Assembly (NCBI GenBank): GCA_964637955.1
Contig: CAZWXQ010000002.1
Location: 7,782-71,781 of the forward strand
Length of the DNA stretch: 64,000 bases
Direction of reading: 5' to 3'
Source: an uncultured Gammaproteobacteria bacterium
GTDB taxonomy: Bacteria > Patescibacteriota > Microgenomatia > Levybacterales > UBA12049
The notes beneath the pieces are model-generated. The model did no database searches and was not told where the DNA came from. It saw only the letters and a program-made list of their open reading frames with translations. The position numbers were made by a program, and so were the translations under genes. Positions within the stretch are counted from its first letter, which is position 1; each line of letters begins with the position of its first letter. Shown in pieces: positions 1 to 64,000 of the stretch.

Positions 1-44
1 GGAATAAAATAGGCAGGGAAGCCTATTTAGCAGAAAAAGGAATT

Positions 45-278
45 ATGGAGGATAAAAAAGCTGGTACTGCGCAGCTTACTTTATCTGATTGGCGTGTTGA
101 AGCTCAGTGGAGAGTTAGAACAGAAGAAGTTTTACAAGCTTTGTTTCCAGAGCAGTTAAGAGCAGATCATTTTGGAACACCTTCCGCTATGGATGGGTGG
201 AGCCAGCAGGGTCTATTTGAAGCTTTTGGAGTTATTATTACACCACCGGGAGTAGAACGTGATATTTTTGCAAAATAG
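45..278 (+). CDS. hypothetical protein (frame stays open to window start; may be 5'-truncated)
   Basis: ORF track; no in-frame stop between window start and ATG at 45; no recognisable motif. Confidence 0.3.
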   Translation: MEDKKAGTAQLTLSDWRVEAQWRVRTEEVLQALFPEQLRADHFGTPSAMDGWSQQGLFEAFGVIITPPGVERDIFAK

Positions 279-334
279 TAAGAGTATAAATTATTGCTTC
301 AAGAGCCTCAAATACGATATAATTACGCTTACAA

Positions 335-406
335 GGATCGGTAGTTCACTGGTAGAACGCTTCACTGATAATGAAGAAGTAGATGGTCCGATTCCATCCC
401 GATCCA
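335..406 (+). tRNA. tRNA-Ile (anticodon GAT)
   Basis: Hand-folded cloverleaf: acceptor GGATCGG/CCGATCC, D-stem GTTC/GAAC, anticodon stem CTTCA/TGAAG with loop CTGATAA (GAT at 367-369), T-arm GATGG-TCCGATT-CCATC, discriminator A; no encoded CCA. Confidence 0.8.
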
Positions 407-430
407 CATTTTTAAATCTGCTCCAGATTT

Positions 431-1030
431 ATGCCAAGAAATCCAGAACAACTTCTGCCAGGCATTCCATTATTGGAGCGTGCTGATCTGTTAAAGAAAG
501 TACCATCTCCTTTCAGCCCACCTTGGCTTGAACCGACAGAAATTCCTATCCATCCTGCAGTTATGGATTCTGATTTTTTATTTACTCCTGAATTTGCAAA
601 GACGGTAATGGAGTCTTTGCCGGAAGCGATATTGGAAGATGAAAGAGTTATGGGAGAAGTGTTTGGAAAAGGACCTTTTGCAGCTTTATACAGAGATGAA
701 TCTTATAGAGAAAATATTGCAAATGTTGCAAATAAAATAAGGATTTCCGTTGAATCAAATCTTTTTTGGGTAGATGTTATTAATCATCCTAATGCAGCAA
801 ATATAAGAATAGATGCAAGAAATGGTAAGCAAGCCAGTTTATTTTCAAATCCAAATCATCCGATGCCTATGGTGAAGCAGTTGGCTTACAGAAAAAATGT
901 TGAAGAGCCATATATGTATACTTGGTTAAGAAATAATACTGCAAATGTTAGTTTGGTAGAAGCATTGGGGCTTAGAAATGTTGCAATTCAAGTAAATAAT
1001 TTGGGTCTTCAAAGAGTGGGTCAAGTTTAA
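431..1030 (+). CDS. hypothetical protein
   Basis: ORF track; no recognisable family motif; true start may be an internal Met. Confidence 0.35.
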   Translation: MPRNPEQLLPGIPLLERADLLKKVPSPFSPPWLEPTEIPIHPAVMDSDFLFTPEFAKTVMESLPEAILEDERVMGEVFGKGPFAALYRDESYRENIANVANKIRISVESNLFWVDVINHPNAANIRIDARNGKQASLFSNPNHPMPMVKQLAYRKNVEEPYMYTWLRNNTANVSLVEALGLRNVAIQVNNLGLQRVGQV

Positions 1031-1587
1031 TTTTTTTCTATTGCAAATAGAATAAAATAATTATAGTTACATAAGGTTTTGGACGTTACGTTTTCAAATT
1101 TAAAGCTTGATAGCCCCTGATCAGCTCTTTTGTATCCTATTCCTACATTTCGGTATCCTGAAGGAGCTATTAATGAAAAAGTATTGCAATTTGCTGAAGA
1201 GGAAATAGAGTCAAACATCTTCGAACAAAAATTATGTGTTGGGGCTTTTCCTGTTCGATTAAATTTCAATCCATTTACTTTATATTGATAATCAGATTGA
1301 AAGCAGTTATTTCCATTTCCGTAGGTAACATTTATCCCGTATTTTCTATCATTATTTGCACTTGAGACAGCTTGTATATCAGTGTTTAAATTAACTGTAA
1401 CTCGACCTTGAGAATTGCTTTGAGTTTGTGCTGCGAGAACAGATTCCGTATTCCCACTTTTGACATTTTTTTGATGATAGGGGGAGTGTAATGCTAGAGG
1501 TACTGCAACCATAATCGCAATTGCAGAAAAAACAACAAATAATTTTTTATTGCTGGTTGTTTTACTGTTAGCTTTCTTATTGCTCAC
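1027..1587 (-). CDS. hypothetical secreted/membrane-anchored protein
   Basis: N-terminal Lys-rich segment followed by hydrophobic helix (LFVVFSAIAIMVAVPLAL); Asn/Ser-rich mature part. Confidence 0.4.
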   Translation of the reverse strand: MSNKKANSKTTSNKKLFVVFSAIAIMVAVPLALHSPYHQKNVKSGNTESVLAAQTQSNSQGRVTVNLNTDIQAVSSANNDRKYGINVTYGNGNNCFQSDYQYKVNGLKFNRTGKAPTHNFCSKMFDSISSSANCNTFSLIAPSGYRNVGIGYKRADQGLSSFKFENVTSKTLCNYNYFILFAIEKN

Positions 1588-1640
1588 TATAAATAATTTA
1601 ATGCTAAATTTTTTAATATGTCAAGTTTGATTTTGATCTA

Positions 1641-1668
1641 TTGTAAATAAAATCTTCTTTTGTATAAT
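1641..1668 (+). promoter_or_regulatory. sigma70-like promoter TTGTAA-N16-TATAAT, 6 nt before purC ATG (leaderless)
   Basis: TTGTAA 1641-1646, TATAAT 1663-1668, ATG 1675. Confidence 0.5.
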
Positions 1669-1674
1669 TTTTCC

Positions 1675-2673
1675 ATGGCAGGCAAAGCGCCAAAAAATAA
1701 TTCAAAAGATGCTCCCTCAGAAAACTACGCAAGAGGTTTAAAAAGTATTGAAATTCCACAGCTCGGAGAAGCAAAAAGGGGAAAAGTCAGAGACAGTTGG
1801 ATAATTGGCGATAAGCGAGTAATGGTTACCACTGATAGAACTTCTGCATACGATCGGGCTATTTGCACTGTGCCGGGAAAAGGAGCTGTTCTAAATAAGC
1901 TTTCTGAATTTTGGTTTCAAGAAACAGCGGATATTATTCCAAATCATGTGATCAGTGTTCCTCATCCAAATGTTTTAGTTGCAAGGCAAGCAAAAAGAAC
2001 CTTGCCAGTTGAGTTAGTTCTGCGAAGATATATGGCAAAAAGTTCCTCTCCTACTTCTGTGTTTAGCCAATATAAAGAAGGAAAAAGAATTATTTATGGA
2101 ATTAAATTCCCAGATGAACTCGTCCCAAACCAAGAATTTCCTATGGGAACTATAGTTACTCCTACCACGAAAGCTGAATATGGAAAGCGTGATTTGCCTT
2201 TGACAGATGCAGAGGCTAAGAAAATTGTCGACAGCGAGAATGGAAAAGGAACATGGAAAAAAGTAGTTAAAGCAGCGCTCCAGATATTTGAAAGAGGACG
2301 CGAAAGAGCAGCGAAGGCGGGTTTGATTCTCGTAGATACTAAGTATGAATTTGGAATAGATCTAGATGATAAGCTTATGTTAATCGACGAGGTGCATACA
2401 CCTGATTCTTCCAGATATTGGCTTTCAGATACTTATCAAAAACGGTTTAAGTCTGGGGAAACGCCAGATACATTTGATAAAGAAATTCTAAGAAGATGGC
2501 TTTCTGAAAATGGATTTGAAGGAAATGGAGATGTTCCTAAAGTAGATCCAAAAGTAATTGATCAAATGTCAGAAGCTTATAAGGTGCCATATAAAAAATT
2601 AGCAGGCAAAAAACTTAAGGAATCTCCGGTTGATTCAAAAACCATAATAGATTCGATCGCGAACTATATATAG
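1675..2673 (+). CDS. purC: phosphoribosylaminoimidazole-succinocarboxamide (SAICAR) synthase, long form
   Basis: LILVDTKYEFG signature and overall PurC similarity; ORF-track start 1660 lies inside the promoter, ATG 1675 (MAGKAPK) preferred. Confidence 0.85.
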   Translation: MAGKAPKNNSKDAPSENYARGLKSIEIPQLGEAKRGKVRDSWIIGDKRVMVTTDRTSAYDRAICTVPGKGAVLNKLSEFWFQETADIIPNHVISVPHPNVLVARQAKRTLPVELVLRRYMAKSSSPTSVFSQYKEGKRIIYGIKFPDELVPNQEFPMGTIVTPTTKAEYGKRDLPLTDAEAKKIVDSENGKGTWKKVVKAALQIFERGRERAAKAGLILVDTKYEFGIDLDDKLMLIDEVHTPDSSRYWLSDTYQKRFKSGETPDTFDKEILRRWLSENGFEGNGDVPKVDPKVIDQMSEAYKVPYKKLAGKKLKESPVDSKTIIDSIANYI

Positions 2674-3807
2674 ATGAGTGCTAAAAATAGAATTGGAATT
2701 ATAGGAGGCGGACAGTTGGGAAGAATGATGACAGTTGAAGCGCTCCGCATGGGTTTTACGGTGACTGTAGTTGATCCCACTCCAAATTGTCCGGCAGCGC
2801 AAGTTGGTGCTAAGCAAATCCTTGCTGCGCTAACCGATGAAGAAGCTGCAAAGCGCCTTGCGAAAGAATCTGATTTCCTCACTTTTGAAATTGAGCACAT
2901 AAATACCCAAGTTTTAATAGATCTTAGAAAAAAAGGAGTTAAAATAAATCCTTCACCTGAAACTCTGGAAACCATAAAAGATAAATTAAAACAAAAAATA
3001 TTTCTTAAAGATGCTGGAATTCCCGTGGCGCCTTTTATGGAAATTAAGGATGAAGAAAGTATTCTTAAAGCTGCAAAAGAATTTGGGTATCCGATGATTT
3101 TGAAAACTAGATTTGGAGGATATGATGGAAGAGGAAATGCTGTAGTTAAAAATGCTAAGTCTATTCAGCCAGCGCTTGAATTGTTTGGAGATAAGCCAGT
3201 TTATGTTGAAAAAAATGTAGACTTTATAAAAGAGCTGGCTGTCATGGTGGCAAGAAGTCTTTCGGGGGAAATAGTGCTTTATCCAGTGGTAGAGACAATT
3301 CATAAAAATAATATTTGCCACACAGTTTTAGCTCCAGCTCCTATCAATCCAAAAAGCCGAAAACAGGCAGAAAAATTGGCAATCAAGACTATGGAAAAAC
3401 TTGGTGGCGGCGGAGTTTTTGGGGTAGAAATGTTTTTAACAAGCGCTGGAAAAGTAGTCGTAAATGAAATAGCTCCAAGAGTCCATAATTCTGGGCACTA
3501 TACCACAGAGGCGTGTATAACTTCTCAATTTGAGCAACATATACGGGCAATTGTAGGCCTTCCATTAGGAGAAGCTGAAATGGTGGTTCCTGCTTCTGTT
3601 ATGGTAAATATTTTGGGAGACAGAAAAGGAAATGCAGAAGTTACAGGTCTGGATAAATCTCTTAAAGTTCCTAGAGCATCAATTCATATATATGGAAAAG
3701 CAGAAACCAAACCTGAGCGAAAAATGGGACATGTCACAGTTACCGCAAAAAGTCTTACCACAGCAAGAAAAAATGCAAAACTAGCGAGAGAAAGGATTTC
3801 GATTTAA
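2674..3807 (+). CDS. purK: N5-carboxyaminoimidazole ribonucleotide synthase (ATP-grasp)
   Basis: N-terminal [13 protein letters not shown] Rossmann/ATP-grasp motif, PurK-like length and order purC-purK-purE. Confidence 0.85.
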
Positions 3808-3808
3808 G

Positions 3809-4357
3809 ATGGCAAAGAAAACATTGAAATTAAAGAATCCTGTCGTAGGAGTAATTATGGGATCGGATTCAGATTTAGAAGCGATGATGGGTGCGGTTAA
3901 TATGTTAAATCAAGTAGAAATTCCGCATGAAGTTAGGATAATTTCTGCACATAGAACTCCTGACGCTATGACAAATTATGCTAAATCAGCGCGCGGTAGA
4001 GGACTTAAGGTAATTATCGCAGCAGCTGGTGGATCAGCCCATCTTCAAGGGATGACTGCTGCCAATACAATTTTGCCTGTAGTTGGAGTCCCGATATCAA
4101 GCAGGCATTGGAGTGGGCAAGATTCGCTATTATCGGTTGTGGAAATGCCAAATGGTGTTCCAGTGGCTACTGTTGGAATTAACAAATCGGAAAATGCTGC
4201 ACTTTTAGCAGCTCAAATTTTGGCAACTTCAAATGAAGAAATTGCTCTAAAGTTAGAAAATTTGAGAGAAAAAAGAGCAAAAAAAGTTAGTATAGCTGAC
4301 AAGCAAATTTCACTCCAAGGAGTACAAGCATATATTGATAAATTGAAAAAAAGTTAG
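3809..4357 (+). CDS. purE: N5-CAIR mutase
   Basis: [10 protein letters not shown]...AHRTPD...AAGGSAHL...PVVGVP classic PurE motifs. Confidence 0.9.
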
Positions 4358-4459
4358 ATTATTCCCAGCCCCTCGTTTTATTGAGCCTCTTCTTTTATAG
4401 GAGTCAATAGCAGTGAAATAGAAGGTTGACATTTGAGGCTAAGTGAGCCACTATAAGTA

Positions 4460-5380
4460 GTGATAGTGGATAGCGAATTTTCACGAAAAAAGCTTCTGGT
4501 TTTTGGAGCACTGCTTCTTGTGGTGTTGGCTATTCCTGTAACTCTCTACACCGCATTAAATCTTAATAATAAAACAGAAACTAGATCTCAAGCTGCAGAA
4601 GTTCTTGAAGACACTGTTATTGTTGCCATAAATGGTGAACAGATTAAAAAATCAGATATCAGAAAAATTGCAGAAGAGCAGAATGACCCTTCGTCAGTTG
4701 ATCAACAAGCTTTAGCTGATGCTTTAGATACTCTCATTGAAAGAAAAATTTTAGATAAAGCTGCAAATGATTTAAACATTACACCAGATCAGGCAAGACT
4801 TGCTAAATTTGAAGATGATGGCCTATCAGAAACAGAAGCAAAGTACGAAGCTTTAAGAGAGCAAGTGATTCTAAATGCTGTTAATTCAATTGAGATAATT
4901 ACAATTGGCTTCTGGAATCCTCCTACTGTGGGTGTTGCTGCTTTAAGCGTTGATGAACAGAATGATGCTGCCACTCAGCTTTCAGCAGGAACGACTGCTC
5001 TTGACGAAATAGAATCAGGATTAAACGCGGGAGATGATCCTTTGGAAATAGCAGATGCTATTAATGCTGATAATCCTGAGCTTAGAGCCGTTCTCGCTGT
5101 TAATGGATATATAGTAGGATCTTTAAATCAGGAAGATAGAGCTTTCGCAAGCCAGCCTATTATTGAGGAGTACGGAGATACAGCATTTGATGCTCAAACG
5201 AGAGATGCCATTTTTAATACTGCAAAAAATTCTATTAAAAAAATCTCAAATACTTCGGAAAATAGAGGAGGCATGGTGGTTAAAGTTGTTGAAAAAGGAG
5301 ATATAAATGGATCAAGCTCTTATGATAGTTGGTTAACTGAGCAAAAAGCCAGCTCAGTCCAACAAGTTAATTCATTATGA
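4460..5380 (+). CDS. membrane-anchored hypothetical protein (possible SurA-N/PrsA-like chaperone-type region)
   Basis: N-terminal TM anchor LLVFGALLLVVLAIPVTLY; AINGEQIKKSDIRK segment weakly resembles SurA_N; first gene of 3-gene + strand surface operon (4-nt overlap with next gene). Confidence 0.35.
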   Translation: MIVDSEFSRKKLLVFGALLLVVLAIPVTLYTALNLNNKTETRSQAAEVLEDTVIVAINGEQIKKSDIRKIAEEQNDPSSVDQQALADALDTLIERKILDKAANDLNITPDQARLAKFEDDGLSETEAKYEALREQVILNAVNSIEIITIGFWNPPTVGVAALSVDEQNDAATQLSAGTTALDEIESGLNAGDDPLEIADAINADNPELRAVLAVNGYIVGSLNQEDRAFASQPIIEEYGDTAFDAQTRDAIFNTAKNSIKKISNTSENRGGMVVKVVEKGDINGSSSYDSWLTEQKASSVQQVNSL

Positions 5381-6132
5381 AATACATGAAAGTTTTAGTA
5401 ATTTTTGCAGCGGTTTTTATAGCAGCATTTTTAGTGGTTCAGAAGAATAAGACTATGGCGGCAGAGCAGTCATTTATCCCAAATTGTTTGGGAATTTCAG
5501 GAAAGTTTTATGCAAATAAAACCTGGAAAGGTGGCTACATTATGGTTGGTTGCGCAGGAGACGATGGTGGAGCAGTAAATCAAAATCCAAACAGATGGTG
5601 TAAGGGTCAAGTTCAAAAAGTGTATCCTGGAAAACCTTTCAGACTCACAAAATGTTCATGTTTTGGTAAAGAAGGATGTCTAAAAATCGGTAAAGAGTTG
5701 TCTTTATCAACCACCCTAAATGCTAACAGGAAATATGCAATTTCAGTTGTTAAAAGAATTGATGAGATGCCTCAATTTAAAAATAATGGTTGCAGAATTA
5801 ATAAGATAGGCCAAATGTGTGGAACAAATACTATGATAATTAAGCCTAGAATTAAGATCACTTGTGATGTGCCTACCGGTACTCCAACCAGAACCAAAAC
5901 TCCTACTCCGACTGGAGGAGTATGTCCAGTTCCAGATAAGGTTCAAAATGTAAAAGTTACATGTCCAAGCTGTTCGACTTCAAGTTCGAATTCGAATTCA
6001 ACTACTACGACAACCACATTAACAACAACAGATAATGTTTCTCCTTCTCCTGAAGTTACTCCAACAATAACTGTAGCGCCAAGTGAGGCATTAACATCGA
6101 CGCCAACGCCAACAGTGGAGCCGACAAACTAA
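5377..6132 (+). CDS. secreted Cys-rich protein with C-terminal Thr/Pro-rich linker
   Basis: Signal peptide MKVLVIFAAVFIAAFLVV; >12 Cys; C-terminal TPTRTKTPTPTGG...TTTTTTLTTT...TPTPTVEPTN low-complexity linker. Confidence 0.4.
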   Translation: MKYMKVLVIFAAVFIAAFLVVQKNKTMAAEQSFIPNCLGISGKFYANKTWKGGYIMVGCAGDDGGAVNQNPNRWCKGQVQKVYPGKPFRLTKCSCFGKEGCLKIGKELSLSTTLNANRKYAISVVKRIDEMPQFKNNGCRINKIGQMCGTNTMIIKPRIKITCDVPTGTPTRTKTPTPTGGVCPVPDKVQNVKVTCPSCSTSSSNSNSTTTTTTLTTTDNVSPSPEVTPTITVAPSEALTSTPTPTVEPTN

Positions 6133-6133
6133 T

Positions 6134-7249
6134 ATGAATATAAATAAATGGTCAACAAATAAAAAGTTATTGGCAATTTTAGGAATAGTACTTATTATTG
6201 GTGGAATTATTACTACTATTCTTATAGTTCAAAAAAGACAGGATGGAAGAGCTAAAGCTGAAAAATCTACTACGCTTTCACTTACGCCAGCAACTCAGTC
6301 AGTCCCAAGCGATGGAAATACGAGTCTTGATATAAATATTGATCCAGGTAAAAACCAGGTTAATTTAGTAAAGATAACTTTGAAATATGATAAAGATAGA
6401 TTTATCGTACTTGCTAATCAATTTACTCTTAATTCTGATTCAGGTATGACCATTCTTAACGGACCTGTTGTGTCTGAAGGAAGCTTTTCAGTTGTATTAG
6501 GAACCGGGAGTGATCCGACAAAAGTTATTCAAAGCGTCCAAAAGCTTGGAAAATTAGATTTGCATGTTAAAGCTACAGCACCGCTTGGATCTTCTGAGGT
6601 TTCCTTTGATTATGCACAGACTGAGGTTCGCTCAATTCAAGCTAATGATGCGTTTAACGAAAATGTATTATCTAGCGCTACACCTGCAACTATAACTATT
6701 GAAGCAGTCTGTCGGCCAAATATCTCTACTTGTTCTTGGGACGAGCTTGAAGGAGCTTCTTCATATCATTATGTAATTACAAATGTTACTGATAAAGTTG
6801 AATTTTCTAAAGGGGACACTACCGAAAATTCTATTGATTTTACTTCCATTCCTGGAAAAAATTATAAATGTGAAGTTACAGCAAAAAATTCTTGTGGTGG
6901 AGTTGGGGAGGCTGGAGTTGCGAATAATACTTGCGCGCTTCCGTCTCAATCGCCTACACCTACCACGCCTGGAAATACATCAACGCCAACTCCAACTCCT
7001 ACGAATGGTCCTTCTAGTACACCTACTCCTACGACACCAGGATCATCTGTAACGCCCACGCCTACAACACCTGGTGTAACCTCAACGCCCACGCCTACAT
7101 CTTCTATTATAAGCTCTCCTACGCCGACCAGTGAGTTTGGGGTTAGTCCTATTCCTTCGCTTCCACCGACTGGAAATCCAGTAGTGCTTGGTGGCGTCGT
7201 AGGGGCATTGTTTATAATTATCGGAGGAATAGCACTTTTACTTCTATAA
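6134..7249 (+). CDS. cell-surface cohesin-like domain protein with FN3-like module, PT-linker and C-terminal LPPTG sortase-type sorting signal
   Basis: N-terminal TM/signal; region VNLVKITLKYDKDRFIVL...GKLDLHVKATAPLGSSEVSFD resembles cohesin beta-sandwich motifs; CSWDELEGASSYHYVITNV FN3-like; PT repeats; ends SLPPTGNPVVLGGVVGALFIIIGGIALLLL. Confidence 0.5.
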   Translation: MNINKWSTNKKLLAILGIVLIIGGIITTILIVQKRQDGRAKAEKSTTLSLTPATQSVPSDGNTSLDINIDPGKNQVNLVKITLKYDKDRFIVLANQFTLNSDSGMTILNGPVVSEGSFSVVLGTGSDPTKVIQSVQKLGKLDLHVKATAPLGSSEVSFDYAQTEVRSIQANDAFNENVLSSATPATITIEAVCRPNISTCSWDELEGASSYHYVITNVTDKVEFSKGDTTENSIDFTSIPGKNYKCEVTAKNSCGGVGEAGVANNTCALPSQSPTPTTPGNTSTPTPTPTNGPSSTPTPTTPGSSVTPTPTTPGVTSTPTPTSSIISSPTPTSEFGVSPIPSLPPTGNPVVLGGVVGALFIIIGGIALLLL

Positions 7250-7301
7250 AATCTGCAATAGCTATTATTCGATTCTTGATTCAGTGAGCATAATTCGGGT
7301 T

Positions 7302-8849
7302 CTAGATTATATTTAGAGGAGGAACTTTTTGGTCGATTCCTAAAAATGTTTCAACGTCTTGTCTAGAAATATTTACAAGTTCTTCTTTTTTCTTATCTTC
7401 TGGACAGAATTGTTTGTAAAGAGTAGGAAGCATGACTGTAATAAAATCGTTTAAAGGAATAGATTTGGTTGCCTCGATAACTTTTTTAATATTTGCTGGA
7501 TCTTGATAAAGATACATATCAAGTGCAGTTGCTGAGACTCTTTCGCCGTTATGTTCAAGAAATGCTAAATGTGGTCTATATAATATGAAGTCATCAGTTA
7601 TGCTCGCATTTGCATCATTTGCTGATTTTTCATCTCCAACTTCCTTCATCATTTCTATGTATTTTTCCTTCATTTCAGTAAGATAAGATGTTTGACTTGG
7701 GCCTCCTCCTAAGATCAGGCCGTAATAAAAGGAAAGTACGGTAAATGTTAGAAGTAGACTTGGAATTATTTCTTTATTTAAAATCGCCTTCTCAATGTCT
7801 TTTGGTGTAAGAGTTAATTCATAATTTTTATTTTTATTAACTAATTTATTTCCTTCACGTTGTAATTGAAATCTCATTCCATCATCCTTTGAGTATCCCC
7901 AGAAAAGAAATGTTCCTGATGCTTTATCAGCACTAATTGAGCCTGTAACTCCGTTAAAATATTTTTCTATTAGATCAAGATAGGATGAATTAAATATGAA
8001 CTTATGTACAGGAGTTTCCTGGTTTAGATGATATCTCAGAAGCAAGTTTAATAGAATTTTTTCTTGAGAAAGCATAATGTAATTAGGAATTTGGCTTTCT
8101 TTGAATGAGGGGAATAGTTTTCTCCAAAGATAATAATTAACTATAGTTAATTGGTCTGAGTAATCAGCTCCAGTCATTGCATGTGGATTGCTAAAGATAG
8201 AAGTGGTTAATTTATCTAAGATTTGTTTATGCTCATCGCTTAAATTAGATTCTCGTCTAACGTTCTCAATTTTACTTCGCATCTCCTTTATTTCGCTTGC
8301 GCTATAAGGTGCGCTATACATAACAGTTTGAGGATCTTTTGATCTGCTGAAGAATGAAATATTGTTGTCAATGATTTGATCATCTTTGAAAGTATGGAAT
8401 TGAAATCCTCTTGAGAAAGATAAAACATTATCATATGAAGCATTTGTGCATGAAAGAATAATTACGTTAAAAAATCTTGGATCAACATTATTAAACATTG
8501 ACAGAGCTTGACTAAGTCCTGCATTTAAAGTTTGTGCAGTTCCGAGCGGGGCAGTGTGTTCAGCTGTAGATAGGCTATCATTTTTCTTTAATTGATTTTT
8601 TACCTCTGAGGCTACAGTGCTACCTAAAAGCCTTGAAGTTTCAGAAGTAACTACATCGATTATTTCATTTTTTCTTTCATTAAAATCTTTATGAAGATTT
8701 ACTCTATTTTTTTTCTTTACATAATCAAAGTAGGAAAGTTGCCCATAAGTTTCTTTAATTTTTTTAATTTGAGGACGGCTTAAGAAAATACTTTTTTCCA
8801 TCTCTTCGAGCCTTAAAGATGTCACTTTATTGTTGTTTGAGTTCTTCAT
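7302..8849 (-). CDS. hypothetical protein (515 aa)
   Basis: ORF track; no recognisable motif. Confidence 0.4.
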   Translation of the reverse strand: MKNSNNNKVTSLRLEEMEKSIFLSRPQIKKIKETYGQLSYFDYVKKKNRVNLHKDFNERKNEIIDVVTSETSRLLGSTVASEVKNQLKKNDSLSTAEHTAPLGTAQTLNAGLSQALSMFNNVDPRFFNVIILSCTNASYDNVLSFSRGFQFHTFKDDQIIDNNISFFSRSKDPQTVMYSAPYSASEIKEMRSKIENVRRESNLSDEHKQILDKLTTSIFSNPHAMTGADYSDQLTIVNYYLWRKLFPSFKESQIPNYIMLSQEKILLNLLLRYHLNQETPVHKFIFNSSYLDLIEKYFNGVTGSISADKASGTFLFWGYSKDDGMRFQLQREGNKLVNKNKNYELTLTPKDIEKAILNKEIIPSLLLTFTVLSFYYGLILGGGPSQTSYLTEMKEKYIEMMKEVGDEKSANDANASITDDFILYRPHLAFLEHNGERVSATALDMYLYQDPANIKKVIEATKSIPLNDFITVMLPTLYKQFCPEDKKKEELVNISRQDVETFLGIDQKVPPLNII

Positions 8850-8983
8850 AATTTAGGGGTAAATTAATTATATTTTTTTGCGGAATTTGCTAGTTTATTT
8901 ATTCTTATAAATCTTGGCATAATTTAAAAAAACCTCGTATATTATAGTATTTTTTGGCCTAAAAGTATATATACGACATATGC

Positions 8984-9011
8984 TTGACAAATGCGTAAAA
9001 TACGCTATAAT
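8984..9011 (+). promoter_or_regulatory. sigma70-like promoter TTGACA-N16-TATAAT driving the tRNA-like gene
   Basis: TTGACA 8984-8989, TATAAT 9006-9011, tRNA-like 5' end at 9025. Confidence 0.55.
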
Positions 9012-9024
9012 TCACTCAATATTT

Positions 9025-9115
9025 GGAGGGGTCGCATAGCTGGCCTATTGCACCCAACCGTTTACGGGAAAGTTTCTGCTTCGCAGAAGCGTACGTTCGA
9101 ATCGTACCCCCTCCG
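9025..9115 (+). tRNA. class-II (long variable arm) tRNA-like gene; anticodon arm non-canonical, identity unresolved
   Basis: Acceptor GGAGGGG/CCCCTCC, T-arm GTACG-TTCGAAT-CGTAC, variable-arm hairpin TTTCTGC-TTCG-GCAGAAG, 3-bp D-stem GCA/TGC; but anticodon region CCC-AACCGTTTAC-GGG gives only 3-bp stem/10-nt loop by eye. Confidence 0.45.
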
Positions 9116-9827
9116 CAAATATTCTTGAAGATCTTCTTTAAAGAATAAAAAATTTTATATTTATACCCCTTTAGATCCTCAACCTTAAATTTTATCATTT
9201 TCAAAGTTTGTATTATTCAAAAATAAGAAATGGAGAATGGAGATAACAATTTTGTATTCTAGTCTACCGTATAGATCAAGAAAGAATCGTCATATACATT
9301 TGCATTTTTTCTAATGGGGCTCTTACTTGAAAATATCTATAATCATCAAGTTTCATAAGAAATTTATTTTCATCTCTCCTTTTAACTACAAAAATTACAT
9401 CGTCAGACTTATTTGATTCTATTCTTTTAGCTGCTATTGAGCTATAAATAGGTGAGCTATCGCCTCCGGTTGTGAATTGCCAAATCTAGTATTCGCGTCC
9501 ATGTGTAGCAGGTGATGTAGGCATTTCTTCTACCTTAAATTCGAAATTTATTGGGTTATGACAATTATTTACTAATTTTAATTTACCATACATCTGCATC
9601 AATTTTTTAGAAGAATCTACAATAAAGAGCGAAGGTTTATTATGACATCCTGAGGTGTTTGATTGAGTGGTGGTTTTATTTTGAAGAGCGAACGTTGTTG
9701 CAAGTAATCCAGGGGAAGCTGCTTAAATAACTACTATGTTAAAAAATGATTTTGAGCTAAAGCCGGAATATTTTCTTTTTGCCATTATTTATATAGTAAG
9801 CAGATTGTTTTTGTATTGTCAAATATT

Positions 9828-12650
9828 TTAATCTCCCTGCTTTGTAGAAAGTTCTCTTAGAAATAAGTTGTAATCATCCTGATTAATTTTTCCATCATCG
9901 CTTAAATCAGCTCGAGTTTTTTTCGAAGCATCGCTGCAGTTTTTTGCCGGCAAAAGGTCGCTGTAGCAGTCAGTTATTATGCTAAAGTCTAGAGAATTTA
10001 GTTTATTGTCTAGATTTGAATCACCAATTGTTAATGAAACATTTGGAGCTTGATTTAAAGCATTTTTGGTAATAGTGGGAATTCCCGTTAGCTGTCTTTT
10101 AAGATATTTGTCGATTTTTACTTTAATCGTATAAGGGCTAGTTGGGAGAATGGAGGGAATAGTAACGTCTCCTGAAAAATCACCCGTAGAAGGATTGTAG
10201 GATACGTTTCCTTGACTAGTGCCTACAAGGCTTCCTGAAAAATCAAATAGTTCAACTGTGATTACTCTTACAGCAGTGAGAGGATTTGGATTTCCAGGAG
10301 CGTTTGGATTTGAGTTATCTCCACCTCGACCAATTCCATGAAGTTTTACACTTGGAAAATGGAGAATTGTTGTGCCTGGAATTGGGGTAGGAATATTTGT
10401 CACTGGAGCACTCGTAAGAATTGGCATAGGACTAGGAGATGGGGTTGGGGTTTTAGTCGGAGTTGGAGATTTTGACGGCGTTGGTGTTTGGGTAACTGGA
10501 TTTGCAGCTTCGATACTATAGCTAACTTGTTTTGTTTTGCTAAATGTTGAGTTAGCACTATTTTCAACAGTAATTTTGGTTAAATATGGGTTCTGATCAG
10601 CGGTAGCGTTTAATGCTGGAGAAGTTACATCTAAAACTACTGTTGTTTGTGCACCTGAAGCCAGCGTAACGCTTGTTCGTCCAAATATAGCTGTCCAGTC
10701 TTCTGGTGGGACACTATTTAAATCAAATGTAGCATCAGGACAGGTAGAGGAGTTGTTGTTTTTTATGGTGATTGAATATCTTACTTTTTCTCCCATTGAT
10801 CCACTAAGCGCAGGTTCTGCAATGATTAAAGAAGGGTCCAATTTTTCACAGGGAGGTGGGCCAATGATAACGCTAAGCGTAACAGACTCCGTATCATGTG
10901 ATAACTGTTTTATAGTGACATCGTTCCTAGTATCAGAAAATGTCATATTGTCTTTAAATGTGGTGTTTAAAAGTCCTCCTCGTCCTGAGCTGTCTGTTTT
11001 ATCTACATCAATAAGATATGTTTGTTTTGTTCTCCATTCATCAGAAATTCCTCCGCCTTCATTAGTCATAGCAGGAGGATTTAAGTCAGAAATTCTAAGA
11101 AGAGCGCCTTCATAAAGTGAAGTTGGACCACCTCCGTCGCCATTATTTTTACTTTTATAATCAAGATAATAATTCCCGCCGTCAGTTGGGCGATCTATTA
11201 TTAGTGTTTGAACTTGATTTGATCTGTTTTTGGAGCCTGAATAGAGGGTATATGTTCCGCTAGTAGTTATGGTTTTTTTATTTGTGCTTGGGAGCCAACC
11301 TAAAAGAATTTTGTTTTTTACATTTGTATGTGAATGATAGTCCCATGCGCCTCCTATGAGATCAAATCTATCGCCATATCTGTAGAGAGTACAACTTCCA
11401 AATGAAGATATTTGTTTTGAACCGCATAAAAAAGCATGTGCATGGGAGAGTCCTAAGCTATGACCAACTTCATGGGCCAAAATTCCTGAATAAAACTTAA
11501 TTGCTGATGCTCCGTCAAGGGGTCCATGGTCGAAGCTATTTAGTCCATCATAATCTCCGTTTAGGAAATGAATTGGTTGAACTATGTTATCTCCAGGAAT
11601 GCCATAGGTAATAGCATTCCAATTGCAGTAGGGACCTACTGTTTCCTGATCATCAATAGAGGGGAAGACATAAGCTCTTATATTATAATCAGCAAAAGTT
11701 TTTCCTCTGCTTGTTGCGATAGGTTTTACCAAATCATTTATGGCTTTTTTAAAGCCTTTGGCGGCCTCTGTTTCTTCATAAATATCGCAAACATCGCGTC
11801 TTGTGTATCCTGGAAGATCGATCCATCCATATACATCATTTATGTCTCCTTGTATCGTGACATTTCCCATAGTCGCATCATTTATGTAATTGGCAACAGA
11901 ATTGGGAGCGCTGAAGTAGATTGTTTCGAGCTGCTGCTTAGTGAAGTTGTCAGTTACATCTGAATCGTCATTTTTAAAATTTACCATAATAACAGCAAGT
12001 TTATTAACTCCCGATGTATTTATTCCCAGAACATCTTGACCTGGTAGAAAATTGATATTTCTTGTCTGAAGATTTTCCTTCCCGATTTTAATTGGAACTA
12101 AAACATTGTCAATTAAATATCCTTCAATTTTTGCACGTCCATCAAAATCAGGTTCAAGACCTTCTCTTATGTAAAGCTCATATGTTCCTGTGCTGTTGCC
12201 TTCAGAGTCGACTGTTTGAAAAATAAGAGTAGGGACTTTAGAGTTATTTTTATTTTTCCTTTTAGGATTATGTTCCTCAACAATCTCTTCAGAGATTACT
12301 CCATTAAGTTCCACTTTTTCTTCAATATTTTTTTGAGCATTAACAGGAAGAGTATTTTTAATATCTTTTGGAATTACTATCAACAGAAATTTTTCAGGAT
12401 CATTTTTGGCAAGAGCTTTCATTTTATCTTTTCTTTTTGAAGAAGCGATAATTTTACCCGTATTGTCCGATTTATTAGAAAGAAGATCTTTCGACAATTC
12501 GCTGACATCATCGCTTAAATCAGCTCGACTTCGTAAATCATTTACATGATCTTTTGAAAGGACAATTATTGCAATTGATGTGAGTATTAAGAGGATTGAA
12601 AAGATTCCAATAGCTGCTCTTTTCCTGGAAAAAGATGTACTACTATTCAT
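9828..12650 (-). CDS. secreted/membrane-anchored metzincin-type zinc metalloprotease with PT-linker and C-terminal dockerin-like module
   Basis: N-terminal TM anchor; HEVGHSLGLSH (HExxHxxGxxH, residues 393-403, nt 11444-11474); domain NATFDLNSVPPEDW...; PT linker TQTPTPSKSPTPTKTPTPSPSP; C-terminal DSNLDNKLNSLD-FSII and DLSDDGKINQDD-YNLFL Ca-loop/helix repeats (D/N at 1,3,5,9,12). Confidence 0.6.
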   Translation of the reverse strand: MNSSTSFSRKRAAIGIFSILLILTSIAIIVLSKDHVNDLRSRADLSDDVSELSKDLLSNKSDNTGKIIASSKRKDKMKALAKNDPEKFLLIVIPKDIKNTLPVNAQKNIEEKVELNGVISEEIVEEHNPKRKNKNNSKVPTLIFQTVDSEGNSTGTYELYIREGLEPDFDGRAKIEGYLIDNVLVPIKIGKENLQTRNINFLPGQDVLGINTSGVNKLAVIMVNFKNDDSDVTDNFTKQQLETIYFSAPNSVANYINDATMGNVTIQGDINDVYGWIDLPGYTRRDVCDIYEETEAAKGFKKAINDLVKPIATSRGKTFADYNIRAYVFPSIDDQETVGPYCNWNAITYGIPGDNIVQPIHFLNGDYDGLNSFDHGPLDGASAIKFYSGILAHEVGHSLGLSHAHAFLCGSKQISSFGSCTLYRYGDRFDLIGGAWDYHSHTNVKNKILLGWLPSTNKKTITTSGTYTLYSGSKNRSNQVQTLIIDRPTDGGNYYLDYKSKNNGDGGGPTSLYEGALLRISDLNPPAMTNEGGGISDEWRTKQTYLIDVDKTDSSGRGGLLNTTFKDNMTFSDTRNDVTIKQLSHDTESVTLSVIIGPPPCEKLDPSLIIAEPALSGSMGEKVRYSITIKNNNSSTCPDATFDLNSVPPEDWTAIFGRTSVTLASGAQTTVVLDVTSPALNATADQNPYLTKITVENSANSTFSKTKQVSYSIEAANPVTQTPTPSKSPTPTKTPTPSPSPMPILTSAPVTNIPTPIPGTTILHFPSVKLHGIGRGGDNSNPNAPGNPNPLTAVRVITVELFDFSGSLVGTSQGNVSYNPSTGDFSGDVTIPSILPTSPYTIKVKIDKYLKRQLTGIPTITKNALNQAPNVSLTIGDSNLDNKLNSLDFSIITDCYSDLLPAKNCSDASKKTRADLSDDGKINQDDYNLFLRELSTKQGD

Positions 12651-13283
12651 TTACTGCGAAATAACTTGATTTGTCGGAGAAGGAGATAACGTGTCTTCTG
12701 AAGGAAGGTTCTCAATATAGCCTGAGACCATATCTTTTAGTACTGATTTATCTGTGCCAGAAGCTTGAATGGAAGTTTTAGGTAAAAAATTAATTTGAGC
12801 AGGGGAGCTTCCTGTTTTCGTAAATGTGATAACCGCAACGGTTCCTTTTCCTTGTTTTCCTTTTTGATTTGGTTTCATACCGCTCCAAAATTTAATTCTA
12901 CTATCTGCTGGAGTAATAATTTTTTGTTTTACATCAGCATCAGCGAAAAAGTTACCAGGCTTTATATCAATTATATTTATAAGTTTTGGATCGTAGCTCA
13001 TTTCTAGTTGTGCGAATGTGACCATGTTATTATTTGTATCTATATTTACATCTACTTCATATGCGCCAGATGAAGTGCTAGGTCTAACATCTTCAGAAAA
13101 CATAAGGCTGGTTTGGGCAACATCTTTAGCGACGTTTTCGGATGCTGTAGGTTTATAAAAAGTATTTTTTGCAGTCAGACTTACTACCAAAAGAATCACG
13201 GTAACAATTACAAGGACGGCAACGAGAAGCCAAGTCTTGTTCATTTTTGCTTTCGGTTGTTGTTGGTTTGGGACATTTTCCAT
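12651..13283 (-). CDS. membrane-anchored cohesin-domain protein
   Basis: N-terminal signal-anchor WLLVAVLVIVTVILLVVSL; LEMSYDPKLINIIDIKPGNFF and GTVAVITFTKTGSSPAQINF closely match type-I cohesin motifs (cf. C. thermocellum CipA FVYSYDPNVLEIIEIKPGELI / ATIVAKVKSGAPNGLSVIKF from memory). Confidence 0.55.
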   Translation of the reverse strand: MENVPNQQQPKAKMNKTWLLVAVLVIVTVILLVVSLTAKNTFYKPTASENVAKDVAQTSLMFSEDVRPSTSSGAYEVDVNIDTNNNMVTFAQLEMSYDPKLINIIDIKPGNFFADADVKQKIITPADSRIKFWSGMKPNQKGKQGKGTVAVITFTKTGSSPAQINFLPKTSIQASGTDKSVLKDMVSGYIENLPSEDTLSPSPTNQVISQ

Positions 13284-13287
13284 ATTT

Positions 13288-16026
13288 TTACAGTGGAAGC
13301 TGTGAACCTCCTTGATTTGCTACTTCTTTTAGCCAAAGCGTAAAGTCATCTTCATCAACTATTCCATTATCGTCTAAATCTGCATACGTTTGATAGTTGG
13401 GATTTACATCACAAGCTGATCTGTCCTGAGAGTAGATAGAGCAGCTCACTAAAATATTGTAGTCGTTTAAGTCTAAATTATTGTTTGATCTATCTATTTT
13501 ATTTATATCTCCAGTTATCATATCTAAAGTTTGGGCTGTTTTATTCATTCCCCGAGTTAAGGTAACAGATCCAGGTAGTTGACCTCTGAGAACCTGAGGG
13601 CCCTCAACGTAAACATTATAAATTCCTGATTGGAAATTATCGCCAAAACTTAGTGCTCCTTCAAACTTTCCACTTGCAGGATTATAGGTGACTGTATGGT
13701 CTTGAAATACATCTGCAGGGGTATTACTTGCGGCATTATACATTCTGACAGTTAAATTTCTGTTGGCACGTTCCGGATTTTTATTTCCACCGATTGGAGT
13801 TCTGGCAGTAGTTCCAATTCCGTCAATTCCAATAATTAAATTTAGATTTGTTTGCCCTGGAATACTAGTGATTGTTGGTGGATTACTAATTACGGGTTCC
13901 TCACTAATGGTTGGATCCTGGCTGATAACTGGGTCATTACTTATAACAGGATCTTGGCTAATGGTTGGATCAATAGCCTGTACATCATAAGTTACGTTCT
14001 CAGATATAAGAGGGCCATTTGTTCTTTGAATGTTAACTGTGAAGGTGGCGGGTCCATTCTCTGCATTATTAGGAGAGCTGACTGACATGGTAGTGCTTTT
14101 TGTATTTCCAGGTGCTATGTCTAGTGAATCTTTTTCAAGAGTAGAATCCCATCCGATAACACCAATTTTACTTATGTCAAAAGTGGCGTTATCACACTGC
14201 GCAGTATCATTATTTTTAATTTCAATGGTGAAATCTTTTTTGTCTCCTGCATTTCCACTTCTGGAATTTGGCTTTACATCTAGAGTTGGTCTATTTTTAA
14301 CACAAGTTGGAGCTGGGTCAGGAGTTGGATCTGTTCCGCCACCGCCTGATCCTCCTCCAGAAGGCTTAGTAGTCTTGTAGGCGTCTGTTTGGAAGTTATT
14401 GCCTTCATTCGATTCTGAGATATTTCCTACTGAATCAACAAAAACAGAAGCAATATAATCGCCCGCATTTGGCCTTGGCATATTGGTAAAGTGACTAGAT
14501 AAAGGTATCTCTTCATTCGGAGACACTACTTGCGTTACTGTCCAGGTTTTAGTAGCTCCACCGTCCCTATTAATTACTTTAACCTGAAAATCACCTGTGA
14601 TTTGTGCATTTCCAATATTTTTAATTTTTACAATTGGGTCAGATGTTCCTGTATCAACTCCGCCTGGAAATGTGAATGCTGAAACTACGAGATCTCTTGT
14701 GGCTGCTGGTTGTGTTTCTATCTTTTTAATTCCAAAATGAACAGTTCCACTCGCTCCTAAATCAATATTGGCTCCATCAGCAGTAGGATTGTTTGTTATG
14801 TTTTCTGAAGGAATTAAGTAATTTAGCTTTGTTGAGGCATAACCAGAAGGTATTAATAATTTTACTGTAATTTTATTTGCATTCGTTTTTGTTGTAACAG
14901 AATAATTATTTCCGTTCTTTGTGCTTGCGTCACCCGCAGCCTGCACAGTGTATGGGCTAGTGAAAAGTGCTTCAGTGCCATTTTTTTTACCATCATTCGC
15001 TGTTCCTCCTCCCGCACCATTATCTATAAAGACATATCCAGTGAATGAGAGTGTTTTCGTAGAACTAATTGGTGCGCATTCATTTGAAGAGTTGCAATTT
15101 CCAGATCTACATACTTGAGATTCCGGGGCAGAACAGTCTTGAGTTGTTGCTACCTCTCTGCAGTCAGTGTAATTTGGTTTTGTGGTCAGAGTTTTAGTTT
15201 GAGTTCCTGATCCTGGGCCACATGTTCCGCCATCTGGTTTAGGTATGCTGTTTTTTGCCTTACAAGTGCCTAATTTTGCACCAGCTGTGCAGTTCGGAAT
15301 AATAGAACATTTATGAGTATCTGTATTGCAAGTTTTGTCTGTTCCACAACCTCCGCAGGCTAAGCTAGTTCCACCAACGGTGAATGTTCCACAATAATTA
15401 TTTGCATTACAAAGACTATTTTTATATGTTGTTAAGTCTGAACATTTATCGGTGGTGGGTGCGCAGTATTTAAAATTTGGATTTGATGAACATTGGCTAT
15501 TAGAGGTACATTTTATGCAGTTAGTTGAAACATTTTCGTCGCAGTAAGATCTTAGACCAAATTGTACACTTCTGTCACCTCTGGTAATGTCAAAGCTGGT
15601 AGTTGTGCCTTTTTTTGTAACTGGCGAACTGGAAGGATTATCATAGAATATGTGAGTATAATTAAGTGTTCTATTTGGAGCAGTAATTTTTACTCTATAA
15701 TAATCTTCGCCAAGTTCATATAAGTCTGGGTCATTAGGTTTTAGGGTAATTGGAATTTCGAGTATAGATCCTGAACAGCTAGTCTGCGATGTTTTAGTGA
15801 GAGTTCTTGTTCCGCTTGCATCAGTTACCTGGACAGTAAAACTGCCATTATAGCAAGAATCTCCGTCTCTGCGACCATTAATATTGTAGTCGCTGTTACC
15901 GTTATCATCTACAAGCGTGGCAACATTAAGCCTGTAATTTGCTGCATGTGCTTTTTGAGGAATAATTAGAGATGCTAAGCTAAATAATAGAGGAAATAAC
16001 AATAGAGCAATAGTAATTTTTTTCAC
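13288..16026 (-). CDS. giant secreted adhesin-like protein: Cys-rich repeats, CARDB-like domain, DPxIS tandem repeats, C-terminal dockerin-like module
   Basis: Signal peptide MKKITIALLLFPLLFSLASLIIPQKAHA; >40 Cys in EGF-like spacing; CARDB-like DLVVSAFTFPGG...IKNIGNAQITGDFQVKV...VDSVGNISESNEGNN; C-terminal DLDDNGIVDEDD-FTLWLKEV (perfect Ca-loop) preceded by degenerate repeat DINKIDRSNNNLDLNDYNILV. Confidence 0.55.
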   Translation of the reverse strand: MKKITIALLLFPLLFSLASLIIPQKAHAANYRLNVATLVDDNGNSDYNINGRRDGDSCYNGSFTVQVTDASGTRTLTKTSQTSCSGSILEIPITLKPNDPDLYELGEDYYRVKITAPNRTLNYTHIFYDNPSSSPVTKKGTTTSFDITRGDRSVQFGLRSYCDENVSTNCIKCTSNSQCSSNPNFKYCAPTTDKCSDLTTYKNSLCNANNYCGTFTVGGTSLACGGCGTDKTCNTDTHKCSIIPNCTAGAKLGTCKAKNSIPKPDGGTCGPGSGTQTKTLTTKPNYTDCREVATTQDCSAPESQVCRSGNCNSSNECAPISSTKTLSFTGYVFIDNGAGGGTANDGKKNGTEALFTSPYTVQAAGDASTKNGNNYSVTTKTNANKITVKLLIPSGYASTKLNYLIPSENITNNPTADGANIDLGASGTVHFGIKKIETQPAATRDLVVSAFTFPGGVDTGTSDPIVKIKNIGNAQITGDFQVKVINRDGGATKTWTVTQVVSPNEEIPLSSHFTNMPRPNAGDYIASVFVDSVGNISESNEGNNFQTDAYKTTKPSGGGSGGGGTDPTPDPAPTCVKNRPTLDVKPNSRSGNAGDKKDFTIEIKNNDTAQCDNATFDISKIGVIGWDSTLEKDSLDIAPGNTKSTTMSVSSPNNAENGPATFTVNIQRTNGPLISENVTYDVQAIDPTISQDPVISNDPVISQDPTISEEPVISNPPTITSIPGQTNLNLIIGIDGIGTTARTPIGGNKNPERANRNLTVRMYNAASNTPADVFQDHTVTYNPASGKFEGALSFGDNFQSGIYNVYVEGPQVLRGQLPGSVTLTRGMNKTAQTLDMITGDINKIDRSNNNLDLNDYNILVSCSIYSQDRSACDVNPNYQTYADLDDNGIVDEDDFTLWLKEVANQGGSQLPL
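13864..13971 (-). repeat. six tandem 18-bp repeats encoding DP(T/V)IS(Q/N/E) inside the adhesin gene
   Basis: Visible tandem periodicity in DNA and protein (DPTISQ DPVISN DPVISQ DPTISE EPVISN PPTITS). Confidence 0.6.
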
Positions 16027-16134
16027 AATAAAATAGCTATAGAATCAGCGTATAACAAGGCTAGTAAAGTGTCAAGTGCGTGAAAAATTGCTTGTTGAAA
16101 TAGTCGTAAATTAATTGTTAATATAGCTTGATAA

Positions 16135-16704
16135 ATGATACTTTCAGATCGAGATATAAAAAAAGCATTAAAAGAAAAGAGGATTGTGATTTCACCGCTT
16201 CCTGATTTTAAAACTCAGCTTGGTAGTTGTTCGATAGATCTTAGGCTTGGAGATACTTTTAGAGTATTTGAACATAGTAAACACTCCTACATAGATCCTT
16301 CAAAAAAAGATTTTAGTAATGAAATTACGCGTGAGATAAAACTTAAGAAAAATGATTCATTTATGATGCAGCCAGGTGATTTTGTTCTCGCAGTTACTCT
16401 AGAAAAAGTTACAATCCCAGCTGATCTTATGGGTAGACTTGAGGGTCGTTCATCTCTTGGTCGCCTTGGAATTGTGGTTCATAGTACGGCTTCTATTTTC
16501 GATCCTGGTTGGGATGGGAATCCAGTTTTGGAGCTTGGAAATTTGGGACGCATGGCAGTGTCTCTTAAAGTAGGAATGAGAATTTGTGCTATGACTTTTG
16601 AAGAATTAACGAGCCCAGCTGAAACACCTTACACAAATAAAAAATTTGCCAAATATAAATTTCAGGACAGTCCAGTTGAATCAAGAATACATGAAGAGAA
16701 ATAA
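16135..16704 (+). CDS. dcd: dCTP deaminase
   Basis: Near-collinear similarity to Dcd (MILSDRDIKKAL, IDLRLG, GRSSLGRLG, FDPGWDGNPVLE, AKYKFQ C-terminus). Confidence 0.8.
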   Translation: MILSDRDIKKALKEKRIVISPLPDFKTQLGSCSIDLRLGDTFRVFEHSKHSYIDPSKKDFSNEITREIKLKKNDSFMMQPGDFVLAVTLEKVTIPADLMGRLEGRSSLGRLGIVVHSTASIFDPGWDGNPVLELGNLGRMAVSLKVGMRICAMTFEELTSPAETPYTNKKFAKYKFQDSPVESRIHEEK

Positions 16705-16795
16705 TTTTCAATTTGAAATTTTAAATTTTTAATGAAATCCAAATAATTTAATTTTAAATTTTGAAACATTGAAAACTAAGAATTAAAATTAAATC

Positions 16796-17491
16796 ATGAA
16801 ACAGGACGTAGAGTACGAAGTAAAATTTAAACAAACCTTAAAAAGAAATCCTCATAAAGGTTTGTATGTAGCTTTCGAAGGAATTGATGGAGCAGGGAAA
16901 AGTGTTCAAGTAGAGCTTTTAGAAAAATATCTCAATAAGGTCGGTAAGAAAAGTCTTATTACATTCCAACCAAGAAGAGATGGTCCTGTAGGGAAGCTCA
17001 TTAATGATATTCTTCAGGGAAATGTAAAAGTTCCATCTGTTTCACTTCAATATCTTTTTACTGCAGACAGAATTATTGATCACCTAAATCATATAGAGCC
17101 AGCACTTAAAGAGGGAAAAGTGGTAATTTCTCACAGATGTATGTGGAGCAATTTGCCATACGGGCTTTTAGATAAGCAGCTAGTAGATTATGAATCTGAC
17201 GAAGCTAGAATTATTGATGTAGCACACGGGCTTTTTTCTCACTATAATCAATTTATAATACCTGATCTGACTTTCTATCTTAAGATTTCTGCGAAAATTG
17301 GAGTAGAAAGACTTGAAAAGAGACACGCGGGGCTTGAGATGTACGAGAAGAAAGGTAAGATGGAAAAAGTCGCAAAAGGATATGAGTGGGAAATTAATAG
17401 ATTTCCTGATGAATTTATAACGATTGATGGGGAAGAAGCGCCTGAAAATGTTTCAAGAGAAGTTATAAAACACGTTGAAAAATATTTATGA
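16796..17491 (+). CDS. thymidylate-kinase-family P-loop kinase, paralog 1
   Basis: P-loop FEGIDGAGKS, DR(I)ID motif after YLFTADR, paralogous to next gene. Confidence 0.6.
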   Translation: MKQDVEYEVKFKQTLKRNPHKGLYVAFEGIDGAGKSVQVELLEKYLNKVGKKSLITFQPRRDGPVGKLINDILQGNVKVPSVSLQYLFTADRIIDHLNHIEPALKEGKVVISHRCMWSNLPYGLLDKQLVDYESDEARIIDVAHGLFSHYNQFIIPDLTFYLKISAKIGVERLEKRHAGLEMYEKKGKMEKVAKGYEWEINRFPDEFITIDGEEAPENVSREVIKHVEKYL

Positions 17492-18162
17492 GTAAAACAT
17501 ATCACGTAGAATTTGATCTTGATTTTAGGAGAAATGAATTTCCAGGAAAATTTATAGTTCTTGAGGGAATTGAGGCATCTGGAAAAACGACTCAGGCAAA
17601 TATTCTGGAACAGAAATTTCCTGGAGCATTCCATACGAAAAATCCTACTTCGAGTAATGAGATTGGGAAATTTGTTCGAGAAAGAGTTCTCGGAGGGAAA
17701 ACTGATATCCCACCGGTAGCATATCAATATTTGTTCGCGGCGGACAGAGAAATTGATCAGCAGAAAGTTATTGAAAATTTGAAAAAGGGTGTAACTGTAA
17801 TTTCTGATAGATATTTTTGGTCAAGTGTGGCATATGGAATTTCAGATCGAAGCGGAACAGATTATGAGAATTTTGAGGAGGTTTCAGTGGTATCGCTTAG
17901 TCTTCTTTCTATGTATCACCAATTTATCATTCCTGATCTTACAATTTATCTGGACGTTTCACTTGAAGAGTCTTTAAAGCGCATGGAAGGATCAGAGAAG
18001 CACACTGAAATTTATGATAATCATGAGACAAATGTAAAAGTGAAAAAAGGTTATGATTGGTTAATACAGAAATTTCCTGAAGAATTTAGTATAGTTGATG
18101 CAAATAGAAGTGAAGAAGAAGTAACTCATGAAATTCTAAAATTAGTTGAAGGAATTAGTTAG
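17488..18162 (+). CDS. thymidylate-kinase-family P-loop kinase, paralog 2
   Basis: P-loop LEGIEASGKT, YLFAADREID, HQFIIPDLTIYLDVS, KKGYDWLIQKFPEEF all parallel paralog 1; 4-nt overlap with it. Confidence 0.6.
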   Translation: MSKTYHVEFDLDFRRNEFPGKFIVLEGIEASGKTTQANILEQKFPGAFHTKNPTSSNEIGKFVRERVLGGKTDIPPVAYQYLFAADREIDQQKVIENLKKGVTVISDRYFWSSVAYGISDRSGTDYENFEEVSVVSLSLLSMYHQFIIPDLTIYLDVSLEESLKRMEGSEKHTEIYDNHETNVKVKKGYDWLIQKFPEEFSIVDANRSEEEVTHEILKLVEGIS

Positions 18163-18230
18163 TAATTTAAAATTTGAAATTCTAAATTTGAAATGAATTT
18201 TAAATATTAAAAATTAAAAAATTAAGTATC

Positions 18231-18304
18231 GAATGTCGCCGCTAGAGCGGGATCCCGATTGAAAACTATCATCGGGAAAAATTAAAAATTATAAATTGAA
18301 AATT
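18231..18304 (+). repeat. double-hairpin repeat element copy 1 (CCGCTAGAGCGG + CCCGATTGAAAACTATCATCGGG + AAAATTAAAAATT...)
   Basis: Near-identical to 57936-57990 (reverse orientation) and similar to 28951-28997; hairpins show compensatory changes. Confidence 0.6.
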
Positions 18305-18331
18305 TGAAAGAGATTCTGAATCAAGTTCAGA

Positions 18332-18880
18332 ATGACAACTATGATTATTGCACCAAAAGAATTACTTAAATTAGTTAAAAAAGATAAATTAGTTGAAAAT
18401 TTATCCGAGCGAGAACTTACAAATCCTGAAGGTGCTGGATTTGATCTGCGACTTGGTGAGGTTTTTAAAATTTCCGGAAAAGCTTTTCTAGGAGAAACCC
18501 ACAGGCAAACTCCTGATATCGAGTCGATAAAAGTATGGGATCCAAAGAAATTGAGCTCAATCAAGATTAAACCTGGAGATTTTTATCTGGTTAAAACCAT
18601 CGAAAAAATAAATTTGCCTCTCGATCTTTCAGCTGTAATTATTCCTAGGACCACAACTTTCAGATCTGGTCTCTTTATTCGAACCGGACCAATTCAGCCG
18701 GGGTATAGTGGAGAACTTACATTTGGTCTGAAAAATGAAGGTCCAGTGACAGTAGAAATCGAAATGGGAGCTAGGTTTGTCCATCTTATTTTCCACGAGA
18801 TAAAAGGAACGGGTGCTAAATACCGCGGCCAATGGCAAGGCGGCCGAGTTAGCGCAACCAAAAGAGAGAAGCAAGTCTAA
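18332..18880 (+). CDS. dCTP deaminase/dUTPase-superfamily protein (second Dcd-like paralog)
   Basis: GFDLRLG, IQPGYSGELTFGLKNEG, FVHLIFHEI parallel Dcd motifs but sequence diverged from dcd at 16135. Confidence 0.55.
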   Translation: MTTMIIAPKELLKLVKKDKLVENLSERELTNPEGAGFDLRLGEVFKISGKAFLGETHRQTPDIESIKVWDPKKLSSIKIKPGDFYLVKTIEKINLPLDLSAVIIPRTTTFRSGLFIRTGPIQPGYSGELTFGLKNEGPVTVEIEMGARFVHLIFHEIKGTGAKYRGQWQGGRVSATKREKQV

Positions 18881-18899
18881 GTGGTGCTATAATTGCCGA

Positions 18900-19280
18900 A
18901 TGTCAGAAAGAATATTGTATTCAGGTGAATATCAACATGAAGCAGGCCCAAATTATTCTGTATTAGGTCTTGCTAGTGCTGGGGGAGCAAATGCCTTGAA
19001 GGATCACACTTTTGTTGGAGATGCGTTATCTGTAGCAGGATATGAAGAAACTCATGAAGTTACTGGCTATCCAATAGCTGTGTATAGAGTTCAGATTGAA
19101 GGAGTTGAAGGTTTAATATATGTTAAGTCCGATGGGCATGTTCCAGAAGGTGTGGATTTGCCCGATCAAGTAGTTGTTTATGAGCAGCTCACTCAAGGAG
19201 CGTACCCCATAGGGCAGCTGTGGTGGAGACCAGAAGAAAATTTTAATCAACACTTTACTCCACTAGAAACACAAGTCTAA
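18900..19280 (+). CDS. hypothetical protein (ORF-track start 18813; ATG at 18900 MSERILY more plausible)
   Basis: ORF track; no motif. Confidence 0.3.
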   Translation: MSERILYSGEYQHEAGPNYSVLGLASAGGANALKDHTFVGDALSVAGYEETHEVTGYPIAVYRVQIEGVEGLIYVKSDGHVPEGVDLPDQVVVYEQLTQGAYPIGQLWWRPEENFNQHFTPLETQV

Positions 19281-19281
19281 A

Positions 19282-19623
19282 ATGAAAAAAATTACAAAAA
19301 TAAATTTACGGGAAATTCCACTTGAGGATGCACATGGAGGATCAGGTAAGAAACAGGTTTTAATCAATTCTGATCATCTTGAAAGCGCTCATTGGGACGG
19401 ATTTACAAAGGGATATCTGCAGGCTGGAGGAGAATTTGATTGGCATAGTCATGAAAATATCGATGAAGTATTTATAGTTATTTCAGGAGAGGGAATCTTT
19501 AGAAACGGCGATGAAAGTACTACTTACGAAAGAGACGATGTTGTTCGAATTCCTGCAAATTCAAAGCATAAAATAGAAGCGGCAACTGATAGTGAATTTT
19601 ACTTCGTGAGAGTTAAAGTTTAG
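19282..19623 (+). CDS. cupin-domain protein
   Basis: Two-His cupin motif region DWHSHENIDEVFIVISGEG and small beta-barrel size. Confidence 0.55.
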   Translation: MKKITKINLREIPLEDAHGGSGKKQVLINSDHLESAHWDGFTKGYLQAGGEFDWHSHENIDEVFIVISGEGIFRNGDESTTYERDDVVRIPANSKHKIEAATDSEFYFVRVKV

Positions 19624-19768
19624 CTTCGTCATTCTGTTGTATTTAGAATAAGCGGATTCTGGATGCTTCGCACCAGAATGACGGAAAGAATTGACCAAAA
19701 TGACGAGGGGTTTGATAATGTTCGTCATTCTGGTAAGCGAAGAATGAGCGCATCCAGAATCATCTGAT
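19624..19768. repeat. cluster of hairpin-forming repeats (ATTCTGG...CCAGAATGACG units, both orientations) upstream of GIY-YIG gene
   Basis: 19655-19684 GATTCTGGATGCTTCGCACCAGAATGACGG; 19723-19761 reverse-orientation copy; partial copy 19624-19636. Confidence 0.6.
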
Positions 19769-20056
19769 ATGAAAAAAGGAGGCTACGTTTATATAATGGC
19801 AAATAGCCGACCTACTTTATATACGGGCGTGACTAATGATTTGGTCAGAAGAGTTTTTGAGCATAAGAATAATTTAGTTCAAGGTTTTACTGCAAAATAT
19901 AATTTACACAAGCTTGTTTATTATGAAGTTTTTGAAGCAATTGAACAGGCAATAATTCGCGAGAAGCAAATAAAAGATATGGACAGAAAAGATAAATTGA
20001 CTATGATTTCTAAGTTTAATCCTGAATTTAGAGATTTATATTCCGAGATTAGATAG
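19769..20056 (+). CDS. small GIY-YIG nuclease-family protein
   Basis: GYVYIM...[16 protein letters not shown] matches GIY-YIG (UvrC-N-like) signature, 95 aa. Confidence 0.7.
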
Positions 20057-20160
20057 CAATTGATTCTGGTCAAGCCAGAATGACGAAAGTTAATTTCGTA
20101 AGCGATGATTCTGGATGCTTTGCACCAGAATGACGTAAAAATAAACCTGAATGACGAAAA
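20057..20160. repeat. hairpin repeats downstream of GIY-YIG gene (direct copies of upstream unit)
   Basis: 20062-20085 GATTCTGGTCAAGCCAGAATGACG; 20107-20135 GATTCTGGATGCTTTGCACCAGAATGACG; AATGACG again at 20151. Confidence 0.6.
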
Positions 20161-20221
20161 ACTTTGATATATTTTGATTGGGTTGCAAAATGCTTCTAAA
20201 AAACATATAAATTAGGTTGTA

Positions 20222-21199
20222 ATGGCAGTGAAACACCCCGAACAACAATATTTAGACATAGGAGCAGAAATCCTCAAAGACGGCATCAAACAAAAAGACC
20301 GCGGAACTGGAGTCACTACTTATTCTCTTTTTGGTCGAAAATCTGAGTATGATTTATCAGAAGGTTTTCCGATGCTTACCACGAAAAGAGTTTATTGGAA
20401 TGGGGTCGTTCAAGAGCTTTATTGGTTTTTTTCAGGTCAAACCAACATCAAATATCTCGTTGATCACGATGTTCATATTTGGGATGACTATCCATATAAA
20501 ATCTTTAAAGAAAAAAATCCAAAGTCCAAGATGACTAAGGATCAGTTTATAGAAAAAATAAAAACAGATAAAAAATTCGCGAAGGATAATGGAGAACTTC
20601 CTCGCATTTATGGAGAAATGTGGAGAAAATGGCCAACTCGCAAAAAGGGAAAGACAGTTGACCAACTTCAGTGGATAGTGGATGAGGTAAAAGCAGATCC
20701 AAATGCCCATAATCTGATCGTAAATTCATGGAATCCAGAGTATCTTTATTCGATGGCAGATAAGAAGGACGCAAGTCGATTTCCAATTTGTCATAACATG
20801 TATCAGGTAAGTAATCGTGGTGGTAGCCTTGATTTGATTTTATATCAAAGAAGTTGTGACTATTTCCTTGGAGTACCATTTAATATAGCTAGTTATTCAC
20901 TTCTTTGTGTAGTTCTGGCAAACATTCTTGGCTTGAAGCCAGGCAAATTCATTCACATGTATGGGGATATTCATATTTACGAAAATCACATAGATCAGGT
21001 AAAAGAAGAGCTAAAAAGAAAGCCAAATCCATTTCCGAAAGTTAAGTTAAATGGAAAATTAAAAAAGCTTGATGATTTTAAGCCTGAAATGGTGGAACTG
21101 ATTGGCTACAATCCTCACAAAACTATAAAAGCAGAGCTTACTGTCGCCGGTGGATTTTTTGAGGAGAAGAAAAAGAAAAAAACTTCTAGGAAAAAATGA
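20222..21199 (+). CDS. thyA: thymidylate synthase (ThyA family, with enlarged insert)
   Basis: Collinear with ThyA: LTTKR, catalytic Cys in FPICH, YQRSCD, FLGVPFNIASY, SWN(P) Asn retained (dUMP-type). Confidence 0.8.
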   Translation: MAVKHPEQQYLDIGAEILKDGIKQKDRGTGVTTYSLFGRKSEYDLSEGFPMLTTKRVYWNGVVQELYWFFSGQTNIKYLVDHDVHIWDDYPYKIFKEKNPKSKMTKDQFIEKIKTDKKFAKDNGELPRIYGEMWRKWPTRKKGKTVDQLQWIVDEVKADPNAHNLIVNSWNPEYLYSMADKKDASRFPICHNMYQVSNRGGSLDLILYQRSCDYFLGVPFNIASYSLLCVVLANILGLKPGKFIHMYGDIHIYENHIDQVKEELKRKPNPFPKVKLNGKLKKLDDFKPEMVELIGYNPHKTIKAELTVAGGFFEEKKKKKTSRKK

Positions 21200-21552
21200 G
21201 AATCTATCTTAGCCACTCTAGGAAATTTGATTTTAAAAAAGAATTATATGAGCCGCTAGAAAATTCAGGTCTAAATATCGATTTTATTTTCCCTCACAAG
21301 AAGTCTGAAACATCATTTGATACAAGGTCGCTTTTTATAAACGATAAACCAGACCTAGTTTTAGCAGAAGTTTCAAATCCTTCGCTTGGGGTAGGAATTG
21401 AGATTGGGTGGGCGAACGACGCTGAGATTAAAATAGTCTGTATTTATAAGAATGGTTCTAAGATCTCCGAATCATTGAAAATGGTTTCAAAAACATTTAT
21501 TGAATATTTAGATAGTAAAGATTTAATTGAAAAACTTAAAAAATATGAGTGA
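21196..21552 (+). CDS. nucleoside 2-deoxyribosyltransferase/DNPH1(Rcl)-family protein
   Basis: GVGIEIGWA resembles NDT catalytic-Glu motif GLGMELGYA; size 118 aa; 4-nt overlap with thyA. Confidence 0.5.
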   Translation: MRIYLSHSRKFDFKKELYEPLENSGLNIDFIFPHKKSETSFDTRSLFINDKPDLVLAEVSNPSLGVGIEIGWANDAEIKIVCIYKNGSKISESLKMVSKTFIEYLDSKDLIEKLKKYE

Positions 21553-22015
21553 TTCTGAAAAGACAAAGTCTGCTGAGATTCCCAAGACCAGATCGGTTGG
21601 AATCCTAGTAATTAAAGACGATAAAGTACTTCTTGTAGAGCATAAAGAGGCTGCGGGTCATCCGACTGGAATGTGGGGCTTGCCTTCTGGTAGACCAGAC
21701 TTCGACGAAGAAGAAGATGTGGATGTGGCAATTAGAGAGCTTGGTCAGGAGACAGGGCTCGTGGTAACAAGGGATGATTTACATGTATTTCCTGGCAGTT
21801 ATTATGAAGCTGCGCTGCCAAGAAAAGATGGTTCAATAATAGACTTTACATGGCAAGTATTTAATGTTTCAAATTTCACCGGAGATTTGCGTCCAAGCGA
21901 AGAAACAAATCCCTATTGGAAGACCATGGAGGAAATGAGAGAGCTAGATCGAAATGGAAATTTACTACCAAATACTATTAATGCAGCAGAAGCAGGAATG
22001 AGGAAAAATGTTTAA
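21527..22015 (+). CDS. Nudix hydrolase
   Basis: Nudix box GRPDFDEEEDVDVAIRELGQETGL (Gx5Ex7REUxEExGU). Confidence 0.7.
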   Translation: MKNLKNMSDSEKTKSAEIPKTRSVGILVIKDDKVLLVEHKEAAGHPTGMWGLPSGRPDFDEEEDVDVAIRELGQETGLVVTRDDLHVFPGSYYEAALPRKDGSIIDFTWQVFNVSNFTGDLRPSEETNPYWKTMEEMRELDRNGNLLPNTINAAEAGMRKNV

Positions 22016-22475
22016 CCACGCCCCAAAAGATTACGAGTGTCCACTGTGTTTGATAGTGAACGGGAAAGATAATCCTGATCGTTTTGCCAAAGCTTCTGAC
22101 ATTTTTTATAAAGATGAATTTGTAACAGGATTTATAGGAGGAAAATGGTGGGATGCAAATAAAGGTGTTACTTTAGTAATTCCAAATAAACATTTTGAAA
22201 ATATTTATGATATTGATGAAGACTATGGACATAAAGTTTTTGATTTTTCAAAGAAACTGGCATTAGCTCTTAAGCAAGTTTATAAATGTGATGGAGTTTC
22301 GATTCGTCAGCATAATGAACCATCAGGAAATCAGGACGCTTGGCATTATCATGTTCATGTCACGCCAAGATATAAGGGGGATAATCTGTACATAAATAAT
22401 GATAAAAAGTATTGGGTAACAGCAGAAGAAAGAAAACCATATGTCGAAAAATTAAAGGAATATTTTAATAAATGA
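22008..22475 (+). CDS. HIT-like (histidine triad) family protein
   Basis: WHYHVHV histidine-triad-like motif near C-terminus. Confidence 0.5.
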   Translation: MFNHAPKDYECPLCLIVNGKDNPDRFAKASDIFYKDEFVTGFIGGKWWDANKGVTLVIPNKHFENIYDIDEDYGHKVFDFSKKLALALKQVYKCDGVSIRQHNEPSGNQDAWHYHVHVTPRYKGDNLYINNDKKYWVTAEERKPYVEKLKEYFNK

Positions 22476-22918
22476 GCGCTGAAACGACGCCAGATAATAG
22501 AATAAAGCAGCCACCAGTTGATCGGATAAATATACTTCTGAATGGTACTACTTCGGATTTACTGAATGAAGACTTTCAAAGATATATGCTTTTTGATCCT
22601 GAGAATAGAATTCAAGAAGTATGGGTAAGAAAATTAGTTTTGGGTGAACCTAGAGCTGAGCTGAATCCAGTAGAGCAAAGGAGAGTTGATGAGGATACAA
22701 GAAGGATTGTTATTATCGAAAAGGATGGGGAATCTGAGTCAGGTAAAGTTTGGCATACAGGAATTGCGCAGAGCTCTCCTCCAAAAGTAACAGAGGTGGC
22801 AACTTATTTGTCTGGACTAACTGATGTTGCCGTTTATGATGTGTATGAAGATTTACAAGAAGTGGTAGTAGATACACTTTATTCCGCTCAGGAGTCTGTT
22901 CATCAGAAGTCGAAATAG
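22472..22918 (+). CDS. hypothetical protein
   Basis: ORF track only. Confidence 0.35.
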   Translation: MSAETTPDNRIKQPPVDRINILLNGTTSDLLNEDFQRYMLFDPENRIQEVWVRKLVLGEPRAELNPVEQRRVDEDTRRIVIIEKDGESESGKVWHTGIAQSSPPKVTEVATYLSGLTDVAVYDVYEDLQEVVVDTLYSAQESVHQKSK

Positions 22919-23162
22919 TTGAAATTAACCTTGATTTGTAGGGATTTGTGAACCAAAAAATTCTCCTAAATTTTTTCTAAATTCTTCAGCGGCGGGTAGA
23001 ATAGTTTATTTTATTAGAACTAAAATTTAAAAATAAAAAAACTAATCTACATAATATATATTCTTCTCGCTTCATTTATTAACAAAAATTATGCAAAATG
23101 AAGCTCGGGATAAACTAAATTATTTGAAAACCTGAGCTTAAGGAGTATATAATCAAAAAATC

Positions 23163-23882
23163 ATGCAAGATAGCGGGAGAATAATTTTCGAAACAGCAAG
23201 GGAGATGGAACTTGAGCCCATGCTTTTGACAGGCTATGGATTGTTTAAAATTACAAAAAATGGAAAAGATATATATTTTTTCCATGGGACTAGTTATTTG
23301 AATAGTGCGATCGCAAGTTATTTAGCCCGGAATAAACATGCGACGCGGAAAGTTTTGGAAGTAAATAATCTTCCAAATATTCCTTATGCTTTGCCTGAAA
23401 CCCATGAAGAGGCACTCTCTTTTTTAAGAGAGCATAAAGTCATAATGGTTAAGCCAACTCATGGAGATAATTCTATTGGAGTTAAGCAAATTAGCAGTGA
23501 AGAAGAATTAGCAGGTTTAGATTTATCAGATTCTATAATTGAGAAGTTTATTGATGGCACTGAGTACCGAACATTGTTTTTGGATGGGGAAATAATCGCG
23601 TTTCACAAGTATATTCATGATTTTAAGATAAAAGGAGTTAAAAGGATTTCCTATGAACGCGATAATTGGGATAAAGAGATGGTAGAAATTGCTCTTAAAG
23701 CTGCGAAAGCGCTGGGTCTGGGATTTGCATCTGTGGATTTTATAAAAGCCCCTGATGGAAAATTATACATCTTAGAAATTAATAGTTCCACTGGGCTTTG
23801 GCGATTCCATCATCCAGATGAGGGCCCCGCAGTGAATGTTTCAAAACTTCTAATTGAGTCGACAATTAAAAATAACTCTTAA
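23163..23882 (+). CDS. ATP-grasp family ligase (RimK/glutathione-synthetase-like)
   Basis: C-terminal KLYILEINSS and VIMVKPTHGDNSIGV ATP-grasp signatures; promoter-like TTGAAA...GAGTATATAAT upstream. Confidence 0.55.
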   Translation: MQDSGRIIFETAREMELEPMLLTGYGLFKITKNGKDIYFFHGTSYLNSAIASYLARNKHATRKVLEVNNLPNIPYALPETHEEALSFLREHKVIMVKPTHGDNSIGVKQISSEEELAGLDLSDSIIEKFIDGTEYRTLFLDGEIIAFHKYIHDFKIKGVKRISYERDNWDKEMVEIALKAAKALGLGFASVDFIKAPDGKLYILEINSSTGLWRFHHPDEGPAVNVSKLLIESTIKNNS

Positions 23883-24477
23883 TAAAATCATCAAATACTA
23901 TTTTTCCATTTGTTCCAAATTCCTCGTCTGCTTCAGGATGAAATTGAACTCCCCAAATCGGTTTGGTTTCATGTTTGATAATTTCAATTCCATCACTAGA
24001 ACTAGCAACTGAAATTAAGGGTGACTTTACATAGGACACTGACCAGTTGTGGCTATTAAATACATTTAAATCATGATCATTATATTTGATTTTCATTATT
24101 CCACGTCTCCTTTTGGTGAGTCTTTTATATCGCACTGGAGAATAGGCTCGTACTATTAATTGTATTCCTAAGCAAATGCCAAATATTGGTATATTTGAAC
24201 TTTTAATTAATCCCAGCTCGTATTTAATTATCTTTTTTTGAGAAAAAGCAGTTGCAATTTTTCCACCCGAAAGCACAATTAAATCGTAATTTTTAGAATC
24301 TTTTTCAGAAATATCCTCGACATCAAGGGTGGTAATTTCAAAGTCTTTTAACATATCCTCAGTTTGTTTTATTCTCTTTGTCTTGTTATTTATGAGGAGG
24401 ACTTTCATTTTTAAAGTATATATTAATTTAAAATTTTTGAAATCTTCCGTCAGGAATTGCGAATCTTTTAAAACCAA
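23866..24477 (-). CDS. class I glutamine amidotransferase-like protein
   Basis: IFGICLGIQL (catalytic Cys) and VQFHPE (His/Glu) GATase1 motifs. Confidence 0.7.
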   Translation of the reverse strand: MVLKDSQFLTEDFKNFKLIYTLKMKVLLINNKTKRIKQTEDMLKDFEITTLDVEDISEKDSKNYDLIVLSGGKIATAFSQKKIIKYELGLIKSSNIPIFGICLGIQLIVRAYSPVRYKRLTKRRRGIMKIKYNDHDLNVFNSHNWSVSYVKSPLISVASSSDGIEIIKHETKPIWGVQFHPEADEEFGTNGKIVFDDFIKSYF

Positions 24478-24949
24478 TAGGATTTGTATTATAGATCAAA
24501 TTTTGTAAATCTGAATTAATAGGTGAAATTTTTATATTATCAATTTTAACAAATCTTTCATTCATGCCTGGAGAATGTATAAATTGATGTTTATTTAAAA
24601 CTATTCCCATATGTTTTGGTGCCTGTCCCTTTTTGCTAAAAAATATTAGGTCCCCAGGCCTATGGAGTCCAAAATGCACGAGAATGCCGAATTTATCAAA
24701 ATATTCATTTGTACGTCTAATTTCGGGTGGGACCTCTACGCCAGTTTTGGCAAGAATAAAACTTACAAAACCAGAACAATCAAAACCTTCTTCAGGACTC
24801 ATTCCACCTAATCGATCGCTGTATTTTGAAGACGGATAATTTAGCCATTTCAACGCTTCTGTAACTTGTGGGCCCGCTACCGATTCGTTTACACAGTAAG
24901 CTTCATTTTTGGGAAACTGCTTGATTGGTCCATAATCAATTTCTATCAT
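24428..24949 (-). CDS. NlpC/P60 (C40) family peptidase
   Basis: FDCSGFVSF catalytic Cys context and HMGIV...IHSP His motifs. Confidence 0.7.
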   Translation of the reverse strand: MIEIDYGPIKQFPKNEAYCVNESVAGPQVTEALKWLNYPSSKYSDRLGGMSPEEGFDCSGFVSFILAKTGVEVPPEIRRTNEYFDKFGILVHFGLHRPGDLIFFSKKGQAPKHMGIVLNKHQFIHSPGMNERFVKIDNIKISPINSDLQNLIYNTNPIGFKRFAIPDGRFQKF

Positions 24950-25815
24950 CTGTACATCATTCCTAATTGTCTTTCAATTTCAAAAAGTTCTTGTTGGAGA
25001 TCGCATGCTCGGGAGTTGAATCTCGTAGTAGAAAGAGCTGCAAATGCTTCGCCTAAAACTCCTCTATTCTTCTCATTTGCGGCAACTTGAAATAAACTTT
25101 TTTCATCAAGAAGGAAGGGAAGTAGAATTGAAAAAGTAGGATCATTTATGAAAACATCTGCTCCTTCTTCTACTTTTTGTCTCCATGCATGCGCACCAAA
25201 TCCTATGAATAAATCAGTTTCGCTACTCGCATCAAGTTCTGAAACTCCGTCACCAACGATTGCAATTTTAGATCCGAGTCTGCCTTGTGCTTTGAGATCT
25301 TTAATTACTTGGCGTTTTCCGTCACTTTTCCAAAGAGGAATTGAAGTATCAAATCCAATGTATTTTCTATAGTTTTCGAAAAATAATTTATTTGTATAAA
25401 TATTTTCCATCGGGATGCCTAAGAATCTGCCTAAAAATCTGGCTGGAAAATCAAAACCACCAGATAGTAAATGAATATTCACACCGTTTTCTTGCAAGAT
25501 CTCCACTGTTTTTGAAGAGTCATGGGTCATATCGATCGTATAATATGCAGCTACGGTAATCAGATCTTCAAATGTAGGATTAATAATCTCCAGACGCCTT
25601 GCGAAAATATCCTCAAGTGGAATTCTCCCTTCCATGGCTGCACATGTAAGATTTGTTATCTGATCTTCAACTCCTCTAATTCTTGCTAGCATATCTATTC
25701 CTTCAAAAGAAGCAAGACAGCTATCAATATCAATTAAAACATCGCTATATGTAGTGCTCTTTAATGGCTCACGATTTTCAGGTATTAAATTGGTTTCAAA
25801 AATATTTTCTTTCAT
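24946..25815 (-). CDS. HAD-superfamily hydrolase, phosphoserine-phosphatase-like
   Basis: IDIDSCL (DxDx[T/S/C]) motif I and VGDGVSELDASSETD motif IV region. Confidence 0.5.
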   Translation of the reverse strand: MKENIFETNLIPENREPLKSTTYSDVLIDIDSCLASFEGIDMLARIRGVEDQITNLTCAAMEGRIPLEDIFARRLEIINPTFEDLITVAAYYTIDMTHDSSKTVEILQENGVNIHLLSGGFDFPARFLGRFLGIPMENIYTNKLFFENYRKYIGFDTSIPLWKSDGKRQVIKDLKAQGRLGSKIAIVGDGVSELDASSETDLFIGFGAHAWRQKVEEGADVFINDPTFSILLPFLLDEKSLFQVAANEKNRGVLGEAFAALSTTRFNSRACDLQQELFEIERQLGMMYR

Positions 25816-25860
25816 GGAATTAAATTTGGGGTTTATTTACTCAAAAGAGGAAAGAGGCAA

Positions 25861-25884
25861 TAAAAAACCTCCCGGCTGGGAGGT
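25861..25884 (-). terminator. intrinsic terminator-like hairpin (minus orientation): CCTCCC-AGCC-GGGAGG followed by U-run
   Basis: Plus strand AAAAAACCTCCCGGCTGGGAGG; U-tract only on minus strand. Confidence 0.4.
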
Positions 25885-25997
25885 AAACACATTAAAACTC
25901 CTCAGCCCAGATTATAGGGAGGAATTTGGTGAATAATTATTATAAACGTCAACTCTGCTGTTCATTTCAAAAATTAGTTTAACTTAGCAAAAAAGGT

Positions 25998-26026
25998 TTG
26001 TCAATATATTTTTTTGGTGTTACACT
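25998..26026 (+). promoter_or_regulatory. sigma70-like promoter TTGTCA-N17-TACACT, 7 nt before folA ATG (leaderless)
   Basis: TTGTCA 25998-26003, TACACT 26021-26026, ATG 26034. Confidence 0.45.
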
Positions 26027-26033
26027 AAGTCCT

Positions 26034-26537
26034 ATGATTAGTTTAATTGCCGCTATGGATGCCAAACGGGGAATAGGAAAAGATAATTCCATTCCTTGGC
26101 ATATTTCAGAAGATTTTAAGAGATTAAAGAAAATTACATCGGGTCATCCCATCATTATGGGAAGAAAGACATATGAATCACTTGGTAAGCCTCTTTCAGA
26201 TAGAACCAATATAATAATTTCTAGAAATCCTGCGAGATTTCATCAGCTTGTTGAGGATTCGAATAATTTTGTTTCGTGCAATTCTTTGGAAGAAGCCGTA
26301 AATATTGCTAATAAATCAGATGGAAAAGATGAAATATTTATTTTTGGCGGAGGACAGATTTTTACAGAAGCTCTGGAAAAAGGAATCGTAGATAAACTTT
26401 ATCTGACAATTATCGAAGGGGAATATGAATCAGATACTTTTTTCCCGGATTACGTTAGCGCGGGCTTTAAAATTGTTAGCGAAGAAAAGCATGATAACGG
26501 AAAATATAAATTTAAATTTGTAAATCTGGAGCGTTAA
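26034..26537 (+). CDS. folA: dihydrofolate reductase
   Basis: MISLIAAMDAKRGIGKDNSIPW...HPIIMGRKTYESLG DHFR signature; ORF-track start 25998 is a TTG inside the promoter. Confidence 0.8.
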   Translation: MISLIAAMDAKRGIGKDNSIPWHISEDFKRLKKITSGHPIIMGRKTYESLGKPLSDRTNIIISRNPARFHQLVEDSNNFVSCNSLEEAVNIANKSDGKDEIFIFGGGQIFTEALEKGIVDKLYLTIIEGEYESDTFFPDYVSAGFKIVSEEKHDNGKYKFKFVNLER

Positions 26538-26551
26538 TTCTTGATTGATAA

Positions 26552-27478
26552 TTAGCCTACAGCTTGATTTGTATTGCCTGAGGCGTAAGTAAGGGTTTCA
26601 CTTCTCATTTGAAATTCTGCAGATCCAGGGAGAATTAAGGGCTTTTTTACGACTGCTCCATAACTAGGTCCTTCATCTTCAAATCTATCAGCTACTTGAT
26701 CGAGAGTTAAATCGCTTGTATCAATCCACCAATCAAATACTAAAAGACCGTTTGGTCTAACAGATGTTCTACTGAACGGATTTCTTCCAACTTTTATGTA
26801 ATCTCTGTGTTGTTTTAGTCGAGACCAATCTAAAACGTCTTTTTCTTGTCTATTTCTTACTGAGTCTGCAACTGCGCCTCTATTAGGCTCTTTAAAAAGT
26901 ATAATTTCTCCTTCTCTGAGTCCTTCGCCATTATTCAATCTTTCTTGTTGATTTTGCCACTCTGAAAGTGCTGCTTGGTAAGCTCTTTCGTATCTTACTT
27001 CTGCCTCGGCCCAGAGAAGAAGTGAGATTGCTGGAATTCTGGTTGGTTCACGCATTTCAGAGCTTTGTCTTCGTCTTCTTCGTGCATGAATCTGTTGATC
27101 AATCACATCTCTTGCCTCTGCGAGTATGTGGGCTGCAAGTCTTGTTTCATAAAGCATGGTTTCGTCAACTGTTAATCCTTGTACTTTAACGAGTTGATCT
27201 GCATCAAAATTTTTTTGCTTAAATAATTTATTCCTTAAGCTACTTGATTCAGAGCCTCCGCCTCTTCTCATGAACTCTTCTTTTCCATTGTACACAGTCC
27301 ATCCGTGTCGCTCATGTAGAGCTTCCACTAATAATCCTTTTCCAGCCCAGGATGGACCAGAAATCATGACTGTTTTTGCCAAGCTAAGTCTATCTCGTTC
27401 AGGATTTGTCGCTAATTCTGCTTCTGATTGAGAGACTGATGTAATATCTCTTGATGCATCGTGTTCGATAGCGGTCAT
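26552..27478 (-). CDS. hypothetical P-loop protein, Arg-rich, GC-richer than surroundings
   Basis: ISGPSWAGKG Walker-A-like motif; HARRRRRQ; composition differs by eye. Confidence 0.35.
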   Translation of the reverse strand: MTAIEHDASRDITSVSQSEAELATNPERDRLSLAKTVMISGPSWAGKGLLVEALHERHGWTVYNGKEEFMRRGGGSESSSLRNKLFKQKNFDADQLVKVQGLTVDETMLYETRLAAHILAEARDVIDQQIHARRRRRQSSEMREPTRIPAISLLLWAEAEVRYERAYQAALSEWQNQQERLNNGEGLREGEIILFKEPNRGAVADSVRNRQEKDVLDWSRLKQHRDYIKVGRNPFSRTSVRPNGLLVFDWWIDTSDLTLDQVADRFEDEGPSYGAVVKKPLILPGSAEFQMRSETLTYASGNTNQAVG

Positions 27479-27614
27479 ATTAACCGTATATTATAGGACT
27501 TTTAGCCTCGAATAACAAGTTTCATTTGTAAGAAATTTGTATGAGTAAGTTTAGGCTGTTATAAATGCATTTTTCTCTAGTTGAAAAGTAATTTTAAAGA
27601 TTGTAATATAAATT

Positions 27615-28829
27615 ATGGAGCCTAAGAAAAACCTCTTTGTAAAAAGCTTAACCTTCGATGATATTCTACTTTTACCCGGATTTGCTGGATTTGATAGATC
27701 AGAAATTAATCTAGAAACCAATCTCACAAAAAAAATTAAACTAAAAATTCCATTGATTTCATCTCCAATGGATACAGTAACCGAATCGGATTTGGCGATT
27801 GCTTTAGGAGAGGTTGGAGGAATTGGAATTATTCATAGAAATCTTACGATTGAGGCTCAAGCTAATGAAGTAAAAAAAGTTCTTAAGAAGAATTTTCAAG
27901 TTGGTGCTGCAGTTGGTGCAGGTAAAGGTTTTGAAGAGCGCGTAAGCGCTCTTTTTCATGCTGGAGTTAGCGTAATTGTTTTAGATAGCGCACATGGGTG
28001 GAGTATTCAAATTCTAAATGCACTTAAGTTTATAAAAAAGAAATATCCGAAAATGCAAGTCATAGCTGGAAATGTTGCCACATATGACGGTGCAAAGGCA
28101 TTGATTGATGCTGGGGTAGATTCTCTTCGGGTAGGTATGGGACCTGGGGCCATTTGTACTACCAGAATCGTATCTGGAATGGGTGTTCCTCAAGTATCTG
28201 CAATCCTTGAAACTGTGAGAGCAGGGAAAAAATATGGAGTCCCAGTCATCGCAGATGGAGGCATAAAATACTCGGGAGACATGGTTAAGGCGCTCGCGCT
28301 AGGTGCATCGAGCTGCATGATGGGAAGCTTTTTCGCAAGCGCACGAGAAGCCCCGGGAGAAGTAATAAGGTTGAGGCGTGCATTCGTGCCTCATCGTTTT
28401 CAGAGCATCTTAGGTAGTAAAAAGCATCTCATAGATGATGGAAAAGCTAAAAAACAGTCTCAAATAATTGTAGCTCCGGATTCAGAAGAAGATGTTTTTG
28501 AATTTAAACAATATCGAGGTATGGGTTCAGTTGGTGCGATGGAAAAAGGAGCAGGAATTAAATCAGAAGGAGAGTTTCATGGGAAGAGTTATAAAGATAA
28601 GGTTTTAATAGCAGAAGGAGTGGAAGGTTTGGTACCAATTAAAGGAAGCGTAAAAGAGATTGCTGACCAGGCTATAGGTGGAATTAAATCAGGCATGTAT
28701 TATATTGGAGCGAAAAATCTGAAAGAGCTTTCGAAAGTGGCCAAATTTACGCAGATAACCCAAGCTTCTCTTCAGGAATCGCATCCACATGATGTTCTCA
28801 TAACAAATACAGGGGAAAACTATCACTAG
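27615..28829 (+). CDS. guaB: IMP dehydrogenase (short form lacking CBS subdomain)
   Basis: Active-site loop [27 protein letters not shown]; 404 aa. Confidence 0.85.
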
Positions 28830-28950
28830 ATGCCATTTATCAAATATGATTTATTATTTACCATTTAAATTTTCAATTTGAAATTTGAAATTTTAATCAA
28901 ATCTAAATGTTTAAACTTTTAAAATTAACTTATTGAAAATTTAATGTTAA

Positions 28951-28997
28951 CGTTAAAGCGGGATCCCGACTGAAAACTATCAGTGGGGAAAATTAAG
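28951..28997 (+). repeat. double-hairpin repeat element copy 2
   Basis: AGCGGGATCCCGACTGAAAACTATCAGTGGGGAAAATTAAG; same family as 18231 and 57936. Confidence 0.55.
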
Positions 28998-29022
28998 AAT
29001 CTTGAAAATTTAAAATTAATTT

Positions 29023-30591
29023 ATGATTTATGTAATTGATTTTGGTGGACAAACTGCACATCTTATTACGAGAAGATTGAAAGACTTGGGAGTAGAATCT
29101 CAGCTCATAGATCCAGATCACGCAATTGAAATTTGTTTAAATGAAAAGCCCTTCGGCTCCGCTCAGGACTCACCTTCGGGATCGCCTGCTGGAATTATTT
29201 TTTCAGGTGGGCCTGCATCTGTTTATGAGAGTGACGCACCCACGATTGATAAAAAGATTTTTAATTTAGATATTCCAAGTTTAGATATTTGTTATGGGCT
29301 TCAGCTAAGATCACATCTTTTGGGTGGCAAGGTAGAATCTGGACAAAAGGAATATGGACCAGTTCGTATTGAATTAAGAAGCAAGAATTATGAATCAAGA
29401 ATTACGAAAGGGTTGCCAAAAGAGTTTACTGTTTGGATGAGTCACGGAGATAGTGTTTTATCCATGCCAGAAGAATTTGAAATTCTTGGTTCAAGTGATA
29501 GCGTCAAATATGCGTTTGTAGCAGATGAAAAAAATAAAAGATATGGATTACAGTTTCATCCGGAAGTTGAGCACACGGAGTTTGGGAATGAAATCTTAAC
29601 TAATTTTATAGAAATTTGTGGAATAAAAAAGAAACAACTTGTGATAAATCCTGAAGAAATTATTGAGAATATCAAGAAAAGCGTAGGGGATTCACATGTA
29701 ATTGGAGCTGTATCTGGTGGAGTGGATTCGACTGTTGCCGGAACACTCGTAGCAAAAGCGATAGGGAATAGATTCACTCCAATTTTCGTAGATAACGGTT
29801 TAATGAGAGAGGATGCAGAAGGAACTGTTGAGAAGGTATTTAAAGAGCATGGAGTCAGGCCAATAATTGTGCGAGTAGAAGATGAAATGCTGGAAAAGTT
29901 AAAGGGAGTCACAGACTCAGAGAAAAAGAGAAAAATTATTGGAGCATTTTATATTGAAATATTTGAAAGAGAATTAGCAAAGCTTGTAGGAAGCGATAGT
30001 CAAATAAAATTTTTACTTCAAGGAACAATTTATTCTGATGTTATTGAGTCAAAAGGAAGTAAGCATGCACATAATATTAAATCTCATCATAATGTAGGTG
30101 GACTTCCAGATGAAATGAAGCTAGAGCTACTTGAGCCACTCCGAGAGCTTTATAAAGATGAAGTCCGGGAATTGGGTAGGAAGCTGGGTTTGGAAGAGGA
30201 AATAATTATGAAGCAGCCATTCCCTGGCCCTGGATTTGGAATAAGAATTAGGGGGGAGGTTACACGAGATCGTTTAGCCCAAGAAAAACAGGCTGATAAA
30301 ATTGTTTTAGAAGAGCTTGGAAAAGCTAATTGGCTTTCTAAAGTTTTTATTTCATTTCCCGTGATGACAGATGCATACTCAACAGCAGTAAAAGGGGATG
30401 GGAGATCATTTAGCGAAGTTATAGCCTTAAGAATAATTGAATCGAAGGATATTATGTCAACGACTTGGTCCAAGCTTCCGTATGATTTACTTCAAAAAAT
30501 TTCATCCAGATTAGTCAATGAAGTTCCAAATGTTAGCCGCGTAGTATATGATATTACTTCAAAGCCTCCAGCCACAATGGAGTGGGAGTGA
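29023..30591 (+). CDS. guaA: GMP synthase (glutamine-hydrolysing)
   Basis: N-terminal GATase (ICYGLQ, QFHPEV) and ATP-PPase SGGVDSTV; full length 522 aa. Confidence 0.9.
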   Translation: MIYVIDFGGQTAHLITRRLKDLGVESQLIDPDHAIEICLNEKPFGSAQDSPSGSPAGIIFSGGPASVYESDAPTIDKKIFNLDIPSLDICYGLQLRSHLLGGKVESGQKEYGPVRIELRSKNYESRITKGLPKEFTVWMSHGDSVLSMPEEFEILGSSDSVKYAFVADEKNKRYGLQFHPEVEHTEFGNEILTNFIEICGIKKKQLVINPEEIIENIKKSVGDSHVIGAVSGGVDSTVAGTLVAKAIGNRFTPIFVDNGLMREDAEGTVEKVFKEHGVRPIIVRVEDEMLEKLKGVTDSEKKRKIIGAFYIEIFERELAKLVGSDSQIKFLLQGTIYSDVIESKGSKHAHNIKSHHNVGGLPDEMKLELLEPLRELYKDEVRELGRKLGLEEEIIMKQPFPGPGFGIRIRGEVTRDRLAQEKQADKIVLEELGKANWLSKVFISFPVMTDAYSTAVKGDGRSFSEVIALRIIESKDIMSTTWSKLPYDLLQKISSRLVNEVPNVSRVVYDITSKPPATMEWE

Positions 30592-30723
30592 AACAAATTT
30601 TCAATTTTAAATTCACAATTTTCAATGAAAGAATCAATTTATAAATTTTAAACATTTAGAATTGAAATAAAATTTCAAAGTTCAAATTTAAAATTAGTCT
30701 TTTTACAAGTTGTAATGAAAAAA

Positions 30724-30978
30724 TTATTTCTTATATTTAAGTTTTAGGAAGAGAATTATTCCGCTAAGAATTAGTTGGATAAAGTTTGTCGCAATTAGAG
30801 GTCCACTTTTTATAAAGTATCCATAGACGAGCCAAAGAATACTGTTAATAAAGTTTAATATTGATGTTGTTTCAGAAACATCACGAAGTTTTTTAGTTTT
30901 TATAGCATCATATGCTTGAGGGAATAAGACAACTGCATTAACAATCGAGCCAGCCCAACCAATAATTTCAGGATTCAT
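30724..30978 (-). CDS. SemiSWEET/PQ-loop family small membrane transporter
   Basis: 84 aa, three TM helices, FPQAYDAIKTKK PQ-loop motif. Confidence 0.55.
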   Translation of the reverse strand: MNPEIIGWAGSIVNAVVLFPQAYDAIKTKKLRDVSETTSILNFINSILWLVYGYFIKSGPLIATNFIQLILSGIILFLKLKYKK

Positions 30979-31059
30979 ATAACCAGCTTTTCAGATAAAA
31001 TGCTTGTTGTCAATTTGCCCGTTGCAAAGGCCCAAACCATTTACTATACTCGGTAAGAA

Positions 31060-32382
31060 TTGATGTTAAATTTAAAGAAAACTGACCCTCAAATTTTTAA
31101 ACTAGTTAAAGCGGAAGAAGATCGCCAGCGAACTGTCCTCGAAATGATCCCCTCAGAAAATTATACCTCCCAAGCAGTCCTTGAAACACTTGGTACAGTT
31201 CTTAATAACAAGTATTCTGAAGGTTATCCAGGCCGTCGTTATTATCAGGGAAACGCAGTTGCAGATGGCGTTGAGACAATGGCTATTGACCGGGCTAAGA
31301 AATTATTTGGCGTACCGTTTGTAAATGTTCAGGCTCTTTCCGGAGCTCCAGCTAACTCCGCAGCAGAAATGGCAGTATTAAAACCAGGGGAAACTCTTAT
31401 GGGTTTAAGTCTTCCATTTGGAGGTCACTTAACTCATGGTGCACCTAAGACTTTTTCGTCTACTTTTTTCCGAGCAGTACAGTACGAACTAGATGAAAAA
31501 GGTGATTTTGATTTTGATGCCATATTGAAGCTTGCGAAAAAAGAAAAACCAAAGCTTATTATTTGTGGATTTACTGCATATCCAAAAATTGTGAATTTTA
31601 AAAAGTTTGCAGAGGTCGCTGATGCAGTAGGGGCATATCTAATGGCAGATATTTCCCACATCGCAGGACTAGTCGCGACAGGAGTCCATCCAAGTCCAGT
31701 AAAGTATGCACACATAGTTACAACCACCACTCATAAAACCCTGCGGGGTCCAAGAGGAGCGATAATTATGGTGACAGATAAGGGTCTTAAAAAGGATCCG
31801 GATCTTGGAAAAAAGATTGACAGTGCGATAATTCCAGGGCTTCAGGGAGGACCACATGATAATCAGACTGCGGCAATTGCGGTAGCGCTTAAAGAGGCGA
31901 GTGCTCCTTCATTTAAAAAATATGCTAATCAAATTGTCTTGAATTCTAAGGCTTTAGCAAAAGAATTGAACAAATTTGGATATGATTTAATTTCAGGAGG
32001 AAGTGAGAATCATTTGATTCTTATCGACCTTCGAAATAAAAATGTAGACGGAGCAACGGCTGCTATTGCTCTTGAAGTAGCAGGGATTGTTTTAAATAAA
32101 AACGGAGTTCCATTTGATGATAGTCCACCACTTTGGCCGGCAGGAATAAGGCTTGGAACACCTGCGATTACGACCCGCGGACTTAAAGAAAAAGACATGA
32201 TAAAAGTTGCCAATTGGATGAATGACGCCATAACAGAAGTCATGGGGAAAAAAGTTCCAACAGATAAAGAAGAGAGATCAGTTTATTGGAAAAAGTTTAA
32301 AGTAGAAGTTTGGAAGAACAAGAAATTGTTAGCGATTGGCGCGGAAGTAAAAGCTTTTACCAAAAAATACCCCATATATTAA
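31060..32382 (+). CDS. glyA: serine hydroxymethyltransferase
   Basis: GGHLTHG, TTTTHKTLRGPRGA (PLP-Lys) signatures. Confidence 0.9.
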   Translation: MMLNLKKTDPQIFKLVKAEEDRQRTVLEMIPSENYTSQAVLETLGTVLNNKYSEGYPGRRYYQGNAVADGVETMAIDRAKKLFGVPFVNVQALSGAPANSAAEMAVLKPGETLMGLSLPFGGHLTHGAPKTFSSTFFRAVQYELDEKGDFDFDAILKLAKKEKPKLIICGFTAYPKIVNFKKFAEVADAVGAYLMADISHIAGLVATGVHPSPVKYAHIVTTTTHKTLRGPRGAIIMVTDKGLKKDPDLGKKIDSAIIPGLQGGPHDNQTAAIAVALKEASAPSFKKYANQIVLNSKALAKELNKFGYDLISGGSENHLILIDLRNKNVDGATAAIALEVAGIVLNKNGVPFDDSPPLWPAGIRLGTPAITTRGLKEKDMIKVANWMNDAITEVMGKKVPTDKEERSVYWKKFKVEVWKNKKLLAIGAEVKAFTKKYPIY

Positions 32383-33399
32383 TTGTTGCAATTAATATTT
32401 CAAAATGATATTTTGCCACTTATGGGTATCTCAGAACAAAGTAGAGGATCAGTTAAAGACTGGAGAAGAATTGATGGAGTTGGAGAGCCAACATCTGTTC
32501 CAAGAGGCTTAGTTGAAACTTCTCATAGAGCCCTTGGATACGCTGTCCAAAGACAACTTCAAGCTCAAAAAGACGGAGAATTTGAAGGTTTTTCTAAAGC
32601 CCCCTTAAGATATTTTGCAGGACATCCACTATATACTGAAATTTTTGCAGATGCGAAATCAGTACTACTTTCTAATGAAAATATAACAGGAATACCAGAT
32701 GGAGAATTTAGTGAAGAGGAATTTAGAGAGAGTCTTAGAGCAAGGATCGTAGAGGCTTTGGGTTATGGTATTCTTTCTTCCCGTCAGAGATCAGGAGAAA
32801 AAGCAGTTATTTCGCCAGATGAAACTCTTCAGTTTTATAAAAGCTTAAATCCTAGATATGGATATAAAAGAATTTATTTGCAAACTACTCTTGATGGTAT
32901 TTCCGTTCCAGACGGAATCACGATTGATCCCAAAGCAGGAAAAGTTAAAGATATTTTGGATTACACAATTAATTTAGCAGGTAAGTCAAGGTCACAAATA
33001 GATATTGAAATTGGTAATATTGGTAGAATGAATAATAAATATTTTGAAGGAACAAAATTTAAATTGGTTGCGCCACTGCAAAAAAGATCCCAAGAAACAA
33101 ATGGAAAATTGAAAGGAATCACTATAACCGATCTTCCTTTTTCAGTCCAGGATGTTTTTGATTTGGAATCTAAAATGTATGGTGAATTATTAGATAATCT
33201 TGGATTTGTGGCAACGCCGGAAGATATAGCTGCCCAGATTCACAGGCAGGAAGTTGCGTTGAGAATGCTTGTAAAAGCGCATCAAAGCAACAGGGGATAT
33301 GTTTTAGATCCAACATGGGCAGAGTATGGAGTGAAGAGGCAGATGCAGGGTGCGGAAGTGCAATTACCTGAAGGTATTGAAGTTTTGCTTCGAGGCTGA
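32383..33399 (+). CDS. hypothetical protein
   Basis: ORF track only; start may be Met at MGISEQ. Confidence 0.35.
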   Translation: MLQLIFQNDILPLMGISEQSRGSVKDWRRIDGVGEPTSVPRGLVETSHRALGYAVQRQLQAQKDGEFEGFSKAPLRYFAGHPLYTEIFADAKSVLLSNENITGIPDGEFSEEEFRESLRARIVEALGYGILSSRQRSGEKAVISPDETLQFYKSLNPRYGYKRIYLQTTLDGISVPDGITIDPKAGKVKDILDYTINLAGKSRSQIDIEIGNIGRMNNKYFEGTKFKLVAPLQKRSQETNGKLKGITITDLPFSVQDVFDLESKMYGELLDNLGFVATPEDIAAQIHRQEVALRMLVKAHQSNRGYVLDPTWAEYGVKRQMQGAEVQLPEGIEVLLRG

Positions 33400-33490
33400 T
33401 ATAATACCAATCATCACTCACATTAGGACATGTGTTTCTGAGATTTTTTTAATCCTCGTCCTGATGGCGGTATAAGAAACACAAAATTTT

Positions 33491-34372
33491 ATGAAAAATA
33501 TTACCCTTGAAGAATTATTGGAAGCTGGATGTCATTTTGGACATCAAGTTTCTCGTAGTAATCCAAAATCTAGAGATTTCGTTTTTGAAGCTCGTGATGG
33601 AATTCATATTATCGATCTCGCAAAAACTAAAGAAGGACTTGAAGAAGCTGGAAAGTTCATTAAGTCAGTTGCACAAAACCCATCCACAAACATCGTTATC
33701 GTAGGAACTAAAAGACAAACTCAAGAAGTATTAAAAAAAGAATTAGAGAGAGTTACGAAAGAAATCTCTGGTGAAAATGGAATTTTCTATGTTACTAATA
33801 AATGGATAGGTGGACTTCTAACCAACTTCTCAGAAGTGTCAAAAAACTTTAAAAAACTCAGTGACCTTATTCATAACCTAAACACACCAAGCGCGCAAGA
33901 AGGATATACCAAAAAAGAAATCGGCGGATGGAGCAAGGAAAGAGATAAGCTCGAATCATTTTATGGTGGAGTTTATAAGCTTAATAAAGTTCCTGATGTT
34001 TTATTTATTATCGATTCACATCTTGAGCATTTGGCTGTAGACGAAGCAAATAAAATGAAAGTTCCAACTGTAGCAATTACTGATACTAACTCTGACCCAG
34101 CACTCGTAACATATCCAATTCCAGCAAATGATGATGCTGTGGGGAGTTTGGAACTTATTATTGGTTATATTCTTGATGCTTGGAAAGAGGGAAGAAATTC
34201 TGTAAAAATAGAAAAGCCTAAAGAAGAAAAAAAGCCAGAAGTTAATAAAGTTAAAGCCGGCGCATCAGCTCAAGAAGAGTTAGCGCAAGCACTTAAAGAA
34301 GAAAAGAAGAAGCAAGAACCAGGAATCAAGAATAAAGAAGAGGTTGAGAAGAAAATAGGAAAGAAGGATTAA
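33491..34372 (+). CDS. rpsB: 30S ribosomal protein S2 with Lys/Glu-rich C-terminal extension
   Basis: LEAGCHFGHQ, IHIIDL signatures of S2. Confidence 0.9.
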   Translation: MKNITLEELLEAGCHFGHQVSRSNPKSRDFVFEARDGIHIIDLAKTKEGLEEAGKFIKSVAQNPSTNIVIVGTKRQTQEVLKKELERVTKEISGENGIFYVTNKWIGGLLTNFSEVSKNFKKLSDLIHNLNTPSAQEGYTKKEIGGWSKERDKLESFYGGVYKLNKVPDVLFIIDSHLEHLAVDEANKMKVPTVAITDTNSDPALVTYPIPANDDAVGSLELIIGYILDAWKEGRNSVKIEKPKEEKKPEVNKVKAGASAQEELAQALKEEKKKQEPGIKNKEEVEKKIGKKD

Positions 34373-34475
34373 TTTTCAATTTTAAATTAGAAATTTTTAA
34401 TCAAATCTAAATTTTTAACTATCTAATATTTAAAATTCATTGAAAATTAAAAACTAAAAATTTTAAAATAATATT

Positions 34476-34928
34476 ATGGCAATTGATGTAAATTTAATAA
34501 AACAACTTAGAGAGGAAACCCAAGCTTCTATCGCAGACTGCAGAAAAGCATTAGAAGAGTCAGAAGGAGATTATAAAAAAGCTCAGGAATGGCTCAGAAA
34601 AAGAGGAGCAGAAATCGCTGAGAAAAAGAAAGAAAGGGAAACCGCAGAGGGTGTAGTAGAATCTTATGTTCATGGAAATGGAAAGATTGGCGTAATCGTT
34701 TCTGTTCTTTGCGAGACAGACTTTGTAGCTAGAACTGATGAATTTAAAAAGCTTGCACATGAAATCGCGATGCAAATCTCAGCCATGAATCCAAAAGATG
34801 TAGATGCTCTACTTGCGCAGGAATATATCAGAGATTCAAAGTTAACAATAAATGATCTTATTAAAGAAGCTATTGGAAAAATTGGAGAAAATATAAAAGT
34901 TCGCGAGTTTTCTCGAATTGAGTTATAA
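34476..34928 (+). CDS. tsf: elongation factor Ts (short 150-aa form)
   Basis: LREETQASIADCRKALEESEGDYKKAQEWLRKRG UBA-like N-terminus and VLCETDFVARTDEF core. Confidence 0.8.
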   Translation: MAIDVNLIKQLREETQASIADCRKALEESEGDYKKAQEWLRKRGAEIAEKKKERETAEGVVESYVHGNGKIGVIVSVLCETDFVARTDEFKKLAHEIAMQISAMNPKDVDALLAQEYIRDSKLTINDLIKEAIGKIGENIKVREFSRIEL

Positions 34929-34975
34929 TTAGTGTATCTTTCTGACTTTGCCAGCAGGATAATAAATTAAAAATT

Positions 34976-35527
34976 ATGAATCCAAACCTCATATCTGAAA
35001 CAAGAGAGCACATGAAAAAAGCTCTAGAAATTTTAGCTTCAGATTTAGCCACCATCCGCACAGGAAAAGCAGCACCGGCACTTGTTGAAAATATTTCAGT
35101 TATGGTTTATGGGGGCACGACTAAGCTTAGGATTATGGAACTAGCAACTGTTTCGGCTGCTGATGCATCAAGTCTGGTTATCACTCCATTTGATGCTTCA
35201 ATCACTGAAGAAATTCGAAAAGGCATAATGGAATCAGGTTCTGGATTAAATCCATCTTCTGACGGGCAAGTAATTCGTATAAATATTCCGCCACTTTCAG
35301 AAGAGCGTCGAAAAGAACTGATTCACATGATGCATCAAAAACTTGAACAAGGGCATGTAATGATAAGGCAGCTTAGGCATGAAGCTATGGATGATCTTAA
35401 AAAAGGAGAGCTCCCAGAAGATGAAAATGACAGACTAGAAAAAGAAATACAGAAAGCTACAGATGATTTTACGCAGGAAATTGACGCCCTCGGAAAGAAA
35501 AAAGAAGAAGAACTAATGCAGATCTAA
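34976..35527 (+). CDS. frr: ribosome recycling factor
   Basis: LATIRTGKAAPALVENISV...ITPFDAS RRF signature. Confidence 0.85.
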   Translation: MNPNLISETREHMKKALEILASDLATIRTGKAAPALVENISVMVYGGTTKLRIMELATVSAADASSLVITPFDASITEEIRKGIMESGSGLNPSSDGQVIRINIPPLSEERRKELIHMMHQKLEQGHVMIRQLRHEAMDDLKKGELPEDENDRLEKEIQKATDDFTQEIDALGKKKEEELMQI

Positions 35528-35599
35528 TCCTATTATAATTCTCCAATAGCTAACCTATAATATTGACAATAATATATCATTCTGTTAATATTCTCCTTT

Positions 35600-36403
35600 A
35601 TGAGTTTCGAACAAGGTCCAAATAATAAATTTACTCAAGCAGCTGATGCATTAAAAGCATCTCAAATAACTGCTGAACATAATAAGAGGTCTGCAGCAGA
35701 GGCTGCTAGGGAACTAGAAAGAACAAGAAAAGACAGAATAATTGCAGAAAGACAGGCTAATATTGATAGGCTTTTGGAGAATGGAGTATTGTCTTTATTT
35801 GTTGAAGCTGCAAAGGGAATTAGAGAAATATATCCTGATGTTCAAGTTCACCTGACTGTTCCTGATGGTGATGAATTCAGCTCCTCGCCATTAAAAGTTC
35901 CCTCAATGGGAGTTGCGCTTTTATTTGATTTTAAAAGAGAGTCGAAAGGAAATGTTTCTTATACTCGTATAGGAGCTACAGACTATGGAAAAGGAGCTGG
36001 TTTTCAGCTAAATTATGGTAGCGAGCTAGCTGTTGCAGGTGAAAGGCCATTTAACTCAACTCGGAAAGTAGTTAAATTAGAACCAATAGTTGAAGTTTCT
36101 TCTTTAATTTATCAAGAGAAGAATTTAGAACCAAAAGCTCTTGTATCAAAACTGCTTCACAAGCCAACAAAGATTCCGCAGGAAAGTGTCCCAATGCCTG
36201 GCTATGATTATTTTGAATATACAGATGAAGGATTAGTTGAGGCTGCAGATGTAGTTGCTGATTTGATTGAAAGTGGTGATGCAAGTAAATTAAGAGCCAC
36301 TTCTTTTTCACCTAGGCATGGTTTAACGGGTATGAAAGATCTTCTTATGCATGATAGTGCAACTAAAGGATTTTATAGTCATATTTCAGTTCCCTTAGAG
36401 TAA
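35600..36403 (+). CDS. hypothetical protein
   Basis: ORF track only. Confidence 0.35.
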   Translation: MSFEQGPNNKFTQAADALKASQITAEHNKRSAAEAARELERTRKDRIIAERQANIDRLLENGVLSLFVEAAKGIREIYPDVQVHLTVPDGDEFSSSPLKVPSMGVALLFDFKRESKGNVSYTRIGATDYGKGAGFQLNYGSELAVAGERPFNSTRKVVKLEPIVEVSSLIYQEKNLEPKALVSKLLHKPTKIPQESVPMPGYDYFEYTDEGLVEAADVVADLIESGDASKLRATSFSPRHGLTGMKDLLMHDSATKGFYSHISVPLE

Positions 36404-36473
36404 TAGCTATTAGCTTCTAATCTTAATATAGTCTTCAATATTTTCCTATCTTCTGTTATACTTTTATATCAGT

Positions 36474-37583
36474 ATGCTGCTTACTATTATTGTCTTCTTA
36501 GTCATCCTCACTGTTCTTGTTCTCATTCATGAGCTTGGTCATTTTATTACTGCAAAAATTTTTGGAATTAAAGTAGAAGAATTTGGGTTGGGATTTCCGC
36601 CTAGGGTTTTTGGAAAGAAAAAAGGCGAGACTCTTTATTCGATAAATGCACTTCCTATTGGGGGTTTTGTAAAACTTTATGGTGAAGATGATGCTGGTGG
36701 AGGAAAAATATCTAAAGGAAAAAAAATAGAAAAAGATCCAGATTTAGATCGAGCATTTTTTGCAAAGCCAATTTGGCAAAGAATTGTTGTGGTGACTGCA
36801 GGGGTAGCCATGAATTTTCTTTTGGCAGTAATTATAGCGACCTATTTATTTACCTCTCAGGGGCTCCCTACAGACAATAAAAGCGTACTTATTACTCAAG
36901 TTGCTAAGAATACGCCTGCTGCCGTAGCAGGACTTAGGGCTGGAGATGCAATCGTAAGTATTGATGGACATGAAGTAGCGGATCCATCAAGCCTTATTGC
37001 TGTAACTAAAGATAAACTAGGAAAAGAAGTAACACTTATTGTGCTTCGAGAAGGAAATGAGATTCCACTTAAGATTACCCCTCGAGTAAATGCGCCAAAA
37101 GGAGAAGGAGCGATGGGTGTTGCGATAGAGCAAAATATTACTTTCCAGAAGTATCCATTTCCTCAGAGCATCTATTACGGCACTAAGCAAGCTGCCCATG
37201 ATTCAGTTCTTGTGGTAACAGGATTTGTGGACATGATTAAGACAATATTTACTAAGCAAACAATCCCAGAAGGAGTAGCTGGTCCTGTTGGAATGGCTCA
37301 ACTCACTGGTGAATTTGTAAAAATAGGACCTGATGCGGTTTTGTCGCTCGTTTATATGCTTAGTTTGAGCTTGGCGGTTCTTAATATTCTTCCAATTCCA
37401 GCGCTTGATGGGGGAAGACTGTTCTTTATTTTGATTGAGTTATTTACCAGACGAAAGGTAAATGCCAAATATGAAGCTTATGCACACATGGTGGGAATCG
37501 TGGTACTTCTTACTTTCCTTGTTTTTATATCTTATAAAGATATTTTGAGAATCATTAGTGGACAGTCAATTATTCCGCAGTAA
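36474..37583 (+). CDS. rseP: RIP metalloprotease RseP (M50 site-2 protease with PDZ domain)
   Basis: HELGHFITAK (HExxH), PDZ-like middle, LNILPIPALDGG M50 motif. Confidence 0.8.
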   Translation: MLLTIIVFLVILTVLVLIHELGHFITAKIFGIKVEEFGLGFPPRVFGKKKGETLYSINALPIGGFVKLYGEDDAGGGKISKGKKIEKDPDLDRAFFAKPIWQRIVVVTAGVAMNFLLAVIIATYLFTSQGLPTDNKSVLITQVAKNTPAAVAGLRAGDAIVSIDGHEVADPSSLIAVTKDKLGKEVTLIVLREGNEIPLKITPRVNAPKGEGAMGVAIEQNITFQKYPFPQSIYYGTKQAAHDSVLVVTGFVDMIKTIFTKQTIPEGVAGPVGMAQLTGEFVKIGPDAVLSLVYMLSLSLAVLNILPIPALDGGRLFFILIELFTRRKVNAKYEAYAHMVGIVVLLTFLVFISYKDILRIISGQSIIPQ

Positions 37584-37658
37584 TAAATTATTCTTCGTGT
37601 GAATTAAATGAGTCGAGAAGTTATCGACTTCGCTCGAACAATAAATTTAAAATAAATT

Positions 37659-38066
37659 ATGAGAGTTCAAAAAACAGAAGAAGAGTGGAAAAAAATTCTT
37701 ACTCCTGAAGAATATGAAGTTCTAAGAAATAAAGGGACTGAGGCTCGTGGTGGAAAATATTTTAATTCTGACGAAGATGGAATGTACTCATGTGCTGCGT
37801 GCGGCCATGAACTGTTCTCGAGCGACGCCAAGTTTGAATTAGATAAAGATGATCCAAATTATGGATGGCCTAGTTTTGATCAGCCCGCAAATCGCGAAAA
37901 TGTTGAACTAGTTGATGATAACAGGTACGGAATGCATAGAACTGAAGTGATTTGTAAAAATTGTGGATCTCATCTCGGACATCTATTTGATGATGGGCCG
38001 GTAGAAACAACTGGAGAGCATTATTGCATAAATTCCTGCGCTCTTAAGTTTCATCCCGAAAAATAA
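37659..38066 (+). CDS. msrB: peptide methionine-(R)-S-oxide reductase
   Basis: Two CxxC pairs and CINSCAL/GWPSF MsrB signature. Confidence 0.85.
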   Translation: MRVQKTEEEWKKILTPEEYEVLRNKGTEARGGKYFNSDEDGMYSCAACGHELFSSDAKFELDKDDPNYGWPSFDQPANRENVELVDDNRYGMHRTEVICKNCGSHLGHLFDDGPVETTGEHYCINSCALKFHPEK

Positions 38067-38165
38067 CCCTCCCAATAGATATAAAACTACAGAGAGGGTA
38101 TTATCTTTCTAATTAATTAGCAAGATAAAATGATTTTTTCTTATGAATAAAATAAAAGCCATGTA

Positions 38166-38194
38166 TTAACAATGTAATATTCCTCTGATATACT
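38166..38194 (+). promoter_or_regulatory. sigma70-like promoter TTAACA-N17-TATACT, 7 nt before pgl ATG (leaderless)
   Basis: TTAACA 38166-38171, TATACT 38189-38194, ATG 38202. Confidence 0.45.
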
Positions 38195-38201
38195 TTCTCA
38201 C

Positions 38202-38939
38202 ATGGATAGGCAGAGCCTAATAGGTTTAAATCATTATAAAAATAAGGATAATATTCTTGTGATTGAGACTGCTACGGCCCAAAAAGCCAATGAAACAGTT
38301 TCTGAAATTCTTGAAAAATATTCTGATTTTAAAACAGCATTATTTCTTTCAGGAGGAAGTACTCCAAAAAAACTTTATGAACAATTTGCAAATGAAAAGA
38401 AGCTAAAAGCTGGAGCAGTGGGGCAAATTGATGAGAGGTTCGGCTCAAAAAATCATAAGAAATCAAATGAAGTTATGATCTCAAACACAGGTTTGATTCA
38501 ATATTTTGAAGATCAAAATATCCGTTTTTATCCAATCTTGCAAGAAGATTTGGATATTGAGGATACCACTCGTCAGTATGATGAGGCTTTGCGTTTTATA
38601 ATTAAATATTTTCCAAAAAGTGTAGGAATCTTAGGAATTGGTGAAGATGGGCATACGGCTGGAATTCCTGCAATCCCAGAAATAGCTCTAAAAATGCTTG
38701 ATGATCAAAGTGAGCTTGTGGATTTTTATGAAGCCGATAAGTATGGAGCAAGAATTACTATGAATTTTCATGCACTTTCAATGCTGGATCTGATTATAGT
38801 TTTAGCTTTAGGTCAGGAAAAAAGAGAAACGCTCTCACAAATGTTTAAAGAAGGAATTGTTGATGATTTTCCTGCAAGATATTATTTACGTCCTGGAATT
38901 GCGGAGAAAACAATAATAATTACTGATCAGATCGTGTAG
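38202..38939 (+). CDS. pgl: 6-phosphogluconolactonase
   Basis: LSGGSTP and GIGEDGHTAGIP motifs of Pgl/NagB fold; pathway context with zwf and gnd. Confidence 0.7.
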   Translation: MDRQSLIGLNHYKNKDNILVIETATAQKANETVSEILEKYSDFKTALFLSGGSTPKKLYEQFANEKKLKAGAVGQIDERFGSKNHKKSNEVMISNTGLIQYFEDQNIRFYPILQEDLDIEDTTRQYDEALRFIIKYFPKSVGILGIGEDGHTAGIPAIPEIALKMLDDQSELVDFYEADKYGARITMNFHALSMLDLIIVLALGQEKRETLSQMFKEGIVDDFPARYYLRPGIAEKTIIITDQIV

Positions 38940-38968
38940 GTTTAATCTTAAGTCTAAATATTTGTTTT

Positions 38969-39529
38969 TTACTCTTCTGTTAGTGAAGCTGTAAGTAAAT
39001 TTCCAACTATGCTTATTCCGTAGGAGACCCATAAGGGATGATTCTTTTTTTGTGATGCAACTTTTTTTGGTTGATCAGTTTCAGGGTCTAAAACAGTATG
39101 ATGGCCAAAATATGTAATTTTATTTATCCCTGGATTAATATTTAATACTTGCAAATCATTTCCGGTACTTGCTTGTACTTCTTCAATTTGACCGCTTTCT
39201 CCTCGTCTGAATCTTAGTTCCCAAAGAGTTCTTCTGGGCTCAGTTTCATTTGGATAGAGTGGGCTAAGTCCGTTTAAATTCACCATAAAAATTGCTTCCT
39301 GGAAATTAGTTCCGGGAGCAATATAAGCCTCTTTTAAAAGTTCAAGTTGTTGTTTTCCCCAGTCTGCGGTAACCTCAGGATCCATTTCTAAATCTTCATG
39401 AATTACATCCCAAGGTCTTAATAATTGTTGAATTGTATATTCAGGAAGTTTGGTAATTAGTCTTTTAGAGTCTAGTAAGCCTAAGTCTTCTTGCGTGGCG
39501 CCTCCGCCTGGTAATCTATCTGTTGACAT
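38969..39529 (-). CDS. hypothetical protein with N-terminal LPGGGATQEDL motif
   Basis: ORF track; shares N-terminal ~25-aa motif with gene at 40040-41134; own promoter. Confidence 0.4.
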   Translation of the reverse strand: MSTDRLPGGGATQEDLGLLDSKRLITKLPEYTIQQLLRPWDVIHEDLEMDPEVTADWGKQQLELLKEAYIAPGTNFQEAIFMVNLNGLSPLYPNETEPRRTLWELRFRRGESGQIEEVQASTGNDLQVLNINPGINKITYFGHHTVLDPETDQPKKVASQKKNHPLWVSYGISIVGNLLTASLTEE

Positions 39530-39536
39530 AAAGGGT

Positions 39537-39565
39537 ACTATACTCTTTGAGGTTTATATAGTCAA
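39537..39565 (-). promoter_or_regulatory. promoter TTGACT-N17-TATAGT, 7 nt before ATG (leaderless)
   Basis: Minus-strand reading TCTTGACTATATAAACCTCAAAGAGTATAGTACCCTTTATG. Confidence 0.55.
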
Positions 39566-40002
39566 GAATGAGCAGGGTTATTTGACAGGGATCTAATTTC
39601 TTCGAGCGCCTGGGAAATTCTTTCAGCTGCTATATCTGTATTTGTTTCAGGAAGTCCTGTTTCTAGGTTTAACCATTGAACCTGAGAGGGAATTGTGGCT
39701 TTCACTTCCTTACCATCAACCTCTTTTTTCCCAAGTCTGCTTTGAACTATGCTAAAAACTTCAAGAGTTCCATCATGATGTGTAAATCTTGAGAATCTTA
39801 CACCTTTTCTGTTTAAAATATATGGATCCACTAGCCAGCCAGAGTCTGACTTAGGATCGCCAATTACTGCGCTTGTTGCGCTTCTTAATGCAGGAAATGC
39901 CCGAATGGTTCGGATTCCATTTCTTACAACTTTTCCTCTTTGATAATCTGATAAGACAATTGGCTCTCTTTGAATTTCGCTATGTGGATTTTCTGCTGAC
40001 AT
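39562..40002 (-). CDS. hypothetical protein (146 aa)
   Basis: ORF track; own promoter. Confidence 0.4.
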   Translation of the reverse strand: MSAENPHSEIQREPIVLSDYQRGKVVRNGIRTIRAFPALRSATSAVIGDPKSDSGWLVDPYILNRKGVRFSRFTHHDGTLEVFSIVQSRLGKKEVDGKEVKATIPSQVQWLNLETGLPETNTDIAAERISQALEEIRSLSNNPAHS

Positions 40003-40010
40003 AATGGGTT

Positions 40011-40039
40011 AATATACTCTTTAAGGCTTAAGCTGTCAA
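40011..40039 (-). promoter_or_regulatory. promoter TTGACA-N17-TATATT, 8 nt before ATG (leaderless)
   Basis: Minus-strand reading ATTGACAGCTTAAGCCTTAAAGAGTATATTAACCCATTATG. Confidence 0.55.
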
Positions 40040-41134
40040 TTATTGTTCAAGCATTGGGAAGTGTGCGTCTAATAGATCATCAAGTCTACTTAAAGCTACA
40101 TCTCCTGTAACAGGTTTTAATGGATCTGAGTCAACGCCCAAAATCCATGAATCTACAAAGGGTCCCTTAAAAGCCAAATCGTCCCATTCTGGGCGAGGAA
40201 TCGTGTCAAAGCCAAAGCCAATAGAATGGTAGTCATGTTCGTCAGGCCCATCGATAGATAAACTTACCCTCCATAAATCAGGATATATATTATCACCATT
40301 ATAAATTGTTAATTTTATTCCATCCCTTAATTGTAATTCAGCAAATGAGATGAATACATTTGGATTTAAAATTCCATCAATTCTAGCTTTTCTTAGAAGT
40401 AGAATGTCATGTTCAACTTTCATGGAATCCTTTTTTGCCTGGATAGCATCTGATTCTTCTTTCTTTTTTCTCTCCATCTCATCGGCAGCTTCTTGTCCAA
40501 ATAGATAAACTGCACCTTCGTAATCAGACATTCTTCCGACTACGGCTTTGGTTTTTGAAGGATCATCTGGAAAGTCCTTTTTCGGTATAGACTCCATCAT
40601 TGCAACTCCACCTCTTTTCGGTGGCTTGGGTTGGCCAAGGCGAATATCCAGATCACGACCGATTTTTTCATCAATTGTTAAATCCCTTTGCCAAGTAGAG
40701 TCACCAATAAGTGATTCAGTTCTTGCTGCGAAACCCTCTCGATTTCCATTCGCATCTAGCCTTACTCCGAAGTTTGCAGATATTTTTCGTATACCGTTTT
40801 CTCTGTCGGGTGTTATCCGTTCTTTATCTTCTAGATTCATTGTCCAAATATCTGGATTTGTAGGATCAGGAATGTATCTTAATATTGTATCATCGTCCGA
40901 TGATTCAGGATCAGATCTTAAATGAAATTCAGCTGATAGAACACGTGAAGGATCTTGGAAAAGTTTAGTTCTTAATAAATTTATTCTCGCAATAAATTCT
41001 TCACCCAATATGGGTTCAGTTCTCAATCTGTCCTTTCTGCTTCTTAAGTCAGTTGCAAAATCCTTAGAGCCTAATACTGATTGCGCGTCATCAGGTGTCG
41101 CTCCGCCACCTGGAACTGCATCTTTTCTTGTCAT
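40040..41134 (-). CDS. hypothetical protein (364 aa) with N-terminal VPGGGATPDD motif
   Basis: ORF track; N-terminal motif shared with 38969-39529 gene; own promoter. Confidence 0.4.
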   Translation of the reverse strand: MTRKDAVPGGGATPDDAQSVLGSKDFATDLRSRKDRLRTEPILGEEFIARINLLRTKLFQDPSRVLSAEFHLRSDPESSDDDTILRYIPDPTNPDIWTMNLEDKERITPDRENGIRKISANFGVRLDANGNREGFAARTESLIGDSTWQRDLTIDEKIGRDLDIRLGQPKPPKRGGVAMMESIPKKDFPDDPSKTKAVVGRMSDYEGAVYLFGQEAADEMERKKKEESDAIQAKKDSMKVEHDILLLRKARIDGILNPNVFISFAELQLRDGIKLTIYNGDNIYPDLWRVSLSIDGPDEHDYHSIGFGFDTIPRPEWDDLAFKGPFVDSWILGVDSDPLKPVTGDVALSRLDDLLDAHFPMLEQ

Positions 41135-41142
41135 AAGAGCGT

Positions 41143-41171
41143 AATATACTCTTTGAAGTTTGGTTAGTCAA
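41143..41171 (-). promoter_or_regulatory. promoter TTGACT-N17-TATATT, 8 nt before ATG (leaderless); overlaps divergent zwf promoter
   Basis: Minus-strand reading TCTTGACTAACCAAACTTCAAAGAGTATATTACGCTCTTATG. Confidence 0.55.
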
Positions 41172-41181
41172 GAACTATAAT
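41153..41181 (+). promoter_or_regulatory. zwf promoter TTGAAG-N17-TATAAT, 7 nt before ATG at 41189
   Basis: TTGAAG 41153-41158, TATAAT 41176-41181 (overlaps ORF-track start 41180). Confidence 0.45.
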
Positions 41182-41188
41182 GGTTGTT

Positions 41189-42640
41189 ATGTCAGAATCT
41201 CCGCAGGTATTTAAAGATCTCAAAAGCCCATTTATTTTGGTAATCTTCGGAGCTACAGGAGATCTTGCTCAAAACAAATTAATTCCTGGACTTTTTTCTC
41301 TATATTTAAATAATCAGCTTCCAACAGAATTTTATATTATTGGTTTTTCAAGGCGCAAACTTTCGCACTTCGAATTTCATGAGCATTTAAAAAAAGAACA
41401 AACACACGAAAAATGGGTGGAATTTACTTCACACATTCTTTATCAATCAGGAAGTTTTGAAAAGGAAGAAGGATACTTGGAGTTAGGTAAACAGCTCGTC
41501 GAAATAGATGAGAAATTGGGTGCTTGTGTCGCGAGATTTTTCTACTTGGCAACTCCACCAGATCATTATGAAAGCATTTTGGAAAAATTGGTCTCCACGA
41601 AACTTTCAGAAGGTTGTTCAGATGAAGATCATAGCAGTAAGTGGACTCGCGTAATTCTTGAGAAGCCATTTGGAAAAGATCTTGAGACCGCAAGGCAACT
41701 TGATTTGCGACTTTCCGAATACTTTGAGGAAAAACAGATTTTTCGCGTAGATCATTATCTTGGAAAAGAAACTGTTCAAAATATGCTGGCATTTAGATTT
41801 GCCAATGGAATTTTTGAGCCTGTTTGGAATAACACTCTTATTGATCATGTTCAGATTAGCTGGGGAGAGACAAAAGGAATTGGTAATAGGGGAAATTTTT
41901 TTGAGGGGATAGGGATACTTCGAGATTTTCTTCAAAATCATGTTATGCAGCTCATAGCCGCTGTAGCTATGGAGCAGCCGAGAAGCTTTACAAAAGAAGA
42001 TCTTCGTGACGCAAGAGCAGAAGTTATAAAATCTATAAGACTGGATGGGAATTCACAAGTAGTTAGAGGTCAGTACGATGGTTATAAATCAGAAGAAGAT
42101 GTCGATCCCAATTCAACTACGGAGACTTTTGTGGCAACTAAATTATTTATTGATACTCCTAGGTTTGAAGGAGTACCTTTTTATTTGCGAGTGGGTAAAA
42201 AAATGCCAAAAGATTTAGTTGAAATTTCAGTAGTTTTTGTTCAGACATGTCATATTTTATTTAAAGAGTTCGGATGCCCCGAGATCGGAAACGTTATCAC
42301 ATTTAGAATCCAACCGAATGAAGGAATTTCGCTTCGATTCATCGCTAAAAAGCCTGGAGCCAAGCTAGGGCTCGAATCGGTGGACATGAAATTTAATTAT
42401 AAAGAGAGTTTTGGTACACGTGGCCTTGAAGCTTATGAAAAGATTTTATTAGATATCTTTTCAGGAGATCAGATGTTATTTAATAGGTCTGATGAGCTCG
42501 ATAGCAGTTGGAGTTTAATTTCAGAAGTCCTAAGCAAATGGGAGACAGCAGCAGAGCCCGTAAAAGTTTATGCTCCTGGAACCTGGGGTCCAGAAGAGGC
42601 AAATAAATTAATTGAAAATGACGGCCGGTATTGGTTATAA
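41189..42640 (+). CDS. zwf: glucose-6-phosphate 1-dehydrogenase
   Basis: FGATGDLA NADP motif, RVDHYLGKE active-site motif; start 41189 (MSESPQ) preferred over 41180 which lies in the -10 box. Confidence 0.85.
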   Translation: MSESPQVFKDLKSPFILVIFGATGDLAQNKLIPGLFSLYLNNQLPTEFYIIGFSRRKLSHFEFHEHLKKEQTHEKWVEFTSHILYQSGSFEKEEGYLELGKQLVEIDEKLGACVARFFYLATPPDHYESILEKLVSTKLSEGCSDEDHSSKWTRVILEKPFGKDLETARQLDLRLSEYFEEKQIFRVDHYLGKETVQNMLAFRFANGIFEPVWNNTLIDHVQISWGETKGIGNRGNFFEGIGILRDFLQNHVMQLIAAVAMEQPRSFTKEDLRDARAEVIKSIRLDGNSQVVRGQYDGYKSEEDVDPNSTTETFVATKLFIDTPRFEGVPFYLRVGKKMPKDLVEISVVFVQTCHILFKEFGCPEIGNVITFRIQPNEGISLRFIAKKPGAKLGLESVDMKFNYKESFGTRGLEAYEKILLDIFSGDQMLFNRSDELDSSWSLISEVLSKWETAAEPVKVYAPGTWGPEEANKLIENDGRYWL

Positions 42641-42795
42641 AAAGATTTATGAATTATGATTTACGATTTATGAATATTAATGTAGAATATTAAATAATTC
42701 TAAGATTTGAATTTCTTATTTACATTTATGGTTACGATAAGTTTTGATGATTTCAATCCATGCGTCGCTAAAGCTTTGCAGGATTTCAGATTTTT

Positions 42796-43149
42796 ATGAA
42801 TACAATTACATTTGATGACTTCAAAAAAATAAAAATCCTGATGGGGAAGATTACAGCGTGTGAAAGAGTAGAAAATGCTGATAAACTTCTTAAGCTTCAG
42901 ATTGACTTCGGTCCTATTGATGAAGGATCTGAAGAGCGAATGACTAGGCAGATTGTCTCTGGAATCGCAGAAAGTTATTCGCCAGAAGAGTTGGTAGGTA
43001 AAACCTTACCATTTATTGTAAATTTAGAATATCGAAAATTCAAAGGTGAAGAGTCTCAAGGAATGCTTATGGCTACGGGCACAGGAAGTGACAATGTGGT
43101 ACTTCTCGAACCAAACCGCGAAATCGCTCCAGGAAGTGAAGTTATTTAG
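42796..43149 (+). CDS. tRNA-binding domain protein (CsaA/Trbp111/EMAP-II-like)
   Basis: KLLKLQIDFG...RQIVSGI...LVGKTLPFIVNLEYRKFKGEESQGMLM OB-fold tRNA-binding signature. Confidence 0.65.
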   Translation: MNTITFDDFKKIKILMGKITACERVENADKLLKLQIDFGPIDEGSEERMTRQIVSGIAESYSPEELVGKTLPFIVNLEYRKFKGEESQGMLMATGTGSDNVVLLEPNREIAPGSEVI

Positions 43150-43766
43150 TTTAATTTAAAGCGTTTTATTGTTCCCGTTACGGTACCAAATTTTCCCAAA
43201 TAGCCCAAAATTATTTCACTTGCTGTAAATTCTGCAGGCTCGTTTTCTCCTAGAAATTCTAAAGTTTTTTCAATATTTTCAGGATTAACTGCTGTCAGGG
43301 AAATGTGAGGGATATATCTTTGATTCAGCCACATTGATCCATAATTATTTATTTCATTTGCATAATCTTCGCCTAAATCGGCAAGTTTTTCTATGCCAGG
43401 AATAATTAAACCCTCCCTTAAATCATTACACTTTTCCATAGCTTTTTTTTGAAGAGAAGCCATGGGTTCTAATTCTTCACTATTCCACCATACATTTCCT
43501 TGGGGAGTTGCCCAAAAGCCTTTCATTTTCATTTGAAAAGGTTTTATTTCTTTTAGCATTTCCTCAATTTTACTTTCGATTTTTTCAATATTTTTTGTAG
43601 GATAATGTGCCTGGTAGATAGTTAAATGTGGAAGTAGATCTGCTTCGTTTAAAACAAAATTTGTAGGTAAATTGTTGTTCAGTTTTTTACTTAATTCAAT
43701 TGCTTTTAGTCTTGTATTCTGATCAGGGAGAAGTGCTATATTTAAGGAAACAGAATCGTTTTGCAT
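43146..43766 (-). CDS. 2H phosphoesterase superfamily protein (LigT-like)
   Basis: Two H-x-T/S-x motifs (PHLTIYQ and PHISLTA) with appropriate spacing. Confidence 0.5.
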   Translation of the reverse strand: MQNDSVSLNIALLPDQNTRLKAIELSKKLNNNLPTNFVLNEADLLPHLTIYQAHYPTKNIEKIESKIEEMLKEIKPFQMKMKGFWATPQGNVWWNSEELEPMASLQKKAMEKCNDLREGLIIPGIEKLADLGEDYANEINNYGSMWLNQRYIPHISLTAVNPENIEKTLEFLGENEPAEFTASEIILGYLGKFGTVTGTIKRFKLN

Positions 43767-43796
43767 TTATCCAAGTTTAGCATCATGATTTTAAAA

Positions 43797-44657
43797 TCAC
43801 AATGCAATTAAGATAGTTCCGAGAACCATGACAGAAGCGCCGATAAATTTATGTTTTATATTTTTTTCTTTAAGAAATACTGCACCGATTACTATAGTGA
43901 AAAGAGCAGAAAGTCTAAATATGGCAACAGCATAACCTACATTTGTAAGTGAGAAAGCGCTCATTGCCGCAAATTGAGCAATAGTTGTCATAAATCCTAT
44001 AAATAAAAGCATATGCAGATTTTTTTTCGTAAAATTTGTAGTTTCTTTCCTAAATAAAATCGGAGAAAGTATAATGAATATCATCGCACCTTCAATAAGA
44101 GGTACAGCTATAGGTGCGCTTGGAGTTGTTTGAAGTAGAGCACCTTTTTGAAAAACAGGAGTGATTCCCCATAATAAATTGGTAATTAAAAAAAGTTGAA
44201 CGCCACGGTTGGAGAAGAGATTAATGAAAGGTTTCATGTATCCGTGTTTTATATCTTTTAAATTTATTAAATAAGAACCAAGGACTATCACAAAAATTCC
44301 TGCAAGTTTTATAGGGGTGGGTTTTTCTCCCAAAAGAATCCATGCAAAAATTAAAGTAAAGACTGGGTTAAAAGCTGAAATTGGTGCAAGAAGTGAGATT
44401 TCGGAAATTTCCAAGGCTTTATAGTATATAAATGCAGCAATTATATCTATAAATGAAGCAAAGAAAAGGAATTTGAAGAATTCAAAAGTTAGAGAAGGAA
44501 CGCCAGTTATTATTAGAGTAGCAAGCATAAAAGGTAGAGCTATCCCAACAGTAACGACCAGAAAAACAATTGGACTTACTTCTTTTAGAAATCTTTTTGA
44601 AAGGAACATAGCGACGGAGGCCCAGAATGCAAAAATTAATGAATATGAAATCCACAT
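43797..44657 (-). CDS. EamA/DMT-family membrane transporter
   Basis: ~10 predicted TM helices, duplicated EamA-like halves (GEKPTPIKLAGIFVIVLGSYLI). Confidence 0.55.
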   Translation of the reverse strand: MWISYSLIFAFWASVAMFLSKRFLKEVSPIVFLVVTVGIALPFMLATLIITGVPSLTFEFFKFLFFASFIDIIAAFIYYKALEISEISLLAPISAFNPVFTLIFAWILLGEKPTPIKLAGIFVIVLGSYLINLKDIKHGYMKPFINLFSNRGVQLFLITNLLWGITPVFQKGALLQTTPSAPIAVPLIEGAMIFIILSPILFRKETTNFTKKNLHMLLFIGFMTTIAQFAAMSAFSLTNVGYAVAIFRLSALFTIVIGAVFLKEKNIKHKFIGASVMVLGTILIAL

Positions 44658-44714
44658 ATATTTATCATAGCAATTATCAATAACAGGAGTTTTTATTTGA
44701 AGAAGCTGGACTAA

Positions 44715-45392
44715 TTAAATAGATGATGAGGGGATTCTGGCTATAGCTTTTGTCTGGTCAAATGGTTCGAGTCCAATTTGTCTAACGGCCAGTCCTTGAT
44801 CATCATTTATGTCTGTCATCAATCCTTTTGATCCACTAATAGTTAGCATGTCAGATATGAGAATTACGGAGGTTTGTCTTTGAGGCTCAGGAATTTCTAC
44901 TTGGAGCCCACTAACAGTTTCAAAAAAGTCTGTAGTCCAAAAGTATTCAGGTTTTGGAGAATCAGATGGCTGGGTTCTTCTGAAGAAAAGTACTTTTGAG
45001 GGGTCAATCCCTTTTTCGCGTATATAATCTAAATTAATTATTGCTCCAGTTTCAGATCTTCTTCTTACACCATTTTGATGAAGTGATGCAGGATCATCGA
45101 TCGTAGCTTCTCCTGAGAAAAATCCCGCGTTACGTTTCAAGTCATTAAAAGCTGAAGAGTTTTTTATAATTTCTTTTAAATTGGTTTCATTCATCCCTGC
45201 ACTTACTAGTGCTTCAAAGAGTTTTGCATCTTCAAAATACATCGCTACTCTTGGATCTAAATCAACGCCTTCTTGAATGAGCTCATCGATTAGTCTCATT
45301 GCAGAAGGACTTTTTCTTTCTTTCGCGCCAATTAACATTCCGCCCGGGATTTTTGGAGGTAAATCACCACTTTCCATAATTGGATTATACAT
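44715..45392 (-). CDS. hypothetical protein
   Basis: ORF track only. Confidence 0.35.
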   Translation of the reverse strand: MYNPIMESGDLPPKIPGGMLIGAKERKSPSAMRLIDELIQEGVDLDPRVAMYFEDAKLFEALVSAGMNETNLKEIIKNSSAFNDLKRNAGFFSGEATIDDPASLHQNGVRRRSETGAIINLDYIREKGIDPSKVLFFRRTQPSDSPKPEYFWTTDFFETVSGLQVEIPEPQRQTSVILISDMLTISGSKGLMTDINDDQGLAVRQIGLEPFDQTKAIARIPSSSI

Positions 45393-45414
45393 TAAAAATT
45401 GATAGACTTAAAAA

Positions 45415-46341
45415 ATGCAAATTGGATTTATTGGTCTTGGAAAAATGGGAAGTAGGATGGCGGGAAAGCTTTTGAATGAATACGATTTGATCGTTTGGAA
45501 TCGAAATGCAGAAGCAATTTCAAATTTCAAATTTCAAACTTCAAATTCAGGACAAGAAAATAAAGTTAATTTTGCTCAAACGATTCAGGAATTAATTAAT
45601 AAATTAGAAAAACCAAGAATTATATGGATTATGGTAAGTCATCAGGCAGTTGATGAAGTTCTTTCAGAGGTTAAGAAATATGTTTCCCCAGGAGATGTTG
45701 TGATTGACGGTGGAAATTCAAATTATAAAGATACAGATAAAAGGTTTGAAGAATTTGAAAAACTTGGCATTAGCTTTCTTGGAGCTGGAACGAGTGGGGG
45801 AATCAAGGCTTCGGAAAATGGATTTCCATTTATGGTGGGGGGAAGTCGTAAAGGTTATGATTTGATTTCTCCAGTTTTGGATAGTTTGTCCAAGCCTGGT
45901 GGTGGGCATGCATATTTTGGGAAAGGCGGAGCAGGGCATTTCGTAAAAATGATCCACAACGGTGTGGAATATGGAATGATGCAGAGTATAGGCGAAGGAT
46001 TTGAGGTTTTGGAAAAATCAGAATATGAAATAAATTTATCTGAAGTGGCAAGTCTTTGGACAAAAGGAACAATTGTCTCTGGATTTCTAATGGATCGATC
46101 TGCGGAAATGCTTGCTCAGGATCCCAAGCTTGAATCATTTAAAGGTGCAGTTGCCAGAAGTGGAGAAGGCGATTGGACTCTGGAGGTCGCCAGGGAAGAA
46201 AAAGTAATGGTTCCGTCGATGGGTGTGGCTGTGGATTACAGAAAAAAGTCTGAAGAAAGTGTTCAGCTCCAAAATTCCATGACTGCAAGAGTATTAAATG
46301 CGCTTCGAAAAAGCTTCGGCGGCCACGAGATTAAGAAGTAG
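45415..46341 (+). CDS. gnd: 6-phosphogluconate dehydrogenase (decarboxylating), short ~300-aa form
   Basis: MQIGFIGLGKMGSRMA NAD(P)-binding N-terminus, VIDGGNSNYKDT, GAGTSGG motifs. Confidence 0.75.
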   Translation: MQIGFIGLGKMGSRMAGKLLNEYDLIVWNRNAEAISNFKFQTSNSGQENKVNFAQTIQELINKLEKPRIIWIMVSHQAVDEVLSEVKKYVSPGDVVIDGGNSNYKDTDKRFEEFEKLGISFLGAGTSGGIKASENGFPFMVGGSRKGYDLISPVLDSLSKPGGGHAYFGKGGAGHFVKMIHNGVEYGMMQSIGEGFEVLEKSEYEINLSEVASLWTKGTIVSGFLMDRSAEMLAQDPKLESFKGAVARSGEGDWTLEVAREEKVMVPSMGVAVDYRKKSEESVQLQNSMTARVLNALRKSFGGHEIKK

Positions 46342-46699
46342 ACTCAGCCATATAGGTTATGGCAACTTTTGAAGATCCGATTGCTTTAAATGCCAAGCCC
46401 ATGATTTGGTCCATTCTTAATTGAGGCTCTAGTTTTCTTATTTCTTGAATTCTCCGTTTGCCAATAGATATCATGCTTCTGTCATTTCTATCCATTGCTA
46501 TAGAATCTGGATCCTCAAGCATAATGTGAACATTTAATGCTTGTGACCATCCGATTGCACTTAATTCTGAAGGATTACTATAGATTGCAGCATGACCAAT
46601 TAAATCTCCGAGATCATCTTTGACCTGTACAAATTCATATGAAGGTTCTTCTGATCTATCGATAATATCAATTATTGGAATCAATATATTTCTTTCCAC
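46331..46699 (-). CDS. hypothetical protein
   Basis: ORF track only. Confidence 0.3.
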   Translation of the reverse strand: MERNILIPIIDIIDRSEEPSYEFVQVKDDLGDLIGHAAIYSNPSELSAIGWSQALNVHIMLEDPDSIAMDRNDRSMISIGKRRIQEIRKLEPQLRMDQIMGLAFKAIGSSKVAITYMAESTS

Positions 46700-46862
46700 A
46701 AATATGAGATTATACTCTGGTTTTAAGAATTATGCTATACTCTTCTTTAGCTTCTGGCTAAAGAATTTGAAATTTTTATTAAAATTAAAATGTTTTAATT
46801 TTTAAACATTAAATTATTGAAAATTCAATGAAAATTAAAAATTATAAATTGAAAATTTAATT

Positions 46863-48116
46863 ATGAGATATAGTACATTTTTTCCAAAAAGTAATAAGAG
46901 GGAATTTAAAGATGATTTGTCTGTAAATGCAGTTCTGTTAGTAAAAGCTGGCTATGTGGATCAGCTAATGGCTGGAAGCTATACACTTCTTCCACTGGGT
47001 TTTCGTGTAATTGAAAAACTAAAAGACATAATGCGCGAGGAATTGAATCCCACAGGAGCGCAGGAAATGTTAATGCCTCTTCTTCATCCAAAAGAGATTT
47101 GGGATCAGACTGGTCGTTGGAGTGATCCAGATGTAAAGGAAATCATGTACCAGTTTAAAGACACGCGTGATAAAGAGTTTGGTTTATCTTTTACTCATGA
47201 GGAAATAGTAATGCACACACTTGGTAAATATGTTCAAAGTTATAAAGATTTGCCTGCTAAGATTTATCATTTCTCTACCAAATTTAGAAATGAACCTAGA
47301 GCCAAATCGGGAGTTCTAAGAGGTAGAGAGTTTATGATGAAAGATCTTTATTCCGCCCACGTTTCAGAAGAAGACATGTATGAATATTACAATCAAGTCA
47401 AAGATGTTTATCCTAGAATTTTCAAAAGAATGGGATTGGATTCCATTACTGTTGAGGCTTCAGGGGGAGTATTTACAAAGGATAATTCACATGAGTTTCA
47501 AGTGGCTTCAGAGGTTGGAGAGGATACTATTTACATTTGTAACAGCGATGGTCATGATTGTGATTGTAGATTTGCACAGAACAAGGAAATCTATCAAGGA
47601 GCAGAAGGTGACAAATGTCCACAATGTGATGATTGCAGAGTAAAGGCGGTAAAATCTATTGAAGTTGGAAATATATTTCCTCTTGGCACAAAATATTCTG
47701 AAAAAATGAACGTTTTATATACGGATAATGAGGGCGATAAAAAGCCAATTTGGTTTGCATCTTATGGAATTGGTCCAACAAGAATTATGGGAACACTTGT
47801 AGAGTTATTTCATGATGAAAAAGGAATCATATGGCCAAAAAGTGTTTCACCATTCCAGGTTTATCTTGTAAGCTTAGGTCGAGATGAAAAGGCAAGTGAG
47901 ATTGAGAAAAAGCTTGAAGAGGCAGGAATTGAGGTTCTTTTTGATGATAGAGATGCTTCGGCTGGGGGAAAGTTTGCAAATGCAGATCTTCTTGGTTTCC
48001 CATATCGCTTGGTAGTTTCAGAAAAAACAGGAGATAAAATAGAATTTAAAGAAAGAACCTCAACGGATATTGAATTATTAAGTCTCGAGGAGATTCTAAA
48101 TAAAATCTCTAACTAA
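46863..48116 (+). CDS. proS: prolyl-tRNA synthetase, bacterial-type core lacking INS editing domain, with Cys-rich insert
   Basis: Class-II motifs (FRNEPRAKSGVLRGREFMMKD, GIGPTR), YTLLPLGFRV N-terminus collinear with bacterial ProS; 417 aa; insert CNSDGHDCDC...CPQCDDC. Confidence 0.85.
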   Translation: MRYSTFFPKSNKREFKDDLSVNAVLLVKAGYVDQLMAGSYTLLPLGFRVIEKLKDIMREELNPTGAQEMLMPLLHPKEIWDQTGRWSDPDVKEIMYQFKDTRDKEFGLSFTHEEIVMHTLGKYVQSYKDLPAKIYHFSTKFRNEPRAKSGVLRGREFMMKDLYSAHVSEEDMYEYYNQVKDVYPRIFKRMGLDSITVEASGGVFTKDNSHEFQVASEVGEDTIYICNSDGHDCDCRFAQNKEIYQGAEGDKCPQCDDCRVKAVKSIEVGNIFPLGTKYSEKMNVLYTDNEGDKKPIWFASYGIGPTRIMGTLVELFHDEKGIIWPKSVSPFQVYLVSLGRDEKASEIEKKLEEAGIEVLFDDRDASAGGKFANADLLGFPYRLVVSEKTGDKIEFKERTSTDIELLSLEEILNKISN

Positions 48117-48729
48117 AACTAGGAAGAAAAGGTAATTGAACCTTAAATAAGTAGACCCACACAAAAGTATAAGCCACAAGTAGTAATACAATTCCCAAGC
48201 CAATCATTACAGGCATCAGGTGAAGTCCACCTTTTTTAACTGGAGTAGTTCCTACATTCTTGCCACTATCTGTTGCGTTAAACGCTACAGTTGAGTTAAC
48301 ACCAGGAATCGCATTTGAGGGAGTACTAGTTAGCGCAGAAGGTTGAGCGGGCGCGACTGTCGTGGGTGTTGGTTCTGGCATTGCAGGTTGGGGCATCGGT
48401 TCTGGTGCAGGAGCAGGCGGTGGCGTTTCGACAGGAGGTGCTGGAGGGGGAGGAGGAGTTGGATTAAAGGCAGGCTGTGGAGCGGGTTCGGGCATTGCAG
48501 GTTGAGGAGCTGGCGTAGGATTTGACGCATATGGATTTTGATATGGATTTGAGTTTTGAGGTTGCGGATTTTGGACAGGTTGTTGAAATGGATTAGGCAA
48601 TGCAGGATCAGGATTAGCTGGTGGGGGAGGCATTCCTGGTTGTTGAGGATTTCCAGAGCCAGTAGTGCCCATAACACGGTTATAGGCATCCTGAAGCTTG
48701 GGATCAAGATTGGACAGTTTGGGATCCAT
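48109..48729 (-). CDS. proline-rich protein with C-terminal TM anchor
   Basis: PxP-rich low complexity; C-terminal LHLMPVMIGLGIVLLLVAYTFVWVYLF. Confidence 0.4.
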   Translation of the reverse strand: MDPKLSNLDPKLQDAYNRVMGTTGSGNPQQPGMPPPPANPDPALPNPFQQPVQNPQPQNSNPYQNPYASNPTPAPQPAMPEPAPQPAFNPTPPPPPAPPVETPPPAPAPEPMPQPAMPEPTPTTVAPAQPSALTSTPSNAIPGVNSTVAFNATDSGKNVGTTPVKKGGLHLMPVMIGLGIVLLLVAYTFVWVYLFKVQLPFLPSFS

Positions 48730-48920
48730 CCCGTTTAAAAGCAGGTCGCGATCTGCTTCAGTCTCCTTTCATATATGGTTTTTAATACTTTCATATAATT
48801 GTAATGTTTATTATCAATCTCTAATCGCGATCGCGGCTTTTAACGGGATCCTTTGATACTCTATTATTCTTATTATTCGGTTTAAAGTCAACTATAACTT
48901 ACTGTGATTTTCTAAGAAGT

Positions 48921-50000
48921 TTAGTCCTCTGCGCGCATTTTTTCGGCAATAGGAATCGAAGTTTTTCGTAAATCGCCAATATCTTTGACTGCTTTTGTTG
49001 CAGCTTTCATGTGATCTTTTAGATTGTGTGGCGCTCCGGGATGAGTTCTTTCATGTATCATTATTGAGCCTGACCTATGCATTTTTCGCATCTTCTCATG
49101 TTTCAAATCAATTAAATTTTCCGCAGAATCATACTGCGCGAATGCTAGCTCTGCTGTTTTGGCACCCATTTGAGATTTAGGAGAATTAAAATGCCACCAT
49201 TCTGGAGAATATGGTTCAAAACCAGCGCTATGCATGATGTGATATAGAAGTCTTCTGTTCTCTAAGGCTTCTTGTTCATCTGGGTTCAGAGGTCTTTCTC
49301 TTGTCAACTGCTCAAAATAATCTAATGATGCTTGGGTACCACCAAAATCATATGCTGTTCCAAAATTAAGTAATTCACTATTTTGAGACAATAATTTTAT
49401 TCTTTCCATTTCAAGCGCATATTGCGTTTTCCAATCATATGAATTTGGATTGATTTTTAAATTAATATCTCTTAGTCTTGTTGCAATTTCGGGAGATAAT
49501 TTTATGATTGCAAGATCAACTGAGCCGCCAGTATTATGCGGAGAAGGTTTTTTAGGATCCAAGGAGGGAAGAGAAACATATTTTTGTGCATGTTCGGATA
49601 ATTTATCTTCGGAGTATTCAGGATGCCTTTCTCTTAGAGATTTTAAAAAATTATTATAGAATGATTGTTGAACATCTATCGGTCTAAAAGCATCAAAAAC
49701 AACTAGTTTCATATTCATGGGTAAATATAGCTGTGCAACACGAAGTCTATCAGCTACGTCATCCCTTACAAATTGCGTAAGAAGCGATCCCTGAATTTCT
49801 CCCGTTGAATACGGTGATGATTGTCGCTCTCCCATATAAATAGAATCAGTAAAAATATCCCAATACTGGGAAAAAGGTCCAAGAGGAACAAGTCCCTCGG
49901 AATTTGGAATAATTGAGATTTCTTTCCATCCTACAACTGGTGGAAGTTCTGGGATTGGAATCTGCTTATAATCAATATCTTTAATAAGTTGTTCTGTCAT
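48921..50000 (-). CDS. M15-family D-Ala-D-Ala dipeptidase (VanX/DdpX-like) with N-terminal extension
   Basis: SPHNTGGSVDLAI (SxHxxGxAxD) and PEWWHFN (EWWH) motifs. Confidence 0.65.
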   Translation of the reverse strand: MTEQLIKDIDYKQIPIPELPPVVGWKEISIIPNSEGLVPLGPFSQYWDIFTDSIYMGERQSSPYSTGEIQGSLLTQFVRDDVADRLRVAQLYLPMNMKLVVFDAFRPIDVQQSFYNNFLKSLRERHPEYSEDKLSEHAQKYVSLPSLDPKKPSPHNTGGSVDLAIIKLSPEIATRLRDINLKINPNSYDWKTQYALEMERIKLLSQNSELLNFGTAYDFGGTQASLDYFEQLTRERPLNPDEQEALENRRLLYHIMHSAGFEPYSPEWWHFNSPKSQMGAKTAELAFAQYDSAENLIDLKHEKMRKMHRSGSIMIHERTHPGAPHNLKDHMKAATKAVKDIGDLRKTSIPIAEKMRAED

Positions 50001-50002
50001 GG

Positions 50003-50890
50003 TTATTTTGCGTTCATAATTAATATGTTTATTAATTCCTTAAAACTTATTCCGGCAGCAAGTGCCGCTTTTGGCATAAGACTTTTTTCTGTTAATCCGG
50101 GTATCGTGTTTGCTTCTAGGGCATAAGGAATGCCATCTGCATATATAAAATCTATCCTTGAATAAGTGCCAAAGTTGAAATGTTTGTGAATAAATAATGC
50201 AATTTCTTGGGCTTGTTTTTGCTTATTTTTAGGAACACTTGGGGCATAAGGAATCTCCTTAGTATTCGTATACTTATTTTTATAACTAAACCATTCGCCA
50301 TTGGGTGGAATTATTTCAATAACGGGTAAAGGTTTATTGTTCAATATTCCAACAGTAAATTCTACTCCTTTAATATATTTTTCTACATAAATTTTGAAAT
50401 TTGAATTTAATAATCTTTGTGTATTTTTGTCATCCAGATTTTTATTTGATAATAAAATCTGAACTTCAAGGGATGATCCTCCATGAGATGCTTTTAATAC
50501 GCAAGGAAATCCAAATTCTTCAATATCTTTTTCAGTTTTTATTTTTCGCCAATCTGATGTTGGTAAGTTATTTTTGGATGCAAATTTTTTGAAAGGTATT
50601 TTATACCAACCATTTTTCAATCCTTCATAATCTCTCGTGCCAACAATAGGTTTATTAAGAAGATTTAAAAACTTGTGAAGTTTTCCTCCTTCTCCTTCTT
50701 GTCCATGTAGAATAGGAAAGAGGACATCAAATTCTTTAGAATTTTTTTCAATATTCTCATAACCATATTTAATGTCATAGAGTTTTGTTTTGTGACCTGA
50801 TTTTATTAATCTTTCAGAAACGTTTTTTGCTGATTTTAATGAAATGCTTCTTTCAGGAGCTGTTCCACCAGTAATAATAAAAATTTTCAT
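50003..50890 (-). CDS. ddl: D-alanine--D-alanine ligase
   Basis: KIFIITGGTAPERSISLKSAKNV N-terminus, C-terminal RIDF...LEANTIPGLTEKSL ATP-grasp Ddl motifs. Confidence 0.8.
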   Translation of the reverse strand: MKIFIITGGTAPERSISLKSAKNVSERLIKSGHKTKLYDIKYGYENIEKNSKEFDVLFPILHGQEGEGGKLHKFLNLLNKPIVGTRDYEGLKNGWYKIPFKKFASKNNLPTSDWRKIKTEKDIEEFGFPCVLKASHGGSSLEVQILLSNKNLDDKNTQRLLNSNFKIYVEKYIKGVEFTVGILNNKPLPVIEIIPPNGEWFSYKNKYTNTKEIPYAPSVPKNKQKQAQEIALFIHKHFNFGTYSRIDFIYADGIPYALEANTIPGLTEKSLMPKAALAAGISFKELINILIMNAK

Positions 50891-51034
50891 TCTGTCATTT
50901 TACCTGGTGAATTTGTCTGATTCAAAAAAATGAAAATATTTCTGAGACAGTAGCTTCGTGCTAACTTTAAATTAAACGTATTCCAAAATTACTGGACATT
51001 TATATAATTTTAGGCTAAAATACATCCAATAATT

Positions 51035-51790
51035 ATGGAAAAGATAATTGAAAATACACTTAAGCAGCTTGATCTGTCTCCAAACGAGATTAAGTTTTTT
51101 ATGACTTGTTTTAAAACAGGTACATCTACGGTAAATGAAATTGCCAAACTTGCAAAAATAAAGCGTTCCTCTGCTTATATTATTGCTGAGAGTTTACTTG
51201 AAAAAAAATTTCTGCAGGAAGATTTTAGTCAATACAAAAAAAGAGTAACGGCGAGTGAATCTTCAAGCCTTTTAAGAATGCTGTCTGCAAAACAAAGAAC
51301 TATAGGGAGACAGGAGATTGAGCTGAAAGAGCATTTAGCTGAAGTACAAGTTCTTTATGGAGCTTCGGAGATAAGACCAAGGATTAAAGTATATGATGGA
51401 GTAAATGGATTGGTTCAGATTAAGGAAGATATATTAAGTTCAAAAACGGAAATATTTCTATGGACTAATCAGGAGGCGGAGTCTTCATTTTTTAGCAAAA
51501 ATCATCATGATAAGTTTATAGAAATAAGAAAGAAAAGAGGAATCAAAATTAAAGTCTTGGCTGTAAGAAATAATGAAGGAGAGAAATTGCAAGCTAAAGA
51601 CGAGGAAGATCTGAGAGAAACAAGATTATTGCCTGCAAATATGGAATTTACTTCTGAAACCTATATTTATGATAATAAAATTGCAATTTTAGATTTTAAA
51701 AAAGACATTTTTGGAGCAATAATTGAAAGTGAGCAATTTAGCTTAGCTCAAAAAACGATTTTTAATATTAATTGGAATGCTTTGGTTTGA
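51035..51790 (+). CDS. TrmB-like HTH transcriptional regulator
   Basis: N-terminal LSPNEIKFFMTCFKTGTSTVNEIAKLAKIKRSSAYIIAESL winged-HTH resembling TrmB family. Confidence 0.45.
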   Translation: MEKIIENTLKQLDLSPNEIKFFMTCFKTGTSTVNEIAKLAKIKRSSAYIIAESLLEKKFLQEDFSQYKKRVTASESSSLLRMLSAKQRTIGRQEIELKEHLAEVQVLYGASEIRPRIKVYDGVNGLVQIKEDILSSKTEIFLWTNQEAESSFFSKNHHDKFIEIRKKRGIKIKVLAVRNNEGEKLQAKDEEDLRETRLLPANMEFTSETYIYDNKIAILDFKKDIFGAIIESEQFSLAQKTIFNINWNALV

Positions 51791-51824
51791 AAATTATAGG
51801 TCTTGAGAGTAAAATATTCAATGA

Positions 51825-52583
51825 ATGAGTGAACAACGTGAAGATAGTTCAGCAGTGAGAATTGATCCTGATTATAAAGATCCGGATTTATTGCCATCTC
51901 AAATGAGAATTAAAAGTCTGGCGGATGAAATGCTTGTATTTAAGCCATCAGAATTAGCAGCTTCTGCATTTTTTGATTTGCAAGGAGTTAATCCAAAAAA
52001 GATTCTAGATAGAATTAGAGGAACTTCATTAGCCAATATGCTTTTAGGAGAAGATAATCCACTTTCTGATGATGGAGCACTAGAATACAACTCGAGGATA
52101 GGTCTTTTTGCAAATGATGAAAATTTGACAAGAGTTAGATTAATGGCGCATGGATGGGAATATGATAAGAGAAGACCTGATCCTAAGGGTCCACAACAGA
52201 TACCATTTGATGTTCTTGAATTTCCAGGAGAAAAAGATTGGGGAAGGTCAGTAACTGTATCTTTTATTTATGGTACGAAAAAAAGATATGCTGTCCAATC
52301 TATAAGTAGTACAGCAGGTTCCCAAGAGTTTGGTGAACTACCATCTTTTAGTAGAAAAGCTTATTCACCCGATTTTCAGGAAGAAATGGGAATTAGTGGT
52401 CATAGTGATATTACTAGGAGTTTTGAGAACGAAGAAGAGGCAAATTTCTACTATGATTTAGTAGAGGAGCTATTTGAAGATTGGAAAAAAGAAAATCCAG
52501 ATAGTGTCCATGGAACTAAGCCTAAAGATCTGCCGGATGATTCCGACAAGGAGATTGCGCAATTTCTTGATGCGCTTGAATAA
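51825..52583 (+). CDS. hypothetical acidic protein
   Basis: ORF track only. Confidence 0.35.
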   Translation: MSEQREDSSAVRIDPDYKDPDLLPSQMRIKSLADEMLVFKPSELAASAFFDLQGVNPKKILDRIRGTSLANMLLGEDNPLSDDGALEYNSRIGLFANDENLTRVRLMAHGWEYDKRRPDPKGPQQIPFDVLEFPGEKDWGRSVTVSFIYGTKKRYAVQSISSTAGSQEFGELPSFSRKAYSPDFQEEMGISGHSDITRSFENEEEANFYYDLVEELFEDWKKENPDSVHGTKPKDLPDDSDKEIAQFLDALE

Positions 52584-52641
52584 TCTCAAAAAGAAGAATT
52601 ATTCTCCAATTCTTCCTCAAAATAAGTTATACTTGCTGAAT

Positions 52642-53541
52642 ATGAAAATAATTGTTACACATAATGCTCCAGATTTAGATGCGGTAACTTCTGTTTGGCT
52701 AATTAGAAGATATTTGCCAGGGTGGAATGATGCACAAGTTAAATTCGTCCCTGCAGGACAAAGACTTGAAGGAGCAAAACCTGGTCCAGAAGTAGAAAGT
52801 GTGATTGAAATAATAGGTGAGAATGAAGTAATCCATGTTGATACTGGACTTGGACCGCTTGATCATCATCAAACAAAAAGTGATCAGATTTGCGGAACAA
52901 CACTTACTTGGGACTACGTAAGAGAGAATAGTGATAGTTTTAAGCATCCAGAAGATTCAGATAAGATAGTTGAAAAAGAAGAAGCCATCTCCAGAATAGT
53001 CCAAGTGGTGGTTGAAGATGATCATTTTAAAGAAGTATTCTGGCCTAATCCGAATGCTGATTATTTTGAGTTTTTAGTGCACTCAGTTATTGATGGAATC
53101 AAGCTTGCAAAGCCAGGAGATGATGAATATTGCGTTAATTTTTCAAATGAATGCTTGGATTATATTCTTCATAATTTTGAAAATAAAATTTGGGCGGAAA
53201 AAGAGATTGAAGAAAATTCTACTCAGTTTGAGAGTCATTGGGGGAAAGGAATGGGACTTGAAACTATAAATGATGATGTCATAAAGCTTGCACAAAAATC
53301 AGGCTTTGCAGTAGTGGTACGAAAAGATCCAAGAAAAGGATATGTCAGGATTAAGGCAAGTCCAGCATTTGAGGTAGATCTTACAAATACTTACGAGCAG
53401 CTTAAGAAAATGGATCCAGATGCAACTTGGTTTCTTCATGTGGGAAAAAAAATGCTTTTAAACGGAACCCCAAAAAATCCTAAGATGGTTCCAACCAAGT
53501 TAAGTCTTGATGCTATAATATCTATACTCAAAAAAAATTAA
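52642..53541 (+). CDS. DHH-family phosphoesterase (NrnA-like)
   Basis: THNAPDLDAVTS (motif I/II) and GLGPLDHHQ (DHH); start 52642 (MKIIVTH) chosen to avoid 110-nt overlap of ORF-track start 52474. Confidence 0.6.
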   Translation: MKIIVTHNAPDLDAVTSVWLIRRYLPGWNDAQVKFVPAGQRLEGAKPGPEVESVIEIIGENEVIHVDTGLGPLDHHQTKSDQICGTTLTWDYVRENSDSFKHPEDSDKIVEKEEAISRIVQVVVEDDHFKEVFWPNPNADYFEFLVHSVIDGIKLAKPGDDEYCVNFSNECLDYILHNFENKIWAEKEIEENSTQFESHWGKGMGLETINDDVIKLAQKSGFAVVVRKDPRKGYVRIKASPAFEVDLTNTYEQLKKMDPDATWFLHVGKKMLLNGTPKNPKMVPTKLSLDAIISILKKN

Positions 53542-53559
53542 AATTAAAAATTTAAAATT

Positions 53560-53964
53560 ATGAATGATTGTATATTTTGTAGTGTAATAAGCCAAAAAAT
53601 GCCAGGATATTTTGTTCTTGAAGAAAAAAATGTTGTGGCGTTCCTCGATATTTTTGGTTCCACTGATGGGCACGTTCTTGTAGTTCCAAGAAAACACGGT
53701 AGAACCATTCAGGATTTTAATAAAGAAGAATTAGGTGAGGTAATGGACACGGTTAGAAAAGTTTCTGAGAAGCTTGAAAAAGCGCTTCAAACAGATTCAA
53801 TTTCAATCGGTATAAATCATAAAGAAGAAAAGGGAGTTGCCCATCTTCATGTGCATTTAATTCCAAGATTTAAAAATGATGGAGGATTGGTTTTGCAGAG
53901 TTTAGTTACAAAAGGAATAGTTGAAAATTTAGCCCAAACTGCAGAAATAATCAGCAAAGCCTAA
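53560..53964 (+). CDS. HIT-family hydrolase (Hint-like)
   Basis: VAHLHVHLIPR histidine triad; HVLVVPRKH. Confidence 0.75.
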   Translation: MNDCIFCSVISQKMPGYFVLEEKNVVAFLDIFGSTDGHVLVVPRKHGRTIQDFNKEELGEVMDTVRKVSEKLEKALQTDSISIGINHKEEKGVAHLHVHLIPRFKNDGGLVLQSLVTKGIVENLAQTAEIISKA

Positions 53965-54151
53965 TCTAGATTTGTTTTAGCAAGAAGCTTGTTAAAAAAC
54001 TCTTTTTGAGGTACAATTTAACACGCAATATATAGTATTGACCCGCTTTGAGATCTCTGTTTGGCTTCGTTTGGTACACGCTTCGCAAAGCTCAGCGGTA
54101 AAGAATCTGATTAATAGATTCAATACTTAGATCTTCGATCTAAGTATAACT

Positions 54152-54295
54152 AACTCTAAGCCTCGCACCTGACGGTGCTCGGCAAGAGATTAGTAAAATA
54201 CATTTGACCTAAAGGTCAAAGTATAAGATATTACAATCCCGACAAAATCGGGAAAGTAAATCTAGAATCCCAAGAGCCTTCGGCTTTGGGATAAG
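54152..54295 (+). repeat. copies of structured mini-element (A: CTCTAAGCCTCGCACCTGACGGTGCTCGGCAAGAG; B hairpin ATCCCAAGAGCCTTCGGCTTTGGGAT) in rpsU 5' region
   Basis: A1 54152-54198 and B1 54267-54295 near-identical to 56526-56571 and 56497-56524. Confidence 0.55.
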
Positions 54296-54362
54296 AAAAA
54301 CTAGAACTCGTTTGCTAAGGCAACTCGTTAAGTTTTTCTAATAAGGGGGTGTTTTTATATTT

Positions 54363-54542
54363 ATGGTAGTAGTAAAAAAGTCACCTGGAGACAGTGATGA
54401 CGCATTAATAAGAAAATTTTCAAGAAAAGTTATGTCTGAAGGCATAGTTCAGGAGGCAAAGAGGAGAGAATTTTATCTCAAGCCTTCCTTAGCTCGCAAG
54501 CAAAAAGCAGAAGATGCTAGAAGGGTTAAGAAAGTTTGGTAA
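54363..54542 (+). CDS. rpsU: 30S ribosomal protein S21 (59 aa, below ORF-track cutoff)
   Basis: MVVVKKSPGDSDDALIRKFSRKVMSEGIVQEAKRREFYLKPSLARKQKAEDARRVKKVW resembles S21; preceded by strong SD AAGGGGGTG. Confidence 0.75.
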   Translation: MVVVKKSPGDSDDALIRKFSRKVMSEGIVQEAKRREFYLKPSLARKQKAEDARRVKKVW

Positions 54543-54934
54543 TGCAGGAAAATAATCTAAAAGTTTTAATTTACGTTGAAAGTAGATATAGAATCGACCG
54601 AAAAAGAGTTAGAAATTCACTCGCAAACCTACTTGATCAGCAGGGGATTCATTCACCTGTTGAGGTTTCTGTTGCCATAGTTGGGGACAGAAAAATGAAA
54701 GAGCTTTCTAAGAAATATAAAGGAGAAGATAGAACTCGAAATATTCTTTCATTTTCTTTAAATGAAGGAGAAAAAATGGCCACTCCAGCTGGAATCATGA
54801 GGTTAGGCGATATAGTCATCTCATATCCAATTGCGAGACTAGAAGCAGCAAGAGACGAAATGCTCGTAGATGATAAAATTGATGAACTAGTTCTGCACGG
54901 AATGACACATCTTTTAGGAACTCACCACGAATAA
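54542..54934 (+). CDS. ybeY: rRNA maturation endoribonuclease YbeY
   Basis: C-terminal HGMTHLLGTHHE (H3xH5xH) zinc motif; ATG at 54542 overlaps rpsU stop. Confidence 0.75.
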   Translation: MQENNLKVLIYVESRYRIDRKRVRNSLANLLDQQGIHSPVEVSVAIVGDRKMKELSKKYKGEDRTRNILSFSLNEGEKMATPAGIMRLGDIVISYPIARLEAARDEMLVDDKIDELVLHGMTHLLGTHHE

Positions 54935-55074
54935 ATACTACAAATGCCACAAATTTCAAATATACAAATAAACCAATAAAATTATCATGCACAAAACTGC
55001 GAATTGATGATGTTAAAGATTTGTAGTATCCTTCTTAGACTAGTTGCTAACCGCTGATAACTAATAGCTAAATT

Positions 55075-56505
55075 ATGGTTTTTTACTTAAAATATCGCCC
55101 CAAGAAAATTTCGGATCTAGATAGTAAAGCTTTACAGGAAAAGCTTGAGAATGTACTTAAAGGAAAGCTTCCTGATAATATTCCACATGCTTTTTTATTC
55201 ACTGGACCAAAAGGTCTTGGGAAAACTTCCACAGCGAGAATAGTATCAAAGGTTATTAACTGCACAAATCGAAAAGCCAACGAATTTGAACCGTGCAATA
55301 AGTGTGATTCATGTAAGGCAATTGATGCTGGCGCTAGTCTTGATGTGCTTGAGATAGACGGCGCAAGCAACAGAGGAATTGATGAAATAAGGGATTTGCG
55401 TGAAAAAATTCGACTTGCGCCAGTTAATTCCAAAAAGAAGATTTATATAATTGATGAGGTGCATATGCTTACGACTGAAGCTTTTAATGCTCTTCTTAAG
55501 ACTCTTGAAGAGCCGCCAAGTCACGCAATTTTTATTCTATGTACTACAGAATCACAAAAGATTCCAGAAACCATAGCTTCCAGATGTTTTAATGTGAGAT
55601 TCACAAGGGCAACTGATGATGACTTGGTCCATTCATTTAAAAGAATTTTAAAAGGCGAAGATATAGAAGCTGATGATGGCGCTCTTTTGCAAATTGCTCA
55701 GATGTCTGATGGAAGCTTCAGGGACGGCGCAAAAATTCTTGAGGAAATTTCACTTAATGAGACTCAGATTGATATAAAAACTCTTGAGGATAAATATAAT
55801 TTTCAAACGATAAATAAAAGTCTTACAGATTTGATTGAAAGCTTAAGAAATAAAGATTCTAAGAAGGGAATTGAGATAGTTTCAAATTTAGCAAAAGAAA
55901 ATACTGATTTTAAAATTTTTACAGAAAGCTTAATTGATAAATTACATAAAGAATTGATTTCTCAAGCTGAAGGTGGATCTAGCGAAGTTACTCAAACTCG
56001 AAATTTGATAACTATGCTTGTAAAAAGTCATGTCAGCATAAAATATGCAATTCTTCCTCAACTACCTTTGGAATTAACAATAGTTGAGTGGTGTAGTCAG
56101 GACGAAATCTCAAATCTAAGATCCCAAATCTCAAATATTGAAGAAACGAAAGAAATCTCAAAACCCAAAACCCAAATCCCAAATATTGAAGCAGCAAAAA
56201 AAGATGAAAAGGTAGACTATGGGGAATTTGAAAAGCCACAAAAAAACTCGGGCAAAAAAGCCGGCGGATCTGATAATATATTAGAAAGCATAATAGAGAG
56301 AGTTAAGAAGGACAATTTTTCAGTCGCTGGTGTGCTAAGGGGATGCTCAGTTGAGAAATTTGATGAAAAGACGCTAGTTCTTTCTACGGGATTTGCTTTT
56401 CATAAAGAAAAATTAAGCGATAAAAAAATTATAGAAATGCTTGAGAAGAATTTGAAAGAAATTACAGGAAAGAATATAAAGGTAGAGATTGATTTGTCCC
56501 AATAG
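55075..56505 (+). CDS. dnaX: DNA polymerase III subunit gamma/tau; C-terminus apparently remodelled by insertion
   Basis: LFTGPKGLGKTS Walker A, IYIIDEVHMLT, CNKCDSC zinc module; stop TAG lies within inserted hairpin. Confidence 0.85.
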   Translation: MVFYLKYRPKKISDLDSKALQEKLENVLKGKLPDNIPHAFLFTGPKGLGKTSTARIVSKVINCTNRKANEFEPCNKCDSCKAIDAGASLDVLEIDGASNRGIDEIRDLREKIRLAPVNSKKKIYIIDEVHMLTTEAFNALLKTLEEPPSHAIFILCTTESQKIPETIASRCFNVRFTRATDDDLVHSFKRILKGEDIEADDGALLQIAQMSDGSFRDGAKILEEISLNETQIDIKTLEDKYNFQTINKSLTDLIESLRNKDSKKGIEIVSNLAKENTDFKIFTESLIDKLHKELISQAEGGSSEVTQTRNLITMLVKSHVSIKYAILPQLPLELTIVEWCSQDEISNLRSQISNIEETKEISKPKTQIPNIEAAKKDEKVDYGEFEKPQKNSGKKAGGSDNILESIIERVKKDNFSVAGVLRGCSVEKFDEKTLVLSTGFAFHKEKLSDKKIIEMLEKNLKEITGKNIKVEIDLSQ

Positions 56506-56574
56506 CCTCTGGCTTTGGGATAAGTAACTCTAAGCCTCGCACCTGCGGTGTTCGGCAAGAGATTACTAAAAAGA
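56491..56574 (+). mobile_element. ~85-bp hairpin mini-element (B2+A2) inserted at dnaX 3' end, flanked by 29-bp direct repeats (56461-56490 / 56575-56604)
   Basis: ATTACAGGAAAGAATATAAAGGTAGAGATT duplicated with 1 mismatch either side; removing the insertion restores an in-frame ...KVEITLK-TAA ending. Confidence 0.55.
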
Positions 56575-56750
56575 AATTACTGGAAAGAATATAAAGGTAG
56601 AGATTACGTTAAAGTAATATACAAGTAAATTGAATAATTAACTTGTTAAATGCTCACTAGGCAGGTATGCTTGCCAGTGGTGCATATAAGTAAAACTAAA
56701 ACTCATGCCTTTGGCATTCGTTAAGTTTTACATAAGGAGGTGAATGATAA

Positions 56751-57029
56751 ATGAATAATCCATTTGGACAAATTGGGGAACTAAAGAAAATGAGAGACCA
56801 GGCTATGCAAATCCAAAGACTTTTGGATGCAGAAGAAATGACTGTGGAGAAGCATGGTGTTGAAATCTTGATTACTGGAAGTCAGAAGATTAAAGACATA
56901 AAGACTAATGGTAGAAGCGATAGAGATATAATGGAAGCTGTAAACGAAGCTATTAAAAAGTCTCAAGAAATGGCAGCTAAAAAGCTTGCTTCGCAACAAG
57001 GTGGACTCGGAGGCTTACTAGGTCAGTAA
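56751..57029 (+). CDS. ybaB: nucleoid-associated protein YbaB/EbfC
   Basis: 92 aa, conserved dnaX-ybaB-recR context, strong SD TAAGGAGGTG 8 nt upstream. Confidence 0.8.
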   Translation: MNNPFGQIGELKKMRDQAMQIQRLLDAEEMTVEKHGVEILITGSQKIKDIKTNGRSDRDIMEAVNEAIKKSQEMAAKKLASQQGGLGGLLGQ

Positions 57030-57034
57030 ATTAA

Positions 57035-57934
57035 ATGTTAATTTTTTCCGGAGGATCAAATAAAAAACTAGCTGAAGCTGTTGTGAAAGAGCTTGGCTTA
57101 GAATTGGGAAAGCTTGAAATAATTACTTTCCCTGATAATGAAAATAGAGTTAGAGTTCTGGATAAAGTTCTAGGCGAGGATGTGGTTGTAGTTCAGTCGA
57201 CCGGAATATCTCCAAATCTTTATTACATGGAGCTATTTTTTATCCTCGATTCTCTAAAAAGGAGTGGGGCGAAAACAGTTACTCTTGTGATTCCGTATCT
57301 AGGTTATCAAAGACAAGATCATATTTTCCGTCATGGCGAATCAGTTTCACTTGAGGTGATAATAAAGCTTCTTGAGAGCTTGGGAATTACCAAAGTGATA
57401 TCATTTGATTTTCACTCAATTAAAATTCCGGTTTTATTTAATACTCCAGTTAAGCATCTGACTGCGCTTGAAATCTTTGCTGATAAAATAAATAAAGAAA
57501 CTAAAGATGATTTAGTTTTGGTTTCTCCTGACATGGGAGGGATTGCTAGGATTAAAAAACTCTCAGAGCTTACGAATGGGCTTCCATTTATCTCAATTGA
57601 GAAAAATAGAGATTTGGATACTGGGGTAATAGAATCTGCAAAAATAAATGGGGAAATTAAAAAGCGGGCAATTATTGTGGACGATGTGGTTTCAACTGGG
57701 AGAACTCTAATCGCAGCCTGCGACTTACTTATGAATAATGGAGTAAAAGAAGTTACAGTTATGGCAACACACGCTATTTTTGCAAAAACAGCACCGCTTG
57801 AATTATCAAGATCAGCTATTAAAACTGTTACAGTAACTGATACTCTCAGACTTCCCAAAAATAGAACATTTGAAAAACTTGAGGTGTTATCAGTCGCAAA
57901 GATGATAGCTAAAGAATTAAGAGAAAATTTTTAA
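57035..57934 (+). CDS. prs: ribose-phosphate pyrophosphokinase
   Basis: IIVDDVVSTGRT PRPP-binding motif, LVSPDMGG. Confidence 0.85.
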   Translation: MLIFSGGSNKKLAEAVVKELGLELGKLEIITFPDNENRVRVLDKVLGEDVVVVQSTGISPNLYYMELFFILDSLKRSGAKTVTLVIPYLGYQRQDHIFRHGESVSLEVIIKLLESLGITKVISFDFHSIKIPVLFNTPVKHLTALEIFADKINKETKDDLVLVSPDMGGIARIKKLSELTNGLPFISIEKNRDLDTGVIESAKINGEIKKRAIIVDDVVSTGRTLIAACDLLMNNGVKEVTVMATHAIFAKTAPLELSRSAIKTVTVTDTLRLPKNRTFEKLEVLSVAKMIAKELRENF

Positions 57935-57935
57935 T

Positions 57936-57990
57936 TTTTCCCGCTGATAGTTTTCAGTCGGGATTCCGCTTAAGCGGTGACATTGAATTT
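57936..57990 (-). repeat. double-hairpin repeat element copy 3 (reverse orientation)
   Basis: Reverse complement CAATGTCACCGCTTAAGCGGAATCCCGACTGAAAACTATCAGCGGGAAAAATTAAAAATT matches copy 1 almost base-for-base. Confidence 0.6.
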
Positions 57991-58069
57991 TCAATTACTT
58001 AATGTTTATAAATTAAAACATTGGAGCTTCATTAAAAGTTTAAAATTTTAAATTGAAAATTACATATTC

Positions 58070-58672
58070 ATGAAGATACCTAAAGCTATTCAAGCTACCA
58101 TCGAATCGTTTGAAAAATTGCCGGGGGTTGGTCCAAAAACCGCCCAGAGGCTTACTTTTTATTTGCTTCACGTTCCTCAATACGAACTGGATAAATTTGC
58201 TAAAAATCTGACCGATCTTAAAACAGCTACTGTGATTTGTTCAAATTGTTTTATAGTGGGCGAGAGTGATCCTTGTGAGATTTGTACTGACTCTAATCGT
58301 GATCAGGGAGTGATTTGTGTCGTTGAGGATCCGCTGGATGTTTTGGCTTTTGAGCGAGGGGGAAGATATAAAGGAGCATATCATGTCCTGCATGGCAGGA
58401 TTGACCCACTAAATAACATAGGGCCTGATGAAATTTTTATAAAACAGTTACTTGATAGGATTTCAGAAAATGAAATTACTGAAGTAATTCTCGCGACAAA
58501 TCCTACCATGGAGGGGGAAGCGACAGCGATGTACATCACGAAAGAATTAAAGAGAATGAACGATGAGTTGAAAATAACAAGGATAGGACGCGGACTTCCT
58601 ATCGGAGCAGACATAGAATATGCTGATGAAATTACTCTCCAAAGAGCTATGGAAGGAAGAAGCGAGATCTAG
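58070..58672 (+). CDS. recR: recombination protein RecR
   Basis: HhH LPGVGPKTAQRL, C4 zinc finger CSNC...CEIC, Toprim. Confidence 0.9.
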   Translation: MKIPKAIQATIESFEKLPGVGPKTAQRLTFYLLHVPQYELDKFAKNLTDLKTATVICSNCFIVGESDPCEICTDSNRDQGVICVVEDPLDVLAFERGGRYKGAYHVLHGRIDPLNNIGPDEIFIKQLLDRISENEITEVILATNPTMEGEATAMYITKELKRMNDELKITRIGRGLPIGADIEYADEITLQRAMEGRSEI

Positions 58673-58788
58673 CGATATTTAGCATTTACTATATATCAGT
58701 TATCATTTTTTAGATAAATTTTCGCGCGTAATTTTAAATGGTAAATAATAAATGGTAACTTTTTCTGGTAATCTGATATTCTAGTAGT

Positions 58789-59409
58789 ATGAGTAGAAAC
58801 AGAGTAATTGGTGGTTTTGAAGATGCTTTTGAGAGTGGTTCAAGTTCCGTAGCTACTGCTGTTAAACAGACCGCAAAAGACTTTACAGCATCTGCAAAAG
58901 GTCAAATTACAGGGGGATCGACAGCTTCTTCTCCTGTTTCGCAAAGTCAGCCAAAGCAAGGGGGGGGTTACGGAACAAATGAGCATTCTGCACAGCAGAA
59001 CTCGCAAAGTGCAAATCAATTGGCTAGTCCGAAGTCTGATGAGGAAAGAGAAAAGTTTTTAAGAGATTTGTATGGGGGTGGAGGGCATTCCGAGAAATCA
59101 AATAGCTCACATTCAGACTCTGGTAAAACCGGATTGGTAAAAGGGGCATTGGGGATAGATTCAAATAAGGGTTTGAGTCCTGAAGATGAGGCTAGAAAAA
59201 GTGCGGCTTGGGCAAGATTTCATAATGAAGAATATTATCAGCCGCTAATAAATAGACAAAAGCCTAAAGAGGAGCCAGTGACTGAGAAACTGGAGCGCGA
59301 AAATCAAATGGAAGCAATTGCTGAGCAGAAAAAACAGGATAAAAAGCCAGGCCCACTTTCACAAGTAAAACAAGGAACAGGGGAAAGTGTTGTAGGGGTT
59401 AGTGGATAA
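58789..59409 (+). CDS. hypothetical low-complexity (Gly/Ser/Gln-rich) protein
   Basis: ORF track only. Confidence 0.35.
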   Translation: MSRNRVIGGFEDAFESGSSSVATAVKQTAKDFTASAKGQITGGSTASSPVSQSQPKQGGGYGTNEHSAQQNSQSANQLASPKSDEEREKFLRDLYGGGGHSEKSNSSHSDSGKTGLVKGALGIDSNKGLSPEDEARKSAAWARFHNEEYYQPLINRQKPKEEPVTEKLERENQMEAIAEQKKQDKKPGPLSQVKQGTGESVVGVSG

Positions 59410-59428
59410 TAAAATTAGCACCCTATAG

Positions 59429-60013
59429 TTGATAAATAGCCTCAAATGTGCTAGAATTCACATTCATATGAGCGAAACATATAGAAAAATTCCTGAGTCC
59501 GTTAGAGGGATCTCATTAAAAGATAAACTTGAAATGCGAAGATACAGGCCTGTAATGCAGGCTGCTGATGAAGCATGGGAAAGAATCGGGCCTTTAGTTC
59601 CAACCTGGAATAAGCCAGCTTCACCAGAGCATGATATTGTGCCTCCACAAGGACTTGAAGGATTCCATAAATTAGTTTGGGGACCTGATAATTATCATTT
59701 GGTGCATCAATTAGTCAGTGGTGGGCGATTGGCATCAACTACAATTAAGAGATTTGGGGAAAAACTTGAAATCGTAGATTCAGCTGATGTTAATGGGGTA
59801 CATACATATACAGAATTAGTATTTAACGGAAAACAGTATAGAGGGGGATATTCATGGTTAAACAGAGAGATTGTTAAGGCGCCAGATAGTGCAGTTCTTA
59901 GTAGAATTATTACAACTTTTACTCCATGGAAAGAGCCAAGTGAGCATGTGATTGCAAAAGGGATGATAGGACAAGTTACTATTCCAATGCCTTCAAAAAA
60001 CCGCAGTTTTTAA
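59429..60013 (+). CDS. hypothetical protein
   Basis: ORF track only; start may be Met at MSETYRK (59468). Confidence 0.35.
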   Translation: MINSLKCARIHIHMSETYRKIPESVRGISLKDKLEMRRYRPVMQAADEAWERIGPLVPTWNKPASPEHDIVPPQGLEGFHKLVWGPDNYHLVHQLVSGGRLASTTIKRFGEKLEIVDSADVNGVHTYTELVFNGKQYRGGYSWLNREIVKAPDSAVLSRIITTFTPWKEPSEHVIAKGMIGQVTIPMPSKNRSF

Positions 60014-60079
60014 TTTCTTAAACACAGATTTTTAAAATTATTCAAGCAGTTCGTTTATTTTTGCTGTAAAATAGGGGAG

Positions 60080-61534
60080 ATGAAAATTTATAATACACTT
60101 TCGCATTCTGTTGAAGAAATTTCTCCAATAACTCCAGGAAAGATTGGAATTTACTCATGCGGACCCACAGTTTATGACTATCAGCATATCGGGCATATGA
60201 GGCGATACGTGGGCGATGATATTCTTATCCGAGTTCTTAGGCACAATAATCTTGATGTTCATCATGTTATGAATATAACTGACGTTGGACATCTCGTTTC
60301 TGACGCCGATAGCGGTGAAGACAAGATGGAGAAGGGTGCTAAGAAGTTTGGTCTTTCTGTTTGGGACATCGCAAAGAAATTTGAAGCTCAGTTTACAGAT
60401 TCATGTGCACTCCTAAATATTACTTTGCCAACTGACTTAATGCATGCGACTGATTTTATTCCTGAGCAGATTGATCTAATTAAAAAGCTTGAGGGAAAGG
60501 GATTTACTTATAAAACAACTGATGGAATTTACTTCGATACTTCTAAGTTTGAAAATTACTTTAAACTCTCTCGCCAAAATCCTGAAGAGCTTAAAGCTGG
60601 AGCCAGGGTAGACATGGGAGACAAGAAAAATGTGTCAGATTTTGCTTTATGGAAGTTTAGTTATGAAAATGGAAGATCATTCGACTCCACTCAGGATGAT
60701 TCGGCAACGCGAAGGCAAATGGAGTGGGAAAGTCCTTGGGGAGTTGGGTTTCCTGGCTGGCATATAGAGTGCTCTGCTATGAGCATGAAGGCTCTTGGGG
60801 AATCATTTGATATTCACACTGGAGGAATTGATCACATAAGTATTCACCATACCAACGAAATAGCTCAGGCTGAGGCCGCGACGGATAAGCAGTTTGTAAA
60901 ATATTGGGTTCATCATGCTTTTCTTACTGTGGAAGGAGAAAAAATGAGTAAAAGTATAGGTAATACCTATACCGTAGAAGACGTTAAGGAGAAAGGATTT
61001 GATCCGATGAGTTTACGTTATTTATATCTTCAAACTCATTACAGACAGGAAATGAATTTTACTTGGCAAGCTTTAGAAGCAGCGCAAACTGCATTAAAAA
61101 AGCTCTGGGATGAAGCTCAGGTTTTTGGAGCTTATTCTCAATCAACCCCTGATGACAGAGAACCATCTGATGTTGTAAAGAAAAGATTTGAAGAGTTTGT
61201 TGATTCAATTAATGATGATTTAAATATGCCAAGAGCTTTAGCAGCGCTTCATAGTGGCTTGAAGGAAAAAGAAACAGATTTTGATGTTTTATATTTACTT
61301 GGTAAGACTGATCCAATATTGGGATTAAATTTTATATCGAATGGAAAAAAACTTTGGGAAAATCATGAAGAGAAATTTGGATTACCAAAAGAAGTGAAAG
61401 AGCTTATAAATAAAAGGGAAGAGATGAGAAAAGCAGGAAACTACGGTGAAGCGGATAAGATAAGGAATGAAATTTCAGAATTTGGTTTTACTCTTGAAGA
61501 CTCTCCGACAGGCGTAAAGATCAAGAAAAATTAA
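60080..61534 (+). CDS. cysS: cysteinyl-tRNA synthetase
   Basis: HIGH motif (QHIGHMR), KMSKS, class-I CysRS collinearity; leaderless-type TAAAAT 7 nt upstream. Confidence 0.9.
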   Translation: MKIYNTLSHSVEEISPITPGKIGIYSCGPTVYDYQHIGHMRRYVGDDILIRVLRHNNLDVHHVMNITDVGHLVSDADSGEDKMEKGAKKFGLSVWDIAKKFEAQFTDSCALLNITLPTDLMHATDFIPEQIDLIKKLEGKGFTYKTTDGIYFDTSKFENYFKLSRQNPEELKAGARVDMGDKKNVSDFALWKFSYENGRSFDSTQDDSATRRQMEWESPWGVGFPGWHIECSAMSMKALGESFDIHTGGIDHISIHHTNEIAQAEAATDKQFVKYWVHHAFLTVEGEKMSKSIGNTYTVEDVKEKGFDPMSLRYLYLQTHYRQEMNFTWQALEAAQTALKKLWDEAQVFGAYSQSTPDDREPSDVVKKRFEEFVDSINDDLNMPRALAALHSGLKEKETDFDVLYLLGKTDPILGLNFISNGKKLWENHEEKFGLPKEVKELINKREEMRKAGNYGEADKIRNEISEFGFTLEDSPTGVKIKKN

Positions 61535-61605
61535 TTTTCCCCAGTAAATTTTTTAACCTAAATCTATGGTTGTGATCACGGCTGTATTTTGTTAAAATCC
61601 CGTTC

Positions 61606-64000
61606 ATGTCGCCAGAAATTAGAAATAGTAAGGATCAGGAGCCCAAAGCTACTCAGGTTGAGCAGATACACAGTCAAATAATCTCAGAATTTGAAGATGA
61701 ATTTAGAGTAAAGCCACAAGTTCAATTGGGACTTTTAACTTCCGTTGAAGAGCTCTACATAAAAGAGGCTAAGGGATATTTTTATGAAAGCGATATACGA
61801 GATATAAGAAATGCCGAGTATGATAAACATCTTCAGCATAACTTTGATTATTTGGCTGCTACAAGAGATTTGGAAATTGATTCAGATAGGACAAGACTTA
61901 TTCAAGCGGAAATTGTAGATAAAATGGTGCCAGTTGAAGCAGATATTAAAACGCGTGTCGTAATAATGCGTAAAGGAGAAGGCCCAGAAGTGTTTGCTGC
62001 ACCTGATGGAACAATATTTGTGAGTCAATCAATTCTTAATTTGGTTGATAATTTAGATGAGCTAGCTGCGGTTTTGGGTCATGATATTTCTCATCTTCTT
62101 CTAAAAACCTCTATAAAGATAGCCCAAAAAGAGAGAGAAGAAGAGAGCACTCTTGGTATCTCATGGATGCATGAAGTTTCTTGTGATCAAGTGGCCATAG
62201 CACTTTTAGAAAAAGCTGATTTCAATGCATCAGCTTTTTCTAATGTAATTGAAAAAGTTTCCGAAAGTGGCAGAGATGGAAAAGGAAATAAAGTACAGCA
62301 GTCAGGAACAATGCGAGCTACACAAAGTTTTGCAGGCCTTGGAGTGGTAGATAGAAAAACCAGTTCAAATGAATTTACCCCATTGCCAGATGATTTTAGA
62401 GAGCCTTTTAAGAAAACAAATCTTGAGCTTTTTGAAAGCATTCCAGACTTTCATAGCTTGACACCAGATCATGTAGAGGCTTTTGCGGGAAAATTACATC
62501 CCGAAGATTTGGAGGGAATCTATCAAAAGCTCACTACTAGAAAATTTGATAGAAATAAAAAACAGAGCGTAATGTCAGAAGCAATGCTTACTATGGAAGC
62601 AGAAATAACAAATAGAATTGTGGAGTTAGGATATACAAAAGAGCAGGCTCAATTATTTGAGCTATTTATGAAATATTATCCTTATGATAGGGATACCAAA
62701 GAATTTTACTTTCTAAAAACACCTGCAGATTTTGTAGATTTTTGCGAAGCTTTGCCTGGATTTAATAACAGCGATTTATTTAACAGAATCTATAAAGATG
62801 TATTTAATAAAGAGAGTCTTTGGTTTAATCGCATGAATGATGAAAGAGATGATGTGTTTTCATCATTTGGAGAAAAAAGTTATAAATTTGACGCGGTTGA
62901 ATTTTTCTTTAAAGGAATTGAAAGAGAATTTTATGATATAGATTTGGATCAAGATGGCGAAGGAATTCCAATTGACAGAAAGTCACTGATTGAAGGACTG
63001 CGGAAATTAAGTGAAATTGGAAATTTAGTTTATAACGGATCAGAGGAGACTGAAATAATAATTGCCAGATATGTTTATGATTACTTTTTAAATCTTCCTA
63101 AAAAAGAAAGCAGAGAGATTAATCCCGATGAAATTATGGAATTTCTTGGTGAAGTTAAAGACACAAATGTCTACATAGGTGGATCTCACATCGTTAGATA
63201 TTTGGAGCAAAGTGCTCCTCATGGAGAAGAGCTGAATGAAACAATGCTAGCCTTAATAGCACGAGTAAAAGAATTTTATGGAATAAAACCTCCTAAAGAA
63301 AGAGAAAAAATTAAGTTTGAATTTTCTGATATAGATAAAATTTTTGAGGTTCTTTCGGGAGGAAAAAACGATGGAGATAAGGCTTTTGCTCTAGATAAAT
63401 TTGTTGAATTATTTCTTCATTTTGCCAGGGAGCAGGATTTAGATGTAGAGCAAAGAAAATTATTTGCTGATTATGTACTAAATAAAATTTATGAATTAAA
63501 TTTGGGCACAAATTTCCCAATTTCAGAGTTTTTAAAAGATCCATCAAAATATATTATAAATAGGCTTGATTCTGAAAAATCCGGTGCTGCAAATGTAAAT
63601 TCAGCACACAAATATAAATCAGCTCCTGAGAATAGGGAAATAGATGAGAAATATGTAAAGTTTCACTTAGCCACTTTTTTTTCATCGGTATTTTTCAGAG
63701 AAGACGGAGAAGAATTTTATTCATATCTAAATGATATTTCACAAAGATCAGGAATCGATTTTAGTTCTCTTTCAAAGATCGAGCTTGCCAATTTATGTAG
63801 AAATATATTTTTTATGCAAGATGCAGCTGGAAATTTAGACTCTGATTTCTTTGGAAGTGATGTTGGATTTAAAATTTATAATGGAAATTTTTATTTTAAG
63901 CTTGAGGACTATACCAGGCTTTTTGAAGTGCCTTTTATGAAGGCTTTGGCAGAGTCTGCTTTTGATTTTAGAGCTGATAGTTTTTCAGAATTTATAGATA
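61606..64000 (+). CDS. large protein (>795 aa, 3'-truncated by window end) with N-terminal M48-peptidase-like region carrying HDxxH instead of HExxH
   Basis: Open frame from ATG 61606 to window end (absent from ORF track because no stop); FAAPDGTIFVSQSILNLVDNLDELAAVLGHDISHLL resembles M48 NAFA...ELxAVLxHExxH; HDISH at 62080-62094. Confidence 0.45.
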   Translation, partial: MSPEIRNSKDQEPKATQVEQIHSQIISEFEDEFRVKPQVQLGLLTSVEELYIKEAKGYFYESDIRDIRNAEYDKHLQHNFDYLAATRDLEIDSDRTRLIQAEIVDKMVPVEADIKTRVVIMRKGEGPEVFAAPDGTIFVSQSILNLVDNLDELAAVLGHDISHLLLKTSIKIAQKEREEESTLGISWMHEVSCDQVAIALLEKADFNASAFSNVIEKVSESGRDGKGNKVQQSGTMRATQSFAGLGVVDRKTSSNEFTPLPDDFREPFKKTNLELFESIPDFHSLTPDHVEAFAGKLHPEDLEGIYQKLTTRKFDRNKKQSVMSEAMLTMEAEITNRIVELGYTKEQAQLFELFMKYYPYDRDTKEFYFLKTPADFVDFCEALPGFNNSDLFNRIYKDVFNKESLWFNRMNDERDDVFSSFGEKSYKFDAVEFFFKGIEREFYDIDLDQDGEGIPIDRKSLIEGLRKLSEIGNLVYNGSEETEIIIARYVYDYFLNLPKKESREINPDEIMEFLGEVKDTNVYIGGSHIVRYLEQSAPHGEELNETMLALIARVKEFYGIKPPKEREKIKFEFSDIDKIFEVLSGGKNDGDKAFALDKFVELFLHFAREQDLDVEQRKLFADYVLNKIYELNLGTNFPISEFLKDPSKYIINRLDSEKSGAANVNSAHKYKSAPENREIDEKYVKFHLATFFSSVFFREDGEEFYSYLNDISQRSGIDFSSLSKIELANLCRNIFFMQDAAGNLDSDFFGSDVGFKIYNGNFYFKLEDYTRLFEVPFMKALAESAFDFRADSFSEFID

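What the first reader, a model, noticed from the sequence alone, without database searches (positions are those of the whole stretch)
4460..7249. Second surface operon ending in an LPPTG-anchored cohesin-like FN3 PT-linker protein
Three co-oriented, overlapping or abutting genes encode surface proteins. The first is TM-anchored with a possible SurA-N-like region. The second is a secreted Cys-rich protein with a Thr-rich tail. The third is a 371-aa protein with a cohesin-like beta-sandwich region, an FN3-like module (CSWDELEGASSYHYVITNV), PT repeats and a C-terminal LPPTG followed by a hydrophobic tail. That layout resembles a sortase-anchored anchoring scaffoldin (ScaE-type) and would complement the dockerin-bearing proteins encoded 2.5 kb away. 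The sorting signal lacks the usual positively charged tail (it ends LLLL), which is atypical.
Basis: partly seen in the sequence, partly recalled or inferred. Interest (0 to 1): 0.6.

Follow-up and report, generated by a model that had tools for sequence, protein, structure and literature searches.

The report
Anchored cohesin surface protein in Levybacteria
Three coupled genes of an ultra-small (CPR/Levybacteria-type) bacterium encode a chaperone-like membrane protein, an orphan cysteine-rich secreted protein and a cell-surface stalk protein whose tip has a true cohesin fold, probably a docking post for the dockerin-tagged protease and adhesin genes next door, held by an unusual LPPTG anchor that lacks the usual charged tail.

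Summary
ORFs 4460-5380, 5377-6132 and 6134-7249 are co-oriented and translationally coupled, and the trio is syntenic in 14 of 14 related loci.

The 371-aa protein gets no Pfam hit itself. However, 18 of 45 homologues hit Cohesin and 10 of 45 hit fn3. Its AlphaFold model matches solved cohesins only at the top of the list (6kgf, E 1.6e-11, TM 0.77-0.80).

The C-terminal LPPTG[N/S]P plus Gly-rich helix is the most conserved part of the protein, so it is not a PT-linker accident. 95 of 97 relatives lack a K/R tail. LPXTG HMMs do not hit. No sortase is encoded in the 64-kb window or in about 230 kb of related loci. In related MAGs the same PxPTLPPTGNP motif occurs with a canonical basic tail on another surface protein, and published work reports sortase as near-ubiquitous in Microgenomates.

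The conserved convergent neighbours are two dockerin-bearing proteins (an M6-like protease and a CARDB protein) and a second, 210-aa cohesin protein.

Best reading: a single-cohesin anchoring protein of a non-cellulosomal, lineage-specific cohesin-dockerin display system. Sortase cleavage is plausible but unproven. Rating: new variant of a known kind, moderate interest.

The parts
4427..4458 (+). Promoter-like TTGACA ... TATAAG directly upstream of the first start codon, in the 100-bp gap after purE
   Evidence: Read from the sequence. The spacer is about 20 nt, so the consensus scan did not list it. Weak evidence.
4460..5380 (+). Gene 1: 306-aa membrane-anchored protein with no Cys and a SurA/PrsA-like N-terminal chaperone domain. 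TM is about residues 12-33 and the SurA_N-like part about residues 40-131.
   Evidence: SurA_N_3 matches in 18 of 25 family members (best E 5.5e-7). The window protein itself is below the cut-off.
5377..6132 (+). Gene 2: 251-aa secreted orphan Cys-rich protein. The start overlaps the stop of gene 1 (ATGA).
   Evidence: Only 32 homologues were found, all on the same kinds of contig as gene 3 homologues. No Pfam family matches any member.
5479..5871 (+). Protein 2 beta-rich domain (residues 35-165) with 9 conserved Cys
   Evidence: AF2 model m87abb6e861ba has pLDDT mostly above 90 here. Foldseek PDB matches are only weak, to Ig-like domains of Gram-positive pilins and adhesins (E about 1e-3, TM below 0.3).
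5923..5973 (+). Protein 2 mini-module CPVPDKVQNVKVTCPSC (residues 183-199; family consensus ICPxPxKVTNVKVTCPNC), resembling an FN3 A strand
   Evidence: Cys183, Cys196 and Cys199 are at least 90% conserved. hhalign places it on P0118 residues 293-330, directly before the FN3 module there (probability 93.6%).
6134..7249 (+). Gene 3: 371-aa surface protein = signal, cohesin, FN3-like module, PT stalk, LPPTG-type C-terminal anchor
6134..6259 (+). N-terminal export signal (residues 1-42). A long helix ends in R-x-K/R-A, a probable signal-peptidase I site after Ala42.
   Evidence: Ala42 is invariant (45 of 45), Arg39 is present in 42 of 45, and position -3 is small in 40 of 45. The AF2 helix spans residues 8-40. 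Cleavage itself is inferred.
6263..6703 (+). Cohesin-fold module (residues 44-190)
   Evidence: Foldseek PDB: the top 15 hits are all cohesins (6kgf_C E 1.6e-11, TMt 0.77; 6kge_A TMt 0.80). PF00963 matches 18 of 45 homologues. The family profile matches PDB cohesin 6kg8 at E 0.0016. pLDDT is above 90.
6704..6934 (+). FN3-like module (residues 191-267) with five invariant Cys (193, 200, 246, 254, 267) and six predicted strands
   Evidence: PF00041 matches 10 of 45 homologues.
6935..7153 (+). Pro/Thr-rich stalk (residues 268-340), predicted disordered
   Evidence: pLDDT is below 50. Length and sequence are hypervariable among homologues.
7154..7246 (+). C-terminal sorting/anchor signal: P-S-LPPTG-NP (LPPTG at 7160-7174), then a Gly-rich hydrophobic helix VVLGGVVGALFIIIGGIALLLL with no basic tail
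   Evidence: This is the most conserved segment of the protein (mean top-residue fraction 0.77 against 0.54 for the cohesin). 95 of 97 relatives have no K/R in the last 8 aa. No LPXTG HMM matches.
9828..12650 (-). Conserved convergent neighbour: 940-aa exported M6/zincin-like metalloprotease ending in an X-module plus type I dockerin (dockerin about 9855-10025). Candidate ligand.
   Evidence: Dockerin_1 scores 25.0 bits against a cut-off of 22.9. Weak M6/M66 and HExxH-family matches. Synteny.
12651..13283 (-). Conserved neighbour: 210-aa N-terminally anchored second cohesin protein
   Evidence: PF00963 scores 31.1 bits against a cut-off of 24.1. Only a 47-residue stretch is weakly similar to protein 3 (30% identity).
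13288..16026 (-). Conserved neighbour: 912-aa exported CARDB/NEW3 protein ending in the same X-module plus dockerin-like repeat pair
   Evidence: CARDB E 1.3e-7. The C-terminal 170 aa are homologous to those of the 940-aa protein (E 6e-16). The Dockerin_1 HMM itself did not match at E<=0.01.

Best explanation
The operon belongs to a conserved surface island of a Levybacteria-type (Microgenomates, CPR/Patescibacteria) bacterium.

Protein 3:
- It is exported by Sec and probably cleaved after the invariant Ala42 (inferred).
- It is held at the cell by its C-terminal LPPTG-type signal.
- A PT-rich stalk of about 73 residues and a disulfide-stabilised FN3-like spacer lift one type I-like cohesin module away from the envelope.
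- That cohesin acts as a receptor for the Ca-binding dockerin modules on the metalloprotease (940 aa) and the CARDB protein (912 aa) encoded convergently next door (inferred).
- The result is a one-cohesin 'anchoring scaffoldin' that displays hydrolytic or adhesive proteins, not cellulases.

Anchoring most likely starts as a C-terminal membrane helix. The lineage's housekeeping sortase then probably cleaves at LPPT|G and links the protein to the wall (inferred, about even odds).

Protein 1 is a membrane-tethered SurA/PrsA-like chaperone that helps fold the exported partners (inferred). Protein 2 is a secreted, disulfide-rich beta-sandwich protein of unknown activity that travels with protein 3.
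For: Shown here:
- Cohesin fold. The AF2 model has domain pLDDT above 90. The top 15 Foldseek PDB hits are all cohesins, several solved in complex with dockerins (E 1.6e-11, TMt 0.77-0.80). 18 of 45 homologues hit PF00963. The family profile finds PDB cohesins (E 0.0016).
- FN3. 10 of 45 homologues hit PF00041.
- Anchor motif under selection. P341 and G347 are invariant, LPPTG is exact in most sequences, and the C-terminal 31 aa are the most conserved part of the protein.
- Motif position. It sits 29-31 residues from the C-terminus across about 100 relatives with different middle domains (FN3, PKD, LamG), so it behaves as a modular signal.
- Canonical version in the same lineage. In two related MAGs the identical extended motif PIPTLPPTGNP sits on an unrelated fn3/Big_13 protein downstream of PilO, followed by a TM segment and a basic tail (TRVKNAI). 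That is a textbook sortase signal.
- Ligands nearby. Dockerin_1 is above its cut-off in the 940-aa protein, and the 912-aa protein carries a homologous X-dockerin module.
- Synteny. The block p1-p2-p3, facing the dockerin proteins and the 210-aa cohesin, is conserved in 14 of 14 loci.
- Sibling proteins carry the same cohesin but end in a dockerin instead of the anchor, which indicates a lineage-wide cohesin-dockerin network.
- Protein 1: SurA_N_3 in 18 of 25 homologues.

From the literature: a sortase family is reported as near-ubiquitous in Microgenomates (PMC6744442), and a closed Microgenomates genome encodes one (PMC7143001).
Against: - The window protein itself gets no Pfam or NCBIfam hit.
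- No cohesin-dockerin binding was tested or modelled.
- No sortase motif or Pfam Sortase hit was found in the 64-kb window or in L001-L019. The rest of the genome could not be read.
- The basic tail that retains classical sortase substrates is absent in 95 of 97 relatives.
- The TM helix has four near-invariant Gly. That is unexpected for a segment that is simply cut off and discarded.
- 5 of the 45 closest homologues have Pro in place of the scissile Thr, and Thr-less variants (IVPPG, LPAPG, IAQPG, LEAPG) occur among the 120 relatives.
- The LPXTG HMMs fail.
Confidence: 0.55

Rival explanations
1. Same cohesin display protein, but the C-terminus is a permanent tail-less transmembrane anchor. 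LPPTG[N/S]P is then a conserved hinge or helix cap at the membrane surface, and the Gly-zipper helix packs against itself or a partner membrane protein. No sortase cleavage occurs.
For: - No K/R tail in 95 of 97 relatives.
- G354, G357, G364 and G365 are at least 93% conserved, and the helix is more conserved than the folded domains.
- 5 of the 45 closest homologues have Pro in place of Thr, and Thr-less motif variants occur among the relatives.
- TIGR01167 and PF00746 do not match even at E<=10.
- No sortase near any of 19 loci.
- CPR Pam-pilus chaperones and the terminator PamR are also proposed to be held by plain C-terminal TM helices (bioRxiv 10.64898/2026.03.03.709456).
Against: - The identical PxPTLPPTGNP motif occurs with a canonical charged tail on another protein of the same lineage. 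This argues that one enzyme reads the motif.
- The variant pattern L/I/M-P/A-x-T-G mirrors known sortase motif variation (LPXTG, LAXTG).
- Sortase is reported as near-universal in Microgenomates.
Confidence: 0.3
2. The cohesin-fold module is not a dockerin receptor. It would be a structural or adhesive beta-sandwich, for example for host-cell or polymer attachment by an episymbiont. The nearby dockerin proteins would bind the 210-aa cohesin protein or something else.
For: - A second bona fide cohesin (PF00963 above its cut-off) sits directly between the two dockerin genes and is the more obvious partner.
- Protein 3's cohesin shares only 30% identity over 47 residues with it.
- Cohesin-like modules are widespread outside cellulosomes (my own knowledge: Peer et al. 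2009, FEMS Microbiol Lett).
- Identity to solved cohesins is 21% or less.
Against: - The fold matches are specifically to dockerin-binding cohesins, several of them solved in complex.
- The whole block is co-conserved in 14 of 14 loci.
- Sibling proteins pair this very cohesin type with a dockerin on one chain.
Confidence: 0.2
3. Proteins 2 and 3 form a complex. Protein 2's C-terminal mini-module (CPxPxKVxNVKVTCPxC) would supply the missing A strand of protein 3's six-stranded FN3-like domain, possibly locked by an intermolecular disulfide. This would tether the otherwise anchor-less protein 2 to the cell.
For: - In P0118 the two pieces are contiguous in one chain. Protein 2's mini-module aligns to residues 293-330 (probability 93.6%). 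Protein 3's FN3 aligns to residues 322-408 (probability 98.1%).
- Protein 3's FN3 has six predicted strands and five (an odd number of) invariant Cys.
- Protein 2 homologues were found only on contigs matching those of FN3-type protein 3 homologues, never PKD-type.
- P0147, a protein 2 homologue, lacks the mini-module and instead carries the LAPTG anchor itself.
Against: - Part of the hhalign score comes from PT-linker composition.
- The mini-module is low confidence in the AF2 model (pLDDT 56-65).
- The same truncated FN3 type occurs in P0115 and P0116, which belong to other architectures, so it may be stable alone.
- No complex prediction was possible.
- Several protein 2 orthologues continue past the mini-module into further domains.
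Confidence: 0.15

Closest known systems
ScaE, the sortase-anchored single-cohesin anchoring scaffoldin of Ruminococcus flavefaciens
   Same: The order of parts is the same: signal peptide, one cohesin, Pro/Thr-rich linker, LPXTG-type C-terminal signal. The ScaE cohesin (2zf9) is among the fold hits (E 8.8e-7).
   Different: - ScaE has a type III cohesin (TMt only 0.58 here) and a canonical charged tail, and it anchors a cellulosome.
- Here the cohesin is closest to type I.
- An FN3-like Cys module is inserted.
- The tail is missing.
- The candidate ligands are a protease and a CARDB protein in a CPR bacterium.
Type I cohesins of cellulosomal scaffoldins and single-cohesin anchoring proteins (C. 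acetobutylicum CaCohA2, 6kgf/6kge; P. cellulosolvens ScaB, 4ums; A. cellulolyticus ScaC, 4uyp; C. thermocellum OlpA/OlpC, 3ul4/4dh2)
   Same: These are the best structural matches (TMt 0.70-0.80, E 1e-11 to 1e-6). The family profile also finds them by sequence.
   Different: Identity is 21% or less. OlpA and OlpC are anchored by SLH domains, not by an LPXTG-type signal. The partner dockerins here carry a Cys-Cys loop between the two Ca-binding repeats and a conserved preceding X-module.
Non-cellulosomal cohesin-dockerin pairs (for example the C. perfringens glycoside hydrolase complexes; 2vo8 cohesin)
   Same: Cohesin and dockerin are used to assemble non-cellulolytic extracellular proteins.
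   Different: Those are enzyme-to-enzyme links in a Firmicute. Here one partner carries a cell anchor, and the system is specific to a CPR lineage.
LPXTG cell-wall sorting signal (TIGR01167 / PF00746) processed by sortase
   Same: A pentapeptide LPPTG is followed by a hydrophobic segment of about 24 residues at the extreme C-terminus, after a Pro/Thr-rich wall-spanning region.
   Different: There is no basic tail. The helix is Gly-rich and highly conserved. The HMMs do not match. Some relatives replace Thr by Pro.
PrsA / SurA extracytoplasmic foldases
   Same: Protein 1 has an N-terminal membrane anchor followed by a SurA_N-like chaperone domain.
   Different: No parvulin PPIase domain is detectable: only 1 of 25 homologues hits Rotamase_2, at E 0.029. 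No PDB sequence relative was found.
Pam pili of CPR bacteria (bioRxiv 10.64898/2026.03.03.709456)
   Same: It is a CPR-specific surface system of Ig-like or FnIII-like proteins, with components proposed to be held by C-terminal TM helices and stabilised by disulfides.
   Different: No homology or shared gene context was seen. The Pam operon has donor-strand pilins and PapD-like chaperones next to ATP synthase genes, and none of these is here.

Membership tests
Cohesin domain (Pfam PF00963) | Match to the family HMM above the gathering score | tested here: inconclusive
   The window protein has no hit at E<=1. 18 of 45 full-length homologues match, best E 4.2e-10. The family profile against PDB cohesins gives E 0.0016-0.019.
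Cohesin domain (Pfam PF00963) | Nine-stranded jelly-roll beta-sandwich superimposable on solved cohesins | tested here: met
   AF2 pLDDT is above 90 over residues 44-190. The top 15 Foldseek hits are all cohesins, with TMt 0.77-0.80 and E down to 1.6e-11.
Cohesin domain (Pfam PF00963) | Ca-dependent binding of a dockerin | not testable with these tools
   No complex prediction or binding assay is available. Candidate dockerins are encoded at 9855-10025 and about 13288-13500.
Anchoring scaffoldin, ScaE type | Cohesin plus a C-terminal sortase signal, with a cognate sortase in the genome | tested here: inconclusive
   The architecture is met. A sortase was not found in the 64-kb window or in 19 related loci. 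The literature reports sortase as near-ubiquitous in Microgenomates.
LPXTG sorting signal (TIGR01167 / PF00746) | LPXTG pentapeptide about 30 residues from the C-terminus | tested here: met
   LPPTG lies at residues 343-347 of 371. It is conserved at 29-31 residues from the end in relatives.
LPXTG sorting signal (TIGR01167 / PF00746) | Hydrophobic segment after the motif | tested here: met
   Residues 348-371 contain no charged residue, and AF2 predicts a helix at 349-370.
LPXTG sorting signal (TIGR01167 / PF00746) | Positively charged C-terminal tail | tested here: not met
   The protein ends ...IALLLL. 95 of 97 relatives have no K/R in the last 8 residues. A canonical tail (TRVKNAI) exists on a different LPPTGNP protein of related MAGs.
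LPXTG sorting signal (TIGR01167 / PF00746) | Match to the family HMM | tested here: not met
   There is no hit at E<=10 for the C-terminal 50 aa or at E<=1 for the whole protein. The canonical-tailed comparator reaches 10.4 bits against a cut-off of 15.9.
Fibronectin type III (PF00041) | HMM match and a seven-stranded beta-sandwich with the conserved Trp and Tyr | tested here: inconclusive
   10 of 45 homologues match, best E 6.2e-5, and the window protein has no hit. W202 and Y244 are invariant. The AF2 model shows six strands, with no clear A strand.
SurA_N / PrsA-like chaperone (PF13624) | HMM match to the SurA N-terminal domain | tested here: inconclusive
   The window protein scores 22.3 bits against a cut-off of 27.2. 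18 of 25 homologues match, best E 5.5e-7. No PPIase domain is detected.
Type I dockerin (PF00404) in the neighbouring 940-aa protein | HMM above the gathering score and two Ca-binding D-x-[DN]-x-D...D repeats | tested here: met
   25.0 bits against a cut-off of 22.9. The repeats DSNLDNKLNSLD and DLSDDGKINQDD are read from the translation.

The most novel reading that the evidence does not exclude
Levybacteria and related Microgenomates would run a self-contained, non-cellulosomal cohesin-dockerin 'surface Lego'.
- The cell-proximal posts carry a distinct, tail-less, Gly-zipper variant of the LPXTG signal. Its fate would differ from that of the canonical tailed LPPTGNP signal in the same cells (for example permanent membrane anchoring, or a dedicated processing route).
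- The orphan Cys-rich protein 2 would be tethered to the post by donating the missing FN3 A strand to protein 3, as a split domain across adjacent genes.

This would give ultra-small episymbionts a modular way to arm their surface with proteases and adhesins.
Probability: 0.15. Interest if true: 0.7.

Novelty: new variant of a known kind. Interest (0 to 1): 0.45.

Why it matters
CPR/Patescibacteria are thought to live attached to other microbes, yet little is known about how they build their surface.

This locus gives a concrete, testable model. A single-cohesin post, conserved with its neighbouring dockerin-tagged protease and CARDB protein, suggests that cohesin-dockerin assembly is used for surface display of hydrolases or adhesins far outside cellulosomes.

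The tail-less but strongly conserved LPPTG signal coexists with a canonical tailed version in the same lineage. That makes it a natural experiment on what the charged tail and the TM helix of sortase signals are for.

None of the individual parts is new in kind, and database annotators already label some relatives as 'cohesin domain-containing'. The value therefore lies in the combination and in the lineage, not in a new principle.

Tried and rejected
1. Direct Pfam and NCBIfam scans of the three proteins gave nothing significant for proteins 2 and 3.
2. Sortase hunt:
   - TLxTC and relaxed [TS][LIVM]x[TS]C motifs were searched in all six frames of the window and of L001-L019. This gave no sortase candidate: nothing in the window, and only a few short spurious-frame matches in the loci.
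   - Pfam scans of about 56 window ORFs found no Sortase, rhomboid or exo/archaeosortase.
   - The 314-kb NCBI contig that holds the window could not be fetched. Only short Logan contigs came back.
3. The genome-contig scan with the single protein found nothing. The 17-sequence alignment worked.
4. A profile of the C-terminal signal alone was searched against 1.84 billion representatives. It was too short to reach beyond the family: 14 hits, one of them a false positive (P0180). It did reveal P0147.
5. PDB sequence searches for proteins 1 and 2 found no relatives.
8. Relation to the CPR Pam pilus operon was considered and rejected. There are no shared families or context.
9. A sortase-assembled pilus was considered and rejected. 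Only one of the three proteins has the motif, and no pilus sortase is adjacent.
10. Literature searches found no description of a CPR cohesin-dockerin system or of tail-less LPXTG signals in CPR.

Full report
**Observation**

The window has about 36% G+C. The three ORFs are at the coordinates given: 4460-5380 (306 aa), 5377-6132 (251 aa) and 6134-7249 (371 aa), all on the + strand. Gene 1's TGA overlaps gene 2's ATG (ATGA). Gene 2's TAA is followed one base later by gene 3's ATG, with a GGAG about 12 nt upstream. This is the layout of a translationally coupled operon. A TTGACA...TATAAG element lies directly before the first start codon, in the 100-bp gap after purE. The promoter/terminator scan found no more sites than shuffled sequence would give.

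Upstream are purC, purK and purE. Downstream, a 515-aa ORF without any family match converges on the operon.

**Origin**

Homologues of all three proteins come from metagenomes and MAGs labelled Candidatus Levybacteria/Levyibacteriota, Patescibacteria or Saccharimonadales. The window is therefore from a Microgenomates-type CPR bacterium. The exact proteins sit on a 314-kb NCBI contig, which I could not retrieve.

**Protein 3: domains**

- The protein itself hits nothing in Pfam or NCBIfam at E<=1.
- Among 45 full-length homologues (35-74% identity), 18 hit Pfam Cohesin (best E 4.2e-10) and 10 hit fn3.
- A profile of the family finds solved cohesins by sequence (6kg8, E 0.0016).
- The AlphaFold2 model built on that alignment has pLDDT above 90 through residues 44-266.
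- In a Foldseek search of the PDB, the top 15 hits are all cohesin modules. The best are C. acetobutylicum CohA2 (6kgf/6kge: E 1.6e-11, target TM 0.77-0.80, 21% identity). Next come ScaB/ScaC, OlpA/OlpC and CipA cohesins. The ScaE type III cohesin scores lower (TM 0.58).
- The cohesin call is therefore confirmed by structure. The closest type is type I rather than ScaE-like.
- Residues 191-267 form a six-stranded FN3-like sandwich with invariant Trp202 and Tyr244 and five invariant cysteines.
- Residues 268-340 are a hypervariable, disordered Pro/Thr stalk.

**Protein 3: the two ends**

N-terminus:
- The hydrophobic helix is followed by a conserved motif that ends in an invariant Ala42.
- Arg39 is present in 42 of 45 sequences, and a small residue sits at -3 in 40 of 45.
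- This fits a signal-peptidase I site placed unusually far from the h-region. Cleavage is inferred.

C-terminus:
- LPPTG is not a by-product of the PT linker. P341 and G347 are invariant, L/I/M343 is universal and T346 is present in 40 of 45 sequences.
- The last 31 residues are the most conserved stretch of the whole protein (mean top-residue fraction 0.77, against 0.54 for the cohesin).
- Across the 120 relatives found, at least 97 carry an [LIM][PAE]x[TP]G-type motif 29-31 residues from the end, followed by a Gly-rich hydrophobic helix. 95 of those 97 have no Lys or Arg in the last eight residues.
- These relatives have different middle domains (FN3, PKD, LamG), so the signal is modular.
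- The curated LPXTG models do not recognise it even at E<=10.

**Sortase question**

- No TLxTC-type ORF exists in the window or in about 230 kb of flanks from 19 related loci.
- Pfam scans of about 56 window ORFs found no sortase, rhomboid or exosortase-type enzyme.
- First indirect argument for sortase: in two related MAGs, an unrelated fn3/Big_13 surface protein encoded after pilO ends in ...PIPTLPPTGNPSVIIASIVGFIATISGIIALFFTRVKNAI. This is the same extended motif followed by a TM segment and a canonical basic tail, and it gives a near-full-length though sub-threshold TIGR01167 alignment.
- Second indirect argument: Meheust et al. report a sortase family in more than half of CPR genomes and as near-ubiquitous in Microgenomates (PMC6744442). 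A closed Microgenomates genome also has one (PMC7143001).
- Against cleavage: the absent tail, the strongly conserved Gly pattern of the helix (G354, G357, G364, G365), and relatives with Pro instead of the scissile Thr.
- I rate wall linkage by sortase as about even. Cell anchoring by this C-terminus, in one form or the other, is likely.

**Context**

- tblastn of the window's proteins against 14 independent FN3-type loci shows the same arrangement in every one. It runs p1, p2, p3 on one strand, then on the other strand one or two large proteins ending in an X-module plus dockerin, a cohesin protein of about 210 aa, and then dcd.
- In the window these neighbours are:
  - a 940-aa M6/zincin-like metalloprotease with Dockerin_1 above its cut-off;
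  - a 210-aa N-terminally anchored cohesin (PF00963, 31 bits);
  - a 912-aa CARDB/NEW3 protein whose last 170 residues are homologous to those of the protease (E 6e-16).
- Sibling proteins of protein 3 keep the same signal and cohesin but end in X-dockerin instead of the anchor.
- The lineage therefore has a cohesin-dockerin network in which protein 3 is the member equipped for cell attachment.
- Which cohesin binds which dockerin is unknown. The two cohesins of the window share only a 47-residue weak match.

**Proteins 1 and 2**

Protein 1:
- Its family is small (26 proteins) and restricted to the same lineage.
- 18 of 25 members match SurA_N_3, and none has a convincing parvulin domain.
- It has no Cys and no PDB relative.
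- A membrane-tethered SurA/PrsA-like holdase for the exported partners is the most economical reading. This is inferred.

Protein 2:
- Its family has 32 members. Many of them come from contigs with the same lengths as those carrying FN3-type protein 3 homologues. None matches a Pfam family.
- The protein consists of a signal peptide, a confidently modelled beta domain with nine conserved Cys, a PT linker, a conserved mini-module (ICPxPxKVTNVKVTCPNC) and an S/T tail.
- The beta domain has only weak Ig-like matches to Gram-positive pilins and adhesins (E about 1e-3, TM below 0.3).

**A lead: possible complex of proteins 2 and 3**

- Profile comparison puts protein 2's mini-module on residues 293-330 of P0118 (probability 93.6%).
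- It puts protein 3's FN3 on residues 322-408 of the same protein (probability 98.1%).
- The two adjacent gene products therefore map to contiguous parts of one domain.
- One protein 2 homologue (P0147) lacks the mini-module and instead ends in the LAPTG/Gly-rich anchor.
- Together with the six-stranded FN3 and its odd number of Cys, this suggests that protein 2 may dock on protein 3 by strand complementation.
- The evidence is thin. The segment is short, part of the score is linker composition, and the same truncated FN3 occurs in other architectures. I give it about 0.15.

**Comparison with known systems**

- In function and architecture the closest analogue is a single-cohesin anchoring scaffoldin: ScaE for the LPXTG-type end, OlpA/OlpC for the type I-like cohesin.
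- Membership of the cohesin fold is met. Membership of the LPXTG signal family fails on two defining features, the charged tail and the HMM match.
- The system is not cellulosomal. No glycoside hydrolase is in the block, and the dockerin carriers are a protease and a CARDB protein.
- I found no paper in the searchable library that describes cohesin-dockerin display or tail-less LPXTG-like signals in CPR.
- Database annotators already name some relatives 'cohesin domain-containing' or 'fibronectin type III domain-containing'.
- The recently described CPR Pam pilus is a different system.

**Verdict**

Sortase anchoring is unproven, and the cohesin type and biological context are not as proposed. 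I classify the finding as a new variant of a known kind: an anchored cohesin display protein with a conserved tail-less LPPTG signal, within a conserved Levybacteria surface island. Interest is moderate (0.45). The most novel reading still open, a distinct sorting class plus a split FN3 linking proteins 2 and 3, has a probability of about 0.15.

Noticed in passing
window 6134-6259; also 12540-12650 (-) and 4460-4610: Exported proteins of this locus share a motif 8-10 residues after the signal's hydrophobic core: Q-x-[ED]-x-R-[SGTA]-[RK]-A. Ala42 is invariant in 45 of 45 protein 3 homologues. The 940-aa protein has LRSRADLS and protein 1 has TETRSQAAE. It looks like a lineage-typical signal-peptidase site set unusually far from the h-region.
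   Followed up: partly
P0063, P0075, P0091, P0068, P0079, P0086, P0100, P0103: Sibling proteins carry the same N-terminal signal and cohesin as protein 3, but end in an X-module plus type I dockerin instead of the anchor. Cohesin and dockerin are thus on one chain, which could allow chains or self-assembly.
   Followed up: no
L016 4977-6071; L017 3123-4454: In related MAGs an fn3/Big_13 surface protein, encoded right after pilO and a 105-aa gene, ends in PIPTLPPTGNP + TM + TRVKNAI. This is a canonical tailed sortase signal with the same extended motif as the tail-less cohesin protein, and it is possibly linked to type IV pilus genes.
   Followed up: partly
P0147 (268 aa): A homologue of the orphan Cys-rich protein 2 lacks the C-terminal mini-module. 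It instead carries the tail-less SLAPTGNS...GGIIGGILVILGGIILLL anchor.
   Followed up: partly
window 5923-5973 and 6704-6934; P0118 residues 293-408: Protein 2's mini-module and protein 3's FN3-like module align to contiguous segments of a single domain in P0118. P0118 is a Cys-rich-repeat protein that ends in a dockerin.
   Followed up: partly
window 9828-10400 (-) and 13288-13860 (-): Both large neighbours end in a conserved module of about 110 aa (LHGIG..GDN.NP...Y.VKVK...LR) before the dockerin. The dockerin has a Cys...Cys loop between its two Ca-binding repeats. The same X-dockerin cassette recurs across Microgenomates proteins.
   Followed up: partly
window 7302-8849 (-): A 515-aa ORF converges on the operon. 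It has no Pfam or NCBIfam match and no signal peptide. tblastn found it only in the closest relative (88% identity in L001/L002) and in none of the other syntenic loci.
   Followed up: no
window 16135-19280: The nucleotide-salvage block has duplicated genes: two dCTP deaminase-like genes (16135-16704, 18332-18880) and two tandem, overlapping thymidylate kinase paralogues (16796-17491, 17488-18162). thyA, NUDIX, HIT and DHFR follow.
   Followed up: no
window 4427-4466: TTGACA, then about 20 nt, then TATAAG ends one base before the GTG at 4460. A second in-frame GTG at 4466 matches the 304-aa database version. The operon mRNA may be leaderless or nearly so.
   Followed up: no
L006-L009, L011-L014: The record titles of these MAG contigs say 'uncultured Gammaproteobacteria bacterium'. 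Yet they carry the Levybacteria-type p1-p2-p3/dockerin island at 38-47% identity. The labels look like placeholders or misassignments.
   Followed up: no
window 1027-1587 (-): A 186-aa exported protein (N-terminal TM, several Cys) has no family match. It lies between the tRNA-Ile region and purC.
   Followed up: no

What the first reader, a model, noticed from the sequence alone, without database searches (positions are those of the whole stretch)
8984..9125. Strongly promoted class-II tRNA-like gene whose anticodon arm does not fold canonically
A perfect TTGACA-N16-TATAAT promoter sits 13 nt upstream of a 91-nt RNA. The RNA has a clean 7-bp acceptor stem, a canonical T-arm (GTACG-TTCGAAT-CGTAC), a long variable-arm hairpin and a 3-bp D-stem. 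However, the anticodon region (CCC-AACCGTTTAC-GGG) gives only a 3-bp stem and a 10-nt loop by eye. No Leu, Ser or Tyr anticodon sits in a standard 7-nt loop. Possible explanations are a tRNA with an expanded anticodon loop, a tRNA carrying a short intron or indel, or a tRNA-like regulatory RNA. A TTCTTTAAAGAA palindrome follows the gene.
Basis: seen in the sequence. Interest (0 to 1): 0.55.

Follow-up and report, generated by a model that had tools for sequence, protein, structure and literature searches.

The report
Anticodon-less tRNA-like RNA beside synthetase-like gene
This is a real, strongly promoted, tRNA-shaped RNA that has kept a perfectly conserved amino-acid-accepting half but lost its anticodon, and it always sits beside a gene for an uncharacterised enzyme folded like a tRNA synthetase, so it probably carries an amino acid for something other than protein synthesis.

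Summary
Window 9025-9115(+) is a 91-nt class-II tRNA-shaped RNA behind the window's only perfect TTGACA-N16-TATAAT promoter. ARAGORN and Rfam's tRNA model both miss it.

It is neither a pseudogene nor a decoding tRNA. I recovered 12 distinct orthologues from related uncultured, probably CPR, bacteria.
- **Conserved half:** the acceptor stem, G73, D-stem and T-arm are invariant, and the elbow tertiary nucleotides are invariant or nearly so. A canonical tRNA-Ile in the same lineages changed 5 of 7 acceptor pairs.
- **Variable arm:** it covaries, with 4 of 6 pairs showing compensatory changes.
- **Anticodon arm:** it drifts freely, from a 3-bp stem with a tetraloop to an 8-bp stem with a tetraloop. 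ARAGORN gives five different amino acids, two undetermined two-base anticodons, or no call.

Every locus holding a homologue of the neighbouring 515-aa protein (7302-8849, -) has exactly one copy. That protein has no Pfam, NCBIfam or PDB sequence match. Its AlphaFold model (pLDDT 95) matches BshC (E 3e-7) and class I lysyl-tRNA synthetase (E 7e-3). A glycosyltransferase gene is usually adjacent.

Best reading (about 0.45, inferred): a dedicated non-ribosomal aminoacyl carrier working with this enzyme.

The parts
8984..9011 (+). Sigma-70-type promoter: -35 TTGACA (8984-8989), 16-nt spacer, -10 TATAAT (9006-9011)
   Evidence: It is the only 12/12 match in the window, with 0.08 expected. Equivalent TTGACA-N16/17-TATAAT (or TACAAT) promoters precede 11 of the 12 orthologues.
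9012..9024 (+). Short 5' leader, presumably removed by RNase P (inferred)
   Evidence: The -10 box ends 13 nt before G1. The canonical tRNA-Ile gene of the same window has the same layout, with TATAAT 11 nt before the tRNA. No transcript data are available.
9025..9115 (+). The tRNA-like RNA (91 nt, G1 to discriminator G73)
   Evidence: Sequence and fold. One orthologue is present in each of 12 related loci, scoring 86-117 bits with covariance model R1. It is not called by ARAGORN in the window or by Rfam RF00005 anywhere.
9025..9031 (+). Acceptor stem, 5' strand GGAGGGG; pairs with 9108-9114
   Evidence: All 7 pairs are invariant in 12 distinct sequences.
9034..9051 (+). D-arm: 3-bp stem GCA/TGC and a 12-nt loop carrying A14, G15, G18, G19 and A21
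   Evidence: The stem and the tertiary-contact nucleotides are invariant; only loop positions 16, 17 and 20-22 vary.
9053..9068 (+). Vestigial anticodon arm CCCAACCGTTTACGGG (3-bp stem; no anticodon)
   Evidence: The MFE fold gives CCG-UUUA-CGG. This region differs in length and shape in every lineage.
9073..9089 (+). Long variable arm: 6-7-bp hairpin (TTCTGC-TTC-GCAGAA)
   Evidence: 4 of 6 pairs show compensatory double changes across orthologues. 91.7% of cells are paired, even with L010 misaligned.
9091..9107 (+). T-arm GTACG-TTCGAAT-CGTAC, preceded by C at 9090 (the position-48 equivalent, partner of G15)
   Evidence: The stem is invariant. The loop is invariant except G57 to A in L007 and L015.
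9108..9118 (+). Acceptor 3' strand CCCCTCC, discriminator G (9115) and trailer CAA; CCA is not encoded
   Evidence: G73 and C74 are invariant. Trailers are CAA, CAC, CAG, CCA, CCT or CAT in orthologues. The window's tRNA-Ile also lacks an encoded CCA.
9134..9156 (+). TTCTTTAAAGAA palindrome followed by an A/T run: a weak possible terminator
   Evidence: The terminator scan does not call it. Orthologues L002, L018 and L010 have clear GC-rich hairpin plus T-run terminators at this place.
7302..8849 (-). Divergently transcribed 515-aa protein with a BshC / class I aaRS-like fold; the RNA's constant genomic partner
   Evidence: No Pfam, NCBIfam or PDB sequence match. The AF2 model (pLDDT 94.9, pTM 0.94) matches BshC 4wbd (E 3.1e-7) and class I LysRS 1irx (E 6.8e-3). 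The RNA was found in every locus that carries a homologue.

Best explanation
The RNA is a tRNA-derived molecule that no longer decodes. It keeps everything a tRNA needs at the acceptor end and the elbow: a 7/5 acceptor-T helix, G73, the D/T-loop tertiary nucleotides and a class-II variable arm. It has lost the anticodon.

Proposed pathway:
1. It is transcribed from its own strong promoter.
2. It is matured like the genome's ordinary tRNAs: RNase P at the 5' end, then 3' trimming and CCA addition.
3. It serves as the dedicated substrate of the adjacent BshC / class I synthetase-fold enzyme.

Most likely it is esterified with an amino acid at its 3' end. The charging enzyme could be the neighbour itself. 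Alternatively it could be a housekeeping synthetase that ignores anticodons; SerRS fits the G73, C11-G24 and long variable arm. The aminoacyl group would then be passed to a non-ribosomal acceptor. A sugar or envelope precursor made by the glycosyltransferase usually encoded next door is the obvious candidate. Lacking an anticodon would keep this pool off the ribosome.

Shown: the RNA's anatomy, its conservation pattern, its transcription signals, its linkage to the protein, and the protein's fold. Inferred: processing, charging, the amino acid, the acceptor, and which enzyme does which step.
For: 1. Selection acts on the acceptor half and not on the anticodon. The acceptor, D-stem and T-stem never vary in 12 distinct sequences, and the variable arm covaries (4 of 6 pairs compensatory). 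The anticodon region is free in length and sequence.
2. Baseline comparison between window and L013. The canonical tRNA-Ile is 52/72 identical, with 5 of 7 acceptor pairs changed. The tRNA-like top half is 51/54 identical, and its anticodon plus variable region is 24/37 identical. The partner protein has diverged to 38% identity in the most distant lineages sampled, L010 and L011.
3. Window versus L002: promoter and RNA are 100% identical, while the downstream flank cannot be aligned.
4. Linkage. There is exactly one copy in each of the 12 loci carrying the protein family's close members. In 9 of 12 it lies 108-245 bp from the protein's start codon, divergently oriented. In the other 3 it is one gene away.
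5. The partner's high-confidence model matches BshC and class I LysRS. GluRS, MshC and CysRS follow only at non-significant E-values of 3.7-9.6.
6. A GT4 or GT2 glycosyltransferase gene lies next to the RNA in 9 of 12 loci. In 7 it starts 28-77 nt downstream on the same strand; in L007 and L019 it lies between the RNA and the protein. L013 adds a PIG-L deacetylase and a GNAT Acetyltransf_6 protein. This echoes the bshA/bshB/bshC and mshA-D gene sets.
7. Distant family members are fused to ATP-grasp ligase domains. Others sit with an L-amino-acid ligase and a FemAB_like protein. These are amino-acid-transfer contexts.
8. The gene architecture matches the window's true tRNA-Ile: its own promoter and no encoded CCA.
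Against: - There are no expression, end-mapping or charging data.
- The fold match has modest global TM scores (0.40-0.42). No HIGH or KMSKS motif is recognisable in the family consensus, so ATP-dependent aminoacylation by the neighbour is unproven.
- BshC itself is not known to use any RNA.
- Distant homologues on Streptomyces, Nitratidesulfovibrio and Sinorhizobium plasmids have no tRNA-like RNA nearby. The RNA partnership may therefore be confined to one small clade.
- The window itself has no GT4 gene.
- Linkage was examined only in 12 loci that were found through the protein. The reverse test, RNA without the protein, gave nothing new.
Confidence: 0.45

Rival explanations
1. It is a regulatory or processing tRNA mimic. 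In this reading the uncharged tRNA-shaped RNA does one of three things. It could be a cleavable 5' module of the downstream glycosyltransferase mRNA, with RNase P and RNase Z defining the mRNA end. It could be a decoy or sensor that titrates a tRNA-binding protein. Or it could be a tRNA-like element inside a longer regulatory RNA, as proposed for Bacillus cereus tRNA-Other.
For: In 7 of 12 loci a glycosyltransferase gene starts 28-77 nt downstream on the same strand. In L004, L006 and L013 I see no terminator between the two. B. cereus tRNA-Other is a precedent for a pseudo-tRNA embedded in larger regulatory transcripts (PMC3399842).
Against: The window, L002, L010 and L011 have no co-directional gene downstream. 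L002, L010 and L018 have strong intrinsic terminators directly after the RNA. A mere processing signal would not need an invariant acceptor-stem sequence, G73, or a covarying variable arm. No T-box or other leader was found.
Confidence: 0.25
2. It is a structural RNA cofactor or scaffold of the 515-aa protein that is never acylated. One version is a stable ribonucleoprotein in which the tRNA shape positions the enzyme or its substrate.
For: The same linkage and sequence-invariance data apply. The synthetase-like fold implies tRNA-shape binding capacity.
Against: The invariant G73, C74 and acceptor helix are the parts used in 3'-end chemistry. There is no precedent for such an RNP among BshC or class I aaRS-like proteins. 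This reading cannot be separated computationally from the best explanation.
Confidence: 0.15
3. It is a genuine decoding tRNA with a non-standard anticodon loop (6, 8 or 10 nt, or a mini-intron).
For: The acceptor, D, T and variable arms are perfectly tRNA-like. ARAGORN can force a 7-nt loop in some orthologues.
Against: The forced calls disagree (Thr, Glu, Ile, Asn, two-base 'anticodons', or none) for orthologous genes. L010 has an 8-bp stem and a 4-nt loop, and L017 a 5-bp stem and a 3-nt loop. Position 33 is C and position 37 is U where a 7-nt loop exists. Rfam's tRNA model rejects all copies.
Confidence: 0.04
4. It is a decaying tRNA pseudogene that happens to sit behind a chance promoter.
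For: The anticodon arm looks degraded, and a pseudogene remnant lies just downstream in the window at 9312-9785.
Against: The top half is 100% invariant across lineages in which a real tRNA's acceptor stem turned over. The variable arm shows compensatory substitutions. Consensus promoters are retained in 11 of 12 loci and terminators in several.
Confidence: 0.03

Closest known systems
Bacterial class II tRNAs (tRNA-Ser, tRNA-Tyr, tRNA-Leu)
   Same: It has the 7/5 acceptor/T geometry, U8, A14, G18G19, A21, the TTCGAAT T-loop, a 3-bp D-stem and a long base-paired variable arm. G73, G1-C72, G2-C71, A3-U70 and C11-G24 are the E. coli tRNA-Ser identity set (my own knowledge). GGAGGGG/CCCCUCC is also the acceptor stem I recall for Bacillus subtilis tRNA-Tyr; that recollection was not checked here.
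   Different: It has no 5-bp/7-nt anticodon arm, no conserved anticodon, and no U33 or purine-37. It is rejected by Rfam RF00005 and by ARAGORN in the window. G73 differs from the A73 of Tyr and Leu.
Bacillus cereus tRNA-Other (pseudo-tRNA; PMC3399842)
   Same: It is a bacterial tRNA-derived RNA that does not work in translation and is linked to cell-envelope phenotypes. From my own knowledge (Ataide et al. 2005, not checked here), it is charged by class I together with class II LysRS. Class I LysRS is the second-best fold match of the neighbour here.
   Different: tRNA-Other retains an anticodon arm, is restricted to the B. cereus group, flanks a genomic island, and appears to act within longer regulatory transcripts. 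There is no sequence relationship, and no dedicated synthetase-like gene lies beside it.
Non-proteinogenic tRNA-Gly of Staphylococcus and other aa-tRNA donors for FemXAB/MurM, MprF, L/F-transferase and cyclodipeptide synthases
   Same: The concept is the same: an aminoacyl-tRNA pool diverted to non-ribosomal acyl transfer. Cyclodipeptide synthases are class I aaRS-fold enzymes that use aa-tRNA and need only the acceptor arm (PMC3105412 and PMC7672478, listed).
   Different: Those donors are still complete tRNAs with anticodons, charged by the normal synthetase. Here the anticodon is gone and the RNA has its own linked enzyme.
BshC (bacillithiol cysteine-adding enzyme, PDB 4wbd) and MshC
   Same: BshC is the best structural match of the partner protein (Foldseek E 3e-7, prob 1.0). 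Here a GT4 gene is usually adjacent and a PIG-L deacetylase is present once, echoing the bshA/bshB/bshC gene set; bshA and bshC themselves are reported to co-occur and occasionally co-localise (PMC5790435).
   Different: No sequence-level similarity is detectable: Pfam and NCBIfam give no hit for 68 family members. BshC has no known RNA partner.
Allo-tRNAs, selC* tRNA-Cys and tRNA-Sec (PMC5389517, PMC7609411)
   Same: They have a long variable arm, an unusual cloverleaf and G73, and are found by metagenome mining. selC* tRNA-Cys comes with its own dedicated CysRS* that lacks the anticodon-binding domain.
   Different: Those have 8/4, 9/3 or 8/5 acceptor/T geometry and functional anticodons. 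This RNA is 7/5 with no anticodon.
tmRNA tRNA-like domain
   Same: It is a tRNA top half without an anticodon that is processed and charged like a tRNA.
   Different: tmRNA has a G3-U70 alanine identity pair, a reduced D-arm and a large mRNA/pseudoknot insert. It is detected by ARAGORN and Rfam; this RNA is not.

Membership tests
Canonical tRNA (Rfam RF00005) | 7-bp acceptor stem, 5-bp T-stem with a T-psi-C loop, and a D-arm with G18G19, A14 and U8 | tested here: met
   Read directly from the sequence. These features are invariant or nearly so in 12 orthologues.
Canonical tRNA (Rfam RF00005) | 5-bp anticodon stem with a 7-nt loop, U33, purine-37 and a conserved anticodon | tested here: not met
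   The window has a 3-bp stem with a 4- or 10-nt loop. Orthologues vary from a 3-bp stem with a 4-nt loop to an 8-bp stem with a 4-nt loop. ARAGORN's assignments conflict.
Canonical tRNA (Rfam RF00005) | Scores at or above the family's gathering threshold (29 bits), or is called by a tRNA finder | tested here: not met
   No clan CL00001 match even at E <= 10 in the window. None of 10 orthologues reaches gathering. ARAGORN is silent in the window, L002, L006 and L010.
tRNA-Ser (substrate of SerRS) | Long variable arm, G73, G2-C71 and C11-G24; the anticodon is not read by SerRS | tested here: met
   All are present and invariant. The identity rules come from E. coli work (my own knowledge). They have not been verified for these organisms.
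tRNA-Ser (substrate of SerRS) | Actual serylation by SerRS | not testable with these tools
   This needs an in vitro charging assay or acylation-sensitive sequencing.
tRNA-Sec / allo-tRNA | 13-bp or 12-bp acceptor branch in 8/5, 9/4, 8/4 or 9/3 form, and a 6-bp D-stem | tested here: not met
   The geometry is 7/5. The D-stem is 3 bp, with a U13-U22 or U13-G22 fourth position.
tmRNA | tRNA-like domain with G3-U70 plus a tag reading frame; detected by ARAGORN and Rfam | tested here: not met
   The pair is A3-U70, the RNA is 91 nt with no insert, and neither tool calls it.
BshC family (partner protein) | Structural similarity to B. subtilis BshC | tested here: met
   Foldseek against 4wbd gave E 8e-7 and 3.1e-7 (prob 1.00, TM 0.40-0.42) with two independent models.
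BshC family (partner protein) | Sequence membership (a Pfam or NCBIfam BshC model) | tested here: not met
   No Pfam or NCBIfam hit for the window protein. No BshC hit for any of 68 diverse relatives.
BshC family (partner protein) | Genomic association with a BshA-type GT4 glycosyltransferase and a BshB-type PIG-L deacetylase | tested here: inconclusive
   A GT4 gene is adjacent in 8 of the 12 loci; L013 has a GT2 next to the RNA and a GT4 just beyond the protein. The BshA and MshA models are among the top hits but score far below their cut-offs (63 versus 274 bits). PIG-L occurs only in L013. The window has no GT4.
Class I aminoacyl-tRNA synthetase (partner protein) | Catalytic Rossmann (HUP) fold | tested here: met
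   Class I LysRS 1irx gives E 6.8e-3 and prob 0.99. GluRS, MshC and CysRS appear only at non-significant E-values of 3.7-9.6.
Class I aminoacyl-tRNA synthetase (partner protein) | HIGH and KMSKS signature motifs | tested here: inconclusive
   The family consensus has ...VSTADHHGP... after the first strand (T95 and H98 nearly invariant) and ...YLTxMK.... Neither is a canonical signature.

The most novel reading that the evidence does not exclude
A previously unrecognised two-part system: a synthetase-fold enzyme and its own anticodon-less tRNA form an orthogonal aminoacyl-carrier pair for non-ribosomal acyl transfer to a glycoside or envelope precursor. By extension, BshC-fold enzymes in general would take their activated amino acid from an acyl-tRNA-type donor. 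That would answer why the BshC reaction of bacillithiol synthesis has never been reconstituted with free cysteine and ATP.
Probability: 0.3. Interest if true: 0.9.

Novelty: new variant of a known kind. Interest (0 to 1): 0.72.

Why it matters
tRNA-derived RNAs that have left translation are few: tmRNA, viral tRNA-like structures and B. cereus tRNA-Other. None is known as a stand-alone, anticodon-less, full class-II cloverleaf that keeps a sequence-invariant acceptor half and has a dedicated synthetase-fold partner.

If the RNA is charged, this would be a natural example of a tRNA kept out of the genetic code and used purely as an amino-acid carrier. That would interest researchers working on tRNA identity, on orthogonal pairs for synthetic biology, and on the poorly known cell-envelope biochemistry of CPR bacteria.

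It also assigns a first functional context to a protein family of roughly a thousand 50%-identity clusters that has no Pfam model. Finally, it offers a concrete, testable hypothesis for the long-missing activated substrate of BshC-type enzymes (PMC5790435).

Tried and rejected
- **Rfam:** scans at gathering and at E <= 10 gave only chance hits for the region, namely the complement of the T-arm against a plastid 3'UTR motif and a leu/phe leader.
- **Phage collection:** blastn found nothing relevant.
- **Exact-protein look-up of the neighbour:** it found only a 2.3-kb copy of the same sequence.
- **Collection scans for the RNA:**
  - Genome contigs returned only the two contigs already found through the protein.
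  - Metagenome contigs returned two known relatives plus an unrelated class-II-like tRNA.
  - The family is therefore rare in these collections, and I could not widen it.
- **Sequence annotation of the 515-aa protein:** Pfam, NCBIfam, a PDB profile search and a 68-member per-sequence Pfam scan all failed.
- **Distant plasmid homologues:** I looked for a tRNA-like RNA beside them and found none.
- **Literature:** searches for a described equivalent found none; terms included CPR tRNA-like RNAs, anticodon-less tRNAs, and BshC with tRNA.
- **Considered and rejected:** tRNA-Sec or allo-tRNA (wrong 7/5 geometry), tmRNA, an intron-containing tRNA, a pseudogene, and the 45-aa and 62-aa ORFs overlapping the RNA. 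The conserved signal is RNA-structural, not coding.
Full report
**1. The observation**

- A TTGACA-N16-TATAAT promoter lies at 8984-9011. It is the only perfect match in 64 kb; shuffles give 0.08 expected.
- It ends 13 nt before a 91-nt RNA at 9025-9115.
- The RNA has a 7-bp acceptor stem (GGAGGGG/CCCCTCC), U8 and a 3-bp D-stem.
- Its D-loop carries A14, G15, G18, G19 and A21.
- It has a 6-7-bp variable-arm hairpin, C at the position-48 equivalent, a GTACG-TTCGAAT-CGTAC T-arm and discriminator G.
- CCA is not encoded; the trailer is CAA.
- Where the anticodon arm should be, there are 16 nt (CCCAACCGTTTACGGG). They can form only CCC/GGG or, in the MFE structure, CCG-UUUA-CGG (-35.9 kcal/mol, z = -3.3).
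- ARAGORN finds only a tRNA-Ile elsewhere in the window.
- Rfam's tRNA clan gives nothing for this region, at gathering or at E <= 10.

**2. It is a conserved gene, not a relic**

The neighbouring 515-aa ORF (7302-8849, minus strand) has about 20 homologues at 38-88% identity. I fetched contigs for 11 of them. A metagenome pattern scan added one more locus, L015.
- Every locus contains exactly one orthologue of the RNA: nhmmer E 1e-30 to 6e-15 and covariance model R1 at 86-117 bits.
- In L002 (protein 88% identical), the promoter and RNA are 100% identical to the window. The upstream spacer has substitutions and a 9-nt deletion. The downstream flank cannot be aligned and carries a textbook intrinsic terminator.
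- Eleven of the twelve orthologues are preceded by TTGACA-N16/17-TATAAT-type promoters.
- L002, L018 and L010 have strong terminators.

**3. The conservation pattern is the inverse of a decoding tRNA's**

In the 12-sequence alignment A4, the acceptor stem, D-stem, T-stem, G73, C74 and the tertiary-contact nucleotides never vary or nearly never do.
- The variable arm keeps its helix through compensatory changes in 4 of 6 pairs, with no shuffle reaching the observed covariation score.
- The anticodon position is different in each lineage:
  - 3-bp stem with a tetraloop (window, L007).
  - 3-bp stem with a pentaloop (L018, L019).
  - 5-bp stem with a triloop (L017).
  - Bipartite hairpins (L006, L012, L013).
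  - A perfect 8-bp stem with a TTTA tetraloop (L010).
- ARAGORN reads the orthologues as nothing, ???(gt), ???(aa), Thr, Glu, Ile or Asn.
- None of 10 orthologues reaches Rfam's tRNA threshold.
- As a baseline, the canonical tRNA-Ile(GAU) of the window and of L013 is 52/72 identical, with 5 of 7 acceptor pairs replaced. The tRNA-like RNA's acceptor/D/T half is 51/54 identical between the same two lineages, and its anticodon plus variable region is 24/37 identical.

Selection is therefore sequence-specific on the acceptor/elbow half, shape-specific on the variable arm, and absent on the 'anticodon'. This excludes both a pseudogene and a decoder with an odd loop.

**4. Maturation (inferred)**

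The window's genuine tRNA-Ile gene has the same architecture: its own -10 box 11 nt upstream, and no encoded CCA (A73 is followed by CAT). The tRNA-like RNA keeps every feature used by RNase P and the CCA-adding enzyme, namely the acceptor-T helix and the elbow. Ordinary tRNA processing is therefore the parsimonious expectation. No transcript data were available.

**5. The partner protein**

The 515-aa protein has no Pfam, NCBIfam or PDB sequence match.
- An exhaustive profile search shows it belongs to a sizeable unannotated family. There are 966 50%-identity clusters at E <= 1e-3 and 376 at E <= 1e-30.
- None of 68 sampled members hits any Pfam family convincingly.
- An AlphaFold model from a 19-sequence alignment (pLDDT 80) and a second from 68 sequences (pLDDT 94.9, pTM 0.94) give the same answer:
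  - BshC of B. subtilis (4wbd): E 8e-7 and 3e-7.
  - Class I lysyl-tRNA synthetase (1irx): E 0.08 and 7e-3, prob 0.99.
  - GluRS, MshC and CysRS appear further down the list, at non-significant E-values.

It is thus a class I synthetase / BshC-type nucleotide-binding fold. No canonical HIGH or KMSKS motif is evident in the consensus.

**6. Genomic context**

The RNA lies 108-245 bp from the protein's start codon, divergently oriented, in 9 of 12 loci. It is one gene away in the other three.
- A GT4 or GT2 glycosyltransferase gene lies next to the RNA in 9 of 12 loci. In 7 it starts 28-77 nt downstream on the same strand. In L007 and L019 it lies between the RNA and the protein.
- Those GT4s hit the BshA and MshA models among their best, but far below cut-off.
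- L013 adds a PIG-L deacetylase and a GNAT Acetyltransf_6 protein.
- L010 and L011 have alanine racemase adjacent, and L011 has two paralogues of the enzyme.
- Some distant family members carry C-terminal ATP-grasp domains.
- On Streptomyces plasmids a 24%-identical homologue sits between an L-amino-acid ligase, an amidinotransferase, an MFS transporter and a FemAB_like protein. No tRNA-like RNA accompanies those distant homologues.
- The window itself has no GT4 gene.

**7. Mechanism**

The simplest model that accounts for all of this is a non-decoding aminoacyl (acyl) carrier. The RNA would be matured and CCA-tailed like a tRNA and esterified at its 3' end. The synthetase-fold neighbour would use it either as the charging enzyme or as the transferase.
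- Cyclodipeptide synthases are a precedent for class I-fold enzymes that consume aa-tRNA and need only the acceptor arm.
- The invariant acceptor sequence and G73 fit an enzyme that cannot use an anticodon for recognition.
- The Ser-type identity set (G73, G2-C71, C11-G24, long variable arm) leaves SerRS as an alternative charger.
- Loss of the anticodon would insulate the pool from the ribosome.
- The likely acceptor is a sugar or envelope intermediate made by the adjacent glycosyltransferase, by analogy with GlcN-malate in bacillithiol synthesis.

I put this at about 0.45. Charging, the amino acid and the acceptor are all inferred. The rivals are a regulatory or processing mimic (0.25), an unacylated RNP cofactor (0.15), a true decoder (0.04) and a pseudogene (0.03).

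**8. Comparison with known systems**

No Rfam family, Pfam family or paper in the searchable library describes this pair.
- The closest RNA analogues are class II tRNAs (its evident ancestors), B. cereus tRNA-Other, the non-proteinogenic tRNA-Gly of staphylococci, and the tmRNA tRNA-like domain. It fails the defining anticodon-arm test for tRNA membership, and the geometry tests for tRNA-Sec and allo-tRNA.
- The closest protein analogue is BshC. The BshC reaction 'has yet to be reconstituted in vitro', and its activated cysteine donor is unknown (PMC5790435). A BshC-fold enzyme with a hard-wired tRNA-like partner makes an acyl-tRNA-type donor a testable idea for that problem.

**9. Organism**

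The likely source is a Candidate Phyla Radiation (Patescibacteria) bacterium; this is inferred. The supporting evidence is:
- 35-37% GC.
- Many proteins without Pfam or other family assignment.
- DUF5667 neighbours.
- A 16S rRNA gene in L007 stretched to about 2.05 kb by an ORF-bearing insertion. From my own knowledge this is a CPR hallmark.

The GenBank titles say 'uncultured Gammaproteobacteria'. That looks like a placeholder.

**10. Verdict**

- It is a new variant of a known kind (tRNA-derived non-decoding RNA) with a plausible route to something categorically new.
- Interest is 0.72.

Noticed in passing
window 9312-9785 (-): The roughly 700-bp 'empty' stretch downstream of the RNA is the decayed remnant of a gene. 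tblastn with the intact 181-aa ORF of relative L002 (5001-5546) gives 38% identity over 163 aa (E 3e-28). The window has no ORF of 50 aa or more there.
   Followed up: partly
L014 1-4028 (JAEIGA010120514.1): An unrelated 4-kb metagenome contig carries 11 tRNA genes. Two are odd long ones: an 86-nt 'tRNA-Thr(UGU)' and a 90-nt 'tRNA-Ile(UAU)'. The first has a D-arm and a 5' anticodon-stem start (GTCGCATAGCGGCCGATTGCACCC) almost identical to the tRNA-like RNA's, but it has a canonical anticodon arm. It scores 56 bits with model R1 and could resemble the ancestor.
   Followed up: partly
L007 629-2673; L013 4223-5840; L010 1-407; L012 1-375: The RNA/enzyme locus lies within a few kb of the 16S rRNA gene in four relatives. 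The L007 16S gene is about 2.05 kb because of an insertion carrying an ORF with a 23S_rRNA_IVP domain, and a LAGLIDADG gene lies next to it.
   Followed up: no
window 9828-16026 (-): Three large secreted-looking proteins lie just downstream. The first is a 940-aa protein with an HExxH-like metalloprotease motif (HEVGH) and a C-terminal dockerin. The second is a 210-aa cohesin protein. The third is a 912-aa CARDB/NPCBM_assoc protein. This is a cohesin-dockerin pair in a probable CPR genome.
   Followed up: no
L011 771-2399 and 3644-5293; L010 1932-4843: One lineage has two 58%-identical paralogues of the synthetase-fold protein flanking an alanine racemase gene, but only one copy of the RNA. 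Its sister lineage, L010, has one paralogue next to the racemase. This hints that (D-)alanine could be the amino acid handled.
   Followed up: partly
P0087, P0117, P0134 (family members): Some 845-942-aa members of the protein family carry a C-terminal ATP-grasp (RimK-like) ligase domain. On Streptomyces plasmids (L020) a distant member lies in a small biosynthetic cluster with an L-amino-acid ligase, an amidinotransferase and a FemAB_like protein.
   Followed up: partly
L008, L009 (CAYRJZ010000004.1, CAYVKP010000004.1): The two GTDB representative genomes that carry the RNA are titled 'uncultured Gammaproteobacteria bacterium'. Their gene content (DUF5667, small hypothetical proteins, low GC) looks like CPR. 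The label is probably wrong.
   Followed up: no
window 335-407 (+): The canonical tRNA-Ile(GAU) stands alone with its own TTGCTT-N17-TATAAT promoter and no encoded CCA. It is not inside an rRNA operon, where this tRNA usually sits in bacteria.
   Followed up: no

What the first reader, a model, noticed from the sequence alone, without database searches (positions are those of the whole stretch)
9828..16026. Cohesin-dockerin surface-assembly operon pairing a metzincin protease and a giant CARDB/Cys-rich protein
Three tightly packed minus-strand genes share one layout. The first (13288-16026) is a 912-aa signal-peptide protein with EGF-like Cys-rich repeats, a CARDB-like domain, DPxIS tandem repeats and a C-terminal dockerin-type Ca-loop/helix pair. 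The second (12651-13283) is a 210-aa signal-anchored protein whose core (MSYDPKLINIIDIKPG, GTVAVITFTKTGSSPAQINF) matches cohesin motifs. The third (9828-12650) is a 940-aa signal-anchored protein with a HEVGHSLGLSH metzincin zinc site, a PT linker and two canonical dockerin repeats (DSNLDNKLNSLD-FSII, DLSDDGKINQDD-YNLFL). Stop and start codons abut (12650/12651), so the genes are very likely one transcript. A cell-surface cohesin could therefore capture the dockerin-tagged protease and adhesin. In a small-genome, possibly episymbiotic bacterium this would be a candidate host-attachment or host-surface-remodelling machine rather than a cellulosome.
Basis: partly seen in the sequence, partly recalled or inferred. 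Interest (0 to 1): 0.8.

Follow-up and report, generated by a model that had tools for sequence, protein, structure and literature searches.

The report
Cohesin-dockerin surface display operon, CPR bacterium
A small-genome (Levybacteria-like) bacterium encodes a membrane-anchored "socket" protein (cohesin) between two secreted proteins, an adhesin-like protein and a zinc protease, that each end in the matching "plug" (dockerin); this looks like the cellulosome's attachment parts reused to hang non-cellulolytic proteins on the cell surface, which is a real but not unprecedented kind of system.

Summary
Three abutting minus-strand genes encode A (13288-16026, 912 aa), B (12651-13283, 210 aa) and C (9828-12650, 940 aa). 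B scores above Pfam's cohesin threshold, and its confident AlphaFold model matches only cohesins in the PDB. C scores above the dockerin threshold. A escapes Pfam's dockerin model, but a profile of its C-terminal family hits type II X-dockerin dyads first. A and C share a roughly 340-aa C-terminal cassette: NEW3 domain, Pro-rich linker, X-like Ig module and dockerin.

Across 46 non-redundant related loci, mostly titled Levyibacteriota or Patescibacteria, 31 cohesin genes have a dockerin-bearing gene directly upstream on the same strand. The N-terminal "heads" are swapped (CARDB, VWA/SdrD_B, protease) while the anchor cassette is kept. A second, divergent cohesin with an invariant LPPTG sorting motif lies at 6134-7249 (+).

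The protease has an invariant HExxHxxGxxH site but reaches no family threshold; it is M6-like. "EGF-like" is unsupported.

Cohesin-dockerin binding and any host-attachment role are inferred, not shown. This is a new member of the non-cellulosomal cohesin-dockerin class, of moderate interest.

The parts
13288..16026 (-). Gene A: a secreted 912-aa adhesin-like cargo protein. In order it has a signal peptide, a Cys-rich region, a CARDB domain, a NEW3 domain, a DPxIS linker, an X-like module and a dockerin.
   Evidence: The ORF is. The same gene is called in an independent contig, L001. Pfam finds CARDB and NEW3. There is a single N-terminal hydrophobic segment followed by AHA|A.
15067..15549 (-). 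Cys-rich region of A, aa 160-320, with 20 Cys.
   Evidence: The Cys count is. There is no EGF or other Pfam match at E<=1.
14386..14697 (-). CARDB domain of A, aa 444-547.
   Evidence: Pfam PF07705 scores 32.1 bits against a gathering score of 22.7.
13972..14310 (-). NEW3-like Ig domain of A, aa 573-685. This is where the cassette shared with C begins.
   Evidence: Pfam NPCBM_assoc scores 22.5 bits, just below its gathering score of 24.4. BLASTP aligns A 573-907 with C 599-939 at E 1e-23.
13864..13971 (-). Linker of six DPxIS hexapeptide repeats in A, aa 686-721.
   Evidence: Found by regular expression on the translation. Tandem Repeats Finder does not detect it at the DNA level.
13306..13863 (-). 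X-like beta module (aa 722-835) plus dockerin (aa 836-907) of A.
   Evidence: A profile of 24 such modules (A7) has type II X-dockerin dyads as its five best PDB hits: 2b59_B at 7.8e-9, then 4wi0_B, 3kcp_A, 5g5d_B and 4u3s_B. Ca loop 2 is canonical; loop 1 has a 4-aa insertion. The module is 86% identical to that of a VWA-headed protein in L003.
12651..13283 (-). Gene B: a 210-aa membrane-anchored protein with a single cohesin. The TM helix is aa 16-37 (13173-13238) and the cohesin is aa 57-190 (12714-13115).
   Evidence: Pfam Cohesin scores 31.1 bits against 24.1. The AlphaFold model has mean pLDDT 85.6, a helix at 16-37 and a beta-sandwich. The 50 best Foldseek PDB hits are all cohesins. The family profile hits only cohesins in the PDB. 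There are 64 homologues, 63 of which carry PF00963.
9828..12650 (-). Gene C: a 940-aa zinc metalloprotease carrying the same NEW3, PT linker, X-like module and dockerin cassette.
   Evidence: The ORF is. It has 16 homologues of about 940 aa. Dockerin_1 scores 25.0 bits against 22.9. The family profile hits X-dockerin dyads and type I dockerins in the PDB.
11214..11993 (-). Catalytic domain of C, aa 220-479. The zinc site HEVGHSLGLSH is at aa 393-403 (11442-11474).
   Evidence: H393, E394, H397, G400 and H403 are invariant in 14 homologues. The TIGR03296 M6 domain model matches 13 of 14 members over most of the model, but always below its cut-off.
9831..10373 (-). X-like beta module (aa 760-872) plus dockerin (aa 873-940) of C.
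   Evidence: The AlphaFold model gives a beta domain at 760-870 with pLDDT about 83. It gives helices at 886-895, 908-911 and 924-936 with pLDDT 50-60. Pfam Dockerin_1 covers 876-932. Both 12-residue loops fit the pattern DxNxD(N/G)xLxxxD.
6134..7249 (+). A second, divergent cohesin protein of 371 aa. In order it has an N-terminal hydrophobic segment, a cohesin (about aa 45-190), a Cys-containing Ig-like domain, a PT linker, LPPTG (7160-7174) and a hydrophobic tail.
   Evidence: hhalign of its family (A5) against the B family (A1) gives probability 96.9% and E 1.7e-10 over 178 columns. LPPTG is invariant in 10 homologues. The homologue in L005 has a weak precomputed Pfam Cohesin hit. The gene is conserved beside the locus in L003-L007, L009, L010, L013 and L017.
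9276..9788 (-). Broken fourth gene: a homologue of an intact 182-aa small secreted protein that follows the protease gene in L003. Here it is interrupted by in-frame TAA (9723-9725) and TAG (9486-9488).
   Evidence: tblastn against the L003 protein gives E 1e-32 and shows both stops. The sequence is identical in the independent contig L001.

Best explanation

Proposed mechanism:
- A, the adhesin-like head, and C, the zinc protease, are exported through Sec.
- Each ends in the same stalk-and-plug cassette: NEW3 Ig domain, Pro-rich linker, X-like Ig module and Ca-binding dockerin.
- After export, the dockerin is held non-covalently by a single-cohesin anchor on the producer's own envelope.
- One anchor is B, tethered by an N-terminal transmembrane helix and encoded between the two cargo genes. 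A second is probably the 371-aa cohesin at 6134-7249, attached to the wall through an LPPTG signal.
- The heads are exchangeable cassettes on a conserved anchor. The lineage can therefore change what it displays (adhesins, lectins, proteases, occasional glycosidases) without changing the attachment device.

Shown here: domain identities, the cohesin fold, operon packing, conserved cohesin/dockerin gene adjacency, and head swapping.

Inferred: actual cohesin-dockerin binding, which dockerin binds which cohesin, signal-peptide cleavage, sortase anchoring, and any role in attaching to or remodelling a host cell.
For: Cohesin:
- Pfam scores above the gathering threshold.
- The fold model is confident, and all 50 best PDB matches are cohesins, with target-normalised TM-score up to 0.75 to 1ohz_A.
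- The family profile hits only cohesins in the PDB.

Dockerins:
- Pfam scores above threshold in C, in 10 of 14 protease homologues and in 16 of 49 neighbouring cargo proteins, best E 9e-17.
- Profiles of both module types hit solved X-dockerin dyads and type I dockerins.
- The Asp/Gly positions of the Ca loops are invariant across 73 distant members.

Shared cassette: A 573-907 aligns with C 599-939 at E 1e-23.

Gene order:
- Of 46 non-redundant cohesin genes of this family, 31 have a dockerin-bearing ORF directly upstream on the same strand, with a gap of at most 200 nt. 12 have one directly downstream, and 33 have one on at least one side.
- Three genomes keep two tandem cargo-cohesin pairs in the same order.

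Head swapping: the last 190 aa of A and of a VWA-headed protein in L003 are 86% identical, while their heads are unrelated.

Breadth: the 190-aa module occurs in 1449 cluster representatives, almost always at the extreme C-terminus of proteins of 200-1440 aa. Their heads are diverse.

Export signals: A has MKK...AHA|A; B has a helix at 16-37 preceded by Lys residues.

Second cohesin with an invariant LPPTG.
Against: - No binding was tested.
- The dockerin segment of the C model has only pLDDT 50-60.
- Pfam does not call A's dockerin, and its first Ca loop is non-canonical.
- 13 of 46 cohesin genes have no detected dockerin neighbour, for example L004. Two of those 13 lie at a contig end.
- Cargo-type and protease-type dockerins are only 27-34% identical. 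They may not share one cohesin partner.
- The LPPTG protein lacks the usual positively charged tail. A crude motif scan found no sortase in the 64-kb window.
Confidence: 0.7

Rival explanations
1. A genuine, minimal cellulosome: the cohesin-dockerin pairs assemble polysaccharide-degrading enzymes on the cell. This is how cohesin and dockerin proteins of another Microgenomates lineage were interpreted in the literature.
For: Bell et al. (bioRxiv 10.1101/2021.08.21.457207) read expressed cohesin and dockerin proteins of Cand. Shapirobacterales as cellulosome components. In the wider module family, a minority of heads are carbohydrate-active. Of 73 sampled, 5 have CBM_4_9, 2 have GH26, 1 has GH5, 1 has GHL15 and 3 have Ricin-B lectin domains. 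Of 49 neighbouring cargo proteins, 2 have DUF4434.
Against: In this window the two cargo proteins are a CARDB/Cys-rich protein and a metalloprotease. Neither has a glycoside hydrolase or CBM hit. Every anchor carries one cohesin, so there is no multi-enzyme scaffoldin. The commonest recognisable heads near the cohesin genes are VWA, SdrD_B, CARDB and NEW3.
Confidence: 0.05
2. The modules are real but do not pair with each other. The dockerins would act as Ca-dependent stabilising or ligand-binding tails, for example binding host glycans or foreign cohesins. The membrane cohesin would bind something else.
For: Many organisms carry only cohesins or only dockerins (own knowledge of surveys of non-cellulosomal modules). 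13 of 46 cohesin genes lack an adjacent dockerin gene. In a Saccharibacterium, an essential dockerin-domain protein was discussed without a cohesin partner (PMC10633639). A's first Ca loop is aberrant.
Against: The strict same-strand adjacency in 31 of 46 loci, often with overlapping or abutting stop and start codons, is hard to explain without a shared function. The 3' anchor module and the cohesin gene stay together while heads are exchanged.
Confidence: 0.15
3. B is not a display anchor. It would be a dedicated membrane-bound maturation or holding factor, a chaperone- or inhibitor-like partner that binds the C-terminal module during or after export and later releases the cargo.
For: Cargo and cohesin genes pair 1:1, and tandem pairs occur in L005, L010 and L015. 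B's cohesin is separated from the membrane by only about 20 residues. A SurA-N-like protein is encoded in the conserved neighbouring block, though it scores below threshold.
Against: No cohesin is known to act as a chaperone or inhibitor (own knowledge). The weak NCBIfam BamI 'protease inhibitor' hit covers only B's TM region, at E 0.018 and 14.9 bits against a cut-off of 180. The long stalk (NEW3, linker, X module) fits projection of a head away from an anchor point.
Confidence: 0.1

Closest known systems
Type II cohesin / X-dockerin anchoring of the Clostridium (Acetivibrio) thermocellum and A. cellulolyticus cellulosomes (CipA or ScaA XDoc bound to SdbA-, OlpB- or ScaB-type cohesins; PDB 2B59, 4U3S, 4WI0, 3KCP)
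   Same: An Ig-like X module directly precedes a two-loop Ca-binding dockerin at the extreme C-terminus. Profiles of both window modules hit these dyads first. The partner is a cell-envelope-anchored cohesin whose job is attachment to the cell, not enzyme integration. Type II cohesins are among the best Foldseek matches to B.
   Different: The anchor here is an N-terminal transmembrane helix, or LPPTG, rather than SLH repeats. The cargo is an individual adhesin-like protein or protease, not a multi-cohesin scaffoldin. B's cohesin is compact, about 135 aa, and by sequence profile it is nearest to type I cohesins such as 4ums, 2vn5 and 1g1k. The dockerin has two invariant Cys between the repeats. 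The host is a CPR bacterium.
Ruminococcus flavefaciens ScaE: a single, sortase-anchored cohesin that binds the X-dockerins of ScaB and of the adhesin CttA (own knowledge; not tested here)
   Same: It is a monovalent cohesin with an LPXTG-type C-terminal signal that holds X-dockerin-bearing proteins, including a non-enzymatic adhesin, on the wall. This matches the 371-aa LPPTG cohesin and the adhesin-like cargo A.
   Different: The R. flavefaciens system is part of a fibre-degrading cellulosome. Here there is no cellulolytic context, there is an additional TM-anchored cohesin, and cargo and cohesin genes are paired in one operon.
Non-cellulosomal cohesin and dockerin modules (for example Archaeoglobus fulgidus cohesin 2XDH; Clostridium perfringens cohesin-like modules 2JH2 in toxin/glycosidase complexes)
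   Same: The modules have the cohesin fold and Ca-loop dockerins and are used outside cellulose degradation. 2xdh and 2jh2 are among the significant structural matches to B.
   Different: Those examples are scattered modules on enzymes. Here the locus is syntenic, with dedicated single-cohesin anchors, a conserved NEW3/X stalk, and head exchange across many genomes.
Cohesin and dockerin proteins reported in other CPR lineages: Cand. Shapirobacterales metaproteome (10.1101/2021.08.21.457207) and the essential dockerin protein SEML1_0315 of a Saccharibacterium (PMC10633639)
   Same: They are from the same superphylum, and the first is from the same supergroup (Microgenomates). Such proteins are expressed, and one is essential for growth on the host.
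   Different: Those papers list domains only and interpret them as cellulosome or glycan-targeting parts. They do not describe the cargo-cohesin operon, the X-dockerin cassette or the head swapping. I did not test homology to those specific proteins.
M6 (immune inhibitor A / PrtV), M66 (StcE) and M11 (gametolysin) zinc metallopeptidases
   Same: The zinc site is of the extended HExxHxxGxx(H/D) type. The M6 domain model aligns over 260 of its 286 positions in C and matches 13 of 14 homologues. M66 matches 7 of 14 protease homologues, and M11 matches 3 of the 49 neighbouring dockerin-bearing ORFs. These enzymes typically cut extracellular or surface proteins (own knowledge).
   Different: All scores are below the curated cut-offs. 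The third ligand here is His. No conserved Met-turn is evident. The protein also carries a long N-terminal helical region and the NEW3/X-dockerin cassette.

Membership tests
Cohesin (Pfam PF00963) | Family HMM score at or above the curated gathering score | tested here: met
   B scores 31.1 bits against 24.1, at E 3.1e-7, over residues 77-190. 63 of 64 homologues carry PF00963.
Cohesin (Pfam PF00963) | Nine-stranded beta-sandwich (jelly-roll) fold like solved cohesins | tested here: met
   In the AlphaFold model, residues 57-190 have pLDDT above 94 and are all-beta. All 50 best Foldseek PDB hits are cohesins, with target-normalised TM-score up to 0.75.
Cohesin (Pfam PF00963) | Binds a dockerin | not testable with these tools
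   Only conserved gene adjacency supports this. No complex model or binding assay was possible.
Dockerin (Pfam PF00404) | Family HMM score at or above the gathering score | tested here: met
   C scores 25.0 bits against 22.9. 10 of 14 protease homologues hit, best E 5.9e-10.
Dockerin (Pfam PF00404), protein A | Family HMM score at or above the gathering score | tested here: not met
   A has no Dockerin_1 hit at E<=1. However, a profile of 24 homologous modules with A as first row hits solved dockerins and X-dockerins at 7.8e-9 to 1e-3. 28 of 73 wider family members pass Pfam.
Dockerin (Pfam PF00404) | Two duplicated 12-residue EF-hand-like Ca loops (D1, N/D3, D5, D12), each followed by a helix | tested here: inconclusive
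   C has DSNLDNKLNSLD and DLSDDGKINQDD, both canonical. In A, loop 2 (DLDDNGIVDEDD) is canonical but loop 1 has a 4-residue insertion. The model has helices at 886-895 and 924-936, but only at pLDDT 50-60.
Cellulosome | Scaffoldin with multiple cohesins that integrates several enzymes | tested here: not met
   B and all 64 homologues are about 200 aa with one cohesin. The 371-aa protein also has one.
Cellulosome | Dockerin-bearing glycoside hydrolases or CBMs as cargo | tested here: not met
   A and C have no GH or CBM hit. Such heads are a small minority in the wider family.
Type II cohesin / X-dockerin pair | Ig-like X module immediately N-terminal to the dockerin | tested here: met
   Profile alignments to 2b59_B, 3kcp_A, 4wi0_B, 4u3s_B and 5k39_B span the end of the X module plus the dockerin. 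In the model, the beta domain at 760-870 has pLDDT about 83.
Type II cohesin / X-dockerin pair | Type II cohesin elaborations (extra helix and beta-flaps, about 170 aa) | tested here: inconclusive
   Type II cohesins give the best Foldseek E-values, but type I cohesins give higher target-normalised TM-scores. By sequence profile type I comes first. The domain is only about 135 aa, with one short helix at 125-127.
Metzincin metallopeptidases | Extended zinc motif HExxHxxGxxH | tested here: met
   HEVGHSLGLSH lies at 393-403. H393, E394, H397, G400 and H403 are invariant in 14 homologues.
Metzincin metallopeptidases | Conserved Met-turn downstream of the third His | tested here: inconclusive
   No Met downstream of H403 is among the invariant or nearly invariant columns. 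The window protein has no Met for about 125 residues after H403. The catalytic-domain model is too poor, pLDDT 40-80, to look for a structural equivalent.
Peptidase families M6 / M10 / M12 / M66 | Family HMM at or above the curated cut-off | tested here: not met
   TIGR03296 scores 25.9 bits against 110.8. M66 scores 17.3 against 20.6. M10 scores 15.5 against 24. Reprolysin_4 scores 15.3 against 22. Across homologues, none was reported above a cut-off.
Sortase-anchored (LPXTG) surface protein, 371-aa cohesin | C-terminal LPXTG, a hydrophobic stretch, then a positively charged tail, with a sortase in the genome | tested here: inconclusive
   LPPTG and the hydrophobic stretch are invariant in 10 homologues. 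The protein ends ...ALLLL with no basic tail. No TLxTC motif was found in window ORFs. The rest of the genome was not available.

The most novel reading that the evidence does not exclude
The locus could be the core of a lineage-wide, cassette-exchangeable 'plug-and-socket' display system by which Levybacteria and other Microgenomates episymbionts present host-specific adhesins and a wall- or surface-protein-cutting protease. Two orthogonal dockerin specificities would be involved: cargo type binding the TM cohesin, and protease type binding the LPPTG cohesin. Head swapping on a constant anchor would then be the genetic mechanism that retunes host range. This would be a cohesin-dockerin system acting in cell-cell parasitism rather than polymer degradation.
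Probability: 0.2. Interest if true: 0.7.

Novelty: new member of a known kind. Interest (0 to 1): 0.42.

Why it matters
CPR bacteria are thought to live attached to host cells, but the proteins that make and remodel that contact are mostly unknown.

This locus offers a concrete, testable set of parts: two small anchor proteins and a roughly 190-aa C-terminal tag that marks what the cell displays. The tag occurs in at least 1449 protein clusters. It can therefore serve as a search handle to list the surface 'payloads' of a whole uncultured lineage, including adhesin-like heads, lectins, proteases and a few glycosidases.

It also corrects a tendency to read any cohesin or dockerin in metagenomes as evidence of cellulose degradation.

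For protein engineers, small monovalent cohesin/X-dockerin pairs from a distant phylum could give new orthogonal binding pairs.

It does not change our understanding of how cohesin-dockerin systems work.

Tried and rejected
- Foldseek of the full-length C model against the PDB returned only generic Ig-like matches (sialidase linker domains, pilins, RbmA). It said nothing about the catalytic domain, whose model is poor.
- The word-indexed protein search with the X-dockerin profile A7 returned only 6 proteins and was too insensitive. The exhaustive HMMER search replaced it.
- The word-indexed search with the protease returned only 16 homologues, because PT-rich words saturated the candidate list.
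It was repeated with 13 closer sequences.
- The promoter and terminator scans were no better than shuffles, 24 promoter-like sites against 23.0 expected. They give no evidence for or against a single transcript. A perfect TTGACA box lies about 45 nt upstream of A's start, but its -10 element is weak.
- Tandem Repeats Finder did not see the DPxIS repeat at the DNA level.
- 'EGF-like' repeats are rejected: no Pfam hit at E<=1.
- The weak BamI 'metzincin inhibitor' hit to B is rejected. It covers only the TM segment and is far below the cut-off.
- Cluster look-ups gave no names or organism. Taxonomy therefore rests on the record titles of related loci. 18 of the 39 titles read 'uncultured Gammaproteobacteria/Pseudomonadales'. 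I regard these as placeholder labels, because those loci share the Levybacteria-type synteny; this is inference.
- A metagenome scan for the tRNA-like element found nothing.

Full report
**1. Observation**

A is 13288-16026 (912 aa, GTG start). B is 12651-13283 (210 aa). C is 9828-12650 (940 aa).

B's TAA stop is immediately followed by C's ATG. A's stop is separated from B's ATG by four bases. An independent short-read assembly, L001, carries the same three genes with the same gene calls.

All quoted peptide motifs are present. A has 20 Cys between residues 160 and 320 and six DPxIS-type hexapeptides at 686-721. A, B and C each have one N-terminal hydrophobic segment.

**2. Domain identity**

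- **Pfam.** B scores above the Cohesin gathering score (31.1 against 24.1 bits). C scores above the Dockerin_1 score (25.0 against 22.9). A scores above the CARDB score (32.1 against 22.7), with a near-threshold NEW3/NPCBM_assoc hit.
- **Homologues of B.** B has 64 homologues of about 200 aa, and 63 of them carry PF00963.
- **Fold of B.** With a 29-sequence alignment, AlphaFold gives mean pLDDT 85.6, a TM helix at 16-37 and an all-beta domain at 57-190 with pLDDT above 94. Its 50 best PDB matches are all cohesins of types I, II and III and non-cellulosomal ones, with target-normalised TM-score up to 0.75. A sequence profile of the family also hits nothing but cohesins.
- **Dockerin of A.** Pfam does not call it. 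Its first Ca loop carries a 4-residue insertion shared by its closest relatives. A profile of 24 homologous C-terminal modules with A as first row nevertheless hits solved dockerins. The five best hits are type II X-module-plus-dockerin dyads (2b59_B at 7.8e-9, then 4wi0_B, 3kcp_A, 5g5d_B and 4u3s_B), and the alignments run from the end of the X module through both dockerin repeats.
- **Dockerin of C.** The protease-family profile gives the same picture. In the full-length C model, the NEW3 domain (about 600-715, pLDDT about 88) and the X-like beta domain (760-870, about 83) are credible. The dockerin shows the expected helices (886-895, 908-911, 924-936), but only at pLDDT 50-60.

**3. A shared cassette**

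A and C are unrelated in their N-terminal two thirds. They share a roughly 340-aa C-terminal cassette: A 573-907 aligns with C 599-939 at 26% identity and E 1e-23.

The cassette consists of:
- a NEW3-like Ig domain with two conserved Cys;
- a Pro-rich linker (DPxIS repeats in A, a PT run in C);
- an X-like Ig module;
- a dockerin with two invariant Cys between its repeats.

**4. Comparative genomics**

A scan of one genome per species found 39 loci encoding relatives of B. Informative titles name Candidatus Levyibacteriota or Levybacteria (8 loci), 'Patescibacteria group' (4), and single Parcubacteria, Saccharimonadales and Limnocylindrales records. Eighteen third-party (TPA) assemblies are titled 'uncultured Gammaproteobacteria/Pseudomonadales'. 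I take those as placeholder labels, because the loci share the same synteny; this is inference.

I built HMMs of the cohesin and of the dockerin tail and searched all ORFs of the fetched loci.
- Of 46 non-redundant cohesin genes, 31 have a dockerin-bearing ORF directly upstream on the same strand (gap at most 200 nt, often 1-15 nt). Twelve have one directly downstream, and 33 have one on at least one side.
- Three genomes (L005/L008, L010, L015) carry two tandem pairs in the same order: a CARDB-type cargo of about 1100 aa, a cohesin of about 189 aa, a VWA/SdrD_B cargo of about 800 aa, and a cohesin of about 207 aa. In L005/L008 and L015 the protease gene follows.
- The whole block always sits next to a dcd-tmk-tmk-dcd-thyA nucleotide-metabolism cluster.

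**5. Head swapping**

In L003, B's orthologue is 77% identical, but the upstream gene encodes a VWA + SdrD_B head instead of the CARDB/Cys-rich head. Its last 190 residues are 86% identical to A's. That is more conserved than the cohesin itself (77%) or the protease (50% overall).

At the DNA level, similarity starts at window position 13849, the beginning of the X module, and runs through the cohesin gene. Cargo-type and protease-type modules are only 27-34% identical to each other, but each type is conserved across genomes at 51-86%. This suggests two specificities (inference).

An exhaustive HMMER search with A's last 190 residues found 1449 cluster representatives at E<=1e-3 and 732 at E<=1e-10. 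The module is almost always at the extreme C-terminus of proteins of 200-1440 aa.

| Pfam family | Hits among 73 sampled members |
|---|---|
| Dockerin_1 | 28 |
| NEW3 | 11 |
| SdrD_B | 8 |
| FixG_C Ig | 7 |
| CBM_4_9 | 5 |
| Cohesin | 4 |
| Ricin-B lectin | 3 |
| GH26 | 2 |
| CARDB | 2 |
| Subtilase, GH5, VWA, beta-helix, cupredoxin | 1 each |

Most heads have no recognised domain. Among the 49 cargo ORFs next to cohesin genes, the commonest hits are NEW3 (16), Dockerin_1 (16), SdrD_B (10), VWA (9), CARDB (4) and Peptidase_M11 (3).

**6. A second cohesin**

The 371-aa protein at 6134-7249 (+) has no Pfam hit of its own. A profile of ten homologues aligns to the B-family profile over 178 columns with probability 96.9% and E 1.7e-10. 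The L005 homologue has a weak precomputed Cohesin hit.

After the cohesin come a Cys-containing Ig-like domain, a long PT linker, an invariant LPPTG and a hydrophobic C-terminus. This is a sortase-type sorting signal except for the missing basic tail.

The gene is conserved beside the locus in ten genomes, preceded by a 251-aa Cys/PT-rich secreted protein and a 306-aa protein with sub-threshold SurA-N similarity.

**7. The protease**

HEVGHSLGLSH (393-403) is invariant in its key positions across 14 homologues. Matches to M10, reprolysin, astacin and M43 are confined to this helix.

The only domain-length match is to the M6 domain model TIGR03296. It covers 260 of 286 model positions and is found in 13 of 14 homologues, with best E 7.8e-10, but always far below the cut-off of 110.8 bits. 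M66 gives a sub-threshold match in 7 of 14. No conserved Met-turn is evident.

I therefore call it a zincin with a metzincin-type zinc site, M6-like, with its family unresolved.

**8. Mechanism**

Shown:
- the parts;
- their export signals at sequence level;
- operon packing;
- conserved cohesin/dockerin adjacency;
- modular head exchange.

Inferred:
- A is cleaved after AHA and released from the membrane.
- C is probably cleaved after the conserved R-S-R-A (R40 and A43 are invariant). A similar [GS]-R-A motif follows the hydrophobic segment of the 371-aa family.
- Both cargoes are then retained by Ca-dependent dockerin binding to B's cohesin, about 20 residues above the membrane, and/or to the wall-linked 371-aa cohesin.
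- The NEW3-linker-X stalk projects the head outward.

Which dockerin binds which cohesin is open.

The host-attachment or host-remodelling role rests only on three points. The heads are adhesin-type domains and a protease, there are no glycosidases here, and CPR bacteria are generally regarded as episymbionts.

**9. Comparison with what is known**

The molecular parts are bona fide cohesin and dockerin.

The closest functional analogues are the anchoring branch of cellulosomes:
- type II cohesin/X-dockerin, as in C. thermocellum and A. cellulolyticus;
- from my own knowledge, R. flavefaciens ScaE, a single sortase-anchored cohesin that holds X-dockerin proteins, including the adhesin CttA.

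The locus is not a cellulosome, because it has no multi-cohesin scaffoldin and no cellulolytic cargo.

Non-cellulosomal cohesins and dockerins are long known from sequence surveys and a few structures; 2xdh and 2jh2 appear.

Within the CPR, expressed cohesin and dockerin proteins were reported for Cand. Shapirobacterales and read as a cellulosome (10.1101/2021.08.21.457207). An essential dockerin-domain protein was noted in a Saccharibacterium (PMC10633639).

In four full-text searches I found no paper describing the cargo-cohesin operon, the X-dockerin cassette or its head exchange.

**10. Verdict**

It is a new member of a known kind, the non-cellulosomal cohesin-dockerin systems. Its distinctive traits are single-cohesin TM and LPPTG anchors, 1:1 cargo/anchor gene pairs and a conserved NEW3/X stalk.

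Interest is moderate. The locus gives a usable handle on the surface proteome of an uncultured lineage and a cautionary example against equating cohesin or dockerin hits with cellulolysis. The underlying mechanism is familiar, and the key interaction remains untested.

Noticed in passing
window 9025-9117 (+): A tRNA-like gene. It has a 7-bp acceptor stem, a D arm, a long variable arm and a perfect T arm (GTACG-TTCGAAT-CGTAC), but an aberrant anticodon arm (ACCCAACCGTTTACGGGAAAG). ARAGORN does not call it, and Rfam does not match it even at E<=1. It is 100% identical over 112 nt in L003, where the surrounding DNA is only about 81% identical. It is therefore probably a constrained, functional RNA of unknown kind.
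   Followed up: partly
window 9276-9788 (-): The gene after the protease is a homologue of an intact 182-aa small secreted protein in L003. One or two copies of it also follow the cohesin or protease gene in L004 and L006. Here it is interrupted by in-frame TAA (9723-9725) and TAG (9486-9488). The same sequence occurs in an independent assembly. It is probably a pseudogene. It lies about 160 nt from the odd tRNA-like element, and I did not explore any link between them.
   Followed up: partly
window 6134-7249 (+), with 4460-5380 and 5377-6132 upstream: A conserved three-gene block on the opposite strand. It holds a 306-aa protein with sub-threshold SurA-N similarity, a 251-aa Cys- and PT-rich secreted protein, and the 371-aa divergent cohesin with an invariant LPPTG. 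It probably belongs to the same surface system.
   Followed up: yes
window C residues 38-44 (12519-12539) and 371-aa protein residues 37-43 (6242-6262): A shared motif follows the N-terminal hydrophobic segment in both families: D-L-R-S-R-A in the protease family and L-R-G-R-A in the 371-aa family, with the Arg and Ala invariant. It fits the -3/-1 rule of signal peptidase I, but it could mark a dedicated processing step.
   Followed up: no
L031 6172-7845, L035 4435-6027, and 4 of 73 proteins in alignment A8: Some relatives combine a cohesin and the X-dockerin tail in one protein, like adaptor scaffoldins. Short cohesin-dockerin chains may therefore form in some lineages.
   Followed up: no
window 16135-18880 (+): Directly beside the locus is a duplicated nucleotide-salvage set: two dCTP-deaminase-like genes and two thymidylate-kinase-like genes. 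thyA, DHFR and NUDIX genes follow in relatives. This position is conserved in every long related contig.
   Followed up: no
L008-L010, L012, L013, L015-L018, L027, L028, L033, L038-L041, L043 and L044 (record titles): Eighteen third-party (TPA) metagenome-assembled genomes with this Levybacteria-type locus are titled 'uncultured Gammaproteobacteria' or 'Pseudomonadales'. One includes a 785-kb contig (L008). The labels look like placeholders or misclassifications.
   Followed up: no
window 7302-8849 (-): A conserved 515-aa protein with no Pfam or NCBIfam family. It lies between the cohesin-dockerin operon and the LPPTG-cohesin block and is also present in L003. Its function is unknown.
   Followed up: no
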